Positions 1 to 64,000 of a stretch of 64,000 nt of DNA are shown here, one piece after another. Each line of letters begins with the position of its first letter. The stretch's first letter is position 1. Source of the stretch: an uncultured Nitrososphaerales archaeon (lineage in GTDB: Archaea > Thermoproteota > Nitrososphaeria > Nitrososphaerales > Nitrososphaeraceae); NCBI GenBank assembly GCA_963695855.1, contig CAVOHZ010000003.1:320001-384000 (forward strand). Direction: 5' to 3'. The translations under genes and the position numbers were made by a program. Below the pieces are notes generated by a model, which saw only the letters and a program-made list of their open reading frames with translations, ran no database searches and was not told the DNA's origin.

Positions 1-6
1 CACCAA

Positions 7-1410
7 TCATGCTCCTTCTGTCCCTGTTTCTACAAGAGCCTTCTTTCTATATTTTGTAATAAATTCCGACTTTATACGTTTCAATTCGGATTCTGGCAGA
101 TCACTTAAGAGGTCCCACCCAATATCTAGCGTCTGTTCAATCGATCTATTTTCATTTACTCCCTGATTTACGAATTTACGTTCAAAATTATTAGCAATTT
201 TAACAAATTTTCTATCAGTATCACTTAATGCTTCCTCTCCGACTATTGCGGCCAATCCCCTAGCATCTTTTCCTTGGGCATATGTTGCATAGAGCTGATC
301 AGCTAGATTTCTGTGATCTTCCCTTGTTCTACCACTACCGATCCCCTGATTCATTAATCTTGAGAGACTTGTTAGTACATCAACTGGAGGTTGAATATTC
401 AATCTGTTCAGATCTCTACTCAAAACTATCTGACCTTCTGTAATATATCCAGTAAGATCGGGTATAGGATGTGTAATATCATCTGCTGGCATAGCAAGAA
501 TTGGAATTTGGGTAACAGAACCCTTTCTACCTTTAATTTTTCCTGCACGTTCATAAATTGAGGACAGATCTGTATACATATAACCCGGGTATCCCCTTCT
601 TCCAGGGACCTCTTCACGTGCTGCGGAAATTTCCCTTAGAGCTTCACAATAATTGGTCATGTCTGTGAGTATAACTAACACATGCATCTCGCGCTCATAG
701 GCAAGAAATTCTGCTGTTGTTAGGGCAAGTCTTGGAGTAAGTATACGTTCCATTGAAGGATCAGATGATAGATTTAGGAAAAGAACACTTCTACCAAGTG
801 CTCCACTTTCTTCAAACTGATTCACAAAGAAATTAGCTTCTTCACTTGTAATACCCATTGCAGCAAATACTACAGAAAAATTTTCTGAGGTTCCAAGAAC
901 TTTGGCTTGTCTAGCAATCTGTGTTGCTAGTAAATTATGTGGTAAGCCAGCACCGGAAAAAATAGGAAGTTTCTGTCCTCTGACAAGAGTATTCATCCCA
1001 TCTATGTTAGACATGCCTGTCTGGATAAATTCAGATGGTTCTTCTCTAGAATAGGGATTTATTCCAGAACCTACCAAATCAAATTTTTGTTTAGATATAA
1101 TTTTCGGTCCATTATCTCTTGGTTTTCCCAATCCGTCAAAAGTTCTTCCGAGCATTTCGTCAGATACGGAAATCATGGCGGTTTCACCCAAGAATTTTGT
1201 TGAAGTTCCGCTAGTAGAAAGTCCATATGTTGCTCCAAATACTTGAACAACTGCCAAGCCTTGTTTTGTATCAAGTACTTGTCCTAAACGACGTTCTCCA
1301 TCTGCTAACTTTATCTCCACCATCTCTCCGTAGGCTGCATTATCAACACCTTCAACAAAAATCAAAGGACCAGCTATCTTGGATAACGTTTTAAACGCTA
1401 CATTAGACAT
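7..1410 (-). CDS. atpB: A/V-type ATP synthase subunit B
   Basis: Motifs [30 protein letters not shown] and [16 protein letters not shown]; directly downstream of subunit A. Confidence 0.98.
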
Positions 1411-1412
1411 TT

Positions 1413-3179
1413 CTAAAGTGTTACCTCCAGCAACAAATTATCATACTGTTGTTTCATATTTATCTTGATCTCATTAATTAATTGTTCAACCTCTTCTTCT
1501 TTTGTCCATTTCATCTTTGATAAAAGTTTTCGTGCCTCAAGGGAACCAACCTTTGAGGATGGAACCCCTTTCTTTATAGCTTCAGCTTCCATTCTTCCAA
1601 ATTCTAATATCATAGAGAGCATCAAATTCTGTTTTTTGATAGAGGTGTAAGTATCGACCTCATCGTAAGCACTTTGCTGAAGATAGTCTTCTCGAATAGA
1701 TCGTGCAGTATCTAAAATACCTTTTTCAGGTTCAGGTAATGCATCATATCCTATCAGTTGAACAATTTCTTGTAATTCTGACTCCCTTTGCAAAATTTCT
1801 AAAGCTTCCTTCCTATGCGGAATCCATTCAGAAGAGACATTGTTGTTGTACCAGTTAGTCATATCATCAGCATACAAGGAATAACTTGTTAGCCAGTTTA
1901 TAGACGGGAAGTGCCTTCTTGAGGCTAAATTGGCATCGAGCGCCCAAAATACTCTTGTAACTCTTAAAGTATTTTGAGAAACAGGTTCAGAAAAGTCTCC
2001 TCCTGGTGGAGATACTGCACCGACTAAAGTCAGAGAACCCACCCGCTCTTCGGGAGATATTACTATTGCCTTTCCTCCCCTTTCATAAAATTCCGCTAGT
2101 CTTCTTCCAAGGTAAGCGGGATATCCTTCTTCTCCAGGCATTTCTTCCAGCCTGCCTGAGATTTCTCTCAATGCTTCAGCCCACCTTGAGGTACTATCAG
2201 CCATCAAGGCCACGTCATATCCCATGTCTCGATAATATTCACCCATCGTAATACCAGTATAGATACTTGCTTCACGGGCTGCAACAGGCATGTTCGATGT
2301 ATTTGCAACAAGAATTGTTCTCTCCATTAATGGTCTTTTTGATTTTGGATCTTCCAATTCTGGAAAAGTAGTGAGAATCTCTGTCATTTCGTTTCCTCTT
2401 TCACCGCATCCAATGTAAACGATAACACTACTGTCTGCCCACTTTGCAAGTTGCTGTTGAGTTACTGTTTTTCCACTTCCAAATGGTCCTGGAATAGCTG
2501 CTGTCCCACCCTTTGCTACTGGAAAAAAGGTATCAAGAACACGCTGTCCTGTAAGCAAGGGTGACTCTGGTGCAAGTTTGCGAAGAACAGGTCTTGCCAT
2601 TCTTACCATCCACCAACTTGATAAACCAATATCCTCAGTACCGGTATTTGTTTTCACTTGTGCAACATTTTCATTAACTGTGTATTTCCCTTCTGTTATT
2701 TCAGAAAGTTGACCACTAATACCAAATGGAATCATTATTTTGTGACTTATCAATGGAGTTTCTTGAACTTCACCAATTATTTCACCTGGAGAAACGTTTT
2801 CACCATTTTTCTTGATCGGGATAAAATCCCATTTTTTATGTTCGTCTAAAGCGGGAATAATATTGCCTCTACTGATAAAATCACCGCTTTTCTCCCTTAA
2901 TACATCGAGTGGACGCTGAATTCCATCATAAATTGACGTCAACAATCCTGGTCCAAGCTGCATTGATAGAGGTCTCTTTGTGTTGATTACTTTCTCTCCA
3001 GGTCTAAGCCCTGTTGTATCTTCGTATACTTGTATGGTGGCCTTATTACCGTCAAGACGGATAATCTCTCCGAGCAAACCTAAGTCTCCAATTCTTACAA
3101 CATCATACATTTTTGCTGCTTCAACGTCTGTTGCTACAACTACTGGACCCGAAATTCTCGAAACAATAGCAGTTGACAT
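1413..3179 (-). CDS. atpA: A/V-type ATP synthase subunit A (no intein)
   Basis: P-loop [43 protein letters not shown]; 588 aa. Confidence 0.98.
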
Positions 3180-3199
3180 ACTAATAATTCACTCCTTCA

Positions 3200-3544
3200 T
3201 CATCCCATTTTAATACTTATCCCAAGTACACGTTTAGCCAACGCCGCGATCGATTCTTCCTGAACACTTCCTTTTAAAGAGGGCATAAATAAAACCAATG
3301 GTTCAATAGATCCTTCGACCCTTGTTCTGAATAAGTGTGGAAGAGAAGCACTAACAAACTGACTAGCGATTATCAAGTTAAACTTACGAGAGAAGAAAAT
3401 ACTTTCCATAGTTTTCAGGGCCTCATCTGCTTGGTTAACTATGTATGTATCGTCTATTCCCAATAGGCGATAGCCCATTACAAGTTCTCTTTCACCTATT
3501 ACAGCAATAGCACCATCTGATTCTGATTTTTGTTTAGTTGACAT
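3200..3544 (-). CDS. atpF: A/V-type ATP synthase subunit F
   Basis: IAVIGERELVMGYRLLG N-terminus, size, position upstream of A. Confidence 0.92.
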   Translation of the reverse strand: MSTKQKSESDGAIAVIGERELVMGYRLLGIDDTYIVNQADEALKTMESIFFSRKFNLIIASQFVSASLPHLFRTRVEGSIEPLVLFMPSLKGSVQEESIAALAKRVLGISIKMG

Positions 3545-3550
3545 TTTATA

Positions 3551-4618
3551 TCACTCCAAAAGCAGCATTGATTTTATACGTTCAACGGGGATATCATAAC
3601 GTTTTCCATACGCTATTCTTTTTATGTTGTCCCATTCAGATTCTGCAGTTAAGATAAAATGAAAAATTGTTCCTATTGAGAGTGCTATATTTTTCAATCT
3701 TTTTACATATGTTTTAATAATAAATTTATCCAACGCCAGCTCAAAATCTATTAGACTGTTGGTCTTGATAAAGGTATCCAATAATTCATCTAACTTGTAG
3801 TAATCTTGTATTTTCCCTACAAATTCATTAATATTTTTTAATCCAAAAATATCAAGCAAGATATTCAATGGAATGTTCCCCCCTTCGATAAGATGTTTAT
3901 TTAACAATTCTCGATCCAGATTGGAATCCCTAGCTTTTAGTACATTTAAAATGTTCTTTTTATCTATTTGTGCTCTAAATAACTCTCTAATTACTCCCTC
4001 ATCACCTTGAAAAAACTTTAAGGATTCAAGTAATGACTTGTAATAATATGATTGAAGATCAGCCATCATAGGACCAAGGTCGGCTGTTTTTTGATAAGCA
4101 TCAAGATGTTGCATCAATATGGTTCCATATCTATATTTTATGAGTTGATTCACGACACCCTCTACATTGGTTTGCGACAAAATAATTTTCATTTCATCAT
4201 GTGCAATATTTCCCGCTGAGATTCCTGCAGGAACATTTCTACTAGATACCAGAAAATGTTCTGTTTCCGTTATTGCACGTCCTATTATTTTTGAAGATAA
4301 AATTAATTCTATATTATGAATATCCCACTTTAAAAGATAGGCTCTGACTGCAGCCCTTCCACTGAAGGGTGTTGCTTCAAGAGCAATTTTGTTTATATCA
4401 ACCATATGTCTATTGAGAGCTACTTCTAAAAGTTCTGGTGGCGAATATAGAGCTGCTGCTTTTTCTATTTCTGGACCATACGATGTAGGTTCAAGCATTC
4501 TAATAATTTCAGCAACATCTTTAGCTTGAGCAAGACTTAAAATAAAATCCTTAGATAGAAAGCTCATCGAGAGTGCCTGTAATCTTCCAAAAGAAGAGGA
4601 ATATGATGAGGTTGTCAT
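3551..4618 (-). CDS. atpC: A/V-type ATP synthase subunit C
   Basis: 355 aa helical protein with WDIHNI and C-terminal EWDNIKRIAYGK; operon position. Confidence 0.9.
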   Translation of the reverse strand: MTTSSYSSSFGRLQALSMSFLSKDFILSLAQAKDVAEIIRMLEPTSYGPEIEKAAALYSPPELLEVALNRHMVDINKIALEATPFSGRAAVRAYLLKWDIHNIELILSSKIIGRAITETEHFLVSSRNVPAGISAGNIAHDEMKIILSQTNVEGVVNQLIKYRYGTILMQHLDAYQKTADLGPMMADLQSYYYKSLLESLKFFQGDEGVIRELFRAQIDKKNILNVLKARDSNLDRELLNKHLIEGGNIPLNILLDIFGLKNINEFVGKIQDYYKLDELLDTFIKTNSLIDFELALDKFIIKTYVKRLKNIALSIGTIFHFILTAESEWDNIKRIAYGKRYDIPVERIKSMLLLE

Positions 4619-4619
4619 A

Positions 4620-5183
4620 CTACTTTATCATTCTCTCAAGAAGAAAACTTTTTACATCATCTTCATGAGTTCTTAATAACTCTTCAATGGTGAGATCGAG
4701 CTCTCTTGTTCCATTATTATCCTCTGCTAGAATTCCTCCGATAGTATCGATAGTTGCTCCGAGTGTTACGTTCATAGCTTTAATAGCCATACTATCATCA
4801 ACATTAGAATGAATTACTACGTTCTTACCCAAATTCTTTTTTGCATGGTTGACCATCCTTTCCAGAGTTTTTTTGTATTCCGGTTTCTTGGTATAATTTT
4901 TTAATTCTTGTCTTATTGTATTAAAGGTGGAATCCATGTTTTCATTAATTGCATCAAATAGGATCTTTTTTGCGTTTAACCTAGCTGTCTCCACTATCCT
5001 AGCCGCATCTCTTTGAGATTTTACTTTTGCTTCATTAGCATAAAACTCTTCGAGCTCTTTTATTGTAGTCTCCTTTGATCTTTCAATAGCTGTTTTTTTT
5101 TCAGCAAAAGAAGTATCAATGATATCTATTTTTCTTTGTTTCCTCTCATCAATCTCTCGCATGAAAGTGAACAGGCTTGCCAT
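4620..5183 (-). CDS. atpE: A/V-type ATP synthase subunit E
   Basis: Coiled-coil N-terminus, IDTIGGILAE...DLTIEE C-terminus; lies between K and C. Confidence 0.85.
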   Translation of the reverse strand: MASLFTFMREIDERKQRKIDIIDTSFAEKKTAIERSKETTIKELEEFYANEAKVKSQRDAARIVETARLNAKKILFDAINENMDSTFNTIRQELKNYTKKPEYKKTLERMVNHAKKNLGKNVVIHSNVDDSMAIKAMNVTLGATIDTIGGILAEDNNGTRELDLTIEELLRTHEDDVKSFLLERMIK

Positions 5184-5198
5184 CTAACAAGTCGCCAC

Positions 5199-5543
5199 TT
5201 AGAGTATTCCTAACAGTAGAATTATTCCTAGCACGAAACCGATAATCCAAAGAGTCTCAGGGATTACGAAGAAGAATAGAACTTGTCCAAACTTCTCTGG
5301 TTTCTCTGCTATTATCCCCATTCCTGCCGCACCTATACCTTGCTGAGCATTTCCCGTACCTATAAGACCACCTGCAATCGCTATTGCTGCCGCAATTGCC
5401 AATAATGGCTTCGTAAAATCTGATTTAGTTGCTGCTGATGTCTCTTGGGCGAACACTTGTGTAGAAGATAACGTAAATACAGCTATTGCCAATCCTGCAA
5501 TTATAGTAATAATTGACAATTTTGAACCATTATATCGCATCAT
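5199..5543 (-). CDS. atpK: A/V-type ATP synthase subunit K (c, proteolipid) with N-terminal signal peptide
   Basis: Hairpin GIGAAGMG...EKPEKFG...IPETLW with ion-binding Glu; leader ending VFA-Q. Confidence 0.92.
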   Translation of the reverse strand: MMRYNGSKLSIITIIAGLAIAVFTLSSTQVFAQETSAATKSDFTKPLLAIAAAIAIAGGLIGTGNAQQGIGAAGMGIIAEKPEKFGQVLFFFVIPETLWIIGFVLGIILLLGIL

Positions 5544-6154
5544 TACTAGATAAGGTTACTTATGTGGTTATATTAAGAGTTTTCTCCAAAAATCATAAGA
5601 ATTTGTATGCAACCTATGAAAGAACAGGATAGTTTATTAATTAATTTCAACTAATGAATAATAGATTGCATTTTTTAACTCCTATATCATTTAGAAATTC
5701 GAAAAGATATTTCATTAAGCTCTAGATTAAATCTATTAGATAAGAAATAGTAGATGCGTTTTTGGGAGGTAACTGAGGTCAAATAGATTCTTCTATAATA
5801 CTTAGTATCGTATAAAAATATTCAACTTGCTCATTGTTGAATTTCTCCGCTTACCCCGATTTTATAAATTTCATAAAAGTTCGACGTAATTTGCAATGCG
5901 AATTTAGTGAACCAAGAATTGATATTTGGATTTACGTTACTATCATATTGATGTTACCGATGATTTCTGATTGGTTTGCTATTTTTTGTTAATTATTTGA
6001 CACTTCGATCTAATATTCAATAATACAAAAAAAAATTTTTAATTGCTGGTTATACGGTCATATTATGTATGTAAAACATTCCTGAAAATTTGTTATTATA
6101 TTGATTTTAAATTAAGTCGAATCAACAAAAAAAGTCAGGAGAATTTCAATTAAC

Positions 6155-6424
6155 TTACCCAGTCATATTTTGCTCAGTGTTCGTTAGATTAGAAGTTATA
6201 TTTGCAAGAGCACTTGCAGTCGCGTTAACAATACTTTCTGTTGTATTTCCAATAGACTCAACGAATGAAAAATTCTCCAGGGGATTACCGCCAGTCAACT
6301 TTTCTAATTCTTCTATGCTCCCTACGTCCTTCCCATTTTGAGAAGCGTTTTGTGCAAAAACGTTAGCAGTAGATGTCAGTGCCACCAGACTAGCAAAGAT
6401 AACCAAAGTAATTGCTTGATTCAT
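6155..6424 (-). CDS. Small secreted protein
   Basis: Signal peptide ending VFA-Q; several N-x-S/T sequons. Confidence 0.75.
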   Translation of the reverse strand: MNQAITLVIFASLVALTSTANVFAQNASQNGKDVGSIEELEKLTGGNPLENFSFVESIGNTTESIVNATASALANITSNLTNTEQNMTG

Positions 6425-6918
6425 AATAAATTTCTGAATCTAATCATATATTATCTTTTATATTCATACAAGATCTAATAAAATTTGAATTTATTCATAC
6501 GTTTCGGCTTGAATTGCAGAACAAATAATCTTCATTCGTCGGTCAAAAAAAATATATTTCTAATATTTTTATCTATATTTTTAACCCATATCCATAATGG
6601 AAGTTTTTCAATTTAGACATAAATCATCACGTCACGTCACGTCATATATTCTATGCCCATCTTATTCTAATTTTATAAATGAAACCGAGTTTTTTCTAAT
6701 TCTTGAATTTAACACCTAGTGATAACTTGTAAAAGAAAGATGTTTTAATATTTGACATATTTTTTACTTATCAATAAGACGGAGATAAAAAGAGTATGGG
6801 ATTAACCAAATATCGGGAAAGTCCCATTGTGAAAAATCTAAGAGATTACCCATATATCATAATGCCGTGATTGAAAGAGATTACAATGCTAATAAAGTTT
6901 GTTAGTTAATATTATTTA

Positions 6919-7125
6919 TTGGGAATTACAGAAAAATTGGAAAACATTATAAGAATTTGCAGATATGAAGACGATGTAGATAAAAAAGTTGTGCTGTTAC
7001 TTTTGATCGATAGCTTGTTGCCAAACACAAATAAATTAAAAATTCCTTCATATGTGACAAGGGACTATATCGATTTGGTTTTAAATGAGCTAGAGAAAAA
7101 GATCGAATATGAAAAAGTAATTTAA
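6919..7125 (+). CDS. Small hypothetical protein
   Basis: 68 aa ORF with protein-like composition. Confidence 0.55.
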   Translation: MGITEKLENIIRICRYEDDVDKKVVLLLLIDSLLPNTNKLKIPSYVTRDYIDLVLNELEKKIEYEKVI

Positions 7126-7386
7126 CGAACCAAATGAAAATATAGTATTTCACTGTAATTTTCACGGAATTCTAAATCATAATTACTTTACAATCTCATA
7201 ATATCTAATACTAATTATATAAAATGTATTTCCTAGATCTAGAATTCTTTTTATATATCTTATAATTCAAAATCTTTTTAAAATACCACCAAAATTTCCT
7301 GTTTAAAATAAGTTCAGATTATTATAAACATCCTACAATAAGAATAAAAATTTTAATAGCTTTAAATTTATAATACTGGGAATGAA

Positions 7387-7791
7387 TTGAGAGCAAAAAA
7401 AATTATGATTATAGAAGATGAATTAGATATTTTATTATTGTATAAAGACTACCTTACGAACAAGGGGTATGATGTTATAGGGACCTCTACGACTGCAAAT
7501 GAAATTTTGAAAGATTATGAAAGTTCTCTCCCAGACATTGTTATGTTAGATTATAAATTACCAGGAAATATGAATGGTCTTGAAGCAGCTAAAATGCTCT
7601 TGCAGAAAAACAGGGATTTATCGATAATATTGGTTACTGCTTTTGATGAGGTAAAGAAGGAGATAAATAAAGATCCTTTGTTTTCTGGTAAACATATATC
7701 AGTACTTATTAAACCGGTTAGATTGAACTTGCTTGAAAGACATATAAGGAACTTAGCAAATATTTTTCCAAAAAACAGGAAAAACAAATAA
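7387..7791 (+). CDS. Stand-alone response regulator receiver (CheY-like)
   Basis: IIEDE, PDIVMLDYKLPG, VTA, KP motifs. Confidence 0.92.
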   Translation: MRAKKIMIIEDELDILLLYKDYLTNKGYDVIGTSTTANEILKDYESSLPDIVMLDYKLPGNMNGLEAAKMLLQKNRDLSIILVTAFDEVKKEINKDPLFSGKHISVLIKPVRLNLLERHIRNLANIFPKNRKNK

Positions 7792-7926
7792 TATTAGATT
7801 AGATTAGATTATGTTTACTATCTTATATGTGTAGTTAATCTAGATTTATAATCTTATTGTGTAAATATTTTTATCATCAATAATTTTTATATATTTGACT
7901 ATTTCACAGACTTAAATATAATAGTT

Positions 7927-8277
7927 TTAGACGACGTACATTTCTGATGCTTTCTGCTTTTCCAGGTCTAAAGCTATTATGAATAAACATGTTTTTAATA
8001 TATCTACGGCATACGAAAGCCTAGTAACATCTATTACATCTTTAGTATTTCTCAGCTCGTAGTTTAATTCAGTTGTGGCATCTTGAATTATCGTTGTTAA
8101 AGAGTACAAGTCATTAACTTTTTCACTTACAAATTTGACCCAGGTCAGGAGTGCTATCTCGACTGATTCATGATATTTAATATTATCTACGAAATTATTG
8201 TCATAGTCTTTGGTTACCTTATTTACAATCTCCATAAAATTTATTTCAGTTTTGAGAGTCATTTTAATCAAAAACAA
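7927..8277 (-). CDS. Hypothetical protein
   Basis: ORF directly downstream of TFB; true start may be the internal ATG (MTLKTE). Confidence 0.6.
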   Translation of the reverse strand: MFLIKMTLKTEINFMEIVNKVTKDYDNNFVDNIKYHESVEIALLTWVKFVSEKVNDLYSLTTIIQDATTELNYELRNTKDVIDVTRLSYAVDILKTCLFIIALDLEKQKASEMYVV

Positions 8278-8309
8278 AAAAAAGTAGACGGTTGTTAGTC
8301 AAGATTTTT

Positions 8310-9245
8310 TTACTCATTTTTTGATAATGCATTATCTGGCAAATGAGGGAAAATTTGTTTTACGTCAAGAAATCTTTTTCGTAGCGTCACAACACTCATA
8401 TTTCCTGCAGTTGCAATTTTCGATTGAGTTATTTTTTCCCCTTTTTCTAGACAGGCACCATATAAGGTAGCAACAGATAAAGCTGTTGGGTCCTTTCCAT
8501 ACGAGATAGAATCGTCGTTGATTAACCTCATCATTTCTAACGCCCTAACCATAGTTTGTCGAGTTATACCTGCTATACCAGCAATTTTTGTCATGTGAGT
8601 GGTAGAATCAATTAATGGTAGATTGATTATTAAGCGTCTAAGAAGCAGACGATAACAACGCCCTGCAAAGACTTTATCAGCATTAACAGAATTAGCTATC
8701 TCACTTATTGTACGAGGAACTTTCAGTTCTCTGCAAACCACATATACACAGGCAACAATGAATTCTTTAATAGACCGACCTTTTATTATTTTTAAGTCTA
8801 CTACCTTACGGTAATAGTATGCTGATTTTTCGATAATTGTTTCACTTAATGATAACTTATCTTTTATTCGCATTAGAATGCTAAATGCTTTCTTTAAATT
8901 TCTGTGATAGCTTCTGTTACTATTTGATATCTTGTTCCAATGACGTATCTTAACTGCTTTTGAGATTTGTTTAACGTTTAGTTGATTGCCATACGCATCT
9001 ACATTTTGTTGAGAAATTGTTGTAGACAATCCTTTATCAAAAATAAGCAGTGAATTTTTTTCCAAGTTTTGCGATCTATCAACTGAAATATCATCAGTAA
9101 CGAACTGCTCGCAATTTACTACTCCACAATTAGTACAAACTATCTCATTACTAACACTGTCAAAAACAAGGTTTGAATTTTTACAATTAAAGCAAATATC
9201 TTTTGCTGTATCTGGTTTCTGCAATTTTTCTACTAATTTACTCAC
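8310..9245 (-). CDS. tfb: Transcription initiation factor IIB (TFB) paralog
   Basis: Zn ribbon CxxC...CxxCG, DKGLSTTI, cyclin repeats GRSI / PRTISEIA / GKDP / VTLRKR. Confidence 0.93.
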   Translation of the reverse strand: MSKLVEKLQKPDTAKDICFNCKNSNLVFDSVSNEIVCTNCGVVNCEQFVTDDISVDRSQNLEKNSLLIFDKGLSTTISQQNVDAYGNQLNVKQISKAVKIRHWNKISNSNRSYHRNLKKAFSILMRIKDKLSLSETIIEKSAYYYRKVVDLKIIKGRSIKEFIVACVYVVCRELKVPRTISEIANSVNADKVFAGRCYRLLLRRLIINLPLIDSTTHMTKIAGIAGITRQTMVRALEMMRLINDDSISYGKDPTALSVATLYGACLEKGEKITQSKIATAGNMSVVTLRKRFLDVKQIFPHLPDNALSKNE

Positions 9246-9374
9246 AGGTAGAACTTATTTTTGCAAATAATAAAGAATAGGTTTACATTGTACGAAAAAA
9301 ATGTATAAAATTACAAATAACTACAAACAAACACAAAGAAACACAATTATAAGCGCGTAGCATTCTCAAGTATA

Positions 9375-9896
9375 GTGAAATCGGTTACACGATCCTTTAG
9401 AATTGATGATCCTCTATCTAAGATTCTAGATGAAGAAGCGGACAGAATGGGGATTTCCGTCAATGCCTTGGTTAATATAATTATTAAACAATATCTGGAT
9501 TTCACGCGTTATTTGTCAAAAATAGACATGGTTATTATTAATAGAGAGCTCTTGAAGATTTTGTTAGAATCCTTAGAAGAGAAAGAGATCTATGATATTG
9601 CAATTTTATTTGGAAGCACTACACCAAAAGATACAATATTATTTTGGAAAAAAGAACTGTCCAATCATACCGTTTTCGAATACGTTGAAAAAATTGTTTG
9701 TAGATACGGTTTGTTAGGAACGTATGATGAGATAATCCAAAATGACATGAAAACAATTGTTATAAGGCATCGACTTGGAAAAAAAGGTTCGGTCTTTTTT
9801 AGCGGTTATTTGAAATCTACATTGAAAAATACATTAGGAATAGATACATCATTAGACTTGACCGAATCATCTGTAAAAATTGAAATTAAAATATAG
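9375..9896 (+). CDS. Ribbon-helix-helix (CopG-like) domain protein
   Basis: N-terminal VTRSFRID...LDEEA...ISVNALVNII; divergent from tfb. Confidence 0.75.
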   Translation: MKSVTRSFRIDDPLSKILDEEADRMGISVNALVNIIIKQYLDFTRYLSKIDMVIINRELLKILLESLEEKEIYDIAILFGSTTPKDTILFWKKELSNHTVFEYVEKIVCRYGLLGTYDEIIQNDMKTIVIRHRLGKKGSVFFSGYLKSTLKNTLGIDTSLDLTESSVKIEIKI

Positions 9897-10306
9897 TAAA
9901 ACATTAGAGAAATTTAATCGGAAAGTGACAATGATTTTTATACGTCTACGGTCTACGATATAACAAGATAAAGCAAAACAGCACGAATTAGAGAAGCATT
10001 AATCTTGGTTTGAAATCCTAATACTACTAGTTATCTTGGAAATTTTGTCCCAGGATGAAATTTTAACAAACCAGATTCATTTGACAGCAGGTTTAATCTT
10101 ATAATTGTTACTACAAATTGTAAGAATTATGAAATCATCTTTGTAAAATGATCTTGGACAAGATCAATATGTAAAAGTAATAATTCAGAATTTAAAATAT
10201 TGTAATAGGGGATAATAAAATTAACGGGCAATGATGAAATGATATTTTACTATATTTGTTTCATTTACTGCTAATAATTATTTCAAAAATCAAGGATATG
10301 TACAGA

Positions 10307-10534
10307 TCAAAAATCATATTTCATCCATCTGTTTTCAACTATCATATTTTCAAAATCTGTTTTACTGCTGAAGTGTTCTTCTATAACATCATCATCCTGA
10401 ATAGAGTACAGAGAATAAGCTGGCAAGTGCTCTACTATAATTGTAGAATCAGATTTCATATCTATAAAAATCTCTAAAGTACTCGTGACCTGTTTTTTAA
10501 TCTCAAAATCCTCGCTCAATTTATAACTTTCCAT
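10307..10534 (-). CDS. Small acidic hypothetical protein
   Basis: ATG-started 75 aa ORF with protein-like composition. Confidence 0.5.
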   Translation of the reverse strand: MESYKLSEDFEIKKQVTSTLEIFIDMKSDSTIIVEHLPAYSLYSIQDDDVIEEHFSSKTDFENMIVENRWMKYDF

Positions 10535-11346
10535 CCGACATCATTATTATTTGCGCAGCGAAGTAGAAAAACAATTTGGATCATTAGTAAATAAAAATTT
10601 CTAACAACAGACAAAGTATATGCTTTTATTATTGCTAACACGGTTAGATTGAGCCCTTGTAATGAATTTCAATTTTATTTAATTTGATAGATGAGTAAAT
10701 AAGCATTTTAATTCGATAGTATTTGTATTCATTAATTTCATTATTTTGCCCAAAATTACTACTCGTTAAAACACTCATCATAACTACATTATGAACTAAA
10801 AAATTGCTGATCAATAACGACAATCCTAGCTCCAGATTAATTAAATAGAAACTAATTTTTAAATATTGCAACGATTTACAAAATTTGGTCATTAAAAATA
10901 TTTAATTTTCAATTCTATCCCTGTATACGGATCGTTTTGGTAGTTGAATAAAAGTCACTAGACATGTAGCTAAAAATTAGGCAACCGCAGATCCTAGCAA
11001 ATCCAAAAGAAAAATCCGTATCAAAAACCGTTAAATAGACATATTCAATGAGTAACGCATGTTCCAACCAACCAAGAAAAATAATGAATTATTCATGTTA
11101 CGGTGATGTGCTTAGAATTAGGCCTTAAGAATGGTATCTATAAAGGGGGAGGAAATTTATATTTTATTTATACGACTTAATCTCCTCTGATATGACTTCT
11201 TGATGAAAATTATGTAGGAAATCTAACTTTGGCACTAAACGCAACTGCAGTTTTATTTCAATGTCAGTTTTAAAGTTCGATTCTAAAATTGGTATAAATT
11301 GATTTTATTTGACATTGTTTATATTGGAAAATTGATAAATGAATAC

Positions 11347-11733
11347 ATGAACAAACCAAGAGTTTTCATCGTTCAGGAAGATGAGGATGCCAACATACTG
11401 TTATCTGGGATGATGTGTTTGAAGGGTATTGAGGCACACAAGTTCACCACGGGAGAAGATTGCATTAAAAAAGTAAAAGAATTCGAAGGAAAGGTAGATG
11501 TAGTAATAATTAGTGGAGATATCGCATCTGACAGATATTTAAAGATTGTATTAACCATTAAACAGATAAATAACAATATTAAAATCTTGGTGATTGCTGA
11601 AGAAGATTCTGAAAAAACTAGACTCTTGGGTTACGGAGCAGATGAATTTACTTTAAAACCGATGAGCCCCGAAAATGTCGCTGATAAAGTTTTTATGTTA
11701 ATTTCTAGGGAAGCTATACTGGATAACAGATAG
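11347..11733 (+). CDS. Atypical receiver-domain protein
   Basis: REC fold (GADEFTLKP); DVVIISGD replaces canonical DxxxxD; start placed at MNKPR. Confidence 0.8.
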   Translation: MNKPRVFIVQEDEDANILLSGMMCLKGIEAHKFTTGEDCIKKVKEFEGKVDVVIISGDIASDRYLKIVLTIKQINNNIKILVIAEEDSEKTRLLGYGADEFTLKPMSPENVADKVFMLISREAILDNR

Positions 11734-11982
11734 CAGTAGTATTATTATTTATTTTTTAACTCTAAGGTGTTTAGCGAGGTCTAGCAATTTAGATATTTTA
11801 GTAAGCCTAAGATATGTTCAATCCAGTAAATATTTTGATCTCAAGAAACGTACGTATAATTTAAAATTAACTTTATAAAGAAATTACAATGTGTTGAAAA
11901 ATAAAATTTAGGTAAAAGGACTTTTGTGTTTAATTTATATTTTTTACTTCTATATTAACTATTATGTATATTATATAATGGA

Positions 11983-12501
11983 ATGAAAGATCTATCCAAG
12001 TATGTAATAATTGCTATTGGATTCGTTGCCATTTCAATATTAGTTCCCAACATCCAGGCACAAAACAATTCAGAAATTTCATCAAGCCAAGGTCAACCTC
12101 AGACTGCATCTAATGAGACAATGTCTTTAATGTCATTAAATATAGGAGATCTCAAAGACTCACTTGTTAATGCAAAAGATGCCGTTTCAACAGGAAATTT
12201 TGAAAATGCATTGACAGAAGTCACAAATGTCGAAAATCAACTATTGCTTGTTAAAGGAGAACAACCACCATTTGTAAGTGATATCCAGGGCATAAAAGAA
12301 TCTATAGCCAATTCAGATGTTCCGAAGACACTCGATGGAATAACGAATATCCAAATTGAACTATTAAAAGCCGAAACGGATATGATGAAAGCAAACCAGG
12401 GAAACCCACAAATGATGATGGCTCAAAATGCCAATAATGACAATAATAACAACCAACAAAACGATAATGATGATAACGCCGATGATAATGATAAAAATTA
12501 A
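11983..12501 (+). CDS. Secreted helical protein with Asn/Asp-rich tail
   Basis: Signal peptide; a decayed paralog lies at 56.4-58.9 kb. Confidence 0.8.
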   Translation: MKDLSKYVIIAIGFVAISILVPNIQAQNNSEISSSQGQPQTASNETMSLMSLNIGDLKDSLVNAKDAVSTGNFENALTEVTNVENQLLLVKGEQPPFVSDIQGIKESIANSDVPKTLDGITNIQIELLKAETDMMKANQGNPQMMMAQNANNDNNNNQQNDNDDNADDNDKN

Positions 12502-12672
12502 TGATTAATCTTCCTTTATTTTTTTAGAAATTGAAGTTATTATAAATCCATAAGTTGAAAGTTGAGAAATATTGATTAACGCGGCAAATGCTGAATTCGT
12601 AGTGTTTTCATAGCTTCGAAGGTCTTATGTATGATTTGTATCTCAATCAATAGATATTAATATCCTCAATAT

Positions 12673-13047
12673 GTGTATTTTATTGATACTTTAGAATTTT
12701 ACACATATTTTTATATATTATGTATTACTATAAATAATATGGAGACTTTCCATAATATTTATTGCTATGATCCCATTGATAAGAATGCCAGACTAATAGG
12801 AGGAAAAAGTATTGGAAAAATTAAAAAAATCCTAGATAAAAATATAATTACACAAAGGGATAATGGAGAAATATTTTATTTACCAAATAAGTATATTTAC
12901 GGATTTGATGGAATGAATTTTTGGTTTATGTTATCAGAACGGGACGTATGTGAATATAAAATCAACGGGGTATTTGACATTCAATATTTTTCTTCATCAG
13001 CAAATCCGAGTATCTATTTTATAAGTGATAAATGGATGGTCAATTAA
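12673..13047 (+). CDS. Hypothetical protein, PRC-barrel-like
   Basis: KNARLIGGKSIGKI...FYLP...GFDG pattern shared with 13957 and 55868 ORFs; start likely internal (METF). Confidence 0.55.
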   Translation: MYFIDTLEFYTYFYILCITINNMETFHNIYCYDPIDKNARLIGGKSIGKIKKILDKNIITQRDNGEIFYLPNKYIYGFDGMNFWFMLSERDVCEYKINGVFDIQYFSSSANPSIYFISDKWMVN

Positions 13048-13154
13048 TATGTGTGGGTAATACGTGCAATTGCATGTTTGAGCATGTTTGATCAAAAGGA
13101 ATTTCCGTAACGTAATTTAATTTACTTTCAACGAGCGAATGATACCTAGATGTA

Positions 13155-13298
13155 TCATCCACCTCCTGCTCCCTCGCCTCCTCCTGTTGATTCAACTTCG
13201 AACGGTTCCATTTCCTTTTTTATTTCTTCTAGGCTTTGATTTTTTAAATCGTCTTGGGTTCCTTTCCTTTCAATCTTTTTTTTGGGTTTTTTGCTCAT
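13155..13298 (-). CDS. Unannotated 47-aa charged micro-protein ending in GGG
   Basis: Hand translation MSKKPKKK...ESTGGGEGAGGG*; TATA-like element about 25 bp upstream. Confidence 0.55.
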   Translation of the reverse strand: MSKKPKKKIERKGTQDDLKNQSLEEIKKEMEPFEVESTGGGEGAGGG

Positions 13299-13741
13299 AA
13301 TAGATAATGTATTTCATTTTTTATAACTCTTATCCAATAATTATGTCCCAGACCTTTTAACGAGGTTTTGCTACCATTAAAAATAAAGAAAAATTTCGCA
13401 GAGTAAACAGCTTGGTGGATAGATACAAGTGATAGAGCATTGATTGAGTGGATGGAATTATCATGTATTATATGTAATTTTTGCTTTGTACGTTTTCCAA
13501 GAAAAATACTCCAGGATAAATGAAAATAATAATAAATCTCTAAATTTGTAAATTAGACCTTTAGCTGAAATCTAAATATTTCATTGTTTGGACAAGATAA
13601 AATGAGGTCAATTTCTGATGAGTAAAACATAATCATTTACCATTACCATTTATATCAAATGGGTTAATATTCAAAATCAATTGTTAATAACCAGCCGGGA
13701 TTTCGTTAAACTGTTTTATACTATAATGTAGAGATCTAAGT

Positions 13742-13960
13742 ATGAATGAAATTATCGAATTAGACAATAATGCATATAATATTTCAATAGCCTTAGGACA
13801 TGATGCCAACTTTCTATATGATATTATTAATAAATATCGCGATGATGCAAAAAGATCCAATAGAGATGATTTGGTAAATCTATGGGAAGAAATAAAAAAA
13901 GATAGACAAAGACATTTAGATATTTTGAAAGAAGCATTAGAGAAAGAAATACAAAAATGA
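13742..13960 (+). CDS. Small ferritin-like helical protein
   Basis: KYRDDA...LWEEIKKDRQRHL pattern resembling half a ferritin-like bundle. Confidence 0.65.
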   Translation: MNEIIELDNNAYNISIALGHDANFLYDIINKYRDDAKRSNRDDLVNLWEEIKKDRQRHLDILKEALEKEIQK

Positions 13961-14424
13961 TTCATAATATTAAAGGATCGGAAATAATTACTTCAGATAA
14001 TAAAAATATTGGTAAGGTAAGGAGGATAGATAAAAAAAATAGGGACTATTTTATTGTTTTTAAAAAGGGTCTTTTTAATGATGAAGAGTTTCATATACCT
14101 TTTGAAGCTATAGTCCGAAAATCGGAAGACGATAATAAAATTTTTTTAAATTTGAAAGAGTCACAACTAAAACATGGTCATGAATTAATAAAAAAACATA
14201 GACCATCGGACCTAGTAAAAGGAAAATCATATCCTACATTTGCTAATCCTATCGAAAAAGAGATAATCCGATATGAAGTATTTTCTACATCGAAAACTAG
14301 AAAGAAAGAAAAAAAAGAGATACCGAGTAAGTTTTTGTGTGATAGCTGCTCAGAACAGTTTGAAAATGGTCAAAATTTAGAACAACATAGAATGGAAGCA
14401 CATTTTGGCCCAGTTGGCATATAA
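13957..14424 (+). CDS. PRC-barrel-like protein with C-terminal C2H2 zinc finger
   Basis: IKGSEIITSDNKNIGKV...FHIPFEAI; CDSC-x12-HRMEAH. Confidence 0.75.
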   Translation: MIHNIKGSEIITSDNKNIGKVRRIDKKNRDYFIVFKKGLFNDEEFHIPFEAIVRKSEDDNKIFLNLKESQLKHGHELIKKHRPSDLVKGKSYPTFANPIEKEIIRYEVFSTSKTRKKEKKEIPSKFLCDSCSEQFENGQNLEQHRMEAHFGPVGI

Positions 14425-15192
14425 TATATTTTAAAATATCATATTTTAGATTTTTACTTACTAGTGTCTTTTTTTTAACATAATTAAGTCTATTTCTGCT
14501 TTATTAGCCATCCAATCTTCTATTCCTTTGTGTACAAACATAAGCAATATATAGAATAGTCAGGTACGTCATCTTACACCTTGTATTTGTATTTCTTGCT
14601 CAATGTTCCTTCAAAAAAGAACATTTCAATGCTATAAAGATTAAAAAATAAATTTTGGTGGAATACAAATCCGAGGTTAATATTTAAAATCGAGAACAAA
14701 AAGCAACGAGAGTTGTCTCATTCTTGTCTGGTTAAACAACCTTTGAGAATGGTGATGCAATAATGTTCTAGATCTGTTTTAACCAATACATTATATAATT
14801 TACCTCGTTCAGAAGGTGACCTACAAAACTTCATTGATATGATCCTCTTGGCGACACAAAAAAAGTATATCAAAATTGTTCATAAGATCTATGTGATTAT
14901 GGTTATAAATTAAAAATAATATCATAAAAATAAAAAATAAATTAAGGTATATCTGGATTTAGTTAATAATCCGTAATCTTTATAGATTATTAACTATCCC
15001 TTGAACCTACCTTGGTCATTCCCTTTTTTTGTATTGTTCTTCAGCATAATTGGAGTTTGTACCTGTATTGCCTTGATCGACAATTTCTTGATCATCTTTA
15101 TTTCTCTTAACTGCAGTCGGTTCATGTGAAGTGATTTTTTCGGGAGACATAGGATCCTTTCCTCTATAATTATTTTTTTTCTTTCTTATATT

Positions 15193-15230
15193 ATAATGTA
15201 ATTCTATAATGTAATTCTATAATGTAATTC
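15193..15230. repeat. 13-bp tandem repeat (about 3 copies)
   Basis: ATAATGTAATTCT x3. Confidence 0.8.
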
Positions 15231-15376
15231 ATTTTATATAACCATTATAGGAATAATGGTTATGTTTTTTATTTAATTGATATAAATACAAAATCTCACT
15301 TAGGCGCAAACTATGCAATATATATTTTTCTTGTTAACCGTTATAAACTATATTGTATGATTAATATGTAGATATA

Positions 15377-15862
15377 ATGGTAGAAAAGAAAATGATAGAA
15401 CAAAAAATTGGAGAAGCAATAGGCTTAGAGAAAGCAGCTCAAAAGGTAGTGGAAGAACTAAAGTCGAAAGGGTTAATAAAACAAGAACATGAAAAAAAAC
15501 TGATGATCATGAAAGAAGAAGCAAACAATCAACAGACAAAGATGGAAGACCTCATCACACAAATTGCTGAGAGCGAGGGATTAAGTTTAGATAATATTAT
15601 TTCCGTTACTGACGAGACGGCTGAAAAAGCGTACAAAATAATGATTACTTATTTGGGAGAATCACCAGATGAACAAGAAGCTTTGGAATTTTTATGTCTA
15701 GCAGAAGGTGCAGAGGTTACTCATTATGAGGTTCTGTCTTCTATGGCAAAAAAAGTAAAGAGCAGAAAATTTGGGACGACAGTTAGGTCTATATTGAAAG
15801 AAGAAATAGACCATTTGAAATTATGTACAAAATACGCTAAACAAAATATCGTCAGGGAGTAA
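15377..15862 (+). CDS. Ferritin-like domain protein
   Basis: E...EE..., AEGAEVTHYEVL, EEIDH four-helix pattern. Confidence 0.75.
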   Translation: MVEKKMIEQKIGEAIGLEKAAQKVVEELKSKGLIKQEHEKKLMIMKEEANNQQTKMEDLITQIAESEGLSLDNIISVTDETAEKAYKIMITYLGESPDEQEALEFLCLAEGAEVTHYEVLSSMAKKVKSRKFGTTVRSILKEEIDHLKLCTKYAKQNIVRE

Positions 15863-15878
15863 GAAAATTCAATACAAT

Positions 15879-16652
15879 CTATTTTAATTTACAAACTATT
15901 GGCATATCTTGCTTATGCTGATTTTTATCAATAAGTAATTTTATTTTCAAAATTTTTGTCTTTGAAATATCAGTTGTACTAAGTAAATTAGGTTTTGATT
16001 TTTTATGTTCTAACAATTGGAGAATCTTGTCAATTTCTTCATAATTTATACCTAGTTCTTTTTCGGCCGTTTGACCTTTCCACAAACGGGCGCTACTCGT
16101 TTTATTAATTATTTTAATAGGAATCTCCAAATATTGAGCAAGGGTTCTTACCTCTGATTTATATAGATCACCAATAGGAAATAGGTCAACACCTCCATCT
16201 CCGTATTTTGTGTAATAACCTAACATAATTTCACTCTTATCTCCTGTACCTAAAACTAGGCTGTGCTTTAAAGTTGCATAATAGTAAAGAACTGACATTC
16301 TTAGTCTCACTAAAAGATTAGCGACTGCCATTTTATTTTTAGGCAGTTTTCTTACCAATTCTTTTTTGATCTTTTTGAGATCTATTACCTTATATTTTAT
16401 CTTTAAACTTTTTGCTAGTTTAATAGCGTCCGCTGTATCAGCTCGTGGAGTGACAGAAGAATCCGGAAGCATTAATGCAAATACCCTTTTGCTTCCTAAG
16501 GCTTTAACTGCTAATAGTCCAACTAAAGATGAGTCTACACCACCACTTAAACCTACAACTATGCCTTGGGATTTCCTTTTTTGAACTTCTAGTTTTATAA
16601 AATTCACTATTGTGTTAGGCACGAGATTATTATCATTCTTATCCTTAGTCAA
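15879..16652 (-). CDS. nadE: NH3-dependent NAD+ synthetase
   Basis: GLSGGVDS, RLRM, GYYTKYGDG, DLYKSEV, SARLWKGQTAE. Confidence 0.96.
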   Translation of the reverse strand: MTKDKNDNNLVPNTIVNFIKLEVQKRKSQGIVVGLSGGVDSSLVGLLAVKALGSKRVFALMLPDSSVTPRADTADAIKLAKSLKIKYKVIDLKKIKKELVRKLPKNKMAVANLLVRLRMSVLYYYATLKHSLVLGTGDKSEIMLGYYTKYGDGGVDLFPIGDLYKSEVRTLAQYLEIPIKIINKTSSARLWKGQTAEKELGINYEEIDKILQLLEHKKSKPNLLSTTDISKTKILKIKLLIDKNQHKQDMPIVCKLK

Positions 16653-16902
16653 TTTAATATTGATAAATCCTTATTTCTTATATACATATTAATTATTTTT
16701 AATCTTGCATTACTTTATTTAAAAAACTGTTTTAAACTGATAATCAACAAAGTTACTAAGGTCGAGTATTTAATTTCTTTTTCGAACGAGTAATATTACT
16801 AACCTTTAAGTTCGGTGGGACACTTTTTAAAAAAATGTATATAAAATTGCTAGTCTTCTACTAATCATTGCAGTTCAAATAACAAATAATTATATAAAAA
16901 AA

Positions 16903-17376
16903 TTATTGTCCAAAAGGACTTTCTAATTTAGCTCCTGCGGCTACATCAGAACCATTTGGATCCGCATCGTCATTTGGTTCTTCCGTGATCACGAACTGAG
17001 AGTAGGTATATGGATTTACCATTTTCTGAGTAAAGTTTAACTCATTATTGTCAAATTCACCTAAGCTCAATTTATATCCTGATCCACCAGCATCTTCTAA
17101 CCAGCCTTCATATACTCTGTCTTGGGGCGCTGCTACATCAATTTGGGCCTGCAACTTTATGTTATTATCTTGTGAAGAAATCATTAACGTTCCTTTTTTT
17201 TCACCTCCATAAGGAGTAGGTCCTTCTGGGGCAGTAAGGTCTATCTGTGTTTCCTGTGCTAGAACAATAGGAAATAACACTGGGCTCGTTAAAGCTAATG
17301 ATATTATAATTGCTATTGCATAGCTAACTTTATTCACGTTCGACCCTTTTACTTTAAAATAACCTGTCTCTTTCAT
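16903..17376 (-). CDS. Secreted protein with RskA-like C-terminal domain
   Basis: Signal peptide; VYEGWL...SLG...VITEEP motif. Confidence 0.65.
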   Translation of the reverse strand: MKETGYFKVKGSNVNKVSYAIAIIISLALTSPVLFPIVLAQETQIDLTAPEGPTPYGGEKKGTLMISSQDNNIKLQAQIDVAAPQDRVYEGWLEDAGGSGYKLSLGEFDNNELNFTQKMVNPYTYSQFVITEEPNDDADPNGSDVAAGAKLESPFGQ

Positions 17377-18078
17377 ATTTCTATTAGTACAATAAACTAT
17401 AAATCTGATTATGTACTTAATAGTTTTTTAAATATGTGTCAAGACGGCATAAGTATAACGTAAAATAAATGATGTACCACATGGCATCATTATTTAGAAT
17501 ACAATTATTTTGATTAATTATATCATAACAATGAAGCACAACGAAGCACAATATTGCATTAGATATCTTTAATACGTTACGAATGATTTTACCTTCCGAT
17601 AGTTTAATTCAAGTTTAGTTCAATGGAATAAAAATCTGGTCGTTATTACATGACCAGATGTCTAATGAAATAATTTATAATATTTTAGCTATGGCTAAAT
17701 ATTATATATTTAATTGCACAAGACAGTTAAAATTCAGAAAATTAATGTTTAAACTCATTATAGCCCATTATTCCGCGAGAAGAAATTAAGGTTGTTGCTT
17801 TTAATTCAAAAAATGTAATTAATTTATCTCATTCATAATCTTGTAATTAAAAGAATATATCTCCTCCTTAATCAAAATTTTTAGACAATACAGAATTTTA
17901 GTGTTATACGGTTTTTATATTATTTAAAATATTAGAAATTGCGATTTGAAACTAAGAACTGGCAAACTATAACTAATTTAAGAGATAACATATAGACAAA
18001 ATAGATTTACTTCATAATTTACTTTAGTGCAGTAAAATTTAAAAAAAATAGATGTTAGGAAGGATGATATAATTTGCT

Positions 18079-18366
18079 TTACTTCCCTAAATCTTTTATA
18101 CCTTCCCCAATATCGGATAATACTTCTCCTGTACCCTTGGCAAGACCTTTGGCTGCTTCTCCAGTTTTATTCAGTAATTCTGAGCCAGCTTTAGATGCAT
18201 TATCTTGCGCTTCTTCTGCCGTTTGATTAATAGATTTGGAGGCATCTTTCAGCTTTTGATTTGTCTCTTCGGAAATTGCAAATGCAGGAATTATGATTGA
18301 TCCTACTATAGCCGACAATGTCAATACGAGTGAGAGGAATATTCCAAATTGAATACGGTTAATCAA
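18079..18366 (-). CDS. Secreted LEA-like amphipathic protein
   Basis: Signal peptide followed by A/K/E/G-rich helical repeats. Confidence 0.7.
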   Translation of the reverse strand: MINRIQFGIFLSLVLTLSAIVGSIIIPAFAISEETNQKLKDASKSINQTAEEAQDNASKAGSELLNKTGEAAKGLAKGTGEVLSDIGEGIKDLGK

Positions 18367-18557
18367 TCCAAAGGTGCCTCTTTAGCTTTTTCTTTCTCGT
18401 ACTCAGTTTCTAGATCTCTATCAGGATCTTGTATTTTTTTGCCTACTGCCTTCAACCCCGCCTTTATTTTATCGCCAGCACCTTCGTCTGTATCAGTATA
18501 ATCAGTCTCGCTATCTGTATCTACTTTATATTCTGTTTCTTTTTTTATATCTACCAT
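18363..18557 (-). CDS. Small hydrophilin-like protein
   Basis: D/E/K/T-rich with repeated ETEY; overlaps the next gene start by 4 bp. Confidence 0.7.
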   Translation of the reverse strand: MVDIKKETEYKVDTDSETDYTDTDEGAGDKIKAGLKAVGKKIQDPDRDLETEYEKEKAKEAPLD

Positions 18558-18698
18558 TGTACTATATTTAACACATTAAACTATATTAAGATGATATACT
18601 TGGTTCAAAAATGTCTAATAATTAGACCTGGTCCTATAATAAAATGCCTGTATTTGGTCAACAAAATATATTAGCATGATCGTTTATATTATTCTTAA

Positions 18699-18869
18699 AT
18701 GGTATCGCTAGAAAGTGGTATTGTCCTAATAATTGTGGGTGTAATAGTGTTATTTCTAAACCGATTGCTCCCGGCACTCCCTGCTCGTATCATGTATGTG
18801 ATAGGTTCGATCTTGCTTGTCATAGGAATAATACTAGTTATTGTATATTTGGTATATGCGGTAGTTTAA
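18699..18869 (+). CDS. Unannotated 56-aa two-helix membrane protein
   Basis: Hand translation MVSLESGIVLIIVGVIVLFLNRLLPALPARIMYVIGSILLVIGIILVIVYLVYAVV*. Confidence 0.65.
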   Translation: MVSLESGIVLIIVGVIVLFLNRLLPALPARIMYVIGSILLVIGIILVIVYLVYAVV

Positions 18870-19894
18870 GTTAGGGCCTCAGCATTTATTTTATTTTTTT
18901 ATTTGTGACTTCATTTTCATACCTTATGGTATAATTTTTATTTTGGTGATTTTACACGTTTAATTTCTATTGGATTTTCAATTAAAGGTTTTTTTATAAA
19001 ATCGTCGACAAAAAGAAGGATTAAAAATCAGAAAGGCCCCCAAATAATTTGTCAAATCATGATGTTTTAATTATTACTTTAAGGATAGTGAACCTGCTTA
19101 TATTATCTACTTAATTCTACTTTATTGATTTAAGGATTGATTTTACGAAGAACGATTTTTGATTTGTTTTTTCGTTTTAATAACGTTTATCATTTTTGTA
19201 TCAAATGATTATTTATTCATAATAAAGCTTATTTGTCCATTAATCTCAAGATAAGGTAATCTTATCTCTGATAGGTCATCCGTACCGTGCAGTCGCATCT
19301 GCGATTCGAATTCATTGTCATTTTAGCCCTTTCTAATGCACCTTCTAAAAACTTTCCATTTTTAACCAACAATATAGTTTTTTCCCATAAATCTTTCGAA
19401 TAATTTAAAAATAAATGAAATTCATTTTCAGAAAGAGAGCTGATTAAAATTATTGTATATTTAACGCCATGTAGGTAATACTTAAAATGATATATGGACA
19501 AGAATTAAATGGATTGTAAAATGGATCCAGGCATTTTTCCCATTTGACTATGACTTCATGTTGAAAAATTAAAAGATAAACTGAAAATTATATAATTTCT
19601 GTATTAAACAATTTTTGTTATAATCGAACATATTAAAGTTAAAAATTAAAATAGTTGCTCTTTTGTAAATTTGTGAGTAAAAATTACAAATGTGGTGATG
19701 ATTTTATTCATTAAATTAATTTTAATAATCTCTTATTCGCTAAATCTTATCTCAAGAGAACTGGATTCCTTTTCTAAATAAAAAAATAAAAATTACTAGT
19801 ATGGGCCTCGCCTTAAAATCCTTTTACTATACACATTATAGATAAACATCTAGAATTAAAAATTATATAATTCTCTTGATATGAAATATAATGA

Positions 19895-19945
19895 ATTGTA
19901 TGAAATCTATAACCTAAAAGATTGTATGAAACCTATAATCTAAAA
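19895..19945. repeat. Imperfect 26-bp direct repeat upstream of the phosphatase gene
   Basis: ATTGTATGAAATCTATAACCTAAAA / ATTGTATGAAACCTATAATCTAAAA. Confidence 0.7.
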
Positions 19946-20009
19946 TGTCTACTATTCACAATGAGAAGGAACATTATTTAAATTATAATGTGGTTATAAT
20001 AAATAGCTG

Positions 20010-20573
20010 ATGACCTTAATTGGGGATTTTTATAGATGGATTAGTAGTAAGATATCTCCTAGGCCGACCAATTTTAGCTGGGTCATAAAAGGTCAATTAG
20101 CGGGAAGTGGATTGCCACTAACTTTTAAGCAGTTTCAATGGATACAAAGTGAAGATATTAAGACTATTATAACGTTAAGAGAGATCCCGCTCCCCCCAAA
20201 ATGGTTTGATACCCTAGATAGTTTAAATAGCATTAACAAGTTAGACGATGTAAAAAATCATAAAGAGAATAGAATGAATTATTTACATCTGTATGTAGAA
20301 GATTATAAAGTACCGTCAATTCAAGACATTGATTCCACAGTTAAATTTATTGAAAATGAAATTAAATTAAATAGATCTGTGATGGTTCACTGTGCAGCAG
20401 GTAAGGGAAGGACAGGAACAATATTGGCAGCTTATCTATTAAAGAAAGACAATCTGTCGCCGGAACAAGCAATCAAAAAAATTAGAGAAATTAGACCTGG
20501 CTCAATCCAAACAACAATACAAGAAAAATCTATATACGAATATTCAAGTTATATAAATTCAAGAAAAAACTGA
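20010..20573 (+). CDS. Dual-specificity protein phosphatase
   Basis: HCAAGKGRTG (HCx5R), NFSWV, RPGSIQT. Confidence 0.93.
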   Translation: MTLIGDFYRWISSKISPRPTNFSWVIKGQLAGSGLPLTFKQFQWIQSEDIKTIITLREIPLPPKWFDTLDSLNSINKLDDVKNHKENRMNYLHLYVEDYKVPSIQDIDSTVKFIENEIKLNRSVMVHCAAGKGRTGTILAAYLLKKDNLSPEQAIKKIREIRPGSIQTTIQEKSIYEYSSYINSRKN

Positions 20574-20675
20574 CACCTGTTCATGACATGACTTTGGTTA
20601 TTGAAAATTAGTATTATCGATTTATAGTGTATACAAATATATGATTATTAATTAATAACTTAGATACATATTAAA

Positions 20676-21065
20676 ATGAATTTTGATCAATTAGATGAAT
20701 GCAGTTATTTAGTAAAGCAGGCAAGAAATAGCGGGAAAGATGAGAAATTTAAAAATCTAGAAGGAAAAATTATAGATTTTATACTAAGTGAAAATTTCAT
20801 GTTTCCTGTGGAAAAAAAAGTTCTAATAAATGACAATAGTGCTTCTTTTGTATACAAAGGCAACAAGACATTCATGAATACTTTTGAATTTCTAAGTGAA
20901 CTGCTTGAATTAGATATTCCTTTCCATTTGAATGGCTGTAAATTTGGTCCGTCAGAAATCATAGTTGCAGCGACCAGCGAAGAAAATGCCAAGACCAAAC
21001 TACAAGAGAATACTCTCACCCTTCAAAAGATGGTCAGATCAAAAATAATAAAGAAAAAGAAGTGA
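20676..21065 (+). CDS. Hypothetical protein
   Basis: ATG-started ORF co-directional with neighbours. Confidence 0.7.
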   Translation: MNFDQLDECSYLVKQARNSGKDEKFKNLEGKIIDFILSENFMFPVEKKVLINDNSASFVYKGNKTFMNTFEFLSELLELDIPFHLNGCKFGPSEIIVAATSEENAKTKLQENTLTLQKMVRSKIIKKKK

Positions 21066-21205
21066 AATGGCCATTATCCCATGTATTATGCAATATGGAG
21101 CAGCACATATAAGGACAAAAAGATAGGACAGGATGAAATTTTCCAAAACTACTGAGCTCAAATGTATTATATGAGACTACATGAATAATTGATTGAAGTG
21201 ATTAT

Positions 21206-22174
21206 TTGAAGAATTCGGAAATTAATAAAGTAATTATTATAAATCCTAGTTCCCAGAGTGGACGTACTGGAAAAGATAAGGATGTACTGTTTAACTCTTT
21301 AAAGGAGTCAATTAAAAATTCTAAAATAATCTTTACAAAGAAACCAGGTGAGGGTAAATCTTTAGCTAGACAGTACTTGAAGAAGGGATACAAAGAGATT
21401 CTTGCTGTTGGAGGTGATGGAACCATAAATGAGGTAGGTAACGGGTTTTTTGAACCTAATAATGTAGATAAACCAGATTTGATAAAAAATATAAATCCTA
21501 AGGCAATATTTTCTATTCTACCTTGTGGAACGAGAAATGTGTTTGCGAATTCACTTGGTCTGCCGCAGCAGTTTGAAGAATGTGTTAATTCGCATTGTAA
21601 ATTAAAACCAAAAAAAATTGATGTCATCGCAGCTATTGTTACTAATCCTATATCAAAAAAACTTACAAAACCTCGTATTTGTTTTAATGCGGTAGAGATT
21701 GGCGCGGCAGCTGAAATAATACAAAGATCAAAGAAAGTCAGAAGTAAAATAAACAGCAGATTAATATCTACTATCACAGGTATTATTTCAACCGTACCGA
21801 CTTATACAAGTAATATGTTAGAGATCACAATTGACGATAAAATAACTATAAATCAAAATGTTACAATTTGTGTCATTGCAAATGGAAAATATTTAGGCGG
21901 ACAATTTAATGTCGCTCCTCAGTCAAGTATTTCAGATGGTTACTTTGATATAATTCTGCTTAAAGATTCTGGAAGTTTGATGATGTTGGGCGGGATTGTT
22001 CGGATGAAAAGTGGCAATTATTTTGAAAAAGATAACATTTTGTATTTTAGAGCCAAGAAAGTCCATATAAAATCTAAAGAAAGAAGTGTAAGCATTAGTG
22101 TTGATGGCGAACCAATAGGAGTTCTTCCAGCAACCTTTCAGATTTTGCACAACAAATTATTTATGAGGATTTAG
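21206..22174 (+). CDS. Diacylglycerol kinase / YegS-like lipid kinase
   Basis: IINP, GGDGTINEV, LPCGTRNVFA, NGKYLGG, VDGE. Confidence 0.93.
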   Translation: MKNSEINKVIIINPSSQSGRTGKDKDVLFNSLKESIKNSKIIFTKKPGEGKSLARQYLKKGYKEILAVGGDGTINEVGNGFFEPNNVDKPDLIKNINPKAIFSILPCGTRNVFANSLGLPQQFEECVNSHCKLKPKKIDVIAAIVTNPISKKLTKPRICFNAVEIGAAAEIIQRSKKVRSKINSRLISTITGIISTVPTYTSNMLEITIDDKITINQNVTICVIANGKYLGGQFNVAPQSSISDGYFDIILLKDSGSLMMLGGIVRMKSGNYFEKDNILYFRAKKVHIKSKERSVSISVDGEPIGVLPATFQILHNKLFMRI

Positions 22175-22325
22175 TAGGTAAGAATTTGTAATAAGTCAAT
22201 ATCTATAATTATTAGATTATGCCACTCGTTATTTAGATTAATGAAGATTTAAAATTGCAAAATGCAGTTCATGTTGTATTTGCAATAAACAATATAACGT
22301 CACGTTAAGCTTATCTCCTTTTATG

Positions 22326-22604
22326 TTAGTTTTCTATCACGGATTTAATATGAAATTTTATTCCACAAAAGGGACAGTATGAAATTGGAAGTTCGTACAA
22401 CTCTAAATTATTTTCTCCAGCGTAGCCTAAAGTATCGATAAGGTATATCTTTAAATCTTTTACATCATAATTGGAAACGCCTATAAGATTTTTTTTTAAA
22501 GCCTGTTTGAACAAGGCACAACATGTTGTTAACAACTTTTTTTCTCTTAATAAATCACCATCATATTTGATAAGAATTAACATTTCAATCGTATTGCTTT
22601 CCAA
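22326..22604 (-). CDS. Small Cys-rich putative zinc-binding protein
   Basis: CC...ISYCPFCG. Confidence 0.65.
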   Translation of the reverse strand: MESNTIEMLILIKYDGDLLREKKLLTTCCALFKQALKKNLIGVSNYDVKDLKIYLIDTLGYAGENNLELYELPISYCPFCGIKFHIKSVIEN

Positions 22605-22949
22605 ATTCTTTTACTAAATTATATACAACATCTATATTAGGTCTTTCAGTTTATCCTTTTTTCAATTAGGTAAAAGCTACATTGTGAAATTAGCTTTCTC
22701 TGAATTTTCTCTGGATGTAAATCTTTTACGTACTTCAAATACTGTGGACCCACCATCTAATTTTGTTTGCGTAATCTTTTTCTTCCTTATTGCCATGATT
22801 CATCGAGACAAACATACATAATCACATTAGCTACATCTCTAGGTCCTACAAGTACTATCAAGACGCACTCATATTTTTTGTCAAGATTGTACTTTCATAT
22901 TTAGTATTAAAGTGGACAATAAAATAAAGAAATCCTAGATATTATTGAT

Positions 22950-24028
22950 CAATTATCCATTTGTTCTTATTTCGTCAGCCTTTAAGCCAAGAATGCGAAA
23001 AACATCAAAATTGCAAGCCGTAACGACGAAATGCCAGTCATAAACGGATAAGCGCCATATCCTCTATGCGTTAATGGATTCACCCATTCAAAAAGAAGAA
23101 TATCATAATTTGAATTAGTTTGAAAAAGTTTTCATATCATTTTTTCACATTCGTCTATTTGATTGAACCTCATTCTTGCCATCAGTTCGATACCAGTAAT
23201 CCAGGGCCAAAACGTGTGATTGTGATAATTGTAAGGTGTGTGAATACATGGACCCGTTTTTAACAAAGGTTTCTCCGTTATAGTGGGAAATCGATTCCAC
23301 ATCTTTCTTTTTACTGAGTTAAGCATTTTATTGCATTTTAACAAATTTTCATTACTGATTATATATAATTTATTAAATTCATTATCATCAGAGGTAACCA
23401 ATAAATTAGAATCCGTCAAAAAATTATCATTAATTAGTGCAAATAGATAAAGAAGGGAATCTTGAGTTACCATATTTTCAACATAATAAGATTCATTATC
23501 ACGAATTTTATCTACGTAACATTCTTCTTTATCAGACCACAGTTGTTTCTCAATTGATGCAACAGAATTCCGTGCCATTCTGTCTAATTTTTTGGCATCT
23601 TCAAACTTCTCTAAGGAATATAGGAGGAGGGCAAAATTTTTCAAAGATAATATCCAACATGCTTGACTATATACGACTTTTCCATCTCTTAAAGCAGTAT
23701 CCATCCAATCTTCATTTGGATTTTGTTGCAATATACCATCATTATCAACATCTTTCGTGACAAGATAGTCTATTGCCTTAAATATTTTAGGGATCAATTC
23801 GGGTGTTAATTTACAAAATTCTGTCTTTAGATAACTCTCTTGGTGCATAGGTTTTAGATAAAAACTATAATCACTTTTAATTGAATTGATATGTTTATAA
23901 ATGTGGCAAAGAATCCATGAAGTCGTATAAATCATTAGTGCAGTAGAATCTATATCAGGTTCAATTGCATATATTTCTGAAAATGAAGAGAATATAGTAG
24001 TAGGTAAGGTGGCAACTTTGTCATGCAT
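22950..24028 (-). pseudogene. Amylo-alpha-1,6-glucosidase-like (alpha/alpha)6 glycoside hydrolase, frameshifted and N-terminally short
   Basis: DIDST, DVDNDG, EDWMD, YHNHTFWPW; C-terminus FEWVNP...GAYPF continues in another frame past 23132; end coordinate approximate. Confidence 0.65.
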
Positions 24029-24275
24029 TTAATTTTCTATCTTAAATTTTTATTGTGTTCAACATTCACATAACAGATTTATTTTAAATGTAGAGTATGA
24101 TACCGAATTTACATGAAATAAGGGATCATGCTATACCTCTCTATTCAAGATTTTCCTTTTTTTTATAATTATTCCATTAATAGTTACTAACGATCAGTAT
24201 GGCATTAATTATTTGTCCTTATTGAACCTTGTATAGACAGTTAATTAATTTGATGAGGATATTATAATTAGAGAG

Positions 24276-24404
24276 ATGAAAGAAGTAAAAACATATTATG
24301 AATGTAAAATGTGTCAGAATTTCTTCGATTGTCTTGCAGATTTGCAAAGACATATGTTGTTAAATCATCTTCTAAAAATAGACTCGAAGAAAAAACTATT
24401 TTAA
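24276..24404 (+). CDS. Unannotated 42-aa C2H2 zinc-finger micro-protein
   Basis: Hand translation MKEVKTYYECKMCQNFFDCLADLQRHMLLNHLLKIDSKKKLF*. Confidence 0.7.
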   Translation: MKEVKTYYECKMCQNFFDCLADLQRHMLLNHLLKIDSKKKLF

Positions 24405-24468
24405 TGAATTTTTTTATAAGTAAATTATTTGCTATAATTAATTTATACTTTAATATACATATATAATT

Positions 24469-24999
24469 ATGAAAAAAATTGCAAGTTTAGGCACATCTTT
24501 CCTAATCTTAATGTTAGGGATTGTAACTGTTGGAATAAATACAGTTATAGCTCAGGCACAAAACGGAACCAATGCAGATTCTAGTCCGTACATCATAGGC
24601 GAACCAGGAATAGGCAGCGTAGAGGAGTTGAATAAGGTGTTGGGAAATAACACTGAAATGTTGACAAACGGAAGCAGTCTTAAAAGTGACAATACATCTA
24701 TTTTCCAGCAATTAGGTCAAGAATCAGCTGTAAGTGGCAATCAGTCAGCTGTAAGTGGCAATCAGTCAGCTGTAAGTGGCAATCAGTCAGCTGTAAGTGG
24801 CAATCAGTCAGCTGTAAGTGGCAATCAGTCAGCTGTAAGTGGCAATCAGTCAGCTGTAAGTGGCAATCAGTCAGCTGTAAGTGGCAATCAGTCAGCTGTA
24901 AGTGGCAATCAGTCAAGCAATGAAGAAGAAAACAAGGGAAATCAAACTAGTAATCCAATAGCAAAAATAGGGAAAGCAATAGGTGACCTATTTAAATAA
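24469..24999 (+). CDS. Secreted protein with (SAVSGNQ)9 repeat
   Basis: Signal peptide; heptapeptide tandem repeat. Confidence 0.85.
   Translation: MKKIASLGTSFLILMLGIVTVGINTVIAQAQNGTNADSSPYIIGEPGIGSVEELNKVLGNNTEMLTNGSSLKSDNTSIFQQLGQESAVSGNQSAVSGNQSAVSGNQSAVSGNQSAVSGNQSAVSGNQSAVSGNQSAVSGNQSAVSGNQSSNEEENKGNQTSNPIAKIGKAIGDLFK
24724..24912 (+). repeat. Perfect 21-bp coding tandem repeat, 9 copies
   Basis: TCAGCTGTAAGTGGCAATCAG x9. Confidence 0.95.
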
Positions 25000-25718
25000 T
25001 TTATTTATTTTTATTAGTTGTAATTGCGTTACTTGGTGATATAGATTATAATTCAGTTAGAAACAGCGCAGATACGTTTAAGTCTGCTAGAGAGTATATA
25101 AAATATAGAATTGCTAACTATTATAGTTCGAATATGATGTAATTTAATTGACAGAAAAGAATGCAATTCAAACATGTAACTGATATCTATGTTGGATATA
25201 ATATCTCCAATAGTCCATGTTACAAGGTTAGTAACACGTATCTGAAGTATAGAGCTCTCGCTCAACATTATTAATGAAAAAAGACACAAGATGTAAGAGG
25301 GAAATGTAAGAAATTAGGACAGGATGTTCTGAAGTTGTTAACAATTAAAAGACCTAATTTCATTGAAAAAATTGAAAAATAGCCAAATGGTACAGATATC
25401 TATTCTAATTTAGGTTACTTTTAGAATTCTACTTAAAATAACTAATTTATAAACTTTGAAGATGACTAACTGTTGAAGAGAAATATCAAGTTATTGATCT
25501 AAAATAAAAAGAATTGTATATTTATTAACTGTAATTATGGCTCTATTAAAGATAATAGTTGTTATGACATAACATTCTGTCAGTCATGAATTAATCACCT
25601 TGTTTGCTGAAAGAGAGTGGAAGACTAATCAAAAATTAATTTGAAAATACCTTTGCTAAAAATATATATTAAAAATATTCAAAGTTACAAAAAATTGATG
25701 TTTTTTAAAAAAAAGAAA

Positions 25719-25865
25719 TTATTGAACTCCGCCTGGTCCTTGTTCTTTTTTGTGTTCTAATTTGATATGCTGTTCCTTCTCTTGGGGAGTTATAAATACC
25801 ATGTTACAGGAATCGCATTTCAATGGATTGTTATTAGAGTTTTGTTGTGGACTATAGTCGCCCAT
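25719..25865 (-). CDS. Unannotated 48-aa C2H2 zinc-finger micro-protein
   Basis: Hand translation MGDYSPQQNSNNNPLKCDSCNMVFITPQEKEQHIKLEHKKEQGPGGVQ*. Confidence 0.75.
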   Translation of the reverse strand: MGDYSPQQNSNNNPLKCDSCNMVFITPQEKEQHIKLEHKKEQGPGGVQ

Positions 25866-25983
25866 ATAATATATTAGCACGATATCGAATAAATTAATTA
25901 TAGTATCTAACCCAGGTGGACATTCTCCAAATTATCTAGAATTAAATACAATTACTAAATATCATTTTATCCCTATAATAATA

Positions 25984-26697
25984 TTGAAAGGAATTATTTT
26001 TGATCTTGATGGAGTTCTAGTAGATTCAATGCCATTTCATTATCGAGCCTGGAAAAAAGCATTTGAAGAAATAGCGTCTATTGATGTTGATGAAAAACTG
26101 ATTTATTCTTTAGAAGGTATGCCTGGAAAGCAATTGATTAAAAAAGTATTTCAATTAAAAGAATTTACGGATAATTCAAAGATTGAACAAATTAATAACA
26201 AGAAAAAAGAATTATTTCTGAGGGATTTAAATTTTAAATGCTTTCGTTCAGTTAAAACAATGATCAATAATCTTCATTGTACGAAGGGTTTGGTCACTGG
26301 TTCTACAAAAAAGGAAACAGATTTGATACTAAAAAGAATTTTAACGAATTGTAAATTTGAACAAATAATAACAGGAGATAATGTTAAGAAAGGTAAACCC
26401 GACCCACAAGCATTTAATCTCTTCTTGAGCAAAACTGGCTTAAGACCAGAAGAAGTTATGGTTGTAGAAAATTCTCCGCTAGGAGTACAAGCTGCAAGGA
26501 ATTCAAAAATGAGATGTGTTTTAACATTAAATAATAGTCCGCTAGATTCATCTGAATTCAAAAATTTAATTAATCAAGAAAATATTTTTAAAAACACACA
26601 CTCCGTTTATAATTATTTAAGAAGTTGGTGTAATAATGAAAATAGTAAACAAATATCTCATATTAAAGCTAAATCTAGCCCACTCTTTGGCCAATAA
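25984..26697 (+). CDS. HAD-superfamily phosphatase (beta-PGM-like)
   Basis: FDLDGVLVDS, VTGS, GKPDP, VENSPLG. Confidence 0.92.
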   Translation: MKGIIFDLDGVLVDSMPFHYRAWKKAFEEIASIDVDEKLIYSLEGMPGKQLIKKVFQLKEFTDNSKIEQINNKKKELFLRDLNFKCFRSVKTMINNLHCTKGLVTGSTKKETDLILKRILTNCKFEQIITGDNVKKGKPDPQAFNLFLSKTGLRPEEVMVVENSPLGVQAARNSKMRCVLTLNNSPLDSSEFKNLINQENIFKNTHSVYNYLRSWCNNENSKQISHIKAKSSPLFGQ

Positions 26698-27082
26698 ATA
26701 ACAATATTATATAGACAATATAACCCTAAATTTGGACAAAATTATGAAATTAAGTTCAGAATTCAGGAATTATATTATTTAGAAAGTATTGTATTTAGTT
26801 TTTTGTAAACTAAAAAAGTTATATTCCATTTGTAATCTTATATGAAACTATTATTATCCCTAGGAAAGGTTTTAGTGAAATTATACTCATAATTCAAACC
26901 CTAATCCATCAAATTTGTTGTATTAAATCAGATAGGATAAATTCAATATTCAAAAAATAAAGAAATTTAGAATTAATAATATGATCATGTTATCTATTGA
27001 TAGGCTCAAAATTTCTTTTGGTTACCTGGTTCTTATTAGAAATCTATTTGCAAAAATACTAAAATGAACTTATTTTATACCA

Positions 27083-27472
27083 TTATTCCTTGTAATTAAG
27101 TATGGCACTGCCACGGATTTGATAAACTAATGCGCCTACCAAAACTGAAATACTTACAATAGTAACTACGAAAAAGACATTGGCTACTTGAACCACCTGT
27201 TCTCCAACAACTGCCACAAGTATGGCATAAACCACTACGATAAATCCAATTAAAGAGAATAACCCTAAGATTATAAGTCTCAAATTGCTTGTCCCTTTTA
27301 AATACCCTTTATCAAATTCATCACTTTCCAATTTTTCCTGTAAACTATTTACCTTTTTAAAAAACCCTCCTTCCTTTGATTCCGATTTTTTTTGATTATT
27401 TTCTGCTATTGTTTCTTTCTTATTTTGTTCACTTATGGAAGGAATATTTGCAGAAATGGATTCTTTTTCCAT
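27083..27472 (-). CDS. Membrane protein with two C-terminal TM helices
   Basis: Charged N-terminus plus two hydrophobic segments. Confidence 0.75.
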   Translation of the reverse strand: MEKESISANIPSISEQNKKETIAENNQKKSESKEGGFFKKVNSLQEKLESDEFDKGYLKGTSNLRLIILGLFSLIGFIVVVYAILVAVVGEQVVQVANVFFVVTIVSISVLVGALVYQIRGSAILNYKE

Positions 27473-28065
27473 AAGAAAAATAGTACAACATTCTATATAT
27501 ATAGAATTACCGATTAATGTGAAGTACTTGAAACCATCTTTATGTGAATTACTTTATGGCAGATGAAATAATCGTATTTGAAAATTTAACTCTTGGTTAT
27601 ATGTTAGAATAATTGAAAGTCATAATTAGGCAGATATAAATTTAGTAATATCAGTATATTGCCTTACGATTTTACTGCTATGCTAAATTTGCATGTTAAT
27701 GTGGTAAAGGTTAACATGCATCAGAGGATAAACCCAAACTGATTAGGTATCTTTACTAATAAGATGATCTACCTCGAATTCTTCTATATTTTTCTCCGAT
27801 TTATTGTAATCTTTGACGGAATTAACATAATCTAGTGCTTTTTTTTCTGTTGAAAAAATTCCGTCAATAGTTATCCTATCAGATTCGTTCCATATTACCC
27901 ATACCTTCATAAAATATAATAAACATAATCGAATTTAAGCATATTTTTGTTTCATACTAAAGAAATATTATTACTATCATATGATATCAATGGTTTTGTA
28001 GAATATATCGGAGAATAATCACTTTATTTATAATTCTGTGAACATTATATTTTTAGGACTAAAGA

Positions 28066-28344
28066 CTAGTTCTCTGCTCTCCAGTGCACGACTTTGGATA
28101 TTATATGTTCTGCAAACAGTCTTTTTATAATACATAGAATATCCTTGTTAAAAAATTCGGCAAGATACTTGTTTCTCTCACTATTCTTTCCACTTCCGCT
28201 ACCATGAACAAAGATAACCAGATAATTGGAATGAGGAGGAATCGAGAAAACTCCTTTCAACATTTTATCTTTATTTTCATATGTATCATTAACAGAAATT
28301 GGAATTTTTACTTCATCTTCAATTACTTCACTAACTTCGTCCAA
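28066..28344 (-). pseudogene. Truncated alpha/beta hydrolase (dienelactone hydrolase-like)
   Basis: LVIFVHGSGS...RNKYLA, after which similarity is lost. Confidence 0.65.
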
Positions 28345-28810
28345 TTCACTATATGATGTTATCTTAGATAATCCTAAAAAACGTTTTGAAACAACTTAAA
28401 AGCCAGATCATGATATTAGAACAACAGAAAAACTATTGCAACCAACCAACAATTAATAGAAACACAAAATTCTACAACGTATAGCAAATATGGATATTAA
28501 TTGAATTTTAAGAATTATTCAAAACATATTTTTTAAAACTTGATAAATATTATAGATCTATTGCACAATTACACTAGATCTAATTCTCAAAGCGCAAACA
28601 GAACAATAGTTAAAAAACTTTCAACTATAAATTATCAATGTGTATCTTTCATATTTGTCATCTGAATATTGAATTATCAATTAATTTATTATAAACTAAT
28701 ATATTACCATTTTAATGTTAAAATCAATCCCTTTGGATTATATTCACCATAGGTGTATTCGCTTCAAGAATTGGTTGGTTAATAATTTTAAATTAAATTT
28801 TATCTATCAT

Positions 28811-28858
28811 AATAACTGGTCCCACTTTATCGAAGGGTTCAAATCCCACTGGCCCCAT
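28811..28858 (+). mobile_element. att-like site: conserved end sequence fused to a tRNA 3' fragment
   Basis: AATAACTGGTCCCACTTTATCGAA + GGGTTCAAATCCCACTGGCCCCA (T-loop and acceptor 3' strand). Confidence 0.75.
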
Positions 28859-29031
28859 TGAACTCTGGGTTCCAATCCTATCTTTACTAGAATTCATGAA
28901 GCAATAATAATAGAAATTAGTAATTAACCTTTACTTTTTGTAATCATTTAATTACAAATCAATTAATCTTACCTAGATTTTTTTAAATTAATAGATACAT
29001 TTATGATATTTGTAAAAGTCTGAAAGGTTCT

Positions 29032-29070
29032 GTGGGATTTGAACCCTTCGATAAAGTGGGACCAGTTATT
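29032..29070 (-). repeat. Perfect 39-bp inverted copy of 28811-28849
   Basis: GTGGGATTTGAACCCTTCGATAAAGTGGGACCAGTTATT is the exact reverse complement. Confidence 0.92.
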
Positions 29071-29071
29071 G

Positions 29072-29542
29072 TTAGATAGAAATTATCATCATAAATAATG
29101 TTACTAATGTCAGACCATAAATAAAATGACCTGATAAACTCAATATAGCTGCACCTTTCCCAAGAGGATGATTCAATGGATCTATTTTGGTAATTGGTTT
29201 ATGAATTGGAAATAGAGTAAGGATCCAAAGGAAAAAACCATATGATAATCCCAATGGCAATAAATGAATATCTTTTAAAGATGGAATAACCATCAAAGCA
29301 ATTAGTAGCCCAATTCCTCCTAGACTTCCATTTATAAAATGTAATAAAAATATTCCCCAAAAATGAATATTATCAGATTTAACTCTAAAAAACTTGCATG
29401 TTAGAACTTGGTTCTCGTGCCATTCTACTATGCCAGTTAATCCCCATCTTTTCCAAAATGGAATTTGTATAATTGTCATAACTCCAGTTGAAATAAGACC
29501 AGCAAAGAGGCTCACCAAAATTCCGTATAGATCAATTTCCAA
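29072..29542 (-). CDS. 4-TM membrane protein with two intramembrane His
   Basis: LLHFING and GHFIYG motifs; similar to the 33559 ORF. Confidence 0.8.
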   Translation of the reverse strand: MEIDLYGILVSLFAGLISTGVMTIIQIPFWKRWGLTGIVEWHENQVLTCKFFRVKSDNIHFWGIFLLHFINGSLGGIGLLIALMVIPSLKDIHLLPLGLSYGFFLWILTLFPIHKPITKIDPLNHPLGKGAAILSLSGHFIYGLTLVTLFMMIISI

Positions 29543-29796
29543 ATTTACCTTTCACGACTAGGATAATTTCTAATTAAACATTAGTGATTTGGGACATGTA
29601 TATTCCAACAGTTTTAGATTCAAAATTTCATTATTAAAAATTTTTCTGAAAAGGTTGAATCCAACACCTCTGTTCAATAGATTAATCAAGCAAACTCACG
29701 CCTGGGTTGCAAAATATACAGTACTAGATAAACGATTTTATTCTCGGACAGTAGCATCGAGCTCATAGTTATAATCTATTATTAGATATTAATTTA

Positions 29797-31392
29797 TTAG
29801 ATATAATACAATTCCCTTGTCAATATAATCTCTTTTTTGTGTTCCACAATTGGTTTGGGATAGCCTCCTACTGATTTAGTAGATTTGTCAATTGCGGAAT
29901 TAACTTTATCCCAATGATGTATTATAGTTTTAGAAACCTCTTTAAGTTCAGGAATCCATTTTTTTATATAAATACAATCGGGATCAAACTTTTTCTGTTG
30001 TAACCAGGGATTAAAAATTCTGAAATAAGGTTGAGCATCACAGCCAGTAGATGATACCCATTGCCAATTACCATTATTAATTGAGGGGTCATAATCAACA
30101 AGTTTTAACGCAAAATATCTTTCTCCATATCTCCAATCAATATGTAAATCCTTTACCAAAAAAGACGCAGCTATTAATCTCAGTCTATTATGCATAAAAC
30201 CTGTTTCATTTAGTTCTCTCATTCCTGCATCAACAATTGGAAAACCTGTTTTTCCGTTGTACCATGCCTCAAATTTCGTTGGGTCATTTTTCCATTCTAT
30301 GATGTTATTTCTATATCTTTCGTGAAAAGAAGTATGAAAGACAAAAGGAAAATGAAATCCTATATATGAAAAAAAATCTCTCCAATATAATTGCTTTAGC
30401 AAAGGATGATTATAACCTAATTCCTTCTGTATTGCAAAATATACTTCCCTAATGGAACATATCCCAAACTTAAGGTAAGCAGAAAAATGAGTTGATAGAT
30501 TGTCTAATGAATATTTTTCGTTTTCTCCCTTATCTTTTTTAAATTTATACATTAATTCAGATATTAAATCTTGATATCTTTTTCTTGTTCCCACCAGAGT
30601 TGATATTGTTAAGTCAGGATTATTTTTAGGAGCTTCTTCAGATATAATTTGCGAAAAAAATTTCTCAAGATTGTCAATTTGTTTTAAATCATTAAAACTT
30701 GTTAGTTTTTTGCTATTGAAACTCATGAATTTATTCTTGTATTTAACTATATCAAAGGAATTTTCCCTTCTTATTGGTCTCTCAATTGCTTTGTTATAAT
30801 ATTGAGAAAATACTTTAAATGGTCTATTATTTGAATTTAGTATTTCTTCTGGTTGATTAATCAGAATATCTGGACATTCAATAAATTCAATATCATGGGT
30901 TTTGCAAATTTCCTTGATCAATATATCTCTTCTTATGCTATATGGAGTATAGTCTCTATTAACAAAAATAGCTTCAACTTCCTTATCTCCTTGTATTATC
31001 GTCTTTATTACTGACCCTGGATCTCCAGCTAGAACAATTAGTTTAGAAGATATACTAATATTGTTTTTTCTTCTCTTTAATTGATTCTTTTCCATAGAAA
31101 ACTGATAAAATTGGTTTTGAAGATCTAACAATGATTCTTTTAGGAATCTTTGTAAATGAATTCTCCTCTGTTTTCGTTTTAAAAGCAGATTAGGAGCTAT
31201 TGGTAAAGAAAACGAAGAATACAATAATTTTGATGATGTTAATAAATTACTATCTAAAATGAAGAGGCAATAAACTAAACTTGAAAAATGTACTGCATCG
31301 AGCAATGCTGTATTATTTTCTAATCGTAAATCTCTTCTAAAAATAAAAATACTTTTCTTATATTTTTGTCTCATTCTGCTTTCTTGATTCAT
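29797..31392 (-). CDS. phr: Deoxyribodipyrimidine (CPD) photolyase / cryptochrome family
   Basis: FRRDLRL, WRDFF, GFPIVDAGMREL, MHNRLR, DWRYGE, NNGNWQW, RIFNP. Confidence 0.95.
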   Translation of the reverse strand: MNQESRMRQKYKKSIFIFRRDLRLENNTALLDAVHFSSLVYCLFILDSNLLTSSKLLYSSFSLPIAPNLLLKRKQRRIHLQRFLKESLLDLQNQFYQFSMEKNQLKRRKNNISISSKLIVLAGDPGSVIKTIIQGDKEVEAIFVNRDYTPYSIRRDILIKEICKTHDIEFIECPDILINQPEEILNSNNRPFKVFSQYYNKAIERPIRRENSFDIVKYKNKFMSFNSKKLTSFNDLKQIDNLEKFFSQIISEEAPKNNPDLTISTLVGTRKRYQDLISELMYKFKKDKGENEKYSLDNLSTHFSAYLKFGICSIREVYFAIQKELGYNHPLLKQLYWRDFFSYIGFHFPFVFHTSFHERYRNNIIEWKNDPTKFEAWYNGKTGFPIVDAGMRELNETGFMHNRLRLIAASFLVKDLHIDWRYGERYFALKLVDYDPSINNGNWQWVSSTGCDAQPYFRIFNPWLQQKKFDPDCIYIKKWIPELKEVSKTIIHHWDKVNSAIDKSTKSVGGYPKPIVEHKKEIILTRELYYI

Positions 31393-31668
31393 ATCAAAAA
31401 TTATATTTTATTTATAGTAATAATAAATTCATGAAATAATTTGTTCTAGTGCCCAACCTTTCATCTTTGAATTTAATAGATACAGCTACTATTTTCCACA
31501 TACATAACCAGTCATACAAAATAGGAAAAAATTAGTATCTAAATTTCAAAAACAAGAAACATCATATTTAAAATGAGTCAAAAAAATATGAGTAATAGTG
31601 CCTAATTTAGCAATTAGGTCAATAATTGAAATAAGTTATATTCTATGTTTTATTTATAGTGAATAAAA

Positions 31669-33169
31669 ATAGCTAACGAAAATTCTTCAAATATATTTGT
31701 AAAACGTTCTTTAATACCATATAACGTAAATACTGTTTTTGATTTTCATACGCGAAACGGTGCCTTAGAAAGACTTGTCCCTCCTTGGAGTGGATTGGAT
31801 ATAGTTGACCAAAAAGGAGGGATTAATAATGATGCTATTTCTATTTTTCGGCTTAATTTAGGTCCAATAACTTTCAAATGGGGTTGCTAAACATTTTGGT
31901 TACATTCACAATAGGCAATTTCAAGATAAAATGATAAAAGGTCCATTCAAAAAATGGATTCATACTCATTCTTTTATACCTCAACGGTCCAATCAATGTA
32001 TTTTAGAAGACAAAGTAGATTATGCTGCGAAATTTGGAAAAATAGAATCTAAAATAATACAAAAAAGAATCCAGAATTACCTGGATCAGTTATTTCTTTA
32101 TCGTTCTCGTATTTTAATTAGTGATCTCTATCTTGAAAAAATGGTATCGGAAAAGGGGAAAAGTATTCTTATTACAGGATCTCATGGCTTAATAGGATCT
32201 GCACTTATTCCGTTATTAACGAATATAGGTGATCATAAGATTACTCGTCTTGTAAGAAGTACAATTAATAAAAGTAATCATTCTACTTCAAATGAAGCTA
32301 ATGAAAAAATAATATACTGGGATCCTAAACATAAACAACTAAATCATCATGACCTTGAGGGGTTTGACATAGTCATTCATTTGGCAGGTGAAAATATTTT
32401 TGGAAGGTGGACAAATACAAAAAAACAAAAAATATTTGATAGTCGTGTTGAGGGTACGAAACTTTTTGTTGAGGGTACGAAACTTTTGTCTGAATCTTTA
32501 ACTAAACTATCAAATCCTCCATCATTATTAATATGTGCGTCAGCAATTGGATATTATGGAGATAAGCCCAACGAATATCTTACAGAGGATAACAATCCGG
32601 GACAAGGATTTCTATCTGAGGTATGTCAAAAATGGGAAAATGCAACACTAGATGCATCTAAGGTAGGAATAAGAGTAGTAGATACACGTTTTGGTATCGT
32701 ATTAAGTCCAAAAGGAGGAATTTTAAAAAAATAACTCACATCTTTCAAATTAGGTCTTGGCATATCAATTGGATATAAACATCAGTATATGAGCTGGGTC
32801 TCAATAGAGGACGTTATAAAAATTATTTTTTATTCTATAATAAACCCATCAATCCAAGGAGCTGTTAACGTAGTATCACCAAATCCAGCTACAAATCTGG
32901 AGTTTTCCAATATGCTCAAAAAATTATATAATACAAAGTTGTTAATATCAATCAATCAAAATATAACCGAACTCATTTTTGGACAAATGTCTGATGAATT
33001 ACTATCTACAATAGCTATGTCATTCCCAAAAAAGTTAGTTTCAACTGGATACAAGTTTTTTAATCCAGATTTGGAGGACACACTCAGATTCCTACTTGGA
33101 AAAATGAAATTAAATAATAATAATAGTCTTCAGAGATCAAATATGAAAAATCAAAACATGTCAAAATAA
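31669..33169 (+). pseudogene. SRPBCC domain fused to TIGR01777-like NAD-dependent epimerase, frameshifted
   Basis: VFDFH...ALERLVPPW upstream of 31931 in another frame; GPFKKWIHTH; ITGSHGLIG; HLAGENI; MSWVSIED; frameshifts near 31880 and 32730; start approximate. Confidence 0.8.
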
Positions 33170-33498
33170 AAAAAACAAATATTAGGATAAATTATAATCT
33201 CGCTCAAATTGGTAAAACAAATGAATTAAGTCATGTAAGAATATAAGAATATCTTTTAATCCGATAGAGAGTAATTTCTCAGACCTATCTACAAATTTAG
33301 AAAAATAAGATTAGTTATGAATCAGTTTTTCTATTTCATTTCTTCATATTTATTAAATATAAATCATTATCCTAAATATTTTTTAATATCTTTTAAATTG
33401 TGTTGATGATGGTTTTAAACAAAAATAAACCTTAAAATATTTTGATTTTTGAGAAGTAAATCCATCTCCTGTATAACTATCAATAGTTAAATTATGCT

Positions 33499-33509
33499 AG
33501 TTGGCACTA
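33499..33509 (+). promoter_or_regulatory. Candidate operator AGTTGGCACTA
   Basis: Near match to the motif at 36757-36770 and 36919-36932; upstream of a TATA-like TTTTATAT element. Confidence 0.5.
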
Positions 33510-33558
33510 TGTTGTATATTACATCCATGTTTTTATATTATAAATCTGAATTCAGTTT

Positions 33559-34125
33559 ATGTTGAAACATGATCACAGCACGAGGAATATAATATTATAC
33601 TCTACGTTAGCAGGATTTATATCAGCTTGGGCAATTTCAGGATTATTAGTTATTGTTGATATTATATCACAAACACCAATAGGTACGTTCTTTGCAGTAA
33701 TAGGATCATCTCTTGGTTATTATGATACCTCTGTATCACAATATATTGGATTTGCACTACATATTGCAACAGGTACTGTAGCAGGTAATATTTTTGGTCA
33801 AATAGCTTTATTTTGGAACAAACTATTCCCATATAATTTCAAATTAGGAATAACTTATGGAGTAATAGTTAGTGTTTCTCTGTGGGCAATATTATTCCTA
33901 CCTCTAGCTACATTTGTAATTCAACCCAAACTCGATGCATTTGCACTATCTGCTCCAAATCAATATCTATTTATAATAGCTAACCACTTTCAAGGACTTT
34001 ATCCACTTGTCGCCATAGGATCTTTAGGATTTCACATAATATATGGAATTGTGTTGGGATTCATGATATGGAGAATGATCGATTTAAAAGTATTTGTACC
34101 AATCAACAGAGAACCAATACAATAA
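33559..34125 (+). CDS. 4-TM membrane protein with two intramembrane His
   Basis: ALHIATG and FHIIYG motifs. Confidence 0.82.
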   Translation: MLKHDHSTRNIILYSTLAGFISAWAISGLLVIVDIISQTPIGTFFAVIGSSLGYYDTSVSQYIGFALHIATGTVAGNIFGQIALFWNKLFPYNFKLGITYGVIVSVSLWAILFLPLATFVIQPKLDAFALSAPNQYLFIIANHFQGLYPLVAIGSLGFHIIYGIVLGFMIWRMIDLKVFVPINREPIQ

Positions 34126-34381
34126 TCTTTAAGATTTGGATACAGAAATATGAAAATCCTTGTTGCAACAAGCATGAAAACCCAGGAAACTACTTCACCA
34201 TTTTTTATATCTGTTATAATAAAAATGAAGATCGAAGATTTAACTAGTATCGTTGTGAGATGAAAATAAATATATAAATTATTTTATCACATTGAGGACT
34301 AATTAGAATGTTAAAAAACTATCGTTACTTTTTATAAAATGAAATTCTATTTTGAAAACAAACTATAAGTAAGAACTGTAT

Positions 34382-35755
34382 ATGTACAATAACAAAAATA
34401 AAAAACAACAAAATTTAAGAGTGCTAGTAACTGGAGCAACTGGATTTATTGGTAGTAGAATTGTTAAGAGACTTTTAGCCGATAGAAAATATTATGTTAG
34501 ATGTATGACAAGAAATCCCGATTGTATTTATGAACTTTTTAATTTAAGTGGTGATATCATAGATGTTGTAAAAGCTGATGCTTCAAATTATTTAGAATTA
34601 GTAGAAGCCCTAAAAGAGGTGGATGTGGCTTTTTATCTTATACATTCTATGGAAGGTTCATCAAAAAAATGGAAAGAATTCTCTAAAAGAGATAGAACTG
34701 CTGCTGAAAATTTTGCTAAAGCAGCCTCAATAACAAATACAAAAAGAATAATTTACCTGAGTGGTCTTATTGATACAGATCATAAGGATTTATCTGAGCA
34801 TATGAAAAGTAGAAAAGAAGTAGGAGATATTTTAAGGACTTCAAAGGCCTACGTTACAATATTTCGTGCTGCTGTTATTTTAGGTCAAGGAGGTGGTTCC
34901 TTTCAAATGTTACAATATCTAGTGGAAAGGCTTCCGATGATGGTATGTCCTAAATGGGTGTTGACTAAATCACAACCTATATCAGTAGATGATGTAGTAA
35001 CTTATTTAGTCAAGTCAATAGAAACCAAGGATACAGTTAGTCAAGATTATGATATAGGCGGACCTGAGATTCTTAGCTATGTAGATATGATGAAAAGATA
35101 TTCAAGTATTCTAAAAAAATCATTAAAAATCATTATTATTCCATTTTTGACTCCTAGGCTTTCCTCTTATTGGATTGATCTTATTACTCCTGTAAAAGCA
35201 TCACTTGCTAGACCATTAATAGATAGTTTAAAACATGAAGCAGTAGCTCATAATAATGAAATCCAAAAGTTAATTCCTATTAGACTAATGAACTTTGAAG
35301 AATCTATTAGAACTGCAATGAAAGAAGAAGTAAGAAGAACTAAGGTAACAAAAAAACAAAAAACATCAGACTCTCTTAACAGAACAATATTGTTTTTTTC
35401 ATTGATTTCTTTGGGAATAATTGGTTCAACATATTATTTTTTAGATAATAGAAGCGACATTGTAACCCCTCTCTGGATAATATTAGCCACTGTATGGTAC
35501 TTTGGAATTTTATTTGCTTTATTTTTCGTCAAAAATGGTGCAAGACTAGGTTCAATGGTAGGAGGTATTATAGGATGGATAACATTAGTATTCTGGTTAT
35601 TCAATAGCATACATTTGATAACTCATAATTTGATTGATTTCTCATCTCAAATTGTTGTGATTATGATTCGAAATTTTGTTGGAGCCATTGTAGCTGGATT
35701 GGTTATAGCTGCTTCCCATAATCTCTTCCATAAAATCAGAATATTAGGAAATTAA
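34382..35755 (+). CDS. Atypical SDR / NAD(P)-binding oxidoreductase (YbjT-like) with C-terminal TM domain
   Basis: VTGATGFIG, FYLIHSM, LSEHMKSR, QPISVDDV, LTPRLSSYW, ARPLIDSL; about 4 C-terminal hydrophobic helices. Confidence 0.88.
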   Translation: MYNNKNKKQQNLRVLVTGATGFIGSRIVKRLLADRKYYVRCMTRNPDCIYELFNLSGDIIDVVKADASNYLELVEALKEVDVAFYLIHSMEGSSKKWKEFSKRDRTAAENFAKAASITNTKRIIYLSGLIDTDHKDLSEHMKSRKEVGDILRTSKAYVTIFRAAVILGQGGGSFQMLQYLVERLPMMVCPKWVLTKSQPISVDDVVTYLVKSIETKDTVSQDYDIGGPEILSYVDMMKRYSSILKKSLKIIIIPFLTPRLSSYWIDLITPVKASLARPLIDSLKHEAVAHNNEIQKLIPIRLMNFEESIRTAMKEEVRRTKVTKKQKTSDSLNRTILFFSLISLGIIGSTYYFLDNRSDIVTPLWIILATVWYFGILFALFFVKNGARLGSMVGGIIGWITLVFWLFNSIHLITHNLIDFSSQIVVIMIRNFVGAIVAGLVIAASHNLFHKIRILGN

Positions 35756-35818
35756 AATAAAACAAGAAAATAAAATAAAATAATTTCTTAGAGACATATG
35801 GACATTAAGTTCCTCATT

Positions 35819-36706
35819 TCAATTATTCATTAGCGATTTCATAGTAGTAATTATATCATCAATTTTCCCGAGATCAAGATAAACCTTTTCATATTTTTCT
35901 AATAATTCAATTTGAGAGTTAGATGCTAATTTAATTGCATTACCTCCAACAACAATAGGATTATTAAAAGATTTACGAATTTCTTTTACTAATCTGGTTA
36001 CTGAACTTATATTTTCTTCTAACGTAACAGATATGATAACGAGACTGGGATTGTTATTATTCAAATACGAGTTAATAGAATTCGTTGGAAGAGGAGAGGT
36101 AATATTAAAAACTTCATAGCCTTTTTGAAGTAATAATGATTCAATGATTTTACATCCTATACTATGAAGTTCTCCTTCAGGAGTACATATTATTATTAGT
36201 TTAGGATTTAATGAATTTTTAGAAATTTTTTTATTAGCATTTTTTTGATTGATTAAATCAATTAGATTATTTACTGCATTACTGCATACATGTTCTGTTG
36301 CAACATCGATTTCTCCATTTACCCATTGATCACCTATCCTATATAATACAGGTATCAAGATTTTCTCATAAAAATCTAATAACGAATATACTGATTTTGT
36401 ATATTCATTGTATATGTTCATCAATTCATTTATTTGATACATTTTTAATCTTTCGAAAAGTGTTTCTTGTAATGTTTCATTTACTTTCATGGATTTTGAG
36501 AAATCAAGGTTATGGTGAGCCAAAAATTTTATAATTGCAGATTCATTTCGGTATTCTTCTGTAATTTTATTAATATTTATTTGAGATAGTGGACCTAAGT
36601 ATTGCTTCGTTATTTGTTGAGATGTTTGTTTTTCTTTATTCCATTTACTTTCAACAATATAAGCATAATCAATATTTTTTACTTTTTTTATTCTAATATA
36701 CACCAA
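35819..36706 (-). CDS. CarH/LitR-like cobalamin-binding protein with non-MerR N-terminal domain
   Basis: W-x9-EH (WVNGEIDVATEH), PEGELHSIG (ExHxxG), ISVT, VVGG. Confidence 0.88.
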   Translation of the reverse strand: MVYIRIKKVKNIDYAYIVESKWNKEKQTSQQITKQYLGPLSQININKITEEYRNESAIIKFLAHHNLDFSKSMKVNETLQETLFERLKMYQINELMNIYNEYTKSVYSLLDFYEKILIPVLYRIGDQWVNGEIDVATEHVCSNAVNNLIDLINQKNANKKISKNSLNPKLIIICTPEGELHSIGCKIIESLLLQKGYEVFNITSPLPTNSINSYLNNNNPSLVIISVTLEENISSVTRLVKEIRKSFNNPIVVGGNAIKLASNSQIELLEKYEKVYLDLGKIDDIITTMKSLMNN

Positions 36707-36756
36707 TATGGTATAATTTTCAACTCTTTTATTTATATTTAGTGCATAACTGAACT

Positions 36757-36932
36757 TATAGTGCTAACTAATATTTAGATAAAAGAATCCAATGTAATTT
36801 CAGAAATAATATATATAAAATAAGAAACATTGTACTAATAAATTTTAAACAGAATATTCTATAAAATAAAACTTTTATTTCTGCCATTTATTTAATAATT
36901 CAACATTTTCGTTCATAATAGTTAGCACTATA
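36757..36932. promoter_or_regulatory. Divergent promoter region with a 14-bp inverted motif pair
   Basis: TATAGTGCTAACTA (36757-36770) and TAGTTAGCACTATA (36919-36932), each upstream of one divergent gene. Confidence 0.6.
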
Positions 36933-36971
36933 GAAGATAGTTTGTAGTCGTTTTAAATATTTATTTGCAAA

Positions 36972-37316
36972 TTGTACACTAGAGATATGAAACAGACTAT
37001 TGATTATCCACTAGAATTCTCTGTTAAGATGACTTTTGGCGAGAGTTACCTTGTAGGAAAAGCTTCTAGTAACGGTAGAAATTATAATATAAATATTCAG
37101 GGAGGACGAAAAGGAATAGTTTTACCTAGAGAAATGGTAAAAGCATTTGGTGAAGTTATTGTTAGCTTTTTTACTGAAAAGAAAAATGAGATAATGTTAA
37201 CTGCGAAAGTAGAGGCGGGTTTGGATTGGATCGAAATCTATGATGATTTCTTAATTTGGTCTTTGGCAAATGATCTCCCTATATCCATGATCATTGATTA
37301 TCAGAGATTGACCTAG
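36972..37316 (+). CDS. Hypothetical protein divergent from the CarH-like gene
   Basis: 114 aa ORF; start may be the internal ATG. Confidence 0.65.
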   Translation: MYTRDMKQTIDYPLEFSVKMTFGESYLVGKASSNGRNYNINIQGGRKGIVLPREMVKAFGEVIVSFFTEKKNEIMLTAKVEAGLDWIEIYDDFLIWSLANDLPISMIIDYQRLT

Positions 37317-37385
37317 AGTAAAGGCTTTGGTACGATCATTATTTTTATTTTAATCCTTTAACGTTTCTATCGTTTTTAATAATAA

Positions 37386-37749
37386 GAGCTATCCCTAATT
37401 CTCATCATATATCTTTCCTGAATCTATTGTGCCATGAATTAATTCTTTCTACAACCCATCGTCTTAATGGATGTTTTCTACAAAATATTTTTTCTTCTCT
37501 TTTGTGTCGGATATGTGGAATGTATGCTCTCTTGATGATTTCTGGTTCTACATTTTTGGAATGATATGCTTTGTCAAGACATAGATTCTGTTTCTGTTTA
37601 TGCTTTGGTTTGTATGATGGTTTTTTATAACTATACTATCAACTGTATCAATTGCAACAGTAACATCGTGAGTATTTGCAGATGTTATAACAGTAGATAA
37701 TGTAATACATTCTTTATCTGTAAGAATATGTCTTTTGGTCCCTAATTTA
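37386..37749 (-). mobile_element. Degenerate IS5-family remnant related to the element at 57987-58893
   Basis: Reverse strand reads LGTKRHILTDK...LCLDKAYH...RWVVER; end sequence GAGCTATCCCTAA. Confidence 0.8.
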
Positions 37750-37953
37750 GGTTCTGTTAAGTTAAGATTATTTTACCTCCAATATTGAATAGAAATTGCT
37801 TTCTGATTTTTGCATTAGATAGAAAAAATGAATAATTTGGTCCAATTGTATACATGTTGTGGATCACATTTTATATTTTTTTCTATTACATAATAATAAC
37901 TATTAAAAAATTTATTCTATATTTGGACTGATTCTATTTTCTATGTTGAAAAG

Positions 37954-38048
37954 AATAACTGGTCCTATTTTATAGAAGGGGAAAATTCATAGAATTATGA
38001 TGGGACCAAAATTCATGTCAAATTAGTTTCACATCCCACTGGCCCCAT
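37954..38048 (+). mobile_element. Split att-like site
   Basis: AATAACTGGTCCTATTTTATAGAAGGG (24/27 identity to 28811-28837), about 50-bp insert, then ATCCCACTGGCCCCAT. Confidence 0.7.
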
Positions 38049-38109
38049 AGTGATATTAGTTCTCTAATTGGATTCACTCAAAGAAAAAGAAAGGTGAATC
38101 AAAAAAAAA

Positions 38110-38733
38110 TTGAAAATAGAACAAAAATTTGAAGAATCTAGTACATATTCACTATTCTTGTTTGCAATTAGATCAAATGTAACAAGAGACTATTATCTAA
38201 GAAGATTAAGGATTTTCTTTAATCATATTAATCTAGAACCTGATAAAACAATGGAAGAAAGATTTAATTACTTTGCTAGAAAAAGAACAAAAGATCCGAA
38301 TTGGGCATTTAATGCAGTAACAAAATTCTTGCAATTTCAAAAGGAAAGGGTTAAAATGGAAGAGATTACAGAAGCGACACTTCGTAATTTCATAAAAGCA
38401 ATAAAATTATTCTGTGAAATGTCAGATATCAAAATAGAATGGAAAAAGATAACTCGAGGATTACCAAAGATAAGAAGACATGCTGATGATAGATCACCAA
38501 CAATAGAGGAAATACAGAAAATTTGTGAATACCCTGATAGACGGATAAAAGGGATTGTCTATACAATGGCTTCATCTGGGATAAGACTTGGTGCATGGGA
38601 TTATTTATACTGGAAGGATATTCAACCAATAGAACGTCAAGGTAAAATCGTAGCAGCAAAAATTATTGTCTATGCTGGAGACGATGAAGAGTATTTTTCG
38701 TTTATAACTCCTGAAATTAGTAGTACAACCTAA
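38110..38733 (+). pseudogene. Tyrosine recombinase/integrase, C-terminally truncated
   Basis: SSGIRLGAW catalytic Arg box; lacks HxxR and Tyr; highly similar to the 47953 ORF. Confidence 0.85.
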
Positions 38734-38862
38734 AAAAAATTAATATATAATAGAATTCATTGTATTGTTGTTTTGCTGAAACTAGATTTAGTATTTCGAT
38801 TTGTGTCTATTAATAATGTAAAATCTCTTATTTCTTCAATAATATAGATATATTTTTTAATT

Positions 38863-40197
38863 TTATGAACCGGTTAAAATTTTTTGTTTCAACCACAATC
38901 TTTCAAAAAGTGCTATATAAGTTTGTAGATGTGTTTCTATATTAGTATGCATAGTGGTAAAAAATTCATCATTCTGTTTATCTTGTTTACCTTTTTCTAA
39001 TACCACTACTTCTTGTCTGTCTTTTATAAAAAATGAAATTTCTTCAACCTGTATACCAGGATTAACAATCTCTATCACTTCATTATCCTTCATTGAATCT
39101 ATTATCGATTTTTCAAATTTTCCTACAAATATTATTCTAATTGTTTTATTAGTTAGTGTCTTCAAATTTAAAACTATATCTTTTAATTCCTTGTAATCCA
39201 AGTATTGTGAATTTCCTAAAAAAATATCTAACTCCTCAGTAACATTCTTTATCATAGTCTTTAGAGCCGAATTAACTTGAGTACCAACTAGCTGTTCTAT
39301 AAATTCCTTGTTGGATTGTTCTTGCTGACTAGTATTTGATTGTTTATTTTTCATATATTCATCAAGTAGTACGGTATGAATTCCTCTATTTATAACGCCT
39401 AGAATTTTTATATAGTAAACAATGCTTGATAATAGGAATAAATAACTAAACGAGTAGAACATCTCCCACATCCATTCAGTATTTAGTATTAATTCGTCAC
39501 TTATTTGAGCTGCCAACGTATAACCTGCGTCTCCAATACTAAGAAATATCATGGATATTGAGAATAAGAACCAATGATAAATGTAAGGGTCTTTTTTGGA
39601 TAGACCAACTAGGTTCAGAATTGAGAGAATTAGTAATGAAATATCACCGATATAATATAATATACTATAAAGTATTTCGACCAGTTCGGTTTGAAAATCA
39701 AAATTTTGAAAATTCTGAATAAAAGGAAAAATAAGAATTAAAGGTATAATAATTGAAACAAACAAAATAATTTTTCTTTTTAATGGTTTTTTCTCTTGTA
39801 ATGTTCTAAATGAAGAATAGAGATTATAAATAAAAAATGTATATCCTATTAAAAAAATAATGTCGATATTTAATGGATACGGTACTGGATTTTTCAAGAT
39901 CAATTGATAAAATAAATATCCACCTTCTGATATTGTCCAAAATAATATTCCTAATGTGATAAACCGGATTCTTTTAAATTCGGGATTATTTCGTTTTCTA
40001 AAAAATAAGGAAATTGAAAAAATTAGACATGCTGTTAATAGTATAAAAGGAATTATATTGTTTATTTCATTTGTTCTTTTAGTATCTATCAGAAAAATTA
40101 ATACATATATAAAAAAAATAGTAACAGAAGCACCAGGAAGTATCCCAAATAAAATAAATTTAAATTCGGTATTATCTTTGATTATATATAAATCCAT
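38863..40197 (-). CDS. Multi-TM sensor-like protein with C-terminal cytoplasmic domain
   Basis: About 8 TM helices, VPYP..DI motif, ends YIALFERLW. Confidence 0.75.
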   Translation of the reverse strand: MDLYIIKDNTEFKFILFGILPGASVTIFFIYVLIFLIDTKRTNEINNIIPFILLTACLIFSISLFFRKRNNPEFKRIRFITLGILFWTISEGGYLFYQLILKNPVPYPLNIDIIFLIGYTFFIYNLYSSFRTLQEKKPLKRKIILFVSIIIPLILIFPFIQNFQNFDFQTELVEILYSILYYIGDISLLILSILNLVGLSKKDPYIYHWFLFSISMIFLSIGDAGYTLAAQISDELILNTEWMWEMFYSFSYLFLLSSIVYYIKILGVINRGIHTVLLDEYMKNKQSNTSQQEQSNKEFIEQLVGTQVNSALKTMIKNVTEELDIFLGNSQYLDYKELKDIVLNLKTLTNKTIRIIFVGKFEKSIIDSMKDNEVIEIVNPGIQVEEISFFIKDRQEVVVLEKGKQDKQNDEFFTTMHTNIETHLQTYIALFERLWLKQKILTGS

Positions 40198-40602
40198 ATT
40201 GAAATTTAATCACCTGATATCCTAATATAGGTATTTATCTTAGGTATTTATCTGATAAATCTCTAATTTATAGATCCACAAAGTAATGTTACTATGGAAT
40301 GAATTTGGTTATTTGTTAGATTTCTTATTCTATTATTCTGTCTTCATACTCAATTCTATTTGTGCGTTCTACGCAAATAATTTCAATTAATAAAATTTAT
40401 TTTTTTGTTACCCTTTATCTGTAGTACTATTATCAGTTTTTTTAGATACTAAATCTTTTAGAACATTAGATATGATATGTTTTCTTTTAATATTTCATAT
40501 TCTTCCTTAGTTATCTTTCCTCCAATAAATTCATGTTTTAACATCCTTGAAATACTCATTACATTTTTAATAGAAATATCAGGTTAATCTGACAAATGAT
40601 GT

Positions 40603-41976
40603 TTAACTTACCTCCAATTTCGTTACGGTCTGGAGTAACCATAATTTTTCGAACGTTGTTATGTATATATAGGTTATCTCTTCGTTGTCAGAATAAGTTA
40701 CATCATACGCTGTATCCTTATTATAATCGATAAGATCCGTAGTCGAAACTAGTAGCAACTTATTATAGTCAGGCACTATCATGATATCATTATTCTCTAG
40801 TTTTCTTTCAAAGATCCGTACATGAGCAACCTCGCGATAACTATTAATAATTCTATCATCGACACCTAACGGGAAAAGAATTCTTACTAAAATATTTGAC
40901 CTTGTTTTTTTCTTCAAAAATTTTAGGATACTTTGTGTTTCTTTTCTTTTCAAGGTATTTATATTGCAGAACAAAATAGCGATCTCGTCTTTTGCGCCTT
41001 TTATTATTTCATCAATACCATTCTCAACCAATCTGAAATCTTGTATGTTTTCTTTATGCAATTGATCCTCTTCGGGAAGTTCACCTTTGTCCTTCACCGA
41101 AATATTATTCAGATATTTTGCCGCATAGTCTTCCATCATTGAATACTCCAAGTTTTCGCTTAGTATATGAGTTAGTTTGTAATACCAAAATAATGAGGCA
41201 AGAATACATAGATAGGAAAAAGCCCACATTGCTTCCCATATCAATTCAGTCTCTAAAAGAAATTCTTCATCAACAATCGCTATATTCAAATAGAAAAAAT
41301 CTGTGATAGTTGTTAATATCAGGAAAGAGGTAAATAATATCCAGTGATAGGTATAAGGGTTGTTTCTAGGTAACTTCGTTAGAATGAGAATCGAAAGAGA
41401 TAATAAAAAAATATCACTGTAGTTATTATTGGTACTAATCACAATATCAGGCCACTGGGATTGAAAATCTACTTCCTGGCTAAAAACTATGATAGTTGTT
41501 ATTACAGGTGATACAGATGCGAGTGTTATCACAAACGCAATCACCTTAGGTTTTATTAATCCATCTTTGTTTATAGTCTTAAATGATCTGTAGGTAAATA
41601 GAATTAGAGGTGCATAGCCTGCAACATAGAATATTTCCCCGACACCTGGGTATGGAGCATCCGTATCTAATACAATTTGATAAAATGAATATGTAAATTC
41701 ACCAAGAAACCAGAGAGTTATTCCTACGAAAAGCAGCTTAAATCTCTGAACTTCTTTTACTCTAGGATTTGAAAGTATTATAAACAAGGACATACAGGTA
41801 GATGATCCCAACAAAACTGCGGACGTTGTGCCTATGTATTTGTCGCCATCAATAACAAATAGTATTACATGTATAAACATGATAGCTATAGCTATAGTAA
41901 TTATAAATCCGAATAACAAATATCTCATTTCATCCTTAATTTTAAAAGCAGATTCAATATTTTTTGTTCTGCTCAA
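40603..41976 (-). CDS. Paralogous multi-TM sensor-like protein
   Basis: APYPGVGE, PYTYHW, VRILFP, YITTFEKLW align with the 38863 ORF. Confidence 0.75.
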   Translation of the reverse strand: MSRTKNIESAFKIKDEMRYLLFGFIITIAIAIMFIHVILFVIDGDKYIGTTSAVLLGSSTCMSLFIILSNPRVKEVQRFKLLFVGITLWFLGEFTYSFYQIVLDTDAPYPGVGEIFYVAGYAPLILFTYRSFKTINKDGLIKPKVIAFVITLASVSPVITTIIVFSQEVDFQSQWPDIVISTNNNYSDIFLLSLSILILTKLPRNNPYTYHWILFTSFLILTTITDFFYLNIAIVDEEFLLETELIWEAMWAFSYLCILASLFWYYKLTHILSENLEYSMMEDYAAKYLNNISVKDKGELPEEDQLHKENIQDFRLVENGIDEIIKGAKDEIAILFCNINTLKRKETQSILKFLKKKTRSNILVRILFPLGVDDRIINSYREVAHVRIFERKLENNDIMIVPDYNKLLLVSTTDLIDYNKDTAYDVTYSDNEEITYIYITTFEKLWLLQTVTKLEVS

Positions 41977-42399
41977 TTAAATTCGCATCATTATGGTATA
42001 TTTTATAATATATATAGAATGACATTACAACACCAAGAACAAGAACGTTCTATAGGTTCAGATCTAGAAAAGATAACAATAAGTATTACGCATATAACGG
42101 AGCCAGTCTATGTTCTGAGTACGAGTTCCTATATAAAATATCTTCACACTCACATCTTGTAAACTCCCTTGTTTCTCTTCTAGCTGGTTTTAATCTTCAT
42201 TATAATTAGATCCTCTGCATTATTTTTCGTCGTCCATAGTGGACATAGCAATTAGTTTCACTTTGTTAACGTCTAGGTTATCACATTTACTAGATCGTTT
42301 GAGATATTCAGAAATAAAATCTCTGTACTTTAGTTTTAATTCTGTAGATAGAAACTCATAGGACCTTATGACGCGTCTACAATTCTTGTTTTCACAATG

Positions 42400-42951
42400 A
42401 CAGTGACAGTACCTCCAGTATTATCTTGACAAACAACCTCTTGAGCAACTCTCAAAGTCGTTGTTATTGGTTGAGGTCCTTCCTGTTCTTTTAACTGTTC
42501 ATTGTCATTAACATTTACACAGATATTTACGAGATTTCTGTCAAAGTTTATTCTATCTGCAAGTCCATTACCATTTTCTATGTTTGCTCAGTCTGGACCT
42601 GCTTCTTCATTTGCTGCTACTGCATCAACAGTGTCCTGGGGGTACCTCCGTAACATCTATACAGTTGATATTTAAGTTACTGTTAACACATTTTATTTTC
42701 TGGATATCAGTATGAGAACTCTCTTTTGGTTCCGAATAACTATAATAATTGCTATCGTAACCGTAATCCTTGGCGTACATTTGTGCCTGTGCATCTCCTA
42801 TTATTGATGGATTTAGAACCAATAGACCTGCTGCAACTATCAGTGCGATAAAAGCAAGAACTATCTTTTTATTATTGGTCATTACGTTGTTCAATGTGAT
42901 TTTAATATATCTATGGCTAAAAGGAACATTATCAGATTTTCTCATATTCAA
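42400..42951 (-). pseudogene. Decayed secreted protein
   Basis: Signal peptide and DIQKIKCVNSNLNIN; homology-like NLVNICVNVNDNEQ continues in another frame. Confidence 0.55.
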
Positions 42952-44341
42952 TCATTCTGAATTTTTGACTATGAGAAGAATAGCAATTGATCTACAGGTA
43001 CAATATGAAATATGTGTAGAAATAATAACATTATGCTAGGTATGAAGGTAATTATCCAAAATCTTCTGCGACTCATGTTATTGCGGGTAGTAACAATATC
43101 CATAGAGTATATAACGATAGAAAAACTTTATAAGATTAAAATAAAAGAAAAACAGTTTAATGAACAGCAAGAAAAAATTCTAAAGTCTATATATAGTGAC
43201 TTAAATTTTTATCCAAAAATAGTGTACAATAACAGAAAATGCATTATTGGGACATACTTTTCTGATAATCTTTACACCACTTCCAACGCTTTAACCTATT
43301 TCAGAGAATGGAATGAACATAAAAGAATCTTATCATCATATAACATCTGTCATCCCTCTAGAGGCATTCATAATATCCATACACATTATCATAATTACAA
43401 TATTGAATGAATTACTCGAGGAACATGATTTCTCTTTTACGAAGTGCCTGAATTAGATTGCTACTATTAGAGGTAATTTTTCGCCAACCATATATTAATG
43501 GATAACACGAGTACTTAAAAATATATAAAAGTTATAGTAGACCGACATATATGCCTAATAGTAACCTTTTAATAATCAATAATAAATATATTAATACCAT
43601 TATTTTGGACATATGTTCTATAACACATATTAATGATAATGTCATATTATTATTATGAGAATAACTCATCGTCCTAAGATAAAAAAGGATCAGAGCAAAA
43701 AAAGGCAAAAGCTAAATAGTACATCTGAATCCTATAATAGGGCTAAGGCAATAATTGCTTCTGTCTATGGGTTAGATATTATAGAAGACGAACCTATAAG
43801 ATCTAGATAGGACAACAAATTTTAACGTTAGGATTTCTATGATTAATGGCATTTGTTTCAATGGTATATGCGTTGTTAGTTTCAAAATAACCGACAAGTA
43901 TGTGATTCAAGGGACAAAATGTCTTCTTCGGGGGTATCAGCATCAAGACATTAACAGGAACGATAATCTACAAAATTCGTCGCAGATAATGAGATGCATT
44001 TTTGAAATTCACTAAAAATTAGACAGATATATAAAATTTTGTTTTAATTTTTTTTATGGTGAACTCTATCTCGATTGACCTATTGAGTGTGACGTCTTAT
44101 TTTTAATTAAATTATTGTTATCGTGAAGATAGGCAAAATGATAATATTATTACCGTATATAGGATATATAATTCTTATAAGAAAAAAATCTCTTAAAATA
44201 GACTATAATAATAGTATTGAAAATATTATAACTGATCGAGTACTGATTGGTTGATGGTCATTAGTGGAGGAGTAAAAATCTAATTATAACCTATAAGTTA
44301 ATAGTTTTCGGAAATAGAAATGTTTATAGCTTACAATAATC

Positions 44342-44460
44342 GGTTCTGTTAAGTTAAGGAAACTTTATGAAATAAATTATAAAATACTTCTAAAATCGAG
44401 CACCGAACATAATATAAAAGCAGAACACATATAATATTTTATCCTTAAGTTAACAGCGCC
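44342..44460. mobile_element. MITE-like element with IS6-like terminal inverted repeats
   Basis: GGTTCTGTTAAGTTAAGGA ... TCCTTAAGTTAACAGCGCC (16/19 match); same end at 37750 and degenerate at 45860. Confidence 0.6.
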
Positions 44461-44717
44461 TATCAATCTAATAATTTCTTCATAATTATACAAATTTATA
44501 ATTATTGCAAAATATTAAATATTTTGTATAGTTCTATGTTTGGGATTTCACTATATCTTTTAAACTATAACTTTTAATATAATATAAAAGAAAAAATAGG
44601 AAGAGAAGAGAAATAATTGTCGAATTCACTTACAAGTAACGAGAACAAGGGTAAAATTTCGTTAATTTTTATTATTACTATCATTTTTCCATTCGGCGAA
44701 GGGGTTGTTAATTATCA

Positions 44718-45794
44718 ATGAGATTTGTCGGTTCAAAAGGAATCAAATTCTCTGATATTAGTATAAATTGTTGTATTTGTTTTATTGATTTGGTCGATTC
44801 AACTAAAAACACTTTAGCGTTTTGCAATTCGAAAGATACTAGAAGATATTATGAAACCTTTATCAATTCGGTATCCGAGATAGCTAAAAAGAATAAGGCT
44901 AAAATAATAAAAAATATGGGAGATTCACTTTTATTTTACTTTCCCAAGACATCTGACAGTACAAATATCTCAGCTTTTTATGAAGCATTAGAATGTTCTT
45001 TTGAGATTCTTGACAATCGTCATAATATCAACGACAAGTTATCAAGAGAAAACTTTCCACCATTTAACTACAGAATCAGCTTGGATTATGGAGTAGTAGA
45101 AATAGCACTATCTGGAGAATATAATCAACTCGATTTGTTTGGATCAACTGTGAATTTATGTGCAAAAATTAATCAATTATCTTTACAGAATGAATTGAGG
45201 ATAGGAGATAATCTTTATAGAATATTGAACGCTTATTCTCCATTTTTTGAAAAATTATATAATTTTACCAAGTCAGAACAATATAATATCTCTTCAGATA
45301 TTAAATATTTTACATATACAATAGAAAGAAGACCATCTAAGAGTGAATATTTAAAAGATCAGGATATTTCAGATTCTAATAAAGAACAGGAAAGTCAACA
45401 AATGATTTATAGGAATTATGATCTCAGAAAAAAAGTCATTTTAGTAGATGACGATGCTGAAGTATTAACAACCATAGAATTATTTTTAATAGGACATGAC
45501 TTTTATGTTACATCCTTTATCGACCCTACTATGGCAGTAGAGTATCTGCGATCAAATCCTTTTTATCAGAATCTATTGGTAATTGCAGATATTAGAATGA
45601 GCAAATTAAATGGATTTCAACTTTATCAGCAAATCAAGAGTATAGATCCTACTATAAAGGTTCTTTTTATTACTGGTTTGTATATTGCAGATGAAATATT
45701 GACTTTGATTCCAGGATTGGACAAAGATCTCATAATAACAAAGCCTATTGATAAAGAAACATTTGTAAATAGAGTAAAAAAATTATTTTTATGA
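44718..45794 (+). CDS. Class III adenylate/guanylate cyclase fused to a C-terminal receiver domain
   Basis: FIDLVDST, KNMGDSLL, DLFGSTVNLCAKI; VDDD...ADIRM...KP. Confidence 0.9.
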   Translation: MRFVGSKGIKFSDISINCCICFIDLVDSTKNTLAFCNSKDTRRYYETFINSVSEIAKKNKAKIIKNMGDSLLFYFPKTSDSTNISAFYEALECSFEILDNRHNINDKLSRENFPPFNYRISLDYGVVEIALSGEYNQLDLFGSTVNLCAKINQLSLQNELRIGDNLYRILNAYSPFFEKLYNFTKSEQYNISSDIKYFTYTIERRPSKSEYLKDQDISDSNKEQESQQMIYRNYDLRKKVILVDDDAEVLTTIELFLIGHDFYVTSFIDPTMAVEYLRSNPFYQNLLVIADIRMSKLNGFQLYQQIKSIDPTIKVLFITGLYIADEILTLIPGLDKDLIITKPIDKETFVNRVKKLFL

Positions 45795-45947
45795 AAGTTA
45801 CTATTAAAACTCTACATAATAAAACTGGTGAATATCATATTAGATCCTACCCGAAAAGTGATGCTGTTAAGTTAACGAAAGATCTAACTATATGTGAATA
45901 AATCCAGTAAATCCAAATCAGACAGTAAGTTGTGCTCTAGGAGTAGT

Positions 45948-46031
45948 ATGATGTATGTTGGAATGGATCTCCATAAGAATTATTTGCAAGTTGCAGTAAT
46001 GGATGAGAAAGGAAAAGTAATCAAGAATAGC
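45948..46031 (+). mobile_element. IS110-family transposase N-terminal fragment
   Basis: Hand translation MMYVGMDLHKNYLQVAVMDEKGKVIKNS. Confidence 0.7.
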
Positions 46032-46119
46032 ATTTGAAGGAATTCCAAATGCAGGAGGGAATTTTATAGTATCTGTAGAAAGTACCAACAAGAATCTTGA
46101 TGAACTTGTCCAAGAGCAG

Positions 46120-46389
46120 ATGCAAGAATTTAAAGCATATGAATCAATGGGATTAAAGCAAGAAATTTTAGAAGTTACTGATATTGAATTATCAAATCAA
46201 ACGGCTAAGAAGTTCATTTACCAATATATAGACCTAAAGGAAAAAAAGACAGAGCAAAAAACGATGCAGATTATTAGTCTCTATAATAACAATATATATT
46301 CCATAGTGTATTGGATGGATAATCCTGATTTATATGAAGTACATTTACCAACGGCAGAAAAAATGATCAACTCAATGAAGTTCCCATAA
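46120..46389 (+). pseudogene. PsbP-like domain fragment
   Basis: AKKFIY...QIISLYNNNIYSIVY...LPTAEKMINSMK; 5' part missing. Confidence 0.6.
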
Positions 46390-46448
46390 TTAAAATAAGG
46401 ATATATTAGGAAACGTTTAATATTATGACTTTATAACTCAAACAAAAA

Positions 46449-46589
46449 ATGGAAACAAGAATAGAAATTATTTCGTTCTTGACTATTATTCTGACCATAA
46501 GCACCACCGTTTTTTTGTTCGCTAGTACACCAACACCCGATCCACACGGTTTTGACCATGATGGTGATGGTATAGGTTGTGAATCTTAG
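46449..46589 (+). CDS. 46-aa peptide: hydrophobic leader plus Excalibur-like Ca-binding motif
   Basis: Hand translation METRIEIISFLTIILTISTTVFLFASTPTPDPHGFDHDGDGIGCES*. Confidence 0.6.
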   Translation: METRIEIISFLTIILTISTTVFLFASTPTPDPHGFDHDGDGIGCES

Positions 46590-46669
46590 TAATCTTGCAA
46601 GTTCAAAATGTAATAATATATTATTATAAATCCAGAAAAAGAATTAATTTTATATAAATATTAATAAAT

Positions 46670-47776
46670 TTGATACTCAATAACAATATATTGGCTATTC
46701 CAAATGGACTGAAATGTAAAGATGATTCATCACTTTCTAAGAGGCTTCAATTTGTTATGCCTAAAAATGTTAGACCAATATTTGAGCTTAAATTAGTAAA
46801 ACCACAAGAATACGATGATATTGAAATAGTAAAATGGATAGATGGTAAGCCAAATAAAGAAATCAAGAAAATTATTCTTCATCCTATAGAGACAGTCCAT
46901 TTAATAGAGTTAAAAAATGTTAATAAAAATGAGATTATTGGTGGTTTCAAATTCCAATTTATTTCACGAGTTCGTATAATTGACGATGTTAAGAAAAGTT
47001 TTTTACGAGAAAAAAAAGACAAAATGTTAGGTATAACTATAACAGATGGTCACACTGAGTTAGAGATCGTTCTTAATGTTGAAGATAAAGAAGCAGATAT
47101 TATATTTAAGGATATAGAAGCTTTAAGGAATATTGATATAGTTAATTATTGGGAACCTTTCAGATTACCATACGAAAATGACGATGGTACTATAGTGTAT
47201 ACAGAAATATTTCCCAAAACTCCTTTTCTAGCAGAAAATGAAGTATTATTATGGTATAGAATAGAAACAAAAGGAGTAATTCATAAGAATATTAGGTGGA
47301 TTGAAGCAATAACGAATTATAGAGTATTTGAATACAATTTTGAGAATCATCTTGCTAACTATATTATATTAACTGGTTTAGATGATGTAGCTGTAACAAA
47401 TAGATACAGAATGTCTCAGGGACAAAACTACGGGGTTTTTACAGGTCAAAGATACAGGTCTATGGGTGGCGGATTTTATACAAGTACTGGTAATTCTAGA
47501 AGTACATCTGTTGGTGATGTGGTCTTTATGTATAATGGTAAACCATTAATTAAATTTAATCAAGTTAGTGATCCTTCAGGAGTTACTAAATTAGCACAAT
47601 CAGCTAGAAAACATCTGTTAGGTTTACAGAAAATAGTAATGAAAGAACAGAAAAAAAATGATGTGATACATTTTGATAAAATTAATTCAAATGTATGTCC
47701 TGATTGCAAATTTAATAATCCAATAGCTTCTAAATATTGTGGTCAATGTGGTTCGAAACTTAATGATCTTACCTGA
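46670..47776 (+). CDS. Hypothetical protein with PH-like region and C-terminal zinc ribbon
   Basis: AITNYRV...GDVVF...VSDP; CPDC-x10-CGQCG. Confidence 0.7.
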   Translation: MILNNNILAIPNGLKCKDDSSLSKRLQFVMPKNVRPIFELKLVKPQEYDDIEIVKWIDGKPNKEIKKIILHPIETVHLIELKNVNKNEIIGGFKFQFISRVRIIDDVKKSFLREKKDKMLGITITDGHTELEIVLNVEDKEADIIFKDIEALRNIDIVNYWEPFRLPYENDDGTIVYTEIFPKTPFLAENEVLLWYRIETKGVIHKNIRWIEAITNYRVFEYNFENHLANYIILTGLDDVAVTNRYRMSQGQNYGVFTGQRYRSMGGGFYTSTGNSRSTSVGDVVFMYNGKPLIKFNQVSDPSGVTKLAQSARKHLLGLQKIVMKEQKKNDVIHFDKINSNVCPDCKFNNPIASKYCGQCGSKLNDLT

Positions 47777-47952
47777 ATTAATTTACATCCACTAATTGAG
47801 TTCGGGGTTATTGCACCCATGAAATTGGTTCTTTAGAGTAGTTAATACATAGAGATTAACTCTAGTTAAATGCTTTTTAGAACAAAAAATTTTATATCAT
47901 GTTTCCTATTAGTTATGCTAGATTATATATCTAATTTTTTAAAAATTAAATA

Positions 47953-48967
47953 ATGTGGGTTGAAAAAAAAGAGATAACTGCCGGAACCCTAAAGAACTTT
48001 GTAAAATCATTAAAAGTGTTTCGCGAAATGTCTGATATCTCTCTTCCTTGGAAAAAGATTACAAGAGGATTACCAAATGCAAGACAATCAGCAAATGACA
48101 GAGCTCCTGCTACATATGAAATACGTAAATTGGTAGAATATCCAGACAGAAGAATCAAGCCAATTGTTTATACTATGATATCATCAGGAATACGATTAGG
48201 AGCTTGGGATTACCTAAAATGGAAACATATTATTCCATTAAGAGATGATGAAGAAAAGGTAGTGGCAGCCAAGATAATTGTGTATTCTGGAGAAGATGAT
48301 GAATACTATTCCTTTATAACACCGGAGGCGTATAACTCATTGCTTGATTGGATAAAATCTAGAGAAGAATACGGTGAGAAAATTAGTGGCGAATCATGGT
48401 TAATGAGATATTTGGCAAACTACTAACGTAAACTATGGAGCTAAATGGGGATTAGCAACATGTCCTAAAAAGTTGAATAGTTATGCCATAAAGAGAATCT
48501 TAGAGAGAGGGTTATGGTCTCAAGGTTTAAGAAAAACACTTGAAAATGGAGAGAAAAGACATGAATACAAGGGAGCCCATGGCTTTCGTAAATTCTATAA
48601 AACTAGAACCGAACAGGTTATGCGTCCCTTAAATGTTGAAATTACTCTTGGTCATGATATTGGGATATCAGGCTCTTATTACAAGCCTACTGAAAAGGAA
48701 GTGTTAGAAGATTATCTAAAAGCAGTAGATTTACTCACAATCAACAATAATCAAAAAATTCTTGAAAAACAGGTTACTGAATTAAAAGAAAAAAGTAAAG
48801 ATAATGATTATATTATAAAAGCTAAGCTTCAAGAAAAAGATGAACAAATTAAAATTATTCAATCACAAATGAATGTACTAGTTGAAATAATTAGCAAATT
48901 AGATAGTGAAGAAGGAAAAAATAAGATAGCTAAGCAACTTATTGAAAATGGACTTTGTACAAAATAG
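47953..48967 (+). pseudogene. Tyrosine recombinase/integrase, 5'-truncated and frameshifted
   Basis: SSGIRLGAW in ORF 47953; HGFRK, LGH, SYY in ORF 48473. Confidence 0.88.
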
Positions 48968-48968
48968 A

Positions 48969-49505
48969 TTAAATAATATTTTCATGAGTTAAACAAATCT
49001 CTTTTACAAGTGAGAGAATGTAAATGTCATTCTGTTTTAATAATCTTGCATTTTTTTCAATATTTTCTAAGATTTTATTCCTTGATGCTTTTAATTCTTC
49101 TATATCGTTATCATATTTTTCTTGGATTTCCTTCTCAAATTCTTCTCTATTTTGTTTCTTAAGGTCATATATTAGTGCTAATTTATGACTTAGTCTTTGT
49201 TGACCTAAGTATAATTTCATACATTCTTTATCTGCCTCAGATGATTTCTTATCGTACACTAACCTTTGAAAAGATATATTAAAATCAAATATATGTAAAA
49301 GCCAATAATCATATAAAATTTTCTTCACAGAATCATTACATATACTATATCTCATTTCTCCTGGATATATGTCTGCTATTGGTTTTATGATTTCATATTT
49401 TTTAAGCAGATGTAGAGCTTCAAGAATTTCTTCCTTAGAGAATTTAAAAATGGATATAAGGTATTTCAAGGCATTTTGACAATTCTGAGAATGGATGTGG
49501 TTCAC
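48969..49505 (-). CDS. Hypothetical protein (probably a fragment)
   Basis: Convergent with the integrase; possible winged-helix segment. Confidence 0.5.
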   Translation of the reverse strand: MNHIHSQNCQNALKYLISIFKFSKEEILEALHLLKKYEIIKPIADIYPGEMRYSICNDSVKKILYDYWLLHIFDFNISFQRLVYDKKSSEADKECMKLYLGQQRLSHKLALIYDLKKQNREEFEKEIQEKYDNDIEELKASRNKILENIEKNARLLKQNDIYILSLVKEICLTHENII

Positions 49506-49719
49506 TACATTTTTGAAGGAGTTTTAAATAATCGAAAAATTCTTCATGGTTAAAGCCAGGTAAAACAATATAATAATATTTAGAAGAATTAGAAGAGTCT
49601 GTATATTCGCCAATTGATATATTATTATATGTTCTAGAGCCATTGGTAACATTGAAGGAGAGATATTCTTTTGTTCTAATTCTTTTATTTCCATTTGTTC
49701 CATATTTTCAAATTTTATT

Positions 49720-50238
49720 TCAATTTTTCTTTTTAACAAAACTCACTTGACCATTAATTTCCAAATAAGAAGATTTGATATCAGAAATATCATCAGTTCC
49801 ACTTAATCTTAAATAGGATTCTAGTTCTCTTATTGAAATTTTTGCTTTCTTCATTGATTCATCAATAATTTTACCGTCTTTTACTAACAATATTGGGTCA
49901 GATACTATGGCTTTGCTAAATTTATTATATCTTGATGCTAGATAATCATAAATCTTGAATATTGCTATTGCTATAATAACTACTGTAAATCCTTGGGGGA
50001 TAGAAGTTTGACTCGGATTTAGCATGGATTGACCTACTGCCTCTCCCAACCCTAGTATTATTATCAACTCTATAGTGCTTAATTGACCCATTCCTTTGTT
50101 TCCAAGCCATCGTATTACAAATACAATTAAAAGTGCAACAATTGCTGTACTGAAGCTAACTGCAACAAAAGTGTTAAAGTCTATATTGAATGCATTTCCT
50201 ATGATTTCAGATATTGATTCTATTGACATATAACTCAT
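49720..50238 (-). CDS. DUF421 / YetF-like membrane protein
   Basis: RWLGNKGMGQLS..ELI, PILLVKDG, LEINGQVS. Confidence 0.88.
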   Translation of the reverse strand: MSYMSIESISEIIGNAFNIDFNTFVAVSFSTAIVALLIVFVIRWLGNKGMGQLSTIELIIILGLGEAVGQSMLNPSQTSIPQGFTVVIIAIAIFKIYDYLASRYNKFSKAIVSDPILLVKDGKIIDESMKKAKISIRELESYLRLSGTDDISDIKSSYLEINGQVSFVKKKN

Positions 50239-50419
50239 CTAATTAGGTTAGTTATAATTTTATAGAAAATAATTATTATTTAATTACATGGTTAGTATTT
50301 TAATTGAAAAAAATACTGTTAAAGAACAACAACCTATTAACTCTAAACATCAGGAAATAGAATATAACCTAAGCGATTCTAGTAGTATCAAAGTTATTGT
50401 CAAAATTCGCATTAATATT

Positions 50420-50602
50420 TCAATGATTATCTTGAGCTAAATACTTTGCAAAATTGATAATGCATTTCAAGTTATTAATTTGATGATTTTCTGAAGAACC
50501 ATTATTTATCATATAATCAAGAAATTCATAAACTATCTCTCTATTATCTCCATTAGGAATTACCTCAATCTTTTTTACAATTGTTGAATATTGAAATGGC
50601 AT
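50420..50602 (-). pseudogene. N-terminal fragment of a second tyrosine recombinase family
   Basis: EFLDYM...SENHQINNLKCIINFAKYL resembles an integrase N-terminal helical domain; adjacent to an att-like site. Confidence 0.6.
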
Positions 50603-50675
50603 TTATTATTTTGTTACTCCTCTTATTGTTATATAAAATGTCCTTGTATATGAACCCCTATACAATAAGGCAGTC

Positions 50676-50692
50676 AATCCCACTGGCCCCAT
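50676..50692 (+). mobile_element. Third tRNA-3'-like att core
   Basis: AATCCCACTGGCCCCAT, identical to 28842-28858. Confidence 0.75.
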
Positions 50693-50838
50693 ATAGTATA
50701 AGGGGTCAGTTGAATTATTAAAGTTTTAATCCAAAGAACATTTAACAAACTATATAATACTTGTTACCTTCGTTAGCCCAAAACTAATGTAACATGATTT
50801 ATCAATTTTATATATACGATGTTGTCTTAGAAAAGTAT

Positions 50839-51309
50839 ATGTCAAATAACACTAACAATAGTCCTGCAGATGCCGAAATGGCATCATCTTCTAGTAAGGA
50901 AGAAATAATAAAAGGATTAAATGAAGACTTGGCAAGAGAATATAAAGCAATTATCCAATATGTAGTGTTCAGTTCTACATTAAAGGGAGCACAATATGGG
51001 GATATAGCTCAACAATTGAAAGAACATGCCTCCCAAGAATTAGCACATGCGTTAGAGGTAGCCAAGCAGATCGATTATCTTGGAGGAGACCCGACTATGA
51101 AAAGTGAAGATGCTGAGTATTCCCAGGATTCAAAGACAATGCTTGAAATAGACTTAAGAGCCGAACAAGAAACGATCAAGAATTATAGAGAAAGGATTCG
51201 TCAGGCTGAACGTGCTGGTGAATTTGCTTTATCTGAGACATTAAGAGGAATTATTGTACAAGAACAGGATCACGAAATAGATTTGAAAGATGCTCTAGGA
51301 TTAAGATAA
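50839..51309 (+). CDS. Bacterioferritin/ferritin-like protein
   Basis: REYKAIIQY, QELAHA, LGGDP, AEQETI..Y, QEQDH; start placed at MSNN. Confidence 0.88.
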   Translation: MSNNTNNSPADAEMASSSSKEEIIKGLNEDLAREYKAIIQYVVFSSTLKGAQYGDIAQQLKEHASQELAHALEVAKQIDYLGGDPTMKSEDAEYSQDSKTMLEIDLRAEQETIKNYRERIRQAERAGEFALSETLRGIIVQEQDHEIDLKDALGLR

Positions 51310-51554
51310 TAAACTAATTTGCTAAATATCAATAATTATTATTTATTTTTACTCTAAAATTAGTAGTTAAATCTAATAAAATACGTAGATCCAAATGAAT
51401 AAAATGTGAAACTAATAATATTGCTTTTCTCAAACACTAGTACAAAACATTTGGCATATTGAAATAAGTTTTTTTGATAATTAAAATTTTTAATAGAAAA
51501 ATAGTGTGTAGCTTAATTCAACAATAATGTTAGTCTATTCATAAACAAATTGTG

Positions 51555-52453
51555 TTACAATGAGATAAACTTGTTATACAACATTATTTTAAGAACAGTC
51601 TCTGTTTTTTGCATACTGAATTTCTTTGACATCAAATGTTCTCCCAGTACTCGTTTTAATGATGAGAAGACTACTTCAGCAATCCATCTTTGTCCTGTGT
51701 TTTTTAGTTGTTTGTATTTTTCATATCCAATATTTTGATTCAGATGTACCTGTTCATTTCTAGATTTGCATTTTCTAGTTTTACCACTTGCATTCTTTCT
51801 GACAGATATTATAGGTTCAATATACAATTTGTCTAACAAATTGAAATTAACTGTACTATCATATGCTTTATCTGCATATGCTTTTGTAATGTTATTGTTG
51901 TTAGAAATCTCTTTTATCATAGGCACAAACCTCTTGCTATCATGAACCGTGCCTTTAGTTACTCTAAACGAGATTATCTGTTTTGATTTTATATCAACTG
52001 CAATATGTAATTTTAGATATTTCCTCGCGTTCTTTCTTCCATTTATCCTCAATGTAATTGCCTTTCTTAGATGATGTGGTAAAACCAGATGCATCAATCA
52101 ATTACCACTGTTATTGATTTACCTATTCTGTTATTGTTGTAAATATCCCTAAAATGAGTACACATTTTCTTGATGCATCTTCTCAGTTGAGTAAAGTGTA
52201 TTTCCTCAATTTTGATGTATTCTGCTAATCCTCTTACAATGCCTTGTACTGTTCTGTATGAAATAGAAAATCCAATTTTTATAAATGCTAGAAATTGTAC
52301 ATAACTATCACGATACAGAAATGGTCTACCAACTTTCTTTTTGTTCATAGTCACTAACTCCCTTCTTTGTAATTTAATAAACCCAATATCCATAAGAATA
52401 TGACCACGTTCAATTAGGGATTCATTATATGCAGACCAGTTTCTCTTGGGCAT
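51555..52453 (-). mobile_element. IS5-family (IS903-like) transposase pseudogene
   Basis: NWSAYNESLIERG, KLHIAVD, ADKAYD, RWIAEVVFSSLK; split by a frameshift. Confidence 0.88.
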
Positions 52454-52635
52454 TAGAAGAATAATGAAATTGCAGCATAATAATGCTACAAACTATAGAA
52501 AAACAAACTGACAGATTATTTTTTTATAGAATTCATTTATCATTGGTCTTTCTAGAATACTATTAGTCAAACGTTATGCATTAGTCATTAACATTTCTAA
52601 GAAGCTAATAATAACTATATTGATAAAACTAGCTT

Positions 52636-52818
52636 GTGTTTAAACACCATGATGAACATGAATTCAAAAAAATTATTGATGAATTTATACTCTCTTCATC
52701 AGATAATGAATCAATAAAAAATATAGATGTTGAGGCTTTCAAATTAGGAATTTCATTTCATCAAATGATATTCATATTAATTCAAAAAGATGCTATTCGT
52801 AACAGAAAATCTCAATAA
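52636..52818 (+). CDS. Small hypothetical protein
   Basis: 60 aa ORF with protein-like composition. Confidence 0.5.
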   Translation: MFKHHDEHEFKKIIDEFILSSSDNESIKNIDVEAFKLGISFHQMIFILIQKDAIRNRKSQ

Positions 52819-53236
52819 GATATATAGTAAATTATTAAACGGATTTTGATTTTTATATTTTAATTAAGTTTCTAATAATAAAAGCTATATACAGAATACT
52901 ACTATCTCTACATTGGACTCCCTTTTTAGAACCGCTATCGGTGTTACTCCTTTGAATATTCCTATAGAATTCAATATATTGTGGATATCTATTTTAACAT
53001 AGGTTCCTAATAATAATAAATATAACGTAGAACAATACTCTTTAGAAGATTCTAATTTCGAATAGCTAGCTGAATATTGGCAAACTATTAGTAGTCTTTC
53101 ACATACATCATGATTAGCTATTTCATTAATTAGAGAATGTTTACAAGTAATAATATCTTAATTTGCTAATAAAATAAAATATGCTATATATAAGAATCTA
53201 AAAAAATTTATAAAAAATTATTGAGTAGGTTAAATA

Positions 53237-53788
53237 TTAAAACCTAGTTGTTCTTTGACTGTCTCTATTTATTTCTGTATTGTGTCTATTAACTGATTTT
53301 ATATAATCAGTATTTGTTTTTGTGAAAGCCTTCACATTATCACGAGTCTGTTCAAGTGCTGTGTTATATACTCTCATATTTGATGCTAGAGTGTTATTTA
53401 TTAGATTGCTAGCATTTAACAGGTAACTTGTAAAGTTATTTACCATTACTGCATTGTTTTCAGCAATTCTTTGTGGATTATAAAAGTCCCAAAATGCATA
53501 GAAGTTTCCTCTATTGTTATCTACTTGTTGTGATTGAAAAGAGCTTACTACTTGTTTTTGTGCTTCAATATAATCAGAAGCAATATCTTTTACAGTTTGA
53601 ATAGTTTTTTCTTGATATTCGGTAATACGTTGTGTATATTGTGGAATTTCTCGTGTAGCTTCATCTGTACTTCTTTTTATATCATGTAAAACATTATCAA
53701 GAGTTCTATTTATTGCATCTTGTTGATTCAAAGTATTATTCAAATCTCTATTTGTTCTTTCAGTAATTTTATCTTCTTTTGTTGTCAT
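53237..53788 (-). CDS. Gln/Asn/Thr-rich amphipathic coiled-coil protein (phasin-like)
   Basis: Helical composition, EIPQYTQ...YQEKTIQ. Confidence 0.65.
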   Translation of the reverse strand: MTTKEDKITERTNRDLNNTLNQQDAINRTLDNVLHDIKRSTDEATREIPQYTQRITEYQEKTIQTVKDIASDYIEAQKQVVSSFQSQQVDNNRGNFYAFWDFYNPQRIAENNAVMVNNFTSYLLNASNLINNTLASNMRVYNTALEQTRDNVKAFTKTNTDYIKSVNRHNTEINRDSQRTTRF

Positions 53789-54044
53789 ATTGATAATACA
53801 TTACCAAGGTATATATGATAAGGTAAAGATATCAGTGCATAATCAGGTTCTAGAGATACCAATCATTTTATAGTATATTGTATGAAAAGTAAAGTTTTTG
53901 TGATTCTACACAAACTGTAATCATCAAATTAGTTATTTTTTTAGTGTAGCTCTAATTAGCGATGGAATAAGTGCTAAATCTGATTGTATTGAAATTTCCA
54001 TACGATACTACCGAACCCGACTGAAATTATTATAGTTTTCATGA

Positions 54045-55727
54045 TTATTGTTTTTTATCAAGTTCATTGTTGGCTGGTCCATTTATTGCTTTTCCAGTGA
54101 TAGCAGAAAATCGAGACCCATGACAAGGACAATCAAAAGATTTTTCAAAATTGTTCCAAACGACCGTGCAACCTAAATGTGTACATATAGCAGAATAACG
54201 ATGTAATTCGTTGTGAAAGTCTTTATAGACAGCTATTTTTTCTTCTTCTTGCAGCATTCCCTGGTCAATATCTAAATCTTGAATGGATGTCTTTTTTATT
54301 TTAGAATCTTTATTCTTTGATGATGATGAGTCTTTTTTACTGTTATTATTTTCCTCTTTCTGTTTATTTTCAGAGCTTTGGGAATTATTAGATTTTTCTT
54401 TTGCAACTCTTGCTGGATTATAAAGAGAAACCCATGGATTATTTTTCCCAAGAATTAAATCTTTTAAGATGATTCCAGCAATAGTTCCATGTGTAATTCC
54501 ATTTCCTGAATCCCCTGTAGCAATATAAACATTCTTCTTCTCTTCATCGCCAGGATTGTAGCCTATAAATGCTATACCGTCCTTTGGTTCCAAGACTTGA
54601 CCCGACCATTGAAACTCTATGTCTTCTATAGGAAATCGATTTCTTGTCCAAGATTCAAGGTTAGTATATCTTTGTTGTACATCTCTATCATCTATTATAT
54701 TACCTGTTAAATGGTCTTCTCCTCCTACAATTAATATATCATACTTTGAATTATTTTCTTTATCACGCTGGATTCTAACATAATGATAGGGTGCAACTGT
54801 ATTCTCTGACTTTTGATTTCCGGTATCCCAATAAAGAGCCTGAGGAATTTTGTCTTTTTTGATTCTTGCTCCAATAACATATGTTCTATAAGCTTGTTGT
54901 TTATCATAAATTTTGCTGACTTTGTCAATGATTGGTGCATTAGTAGCTATTACTATATTTTTTGCAAAAACTGAATAACCATCTGAAGTTTTAACTTGAT
55001 TTAATGATGGTTGAATATCTTGAACATGAGTTTCAGTAAATATCTTTCCTCCATAACGTAATATTGCTTCTGTAACTCCCTTAAGATATTTTAATGGATG
55101 AAATTGAGCTTGATTAGGAAACAATAAGCACGGCCCGGTATCAAATGACAAATTAGGCGCTTTAGAAATGATTTCAGTGCTCATTATGCCTGCCCGATGA
55201 GTTGCTTCAAGCTCTTTATCTAATGATTCTTTCTTATCTGTAGAATCTAGAAACAAAAAACCATCTAGTTTTTCAAAATCACAGTCAATCCTTTCTTCAT
55301 TTACTATTGACTCTATCATATTTATAGCTGCAGTGTTACTTTCTGCTGCTAGGCGTGCTCCTTCATCCCCATGTAATTGTTCAAGATTATAATATCTGTC
55401 ATCTAAAGCATATGTGATGTGAGCAGTAGTACGGCCTGTCTCGCCGCTGCATATATAGCCATCTTCAAATAAAACCACTTTTTTTCCTGATTTTGAAAGT
55501 AGATATGCAGTTGATAACCCAGCAATTCCCCCACCTACAATGGCAACATCTATTAATTCAGAAGAAGAAATGTTTCTCTTCAATTTATCAAATTTCATAG
55601 GTTGTGGAACCTCATCATACCAAACTGATTCAGTAAGTCCAGATGTTTTTAGCTCAAATTCATCATTCTCATATTTTTTCTTTTGTTTCCAATTATACTT
55701 CGCAGAAATATCACTATTATTATTCAT
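54045..55727 (-). CDS. FAD-dependent oxidoreductase with C-terminal Rieske domain (YhfW-like)
   Basis: [22 protein letters not shown]; CTHLGC...CPCHGS. Confidence 0.93.
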
Positions 55728-55867
55728 ATTAGTATTGTATGTTCTTTATATGATATTACTGTTGTAACTCTACAAGTACTTTCTTTCAATGTTAAAAAGG
55801 TGATTATGAATACAAAGTAATTCATACAATTTTTATATTAAATGTTATGCTAGTGTGAATATGTCAA

Positions 55868-56131
55868 GTGATTCCAATACTATATAGTAATGACTATAAT
55901 TCTGAAGACATTGTCAAAAAAGAAGCAAGGGGACTTGGAGATGATACTGATTGTGTTGAAGTGCATGAAATTTTAGGAAATTACATAATCACTCAAAAAA
56001 CCCAGGTGACCAAATATAGATTCTATATACCAAAGAATTTAGTGGAGAAGTTTGATGGCTATACTGTATATTTTAAGAAAACAAAAGACATATCTGTTTA
56101 TTATGGTGGAATATCTCTAAAAGACATATGA
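55868..56131 (+). CDS. PRC-barrel-like small protein (possibly decayed)
   Basis: KKEARG...FYIPK..VEKFDG. Confidence 0.55.
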   Translation: MIPILYSNDYNSEDIVKKEARGLGDDTDCVEVHEILGNYIITQKTQVTKYRFYIPKNLVEKFDGYTVYFKKTKDISVYYGGISLKDI

Positions 56132-56647
56132 ACTTGTCTGGATATCTCTTTTAGTATTTTTCCTTCTACATGTCATTCTATTACTCTCTTTTCTTTTTCG
56201 AATTTGTTCAATGTAGCTCACATCACTATAATATTATTTTAAAAAAGGGCTACTTAAATGGTAAGCTATGTTTAGTTAATTACCTTTTTTACCCTTTGTT
56301 ACCATTTGATACCTATTATTTTTCTCAAGTTCAATAGAATTTCATAAATTGCATCAACTATATGGCTAGATTTTTTTTTGTTTTTTGAATCTGAATCAGT
56401 GCTAAGTAGACATTTCAATCTTGTTTCGTTAAAACACCATCATCATCATTGTCCTCCATTTTGTTCTCCTGTAGCTTTGAACTGTGGATTGGAGATTTGA
56501 GCTTTGAATACTTCAGTTTCTGCTTTTATCAAGTCCATTTGAACCTTAGCCAGCTCATCTAATGCCTTATTCATATCTGCTTTACCAATTGAGTCTTTAA
56601 TTTGTTGAATATCTTTTGTAAATGAAGGTCGATTTTGTAATACTAAT

Positions 56648-57697
56648 TGTTGTACTTACCAACATAGGTTACAATTTCATTTACCGAGATAGGTAACACT
56701 TCCTAATCTGCTAGGAAGTGTATACAAAAATAGAATTACAAACAAAATTTAATTTAATTCATGAGAAAGAGTCGACTGGAGATACTGTAACTAATATCTG
56801 TAATAGATATCATACATCTAGAAAGTCATACTACAAATGGAAGAACAGGTACCTTGAGAATGGAATAGACGGTTTACGGGATAAAAGTAGGAAACCATAT
56901 AATATACAACCTGGAAAAGTAACAAATGAGATAGAACAGGAAATATTGGATTTACGTGTAACAAAAAGATTTGGTTGCAATCGCATAAGGTTCAGGTTAA
57001 GACGACTGAATGATATCTCCTTCAGTACAAAAACCATCTACAAGATACTGAAAAGACATGGACTGAACATACTAAGATGCAAGATCAGAAATAGAAAATA
57101 CAAAAGATTTGCAATGGAAAAACCCAATCAAATGGTACAGATGGACATTTTAGGACCATTTTACCTTGAGAATTCTACTCAAAAGAACTATTTTATCAGT
57201 TGTGAAGATGACTGTTCAAGAAAGGTAACAAGTGACTGGTCTGAAAGAAAACGAAGTGTAGATGTACTACAGGTACTGGAAGACTACATAGTAGAGAATG
57301 GTAAACCTCTCAAGGTACTGCATGATAATGGTAAACAGCTTACATCCAAAATATTCAGACGTTTTCTACAACGTAACAACATTAAAGATAAATCCATACC
57401 TGCTAGATATCCACAACTACAGGGTAAAATTGAAGCATATAACAAGATAGTCAAAAATGAATTTTTGGCAATAGAAAATATTTCCAACAGAGAAGAAGGA
57501 AAGAGAAGATATTCCATGTTTGTCAAAGCATACAATGAAACAAGAGAACATGGTGGAATCAATGGTCACACACCATCTGAAATGTTTCTTATGAAAGGAA
57601 GATTAAATAGTTGTAAGAATATCAAAACAAATAAGCAGATAAAAAGTGTTACCCATGTTGGTAAGTGAATCTGTTACCTATCTGTGTAAGTACAACA
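56648..57697 (+). mobile_element. Complete IS481-family element
   Basis: TIR TGTTGTACTTAC / GTAAGTACAACA; 6-bp TSD ACTAAT on both sides. Confidence 0.93.
56718..57668 (+). CDS. IS481-family transposase
   Basis: HTH, PNQMVQMD, DDCSR, HDNG, PQLQGKIE. Confidence 0.93.
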   Translation: MYTKIELQTKFNLIHEKESTGDTVTNICNRYHTSRKSYYKWKNRYLENGIDGLRDKSRKPYNIQPGKVTNEIEQEILDLRVTKRFGCNRIRFRLRRLNDISFSTKTIYKILKRHGLNILRCKIRNRKYKRFAMEKPNQMVQMDILGPFYLENSTQKNYFISCEDDCSRKVTSDWSERKRSVDVLQVLEDYIVENGKPLKVLHDNGKQLTSKIFRRFLQRNNIKDKSIPARYPQLQGKIEAYNKIVKNEFLAIENISNREEGKRRYSMFVKAYNETREHGGINGHTPSEMFLMKGRLNSCKNIKTNKQIKSVTHVGK

Positions 57698-57986
57698 ACT
57701 AATAATTGATTTTCTAGCTCAGAAATAGTTGAAGCTTCTTGAGTATTTCCATCATTAAGTGACTCTTTTGCATCCATTAGATTATCCTTCAATTCAAGTA
57801 TATTTAACGTCATCAGTGTTTGTATGTCCTTATAGTCTTATTAGCTCCAGTTGGCGTAGTTTGGTTCTGCATAGGAGCAGCTCCAGTTTGGTTCTGCATT
57901 GATGGGCTACTAAGGTTTGACATATGTGTTTGTCCTTGAATAGTATTGAGGAGGACAGATGGAATAGATAATATTTCAATTGCTAA

Positions 57987-58893
57987 GAGCCTATCCCAAA
58001 AATAGATAGGAATATAGCTCGTTGGTTTCCTATCATATATGATAATGTTTAAGAATAAAAAGTATGTTAGAACAATTATACGTATTCCAGACGATCTTTG
58101 GAATGAAATTAAAAATATTTTACCAGACGAAAAAGCAGAGAATACAATAGGCCGTCCAATTGTTCCTTATAGAAAAGTACTTGATGGCATCATGTTTATC
58201 CTGAGGACTGGATGTCAATGGAAAATGTTACCCAAAGAATATGGTTCTGGTTCTACCTGTCATAGACGATTTCAAGAATGGAGAGAATCAGGTATATTTG
58301 ATAAATTATGAAGCAGACTGTTAAAAATATACGATAACAAGAGAGGAATCAAATTGACATGGCAATCACTTGATAGCATATCCGTAAAATCACCTTTAGG
58401 GGGGCGATGACCGGAAATAATCCTACTGCTAATAGAAGTAAATTAGGGACGAAAAGACATATTCTAACAGATAAAGATGGTATTCCTCTATCTACTGTTA
58501 TAACATCTGCAAATACTCATGAGGTTACCGTTGCAATTGATACAGTTGATAGCATGGTTCTCAAAAGATCATCATATAAACTAAATGATGGAAAGAAGAA
58601 AAAGAAGACTAAAAAGCACAATCTATGTCTTGATAAAGCATATCATTCCAAAGATGTAGAACAAGAAATTATCAAGAGAGGATACATTCCGCATATACGA
58701 CACAGAAGAGAAGAACAAATATTTCGTAGAAAACATCCTGCAAGAAGATGGGTTTTAGAACGAACAAATTCATGGCATAACAGATTCAGGAAATTATTTA
58801 CACGGTATGAAAAGAAAGAGGAGAACTATCTGGGTCTTGTACAATTGGCTAATAGCATAATTATCTACAGGAGGATAATTTTGGGATAGGCTC
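57987..58893 (+). mobile_element. IS5-family element, two-ORF transposase with premature stop
   Basis: TIR GAGCCTATCCCAAAA / TTTTGGGATAGGCTC; TAA TSD; LRTGCQW, DKAY, RWVLERT. Confidence 0.92.
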
Positions 58894-59014
58894 TAAGGAT
58901 GTATAGACAAGAATAGTTAATTTTTTCAACTCGACAAATGTAATACTATATTATTTATAACAATTGTTCTAATTTCTGATAATATATAATATATAATAAT
59001 TTAGAATTACAGAA

Positions 59015-59977
59015 GGCTCTGTAGAATCCATTTAATAATAATTAAATTTAGCATCCTATGAAGATTGTATGTAATACATCTGAAAGTCAATTCTCTGTTC
59101 TGCATTCAATTCTCTGTTCTGCATTCGTATTAATCTGGATTATATATGTTCTCCAAACAATCTTTTTATGACTGATACAATAGTTTCATCTTTGTTACGT
59201 TGATTGTACAGAATCTTTGAATAGCCACGTTTCATTTCTTTTCTGTATTTGCCACGAGTTTTCGATATTGGTACATCTTTTTCATATCTTGATGGTATAA
59301 CACTGAATCCGTTTAGTTTCTCTCTAACTAGTACATGATTATCCTCACTATCATATGCTTTATCAGCAACAACTACCGATAATGGTTTTATTTTTGATAT
59401 TCTTGTTGTCACTGGTCTAAAATCTATGTTATCATGTCTTGTTGGAGCTCGCCTTATCTTTATAGAACAGACTATTTGTTGTAATACATCTGCACCAATT
59501 GACAATTTAGCATATTTCTTCCTTCGTAGTTTTGCTCTGCTAGTATAGTACTCTGATGCATGTGTTATTTTGAATCCAGTCGAATCTATGCCAGTAAATA
59601 TGCGTCTTGTTCCTGTGAATAAGATAAAAGATGAGATTATCTTTCCAAGCATCACTACATTGATTCTATCTGTGAATTTCTGTAATGTTGTATAATGTGG
59701 TATTTTGGATAGTTGTAAAAACAATCTCAAATAGTATGCTTCAACAAGCCAGTCTGTAAACATTCGATAACTCTTACCTTCATACTGTCTTATTATAACA
59801 AGTACTATGTGTTGCCATACTGTGTAAATGTGGTTGCTCTTTCTATGCAAATATAATGGTATTCTGCAATGTTTGAGAATACGTAATAGTTGATCTGCTA
59901 ATCTAACATATTTTGATTGTTGTTTGTTCAATAATTAATGGTAGAATGTTGCTAGCTATGATGGTTTCTACAGAGCC
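59015..59977 (-). mobile_element. IS5-family (ISH1-like) element with damaged transposase C-terminus (ORF 59140-59931)
   Basis: TIR GGCTCTGTAGAA / TTCTACAGAGCC; 8-bp TSD TTACAGAA; IDSTG, ADKAYD, Y-NQ-R-NKD-E; 19-bp duplication near 59090-59127. Confidence 0.9.
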
Positions 59978-60173
59978 TTACAGAACATGTAGTTTACTTT
60001 ATAATCGCTACCAATATACCCTTATCTGTCATCCTAATATTTTATTACCTATAACAATAATTCTTAAGAATAATCCATGAAAATATTTTATATTTTTCTA
60101 TGATGATATTCTTTAATGTAATTAATTTTACTTATTTATATAATTTGTTGTATTAGACTTATTGTAATCATAG

Positions 60174-61628
60174 ATGCAATCTATTAATCTTCTACATAAT
60201 TCTTCAATCGCAGAATCTAATAGCACTGGTATGGAGGACAATAACAATAACAATAACAATTATCATCCTATCACAATACTAATGGTGTCGACGGAATACC
60301 CACCTATGTACGGTGGCGTTGGAAGATACACCTACAATTTGACAAGTGCTTTACGCAAATTAGGACATACTGTTCATATAGCTTGCAATGAAAATGGTAA
60401 AGATGGTAATTTTTTTGGTTTATCCCCTTTTAATAAAAATAATTCAGAATTGTTACTAAATATAGTAAATAAAGTAAAACCAGATATTGTTCATATCCAA
60501 TTCGAGCATGGATTATATGGAGTAAAATTAGACCCAATAGAACCCAGAAATACACATACAAATATTGATTCTTTTTATGATATCTGTAAAGTTCCTATTG
60601 TAACAACATTTCATTCTGCCTATACTTTTAAACAATGGATGAAGCTAATTCCTTCAATAGGTTTAAACAATCATCATGAACATAATTCAATTTATCGAAT
60701 ACCTTTATTGATTGGATATTTATATCAAAATTGGAAACATTTTATAAATTTTTATTCTTTTCATAACTTAAATAATGAAAAGTTACTAAAAAGCAGAAGA
60801 GGAATTGTGTTATCAAATTATCTGAAAAATCGAATAATTGAAAAAATAGAAGATAACAAATATGATAGTGCAAGCAAATCAGACGTACATAATAATTATG
60901 AGTATAACAACAATTACAAAAATAAAAATGTCGTAATTTATCATGGTGCAGAACCAGCAGTATCTTATTTTTCAAATATCAAAGAAGAAGCAAGAAAACA
61001 ATTTGGTATTTATTTTAAAGACAACAAAACTAAAAGAAGAAAGAACTTGGCACTTGCTATAGGTTTTAGTAATAGTACCAAAGGATGGGATATTCTCTCT
61101 GACATTGATTTACCCGAAAATTGGTTCATTGTAGTTAATTCTTCAAAGAATCACTTTAACACAGAAAATTATAAACCAAAAACACTAAGTAAAAATTTTA
61201 AAGGTATCATTGATTTACATAGAGATTTTCTTAATGACACAGAACTTTCATTATTGTTTTATGCTTCTGACGTTGTTCTATTACCTTATAAGGTAAGTTC
61301 AGGTTCCGGCGTTATGTTTGATGCATTAGCACATGGTCTTCCCTTTATAGCAACAGATTTAGAATTTTTTAAGGAATTTGCGATAAAAGGTTTAGGCATT
61401 ACCGTCAAACGGGACCCTAAAGAATTTAAAAAAGCTTTGGAAGAAATGGAAGTTAATTATGAATATTATTGCAATTCAGTAAAGCAATTTAAATCATCTT
61501 TGAATTGGCAATCCATTGCTAACCAGCATAGTAAGTTATATAGTTCTATTTTAGCAGAAATAAAGTGTTCAAATATTACTCAGATATCACATCCTAGTAT
61601 CTTGCCAATAAACAAAATAAAGAAATAA
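60174..61628 (+). CDS. Glycosyltransferase family 4
   Basis: EYPP..GGV, DIVHIQ, TTFH, ASDVVLLPY...SGV..DALAHGLP. Confidence 0.9.
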   Translation: MQSINLLHNSSIAESNSTGMEDNNNNNNNYHPITILMVSTEYPPMYGGVGRYTYNLTSALRKLGHTVHIACNENGKDGNFFGLSPFNKNNSELLLNIVNKVKPDIVHIQFEHGLYGVKLDPIEPRNTHTNIDSFYDICKVPIVTTFHSAYTFKQWMKLIPSIGLNNHHEHNSIYRIPLLIGYLYQNWKHFINFYSFHNLNNEKLLKSRRGIVLSNYLKNRIIEKIEDNKYDSASKSDVHNNYEYNNNYKNKNVVIYHGAEPAVSYFSNIKEEARKQFGIYFKDNKTKRRKNLALAIGFSNSTKGWDILSDIDLPENWFIVVNSSKNHFNTENYKPKTLSKNFKGIIDLHRDFLNDTELSLLFYASDVVLLPYKVSSGSGVMFDALAHGLPFIATDLEFFKEFAIKGLGITVKRDPKEFKKALEEMEVNYEYYCNSVKQFKSSLNWQSIANQHSKLYSSILAEIKCSNITQISHPSILPINKIKK

Positions 61629-62610
61629 CTGAAAATTAACTAATACAGAACATTGAGTTTTTCTGTATAGAAATTGGATATAAAATTTTAATATAAAAAT
61701 AGAAATTAGCTGACCCCATACCGCTTTGTCTACCGATTCTGGCTTGTAACCTGATCTCTTAGCCGCACCGCTTGCAGAGTGAACAAGATCAGAGATGCTT
61801 TTGATGCCCTCTTTCTTAGCTCTTTCAATTCGTTTTACATCTGCTTCGATATCATGAAAGGTCTTTTTTGTATGAGGTAGTGCCTCGGAAGTTGGTGTGG
61901 CTTTGCCAGTATCCACTATTACTGCAGGCTCCTTCCTAGGATTGTTATGAACTTTACCCTCGGCATCTGTGTGTATTATTTGACCCTCCTTCTGAGTTAT
62001 AACATGATCCTTTTGTACATTTTTTCCCAAATCCTCCCGATTTTAGACCTTTGTATCGTAGTCGACCACATCATTTAATTTGACATCATCAGGATTTTCT
62101 CCTTCTGTTCCTGTCTTATCTATGATACCTATTGGGTTGTCTCTAACGTAGGCATACACATTGATACCATCCTTTAAACCAATCGGATCTGCACTTGTCC
62201 ATCTCCCTAACCATAGTATGTAGTATCTAACTCCCTGATAATTAAATCCGCTTTCCTCATGCCGTTCCATGCCTATATACCTATATCGCTTGAGTTTTAC
62301 CTCTGACGGGGTCCGTCCATACTGAAACGAAGTGCTTCCATATGATATATACTGTTCATATGAGATAATCTGTCCTTTTTCATCCAATTCAAGACTAACT
62401 GAACTGACATGATTACTGAATTGATAGCGAATAAGTTCTTTGGGTACATCTGGCTCTAGTTCTCCACCATGAGTACGCGTATCTATCAGAGCGATACGCT
62501 GTTTGTTGTCCATGACATGGAGTGTCTCGCGTTCTAGTTTGAGGATTCCAGATCCATTTCGTCTTCTGAATACCTCTATTGTTCCCAGATATATAGATTT
62601 TTTCTCCTTC
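61587..62610 (-). pseudogene. Orphan RHS repeat-associated core plus C-terminal toxin-like domain, with an in-frame stop
   Basis: RYRYIGMER..ESG, RYY..WLGRWTSADP, YAYVRDNP...DKTG; ORFs 62043-62513 and 61587-62030 share one frame separated by a single TAA. Confidence 0.8.
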
Positions 62611-63092
62611 TGTAAAAACCGCGTCTCAGTATAAATATATTCTTAAATGCTGACGTAACACTGGGTGCATTTATTTTCTGTCGTCTTAATACATAATTTT
62701 CTTCGGTGAGATATGTCTTTTATGACGTAACTAGAGATGATAATTTATTGACATCAGAAAGGATGTAATTGAAAAAATTTTCCCTCATCCAGTCGATGTT
62801 CATTTATGACAATTTAGTTTTTACGTTTTGAGGTGTTATCGAGCAGGAAATCATTCGGGCCCTATACATATACTAAATTAAATATGTTTAACTCTCTCAT
62901 GTACGAAATTATTCAGTAGAATTGACCTTAAAGTTAGAACTACTTAACCAGATACAGAGAAATTATATTGTTTTTAATTTTTCCGGTATAACATCAAAAA
63001 TGAAACAAAAAAAATGGTAGAGAATTTGAAATAAATTTCTTATAATTTTGATCTGTTTAAAAGTTATCTTAAGCTTTCCTATTTATTCACAA

Positions 63093-63320
63093 TCAATTAA
63101 TCAACCTTTCTAAAAAATACTTTCCTTTGTTTGTAACTCTCATCAATCCGCTATCGTCAATAAATAAAAATTCTTTGTCTAATAAAAAATCAGAATAAAA
63201 TTTAAATTTATAATGAGATAAATCAAATTTAGTTATTATGTGAGATCTTCGATTTCCCTCGATACAAGACTCTAGAATTGAAGAAATGATATTGATATTG
63301 GTTTTATATTTATCACTCAT
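63093..63320 (-). CDS. Small winged helix-turn-helix regulator
   Basis: IISSILE...LS...Y..FL...VTNKG..FL archaeal wHTH pattern. Confidence 0.8.
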   Translation of the reverse strand: MSDKYKTNINIISSILESCIEGNRRSHIITKFDLSHYKFKFYSDFLLDKEFLFIDDSGLMRVTNKGKYFLERLIN

Positions 63321-63423
63321 AATACTATATGTGCATAAACATTTATAATTGTTGAAATGTCAATATCATGAGGTTAAATAACAGAATTTTTTTGAGGGTT
63401 TCCCCATATAAATAGTATCTAAG

Positions 63424-64000
63424 TCAAGTGCCGTCATTAACGTCATAATACCATCTTCCAAATCTATTATCAAGATATTCTGATATTACATCTTTTTGTT
63501 CTTCTATACTGGTATAGAATCTGTTTGCACATACATCTGATTTTATACGTTGATTTACGTTTCTCTCATTTGGATTAAGGTATGGTGCTCTCTTTGGAAG
63601 ATGTATTACAGTGAGCCAGTCTTCTTTCTGTGCATTTACATATTCTCTAGTCATCTTGCTTATATGAAATGAAGCGTTATCCCATATCAGTACAATTCTT
63701 TTCCAACTATTTTTCATTACATGTATCTTGAGATTCTCAAGATGGTGTATCGCATTGGTGGAATTTGATCTGTCATAGAAATCATACAACAGGTTCTGTT
63801 CAGGCCATAACATGGATATGTACATTGAGAATTTCTCTCTACTACCATTATGTCTTATTTTTTGCTGTTCACCTTCAAAACTCATTGACTTGCGAATACA
63901 TGGTTTCTGTGTTACTATAGTTTCATCTTCAAACACCAGCATTACCATCTTTTTTTGAGAGCCGAGGCTACTTGTTTGTAGTTCTTTACTTTTTTCTTTC
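63424..64000 (-). mobile_element. IS630-family transposase, 3' part (runs off the window)
   Basis: FEDET, WDNASFH, LPKRAPYLNPNE; A7G slippery run at 63949-63956 on the minus strand. Confidence 0.88.

Follow-up and report, generated by a model that had tools for sequence, protein, structure and literature searches.

Does an ammonia-oxidising archaeon use a cobalamin-based light switch to control gene expression, and if so, which genes would it control? The question is raised by a gene at 35819-36706 of the window (the whole stretch of DNA analysed, 64,000 nucleotides from an uncultured Nitrososphaerales archaeon), which a sequence-only reading had taken for a CarH-like photoreceptor governing a photoprotection module. 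The host is an ammonia oxidiser, as assumed in that reading: its genome encodes AmoA. A gene for cob(I)alamin adenosyltransferase is also present. The gene, hereafter the regulator, is organised as follows.

35819-36706, minus strand: regulator, 295 aa (Pfam, AlphaFold model, Foldseek, family alignment)
Residues 1 to ~65: three-stranded beta domain, putatively DNA-binding
Residues ~69-162: four-helix bundle, holding W128 and E138H139
Residues ~170-294: Rossmann B12-binding domain, holding H181

The B12 module and its relation to CarH

Two Pfam families matched the C-terminal part of the regulator above their cut-offs: B12-binding_2 (PF02607) over residues 80-151 (8.6e-12, 45.5 bits for a cut-off of 23) and B12-binding (PF02310) over residues 171-258 (4.2e-10, 39.9 bits for a cut-off of 32.1). 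The translation contains W128-x9-E138-H139 and E179-L-H181-S-I-G (ExHxxG), as the sequence-only reading had noticed, and W128, E138, H139 and ExHxxG align to the corresponding motifs of TtCarH and CtMerR. We take W-x9-EH and ExHxxG, the latter with the lower axial His, to be the CarH/LitR motifs. They are conserved in the family: in a 33-sequence alignment H181, G178 and P176 were invariant, and W128, E138 and H139 were at least 90% conserved. In CarH, the W-x9-EH cap residues touch the adenosyl group, and in TtCarH the His that follows Trp becomes the upper ligand on light exposure; in the regulator this position is occupied by V.

Comparison of the AlphaFold model (pLDDT 88.2) with solved structures pointed to the same class of proteins. 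CtMerR of Chloracidobacterium thermophilum (8JBS/8JBT) was the best match to the B12 module in both sequence and structure (8JBS: phmmer 1.4e-11; Foldseek E 1.2e-11, TMt 0.77), followed by the photocobilins (8J2W/X/Y) and TtCarH (Foldseek E ~1e-9). CtMerR also lacks the His beside Trp; it is bacterial, carries a MerR DNA-binding domain and has an intact GxxxP, and the regulator differs from it in all three respects. In PMC11796333, CtMerR is reported to be light-responsive, and the signature of light-responsive cobalamin-binding domains is given as GxxW, EH, GxxH and GxxxP. Three of these four elements are present in the regulator (G125xxW128, E138H139 and G178xxH181); the fourth reads T203xxxP207, and S/TxxxP in the family, with P207 invariant. 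The structural and sequence matches support the view that the regulator has a photoreceptor-type B12 module, its nearest solved relatives being light-responsive B12 domains. We infer that its ligand is AdoCbl and its signal light.

The regulator is nevertheless not a CarH/LitR protein by membership, since it has no MerR domain (Pfam, E up to 0.01 for the whole protein and up to 1 for residues 1-76) and reached only 48.5 bits (E 6.8e-13, B12 part only) against the NCBIfam CarH model NF052513, whose cut-off is 400 bits. Thus the initial proposal of a CarH-like photoreceptor held for the B12 module (PF02607, PF02310, Foldseek) but not for the N-terminus.

CarH and class I LitR are AdoCbl-dependent light-sensing repressors. 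CarH acts on a direct-repeat operator lying over core promoter elements, regulates its own gene, and in some species targets photolyase. With the CarH/LitR proteins of Thermus thermophilus, Myxococcus xanthus and Bacillus megaterium the regulator shares the four-helix bundle, the Rossmann domain, W-x9-EH and ExHxxG. As for CarH, its candidate operator consists of direct repeats at core promoter elements, its own promoter included, and there is a photolyase site. In contrast to CarH, it has a three-stranded beta domain instead of the MerR winged helix, lacks the His after Trp, has S/TxxxP instead of GxxxP, and would act at archaeal BRE/TATA promoters; also unlike CarH, no carotenoid genes were seen in the regulator clusters of this genome. 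AerR/PpaA-type proteins, photocobilins and B12-GGDEF proteins likewise use a CarH-like B12 domain as light-sensing module, but their output passes through partner proteins or enzyme domains, whereas the regulator carries a fused putative DNA-binding domain of a new type. No report of a comparable archaeal system was found in the literature searched, in keeping with the initial impression that no characterised example existed.

A conserved operator and the N-terminal beta domain

The candidate operator consists of direct repeats of TTRGCACTAK ~19 bp apart, of which the proximal one abuts the TATA box. In the regulator promoter of the window the repeats are:

36756-36770, minus strand: distal repeat R1, GCACTA core 58-53 nt upstream of the start, PWM 18.0
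36737-36751, minus strand: proximal repeat R2, core at -39 to -34

R2 directly abuts a TATA-like element at 36730-36738, i.e., it occupies the BRE position, and in regulator promoters the TATA-like box comes right after the proximal repeat, ~27 nt ahead of the start codon. A forward GCACTA core was present between -20 and -120 in 28 of 42 homologue upstream regions, as against 2.3% of 20,000 random windows drawn from the same homologue loci; the reverse orientation was found in only 3/42. Among 37 promoters, the distance to the best second site was most often 19 bp in the downstream direction (21 promoters), and in 30 it was 18-20 bp. A relaxed tandem pattern was detected in 24/42 regulator promoters but in 0.23% of random windows and in 3/61 of the other promoters examined. 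Since the exact 10-mer occurs 34 times genome-wide and ~30 copies are predicted from base composition (our own estimate), the signal resides in placement and not in abundance.

In the AlphaFold model the N-terminal domain is formed of three beta strands and short helices, and neither a Pfam family nor a solved structural look-alike was found for residues 1 to ~65. A phmmer search with residues 1-76 recovered 101 representative proteins and revealed a second architecture, proteins of ~165-185 aa from Woesearchaeota/Nanoarchaeota (DPANN) genomes that have only the N-terminal domain in common with the regulator. R5, K7, Y14, V18, W22, Q31 and Y36-L37-G38 are invariant in both architectures. The C-terminal domain of the DPANN proteins is unrelated to that of the regulator; it is no B12 domain, and Pfam has no family for it.

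Of 78 upstream regions of this DPANN family, 53 contain TRGTGCCTAA, which is the AOA motif core in reverse complement (~2.7 expected; 5 in the opposite direction). Most of these sites lie 11-20 nt ahead of the start codon, between TATA box and start. The DPANN promoters thus differ from the AOA regulator promoter, with its direct repeats upstream, in having a single site, in opposite orientation and in the TATA-to-start position. Because promoters of the DPANN family carry the same core motif, it is very likely the N-terminal domain through which the regulator binds DNA. The domain architecture, the signature residues, the conservation and phasing of the operator and the co-occurrence of N-terminal domain and motif are shown by these data; the protein is likely a B12 light sensor joined to an undescribed putative DNA-binding domain.

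The predicted regulon

The other genes and candidate sites of the cluster are listed below.

29072-29542, minus strand: memA, multi-pass membrane protein, on the same strand as the photolyase and downstream of it
29797-31392, minus strand: photolyase/cryptochrome-family protein (Pfam PF00875 and PF03441, 7e-77)
31444-31458, minus strand: operator-like site of the photolyase, core at -60, PWM 15.0
31593-31607, minus strand: second operator-like site, between photolyase and TIGR01777 gene, core at -209 from the photolyase start, PWM 15.6
31663-33169, plus strand: SRPBCC-TIGR01777 (YfcH/DUF1731) fusion, pseudogene (NCBIfam TIGR01777 on two pieces)
33498-33512, plus strand: operator site of memB, core at -55, PWM 19.9, the highest in the genome
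33559-34125, plus strand: memB, multi-pass membrane protein, weak sub-threshold DUF6789 match
34382-35755, plus strand: atypical SDR, NAD_binding_10/NmrA, NDUFA9-like (Pfam), hydrophobic C-terminal ~130 aa
36919-36933, plus strand: operator site of the divergent gene, PWM 16.8, exact inverted copy of the R1 13-mer
36972-37316, plus strand: divergent 114-aa gene, likely true start ATG 36987

Three further units in this genome, namely 33559 (with SDR 34382 downstream), 36972 and photolyase 29797, are marked by single strong sites located 47-60 nt ahead of their start codons. Within the window, the R1 13-mer is matched without mismatch nowhere but at R1 and at the copy ahead of the divergent gene. 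Homologues of the divergent gene, which itself had no Pfam or NCBIfam match, were found in 2/41 loci and align from residue 6-7 onward; homologous genes in L041 and L039 have an operator site at the same place. Promoters of memB homologues carried a forward core in 8/10 cases, at -52 to -66, with one further core at the start codon. Nine homologue loci hold memB, and in 8 of them its neighbour is the SDR, the regulator gene or both.

The SDR, whose PDB relatives are epimerases of the complex-I 39-kDa subunit type, is probably co-transcribed with memB; no operator was found in its own 256-nt upstream gap. Nor was one found in the upstream gap of memA, a protein matching no Pfam or NCBIfam family; memA homologues adjoin the regulator gene in 7/8 loci holding one. 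Regulon membership of both genes rests on inferred operon arrangement. The SDR and the divergent gene were indeed located in the cluster as first described. The two membrane proteins, said to be related, showed no detectable relation (best BLASTP E 0.11).

The photolyase gene encodes both domains of its family (DNA_photolyase, PF00875, 90.5 bits; FAD_binding_7, PF03441, 257.8 bits). Its best NCBIfam models are those of class I CPD enzymes of the 8-HDF type, all below their equivalog cut-offs, so that a photolyase-family gene in the cluster is confirmed but its initial designation as a CPD photolyase is not secured. An equivalent of the 31444 site was found at -57 in one same-genus genome (L075), and equivalents of the 31593 site at -171 and -169 in L075 and L076. 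Upstream of photolyase genes a forward core was present in 4/16 loci, confined to this genus and one distal case, and the tandem pattern in 0/17. Of the 41 homologue loci chosen, no more than 4 have a photolyase within 10 kb of the regulator, so that its control is not the main conserved role of the family; the linkage is real but confined to a minority of genomes. In the order sample, 15 of 16 photolyase-bearing genomes have the regulator.

The SRPBCC-TIGR01777 fusion is a pseudogene in this genome. Its two pieces scored 158 and 67.8 bits for a cut-off of 207; the start codon is missing, a +1 frameshift lies near 31880-31890 and an in-frame TAA at 32732-32734, and 21 nt are tandemly duplicated at 32446-32487. 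Well-placed sites elsewhere in this genome occur only in a paralogous regulator cluster on contig C11, which has the same sites, next to a UvdE UV-endonuclease gene that belongs to the cluster. UvdE is, with TIGR01777, one of two module genes broken in this genome.

The regulator family was found solely in ammonia-oxidiser families, with 119/301 class genomes positive and 0/341 phylum genomes of other families. It recurs together with its neighbourhood in three archaeal families, confirming that the cluster is no chance arrangement. The predicted association with the SDR was also upheld: the SDR is present in 91/301 class genomes, and 86 of these 91 have the regulator. Among the five SDR genomes lacking it, four have no site of PWM >= 14 around the SDR, and two of those four hold decayed regulator remnants; in G190, a regulator-negative draft of 120 contigs, tandem operators still stand beside the SDR.

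Across 40 homologue loci (729 kb) we counted 109 sites of PWM >= 14; for 42 of them, the core precedes the first possible start of an ORF (>= 70 aa) by 50-59 nt. Recurrent predicted targets are the regulator itself, memB, a ~300-aa secreted protein (12 loci), an amine-oxidase/phytoene-desaturase-like flavoprotein (5 loci) and a TFB paralogue (2 loci). Most predicted targets have no assigned function. Taken together, these results support a conserved operator that ties the regulator to the memB/SDR pair, to the divergent gene and, in this genus, to photolyase.

A proposed light switch and its alternatives

We consider it reasonably probable that 35819-36706 encodes a previously undescribed transcription factor, in which a beta DNA-binding domain and a CarH-type AdoCbl light module act on TTRGCACTAK repeats by CarH-like dark repression. 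The regulator would bind the direct repeats with their ~19-bp spacing; in its own promoter, the proximal repeat adjoins the TATA box and covers the BRE position. By analogy with CarH, an AdoCbl-bound oligomer would occupy the repeats in the dark and block TFB/TBP; green or near-UV light would cleave the Co-C bond, and the oligomer would dissociate and allow expression.

The same DNA-binding protein could instead sense corrinoid supply or cellular state, as a regulator of B12 status, which we regard as unlikely. B12-binding domains do have non-photic roles, the regulator lacks the GxxxP element and the upper-ligand His of TtCarH, and soil archaea are the source of many family members. Yet no predicted target is a gene for cobalamin biosynthesis, cobalamin transport or a B12 enzyme, whereas photolyase is among the targets and UvdE lies in the paralogous cluster; high conservation of the adenosyl-contacting cap residues and the photoreceptors found as nearest solved relatives also argue for light.

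The direction of control is less clear-cut, and we lean only modestly towards repression over activation. Archaeal sites upstream of the BRE are in the typical activator position. Dark-repressor logic may therefore not hold where single strong sites lie there. A light-dependent activator, with holo or photolysed protein at about -55 recruiting TFB/TBP and the proximal site serving autoregulation only, would account for these sites, for their tight phasing (the 42/109 in the -50 to -59 bin) and for the near-confinement of tandem sites to the regulator's own promoter. Against it stand the degenerate second repeat over the BRE at many target promoters and the DPANN-family site between TATA box and start codon, a repressor position; moreover, the B12 photoreceptor regulators known to us are repressors. 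We judge such an activator improbable, to the same degree as a sensor of B12 status.

A reading in which an alternative TFB, and not the B12 protein, binds the motif as a specialised promoter element appears very unlikely: the proximal repeat does occupy the BRE position, and a motif-bearing TFB paralogue lies near the regulator at two marine loci, but the distal repeat is 19 bp further upstream, the DPANN core is downstream of the TATA box before genes sharing only the N-terminal domain, and regulator loss is accompanied by loss of most sites. Least credible of all is a methyltransferase-type corrinoid carrier (MtbC/MtaC/MttC), suggested by some automatic annotations (JGI names, 'methanogenic corrinoid protein MtbC1') and by weak NCBIfam matches, as the best of these (TIGR02370, 44.2 bits for 215.3) is like the others far below cut-off (215-450 bits), no methyltransferase partner is seen among the annotated neighbours, and neither the extra conserved N-terminal domain nor the operator evidence fits.

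Light-controlled dark repression remains our preferred reading. In its wider form, to which we give an even chance, ammonia-oxidising archaea would have a transcription factor dedicated to light sensing, with self-made cobalamin for its chromophore, and an uncharacterised archaeal beta-sheet head would read RGCACTA in AOA and DPANN. The conserved light regulon would then comprise photolyase and a membrane-anchored SDR in soil lineages, with a UV endonuclease in the cluster, and a secreted protein, a flavin oxidase and an alternative TFB in marine ones. This would be the first B12 light switch known in archaea and, if true, would offer a first molecular entry point to the way in which these nitrifiers, which are of global importance, sense sunlight and respond to it.

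B12 module and gene neighbourhood of the regulator

The reading frame at 35819-36706 on the reverse strand encodes a regulator of 295 residues, in which Pfam places B12-binding_2 at residues 80-151 and B12-binding at residues 171-258, each above its cut-off. The W-x9-EH and ExHxxG signature proposed by the sequence-only reading was recovered as W128-x9-E138H139 and E179-x-H181-x-x-G, aligned to the equivalent residues of TtCarH and CtMerR. In an alignment of 33 family sequences every protein has H181, and conservation of W128, E138 and H139 is at least 90%. The AlphaFold model (pLDDT 88.2) predicts a four-helix bundle (residues 69-162) and a Rossmann domain (residues 170-294). The best Foldseek matches were all light-sensing B12 domains, 8JBS/8JBT (E 1e-11) ahead of photocobilins and these ahead of TtCarH; methionine synthase and corrinoid proteins ranked lower or gave poorer TM-scores. 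The C-terminal module would be expected to bind AdoCbl, since it has, besides the W-x9-EH cap residues and the His ligand, three of the four elements in the published light signature of cobalamin-binding domains (PMC11796333). Homodimer prediction with two copies of residues 66-295 and an alignment scored 0.12 (mark 0.42), which weighs neither way on binding.

The earlier description of the protein as CarH-like stands for the B12 module, which would work as in CarH/LitR, but not for family membership: the MerR domain of CarH/LitR is absent, the score against the curated CarH model falls far below the cut-off, and neither the GxxxP element nor the upper-ligand His of TtCarH is conserved. In existing automatic annotation the family goes by two names, 'light-induced transcriptional regulator' and 'corrinoid protein MtbC1', each given to some of the proteins and each by similarity only. 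[quoted passage not shown] This copy resembles CarA in that respect and may represent a variant with no B12 cap.

The regulator lies among the following genes:

29072-29542, reverse strand, membrane protein gene memA
29797-31392, reverse strand, photolyase gene
31663-33169, forward strand, SRPBCC-TIGR01777 pseudogene
33559-34125, forward strand, membrane protein gene memB
34382-35755, forward strand, SDR gene
36972-37316, forward strand, gene for a 114-residue protein, divergent from the regulator gene

What had been read as an SRPBCC-TIGR01777-like fusion is a pseudogene: it has no start codon, its frame shifts by +1 near 31880-31890 and is interrupted by an in-frame TAA at 32732-32734, and it contains a tandem duplication; the last is a perfect 21-nt repeat at 32446-32487 that doubles seven residues. 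The two membrane proteins, thought to be related, have no detectable similarity. The remaining neighbours are as first described, and the 114-residue protein gave no usable ESM Atlas match.

The window (G000:C3:320001-384000) belongs to a genome of 3.55 Mb with a G+C content of ~29%, whose genes include archaeal AmoA and a PduO-type cob(I)alamin adenosyltransferase and whose proteins find their closest database matches under the label Nitrososphaeraceae. The host is therefore a soil-type ammonia-oxidising archaeon, able to make adenosylcobalamin. Positions 1-6000 of the window have a G+C content of 34-38%, against 27-32% in the remainder. Just past the cluster, a 207-residue reading frame (38110-38733(+)) with a weak match to the N-terminal part of XerA-type tyrosine recombinases (32 bits; cut-off 220 bits) is possibly what is left of an integrase. 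Two paralogous proteins of ~450 residues follow (38863-40197(-) and 40603-41976(-)), and in each the N-terminal half spans the membrane several times and the C-terminal half is soluble; a family match was found for neither.

A direct-repeat operator and the N-terminal domain

An exact 13-mer occurs twice, in inverted orientation, in the 265 nt that separate the regulator gene from the gene at 36972. These are the sole two perfect matches in the window, and with up to three mismatches the 13-mer is not commoner there than in shuffles (33 vs 30.5). Alignment of 42 upstream regions, the window copy and 41 loci that are not a random sample because they were picked for best scores and complete genomes, showed that the coding strand carries a conserved element, TTRGCACTAK. 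Its GCACTA core lies at -20 to -120 in 28/42 regions, compared with 2.3% of windows drawn at random from these loci, and only 3/42 regions carry it in the opposite orientation. A second copy, often degenerate, lies 19 bp downstream in 21/37 promoters (18-20 bp in 30/37), and directly after it comes a TTATATA/TTAAATA box, ~27 nt before the start codon. This geometry implies that transcripts would be leaderless and that the proximal repeat would occupy the BRE position. The operator overlaps the regulator's own core promoter, and well-phased sites lie at a few neighbour genes. The predicted sites in the window are:

36756-36770, R1, distal copy at the regulator's own promoter
36737-36751, R2, proximal copy at the regulator's own promoter
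36919-36933, upstream of the gene at 36972
33498-33512, upstream of memB (33559), the best score in the whole genome
31444-31458 and 31593-31607, for the photolyase

No operator site lies upstream of the SDR gene (34382) or memA (29072); each is downstream of a site-bearing gene on the same strand. Upstream of the photolyase, the exact core was found only in the window's genus and in one distal case. The tandem pattern was missing from photolyase (0/17), memA (0/10) and TIGR01777 (0/3) genes and nearly so from SDR genes (1/18).

Residues 1-65 are the best-conserved stretch of the regulator. They are modelled with a pLDDT of 92.9 as three long antiparallel strands, with two short helices after them. 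The domain has no Pfam family; PDDEXK_9 (E 0.0024, 18.2 bits against a cut-off of 25.5 bits) was rejected. Searched alone, it gave nothing convincing with Foldseek against the PDB (best E 0.15) or with VIA-align against 48,161 chains (best Z 4.4, ribosomal proteins), an absence that does not prove the fold new, and its ESM Atlas matches were to unnamed clusters only.

A full HMMER pass with residues 1-76 against 1.8 billion representative proteins returned 101 matches, among them B12 proteins of ~290 residues and a second architecture of 165-185 residues. The latter has only the N-terminal domain in common with the regulator, including the same invariant residues; its C-terminal part is unrelated and matches no known family. 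These shorter proteins come from Woesearchaeota/Nanoarchaeota genomes. Searching with one protein yielded no relatives and searching with an alignment yielded 125, of which 80 loci were kept (L090-L169; alignment A4). Upstream of 78 of these DPANN genes (two loci had no upstream sequence and were dropped), the top enriched words gave TRGTGCCTAA, present at 53/78 loci against ~2.7 expected, in the other orientation at only 5, and 11-20 nt before the start codon in 43/53. Its reverse complement contains the RGCACTA core of the element in ammonia-oxidising archaea. Two families with only the N-terminal domain in common therefore share a promoter motif, which stands upstream of the family's own genes in both and differs between them in its position with respect to TATA. 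In the regulator, a conserved protein of two modules, it is the N-terminal one that co-varies with a specific DNA motif. This motif, common to the promoters of both families, is our strongest evidence that the beta domain would read RGCACTA-core DNA and that both families would autoregulate.

Distribution and predicted regulon

The regulator family was detected in 119/301 genomes of the class, with 21/39, 91/180 and 6/9 in three families and 0/72 in the other twelve; it is mostly absent from some genera (1/26 and 2/14 genomes). A phylum-wide sample gave 39/401 genomes, with 0/341 in genomes of other families. The window's own genome encodes a paralogue, 46% identical, on contig C11, in a cluster that also includes membrane-protein and SDR paralogues, the same operator sites and a UvdE UV endonuclease gene that is frameshifted. 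In this UvdE gene (L033, 2897-3798(-)) the first ~30 residues are in another frame than the remaining 263. Contigs C1 (~400-3000) and C11 (~1450-4010) have identical end sequence in opposite orientation, two operator sites included, and a DDE transposase lies at the C11 end (L033:3-740(-)); this is therefore probably a repeat that broke the assembly.

The expected synteny of homologues with SDR and photolyase genes was common for the former and held in a minority of genomes for the latter. The regulator is present in 86/91 SDR-bearing genomes, and the two genes are no more than 3 kb apart in ~62/86 (hand count of coordinates), counts that are not independent because the genomes are mutually related. 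Photolyase occurs in the locus in only 4/41 cases, in one of them directly downstream of the regulator gene, and in only 16/201 genomes of the order, 15 of the 16 with the regulator. Among five genomes with SDR and without regulator, four had no site with a weight-matrix score of at least 14 around SDR, and in two of these four the regulator gene survives as decayed remnants. A draft genome with SDR has kept tandem operators, the regulator itself not being found. In genome G171, a regulator N-terminal fragment with two in-frame TAA codons (C1:1044252-1044545) directly follows a second SDR copy (1042672-1044087), which looks like a decayed second cluster.

Scanning 40 foreign loci with the weight matrix identified 109 strong sites, 42 of them with the core 50-59 nt before a reading-frame start, the core being fixed by construction since the matrix was made from the sites themselves. 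Recurrent predicted targets are the regulator, memB, SRPBCC fusions, several unknown genes, a secreted protein of ~300 residues with no Pfam family (12/40 loci), an amine-oxidase/phytoene-desaturase-like flavoprotein (5 loci) and a TFB paralogue (2 loci). The secreted protein, which in Nitrosopumilaceae-type genomes is predicted as a target more often than any other, has one or two sites at about -55 (e.g., L054:8262-9167(-), L055:5744-6640(-) and L063:10617-11501(-)). The TFB paralogues (TFIIB-repeat and zinc-ribbon; L055:10447-11355(+) and L065:13109-14023(+)) are close to the regulator in two genomes of marine type, have an operator 48-60 nt upstream of the start, and may be regulated alternative initiation factors. 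The original observation is real, and larger than first described.

Proposed mechanism and significance

We consider it likely that the regulator is a sequence-specific autoregulating transcription factor and, with appreciably less assurance, lean towards the full B12 light-switch model. In CarH, cleavage of the cofactor by light is accompanied by a change in oligomer state and in DNA occupancy. By analogy, light would cleave the AdoCbl held by the C-terminal module, altering the oligomer state of the regulator and its occupancy of DNA, and the dark form would repress. An activator would be just as compatible with the strong distal sites, which lie upstream of the BRE; repression in the dark is favoured by the proximal repeat over the BRE and by the DPANN site at the transcription start.

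Full-text literature searches retrieved no study, whether in ammonia oxidisers or in other archaea, of a regulator that is CarH-like or of a B12 photoreceptor. The word 'archaea' is absent from the main text of PMC11796333 and PMC10979010, whose supplementary mined sequences might include the regulator family. No light sensor or light-responsive regulator of ammonia-oxidising archaea was described in the literature searched.

Photoinhibition of archaeal ammonia oxidation shapes the distribution of nitrification in the ocean and at soil surfaces. Our finding provides a candidate sensor, its predicted DNA site with base-level coordinates and a set of predicted targets, each of which lends itself to direct tests in cultured strains of Nitrosopumilus, Nitrososphaera or Nitrosocosmicus. 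For archaeal hosts, a compact switch operated by green light could also follow. To B12 photobiology it would add an archaeal branch, a putative photoreceptor with a new output domain, and to archaeal transcription a putative, perhaps new, DNA-binding fold with a predicted operator, which DPANN archaea also possess. Judged from sequence, ammonia-oxidising archaea appear to possess a variant of the B12 photoreceptor regulators, putatively light-sensing, with a new putative DNA-binding domain, a defined operator and a predicted regulon conserved across them.

Follow-up and report, generated by a model that had tools for sequence, protein, structure and literature searches.

To our knowledge, nearly all described B12-based photoreceptors are bacterial, and most of them carry helix-turn-helix (HTH) heads. 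The B12 proteins of the AerR/PpaA type serve as B12-dependent partners or antirepressors of other transcription factors. Light affects the activity of ammonia-oxidising archaea, which are key nitrifiers in soil; the Thaumarchaeota produce cobalamin, and light is inhibitory to their oxidation of ammonia. The closest described systems are the CarH/LitR proteins, typified by Thermus thermophilus CarH (TtCarH; PDB 5c8d/5c8e), and CtMerR from Chloracidobacterium thermophilum (PDB 8jbs/8jbt). In the available portion of one source (PMC11796333), light-responsive B12 domains are described as fusions with HTH, diguanylate cyclase, biliverdin-binding/photocobilin, GAF and MEDS domains. The same portion gives a SignatureFinder signature for light-responsive cobalamin-binding domains, comprising the elements GxxW, EH, GxxH and GxxxP (PMC11796333).

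Here, we describe an archaeal gene that couples a module of this kind to a different head. It lies in a 64,000-nucleotide stretch, referred to as a whole below as the window, from an uncultured Nitrososphaerales archaeon, an ammonia oxidiser of soil. The gene and the elements of its B12-binding part are as follows:

35819..36706, minus strand: whole gene, coding for a 295-aa protein of CarH-like B12-binding type whose N-terminus is not an HTH (ORF and translation)
36254..36469, minus strand: four-helix-bundle B12-binding_2 domain, residues 80–151 (Pfam PF02607, 8.6e-12)
35933..36196, minus strand: Rossmann-type B12-binding domain, residues 171–258 (Pfam PF02310, 4.2e-10)
36290..36325, minus strand: W128-x9-E138-H139, the Wx9EH motif of CarH, with G125xxW just before it (alignment to TtCarH and 8jbs)
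36155..36172, minus strand: lower axial His motif (GxxH), E179-L-H181-S-I-G184 (aligned to the TtCarH H177 motif)

A CarH-type module with predicted adenosylcobalamin-holding residues

The ORF at 35819..36706 (minus strand) opens with a TTG start codon, read as M, and its N-terminus, MVYIRIKKVKNIDYAYIVESKWNKEKQTSQQITKQYLG, is identical to the sequence quoted in the initial annotation, whose span of 36560–36706 covers residues 1–49 of the 295-aa protein. Across homologous loci, the start codon is kept at the same position, as ATG in 31/35 and as TTG in 4/35, and is followed by V/T-Y-I; the start is thus well supported. A search with the whole protein recovered 597 relatives at E ≤ 1e-3 among 1944 candidates, the best 120 of these 597 aligning over 97–100% of the query with identities of 71–100%.

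The C-terminal two thirds of the protein constitute a CarH-type B12-binding module with the adenosylcobalamin-holding residues of known photoreceptors. The top matches of a PDB sequence search were the CtMerR domain 8jbs (1.4e-11) and TtCarH (about 1e-6), both light sensors, and Foldseek with the full model returned 8jbs (4.6e-12, TMt 0.80), the photocobilin 8j2w and the TtCarH entries (TMt 0.8). The Wx9EH motif is nearly invariant, and H181 invariant, among 33 diverse full-length family members. Three elements of the published light signature are kept and are nearly invariant in the family, namely G125xxW128, E138H139 and G178xxH181. The position of the fourth, GxxxP, reads N201-I-T-S-P205, and N201 is found in at least 90% of the family; its near invariance means that a strict signature search would miss these proteins. 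The equivalent of TtCarH H132 aligns as Val, and the photochemistry may therefore differ from that of TtCarH. The NCBIfam CarH equivalog (NF052513), whose cutoff is 400 bits, scores 48.5 bits and aligns with residues 57–259 only, starting at profile position 69, past the MerR part of that model. Complex prediction with two full-length copies scored 0.08 (mark 0.42), which is evidence neither way.

Several homologues have been named 'methanogenic corrinoid protein MtbC1' by JGI, and the protein itself gives weak matches to the NCBIfam MtgC, MtbC and MtaC models (29–44 bits), as might be expected of a methyl-carrier corrinoid protein from an MtbC/MtaC-like methyltransferase system. We give this reading almost no credence: the scores fall far below the model cutoffs of 215–450, none of the 18 neighbouring ORFs scanned is a methyltransferase, and the CarH-specific Wx9EH is present; moreover, neither the extra conserved N-terminal domain nor the promoter motif described below has a place in a carrier protein.

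A beta domain in the slot of bacterial DNA-binding domains

The region that precedes the B12-binding module divides into two segments:

36590..36706, minus strand: N-terminal beta domain, residues 1–39, basic/aromatic and ending in YLG (AlphaFold2, conservation)
36473..36589, minus strand: conserved connector, residues 40–78, with a (D)IPxEYR motif (conservation) and model helices H50–53, H56–64 and H69–75

AlphaFold2 places three long antiparallel strands (E2–9, E12–23 and E28–39) at the N-terminus with a pLDDT of about 95, and the N-terminal ~40 residues are, in this model, a separate three-stranded beta-sheet domain and not a MerR HTH. The strands, at 8–12 residues, are unusually long. The first 38 residues are net basic, with 8 K/R against 3 D/E, along with 4 Y and 1 W. 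The domain is the most conserved region of the protein, and R5, K7, Y14, Y16, V18, W22, Q31, Y36 and G38 are invariant in the 33 diverse full-length members, with Y36 and G38 of the terminal YLG invariant family-wide. The initial annotation had described the N-terminus as basic, aromatic and of beta-strand character, ending in YLG and distinct from the MerR HTH of CarH, and had proposed AlphaFold and Foldseek as a check; the quoted sequence, the all-strand model and the profile searches bear this description out.

In those searches, no family in Pfam, NCBIfam or the PDB matched the ~40-residue domain, and neither MerR, MerR_1 nor any other HTH family of Pfam or NCBIfam was hit even at E ≤ 10. 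No entry of the PDB (best E 0.53) or of BFVD (best E 0.063) reached E ≤ 1e-3 in Foldseek with a 78-aa model, and hence no known DNA-binding fold was recovered. The sub-threshold PDB matches (E 0.53–1.2) were PC4, Pur-alpha, AFT2 and PI-SceI, which are unrelated or loosely nucleic-acid-binding beta proteins. For residues 1–62, the best score in the ESM Atlas was 0.78, under the level of a usable lead. Against PDB sequences, a domain profile had no match to the beta domain and a single chance match (FliG, E = 1.7), which arises through the columns contributed by the C-terminus of the DPANN proteins described below. A match to the PDDEXK_9 nuclease was rejected: at 17.7 bits it is under the gathering cutoff of 25.5, and D13 and E19, which would have to be catalytic, are variable among family members.

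With residues 2–62 as the query, an exhaustive phmmer search retrieved 102 cluster representatives at E ≤ 1e-3, so that the domain cannot be put down to chance. The combination of beta domain and B12 module defines a family that is conserved and present in multiple copies in Nitrososphaerales; this taxonomic assignment applies to B12-type representatives outside the 30–45% identity range. The distinct regulator architecture proposed by the initial annotation, a CarH-type B12 sensor with a non-MerR N-terminal domain, is conserved as a family. In 636 kb of loci plus the window, a local HMM search detected the domain in carH-like genes only. It also heads an unrelated family of ~175-aa proteins in DPANN archaea (Woesearchaeota/Nanoarchaeota), which share the pattern M-F/Y-I-R-I-K-K-x-K-x-x-x-Y-A-Y-L-V-E-N-x-W...Q...Y-L-G with the same invariant residues; the C-terminal half of these proteins is unrelated and is devoid of B12 domains or any Pfam family. 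Among the bacterial relatives of the B12 module (19 loci, 17 of them scanned for N-terminal families), the N-terminal slot holds MerR_1 in 7/17, HTH_17 in 6/17 and no recognised family in 4/17. The beta domain thus occupies precisely the place that a MerR or HTH_17 DNA-binding domain has in bacterial relatives. We found no published description of the family in the literature on CarH/LitR or B12 photoreceptors in conjunction with archaea, Thaumarchaeota or ammonia oxidisers, including the available portion of PMC8717448.

The initial annotation had further derived the domain from a mobile element, on account of a likeness in sequence pattern to IS1634-type transposases and integrase-associated domains. 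On this account, a DNA-binding module from an IS1634/IS4-type transposase N-terminus or an integrase-associated domain would have been fused to the B12 sensor. The sequence searches lend it no support. None of the 52 Pfam-scanned proteins among the 102 domain-carrying representatives has a transposase or integrase domain, and scans of Pfam, NCBIfam and PHROGs at E ≤ 10 were likewise devoid of such families. Only chance matches (E = 4 and E = 8) were returned by tblastn of the domain against plasmids and phages, and tblastn of a DPANN member against plasmids returned no match. A profile search for the domain in proteins of 518–2000 aa had nothing at E ≤ 10, an empty result that the tool itself rates as weak evidence; here, the full-length protein stood first in the alignment, so that the length band began above the B12 family. 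The domain is absent from the transposase/integrase remnants that adjoin the gene (37405–38733), and the local HMM search confines it to carH-like genes. No annotated IS1634 transposase was present in three 50-kb stretches (150 of 257 kb) of plasmid pTT27. A weak structural lead remains in two DDE_Tnp_1 transposase clusters that are structure neighbours of one DPANN protein, P0228, as is the Nitrososphaerota B12 family; they align over residues 1–100 and 1–110 of P0228, with a TM by query of 0.30 and 0.24, and all TM scores are below 0.5. Also on the side of this account, the top BFVD match (E 0.063) is to an unnamed viral protein of 339 aa, with 31% identity across 55 aligned columns. We regard a mobile-element origin as unlikely.

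The TTRGCACTA motif and a candidate regulon

Comparison of the family promoters uncovered a shared motif, TTRGCACTA, which recurs at several positions in the window:

36759..36767, minus strand: distal motif copy TTAGCACTA, 53–61 nt upstream of the start codon (family promoter comparison)
36738..36750, minus strand: proximal degenerate copy GTTATGCACTAAA, abutting the TATA-like box (sequence reading)
36726..36737, minus strand: presumptive TATA-like box TATAAATAAAAG, ~20–31 nt before the start codon (sequence reading)
36922..36930, plus strand: motif copy upstream of a divergent small ORF (motif search)
36987..37316, plus strand: divergently oriented 109-aa ORF with no assigned family, candidate member of the regulon
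33501..33509, plus strand: motif copy 50–58 nt upstream of a DUF6789-like membrane protein gene at 33559–34125 (motif search)
31447..31456, minus strand: one-base-longer variant TTGGGCACTA, 55–64 nt upstream of a photolyase gene (motif search)
29797–31392, minus strand: neighbouring photolyase gene (Pfam)

A match to TTRGCACTA is found in 35/36 family promoters, with 30 of the matches at −61 to −70 and 5 at −48 to −50. In the window, the distal copy lies inside an 18-nt arm (36757–36774) whose inverted repeat is at 36915–36932, and a homologue of the proximal copy, TTAGGCACTAA(A/G), is present in 15/36 family promoters. The window has 5 exact matches versus 1.1 expected, a count reached in 0/100 shuffles; the fifth (49173) is intragenic. 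Over the archaeal loci and the window together (427 kb), 120 matches were counted against a shuffle mean of 10.2 and maximum of 19, and the bacterial loci (209 kb) have 2. Candidate paralogue-specific variants of the motif are TTGGCACTAG versus TTAGCACTAT plus TTAGGCACTAAA.

The association with neighbouring genes is maintained in other loci for several families. The motif precedes 2/2 homologues of the 109-aa ORF and 9/10 of the DUF6789-like homologues, and the longer variant recurs at the one further photolyase gene that the loci contain (L003), 63 nt ahead of it. Taken alone, this TTRGNCACTA variant is unenriched in the window, with 2 matches, a number attained by 24/100 shuffles. Across the loci, other motif-linked genes code for an NDH-2-like oxidoreductase and cyclase-like proteins. 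The motif is upstream of 0/4 homologues of the adjacent NmrA-like gene, and the site that precedes the receiver gene at 11299 is not kept in that gene's single homologue.

The link between the motif and the protein is one of guilt by association, and another factor could bind TTRGCACTA. The beta domain might accordingly be a protein-interaction or oligomerisation head, with the protein acting as a B12-dependent partner or antirepressor of that factor. The failure to recover a known DNA-binding fold, the 4/17 bacterial relatives with no recognised DNA-binding domain and the use of the same domain by DPANN proteins with an unrelated C-terminus are all in keeping with such a role. We nonetheless consider it unlikely, as an HTH fills the slot in 13/17 bacterial relatives and the domain combines a strongly basic character with invariant Arg/Lys and aromatic positions. 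Further, the presence of the motif at nearly all promoters of the family itself fits an autoregulated DNA-binding regulator, and none of the motif-linked gene families was seen to be a transcription factor kept as a neighbour.

A separate question is the nature of the signal, which might be cobalamin availability or redox state, with ligand loading in place of photolysis and the same architecture and DNA binding. The loss of GxxxP and the Val at the H132 position speak for this, as do the motif-linked NDH-2-like oxidoreductase and cyclase-like proteins, which have no obvious link to light. Against it stand the retention of Wx9EH, GxxW and GxxH, the nearest solved structures, all of which are light sensors, and the occurrence of the motif at both photolyase genes found. 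On this evidence, a signal other than light appears decidedly improbable.

Proposed function and comparison with known systems

We judge it on balance probable that the protein is a one-component cobalamin-based, B12- and light-dependent transcription regulator of Nitrososphaerales with a new DNA-binding head, in which both the DNA binding and the response to light are predicted from the features outlined above. The beta domain would be that head, and its conserved basic/aromatic face (R5, K7, Y14, Y16 and W22) would contact the TTRGCACTA repeats. The presumptive sites lie just upstream of the gene's own TATA-like box, and others precede the promoters of the photolyase, the DUF6789-like protein and the small divergent ORF. 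By analogy with CarH, the B12-loaded protein might occupy these sites in the dark as an oligomer; in the light, loss of the upper ligand would alter the assembly, such that the promoter complex is released or remodelled. Photoprotection and repair genes would thereby respond to light, and the regulator might be either a repressor or an activator.

A wider reading, which we advance tentatively, is that the three-stranded domain represents a previously undescribed archaeal DNA-binding fold, common to the Nitrososphaerales B12 sensors and DPANN and possibly an ancient relative of transposase N-termini. For ammonia-oxidising archaea, the family might then be the first transcription-factor system to sense light, switching on photolyase and membrane-protection genes via TTRGCACTA repeats by the TATA box, and would offer a molecular handle on a sensitivity of archaeal nitrification to light that has long been observed. 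If the proposed function is correct, it would extend the B12 photoreceptor class to ammonia-oxidising archaea, with a predicted regulon of the photolyase, small membrane proteins, NDH-2-like oxidoreductase and cyclase-like proteins. It would also provide a candidate new DNA-binding domain with a ready predicted operator and a compact new green-light module for optogenetics, and would show that the strict published signature (GxxxP) misses real candidates.

With respect to the head, small three-stranded sheets that read DNA with Arg/Lys and aromatic residues are seen in AP2/ERF, in the arm-binding domains of the Tn916/lambda integrases and in the N-termini of IS1634/IS4 transposases. Foldseek against the PDB brought up none of them, nor did the sequence/profile searches.

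The likeness to CarH/LitR extends over the same two-part module, namely a four-helix bundle with Wx9EH and a Rossmann domain with the His-on ExHxxG motif. W128/E138/H139 align to the W131/E141/H142 motif of TtCarH, with ~20% identity over the Foldseek-aligned B12 module. CarH/LitR proteins also have an N-terminal effector domain in the same position as the beta domain, likewise adjoin light-protection genes and appear autoregulated via repeated operator-like sites. The head, however, is a MerR winged helix in CarH/LitR, whereas it is a three-stranded beta sheet in the archaeal protein. The latter also differs from TtCarH in having Val for H132 and NxxxP in place of GxxxP, and in falling far under the equivalog cutoff. 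Moreover, unlike in CarH/LitR, the promoter context is of the TATA/BRE type because the host is archaeal.

CtMerR is the best match to the B12 module both by sequence and by structure and, like the archaeal protein, is missing the H132 of TtCarH. CtMerR has a MerR DNA-binding domain according to the available portion of PMC11796333; the archaeal protein has the beta domain. A beta-sheet head of this kind is not among the B12 fusions in that portion of the source (PMC11796333). The archaeal protein conforms to the pattern of the fusions presented there, in which the same portable light-sensing block is joined to varied output domains (PMC11796333).

The B12 module and its N-terminal slot

The window is AT-rich (G+C 27–38%) and carries the following gene:

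35819..36706, minus strand, carH-like ORF, 295 aa, TTG start

The start codon is well supported by comparison of sequences, as 35 homologous loci start at the identical position (ATG in 31, TTG in 4), followed by V/T-Y-I. Residues 1–38 are exactly the sequence quoted in the initial annotation, and 36560–36706, the interval it assigned to the N-terminal domain, corresponds to residues 1–49. Pfam recovers B12-binding_2 (residues 80–151) and B12-binding (residues 171–258), with no above-threshold match in residues 1–60. The NCBIfam CarH equivalog, whose cutoff is 400 bits, gives only 48.5 and aligns only from residue 57 (profile position 69), past the MerR part. Given these Pfam domains and the start of the CarH alignment, the protein was correctly described as a CarH-type sensor without the MerR head.

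The top PDB-sequence match of the B12 module is the light-sensing B12 domain of a Chloracidobacterium MerR-family protein (8jbs, 1.4e-11), with Thermus CarH also among the top matches (5c8a, 5c8d and 8c31, about 1e-6 to 1e-7); these span residues 109–257 only. In Foldseek, the full-length AlphaFold2 model (33-row alignment, pLDDT 88.8) recovered 8jbs (E 4.6e-12, TM by target 0.80), photocobilin 8j2w and many TtCarH entries (TM by target about 0.8). The light signature of B12 domains, as outlined in PMC11796333, has four elements including GxxW, EH, GxxH and GxxxP. Three are kept and nearly invariant in the family, namely G125xxW128, E138H139 (Wx9EH) and G178xxH181, whereas NxxxP stands in place of GxxxP; further, unlike TtCarH, the protein has Val at the H132 equivalent. 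The structural matches and the kept signature therefore place the module in the photoreceptor type, while, with the NxxxP and Val substitutions, its photochemistry may depart from that of TtCarH. A strict search with the signature as outlined there would skip this family because N replaces G in GxxxP.

Among the bacterial relatives scanned for N-terminal families (17 of 19, with L048 and L051 left out), MerR_1 was found in seven, HTH_17 in six and no recognised family in four, and this region directly precedes B12-binding_2 in every one. Judged by position in these sequences, the archaeal β domain is a replacement of the DNA-binding head.

Structure, distribution and origin of the β domain

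The AlphaFold2 model of residues 1–78 (69-row alignment; mean pLDDT 86, about 95 over residues 1–40) has three long antiparallel strands (2–9, 12–23 and 28–39) followed by short helices, and the full-length model reproduces the strands. Both models thus predict the β-strand character, as opposed to a MerR HTH, that the initial annotation had read from the sequence. Across 33 full-length members, with identity down to about 30%, R5, K7, Y14, Y16, V18, W22, Q31, Y36 and G38 are invariant, and a (D)IPxEYR motif downstream of the domain is conserved too. Residues 1–38 are net basic (8 K/R versus 3 D/E), and the way side chains alternate on the strands leads us to infer a face bearing Arg/Lys and Tyr/Trp. 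The domain matched no family or solved structure in Pfam, NCBIfam, PHROGs, a PDB profile search, or Foldseek against PDB and BFVD. The sole repeated hint, PDDEXK_9, fell below cutoff, and its would-be catalytic residues are variable.

A word-indexed search with the carH-like protein brought up 1944 candidates, 597 of them relatives at E ≤ 1e-3. The top 120 relatives all have both B12 Pfam domains (97–100% query coverage, 71–100% identity), belong to Nitrososphaeraceae or Nitrososphaerales where the source is named, and are annotated as “B12-binding domain-containing protein”, “MerR family ... light-induced transcriptional regulator” or “methanogenic corrinoid protein MtbC1”. The species-level genome collection yielded 61 loci, 42 from Nitrososphaerales and 19 bacterial. 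The family is multi-copy within genomes, several MAGs giving two to four loci, although some of these counts are gene halves at contig ends, possibly counted twice. Across the 61 loci and the window, a local HMM picked up the β domain in 38 ORFs, all carH-like genes, and nowhere else; the window has the one copy only.

Residues 2–62, searched exhaustively with phmmer against 1.84 billion representatives, gave 102 matches at E ≤ 1e-3. Pfam scanning of the 52 longer ones found one or both B12 domains in 31 and no family in 19; the remaining two are a zinc-ribbon protein of low complexity and a fragment fused to part of an M32 peptidase. Thirteen of the 19 form a group of 163–186 aa sharing only the N-terminal domain. 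Its profile gathers 449 proteins, where named hypothetical proteins of Nanoarchaeota or Woesearchaeota, and its Atlas clusters are mostly from Woesearchaeota.

The initial annotation had derived the domain from an IS1634-type transposase or integrase-associated domain. Every sequence-level test of this origin was negative (phmmer, Pfam, NCBIfam, PHROGs, tblastn against plasmids and phages, profile search and local HMM), and none of the 52 scanned representatives of the 102 has a transposase or integrase Pfam domain. The top BFVD match is an unnamed viral protein of 339 aa (31% identity over 55 columns, E 0.063). One structural lead comes from the Atlas model of P0228, a DPANN protein with the β domain. 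Its listed neighbour sets include the Nitrososphaerota B12 family (TM by query 0.35) and two DDE_Tnp_1 transposase clusters (query residues 1–100, TM 0.30; residues 1–110, TM 0.24), all values being below the level indicating a common fold. A mobile-element origin is accordingly an unsupported possibility; if true, it would strengthen rather than weaken the case for DNA binding.

Two stretches in the window resemble mobile elements:

37405–37772, minus strand, two adjoining ORFs, out of frame with each other, resembling the C-terminal region of an IS4/IS5-type DDE transposase
38098–38733, plus strand, ORF of 207–211 aa with a weak match to a SAM-like integrase N-terminus (Phage_int_SAM_4, E 0.015)

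The former (DDE_Tnp_1, 23.1 bits, at the cutoff of 23) appears to be what is left of a frameshifted insertion sequence, immediately next to the regulator locus, and the β domain is absent from it. The latter is probably a truncated tyrosine recombinase, another such remnant.

A conserved promoter motif and its linked genes

The 265-nt divergent intergenic region contains an 18-nt inverted repeat (arms 36757–36774 and 36915–36932, 94% complementary), each arm lying about 40–70 nt upstream of one divergent gene in the same orientation relative to it. Its core is shared with the upstream regions of homologues, 35 of 36 of which match a degenerate pattern: 30 family promoters have it at −61 to −70 and five, of the Nitrososphaera clade with the variant TTAGCACGA, at −48 to −50. 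The promoter of locus L028 has a further variant that the pattern misses. In 15 of the 36 regions, a second copy, TTAGGCACTAA(A/G), adjoins the TATA-like ATAAATAA. The TTRGCACTA sites of the window and its second copy are:

upstream of the carH-like gene
upstream of the divergent small ORF
upstream of the DUF6789-like gene at 33559
upstream of the receiver-domain gene at 11299
intragenic, one site
36738–36750, degenerate second motif copy

The five sites compare with 1.1 expected, and none of 100 shuffles reaches five. A one-base-longer variant lies 55–64 nt upstream of the photolyase start; by itself, this variant is not enriched in the window (two matches; 24 of 100 shuffles reach two). Over the archaeal loci plus the window (427 kb), the motif matches 120 times, compared with 10.2 on average and 19 at most in shuffles, and 50 of the 120 lie at the family's own promoters; the bacterial loci (209 kb) have two. 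Paralogues within one genome (loci L001–L045) differ in promoter form, one with a single TTGGCACTAG site and the other with TTAGCACTAT plus a TATA-abutting TTAGGCACTAAA, which suggests sub-functionalised copies with one common core motif.

An ORF starts within 130 nt downstream of 96 matches. These ORFs group into recurring families. Besides the carH-like genes, photolyase and the small divergent ORF, they comprise membrane proteins (DUF6789-like ones and two small ones), an NDH-2-like pyridine-nucleotide oxidoreductase and a cyclase-like protein. The motif precedes nine of ten DUF6789-like homologues, both homologues of the small divergent ORF and the one further photolyase, but none of four homologues of the convergent NmrA-like neighbour, nor the single receiver gene homologue.

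Other genes of the window are:

36987–37316, plus strand, divergent 109-aa ORF, no family
44718–45794, plus strand, adenylate/guanylate-cyclase domain fused to a receiver domain
31931–32734 and 32789–33169, plus strand, NAD-dependent epimerase and DUF1731 domains in consecutive ORFs
38863–40197 and 40603–41976, minus strand, tandem paralogous multi-pass membrane proteins, about 450 aa each
8310–9245, minus strand, TFIIB (TFB) homologue
9375–9896, plus strand, ribbon-helix-helix protein

Going by homologues, the 109-aa ORF likely starts at ATG 36987, not TTG 36972; its segment …GGRKGIVLPREMVKAFG… may resemble AbrB/SpoVT-type swapped-hairpin DNA binders. In the Nitrososphaera-clade loci L026–L031, cyclase-like 235-aa genes carry TTRGCACTA, which together with the cyclase–receiver fusion hints at a link between the B12 sensor and nucleotide second messengers. 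Epimerase and DUF1731 domains usually form one protein; the pair may represent one gene that is split or frameshifted, or else two. The tandem membrane proteins end in a soluble C-terminal domain and match no Pfam family. The TFB homologue and ribbon-helix-helix protein, both about 27 kb off, are ordinary archaeal transcription machinery.

Proposed regulation and relation to known photoreceptors

The family joins a photoreceptor-type B12 module to a confidently modelled, conserved and basic β domain in the DNA-binding slot, and the motif is strongly enriched and position-conserved at its own promoters and those of neighbouring genes, including photolyase. We propose that the β domain binds TTRGCACTA. 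As in CarH, both the loading of the cofactor and the oligomeric state would govern this binding, which light may relieve or alter. At the carH-like promoter of the window, the proximal copy occupies the expected position of an archaeal BRE, which would fit autorepression. Other promoters have a single copy about 20–30 nt upstream of a TATA-like box, a placement that would also allow activation, and the protein may be a repressor or an activator. A light/B12 sensor is plausible here because Thaumarchaeota make cobalamin and because ammonia oxidation in archaea is sensitive to light.

Literature searches for CarH or cobalamin-based photoreceptors in Thaumarchaeota or Nitrososphaera returned nothing, and broader ones found no description of this β-domain family. 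What is new is the uncharacterised head on an otherwise known sensor module, in Archaea, from which the literature searched describes no such sensors; the partners of light-responsive B12 domains named in a 2024 mining paper include HTH, diguanylate cyclase, biliverdin-binding, GAF and MEDS domains (PMC11796333).
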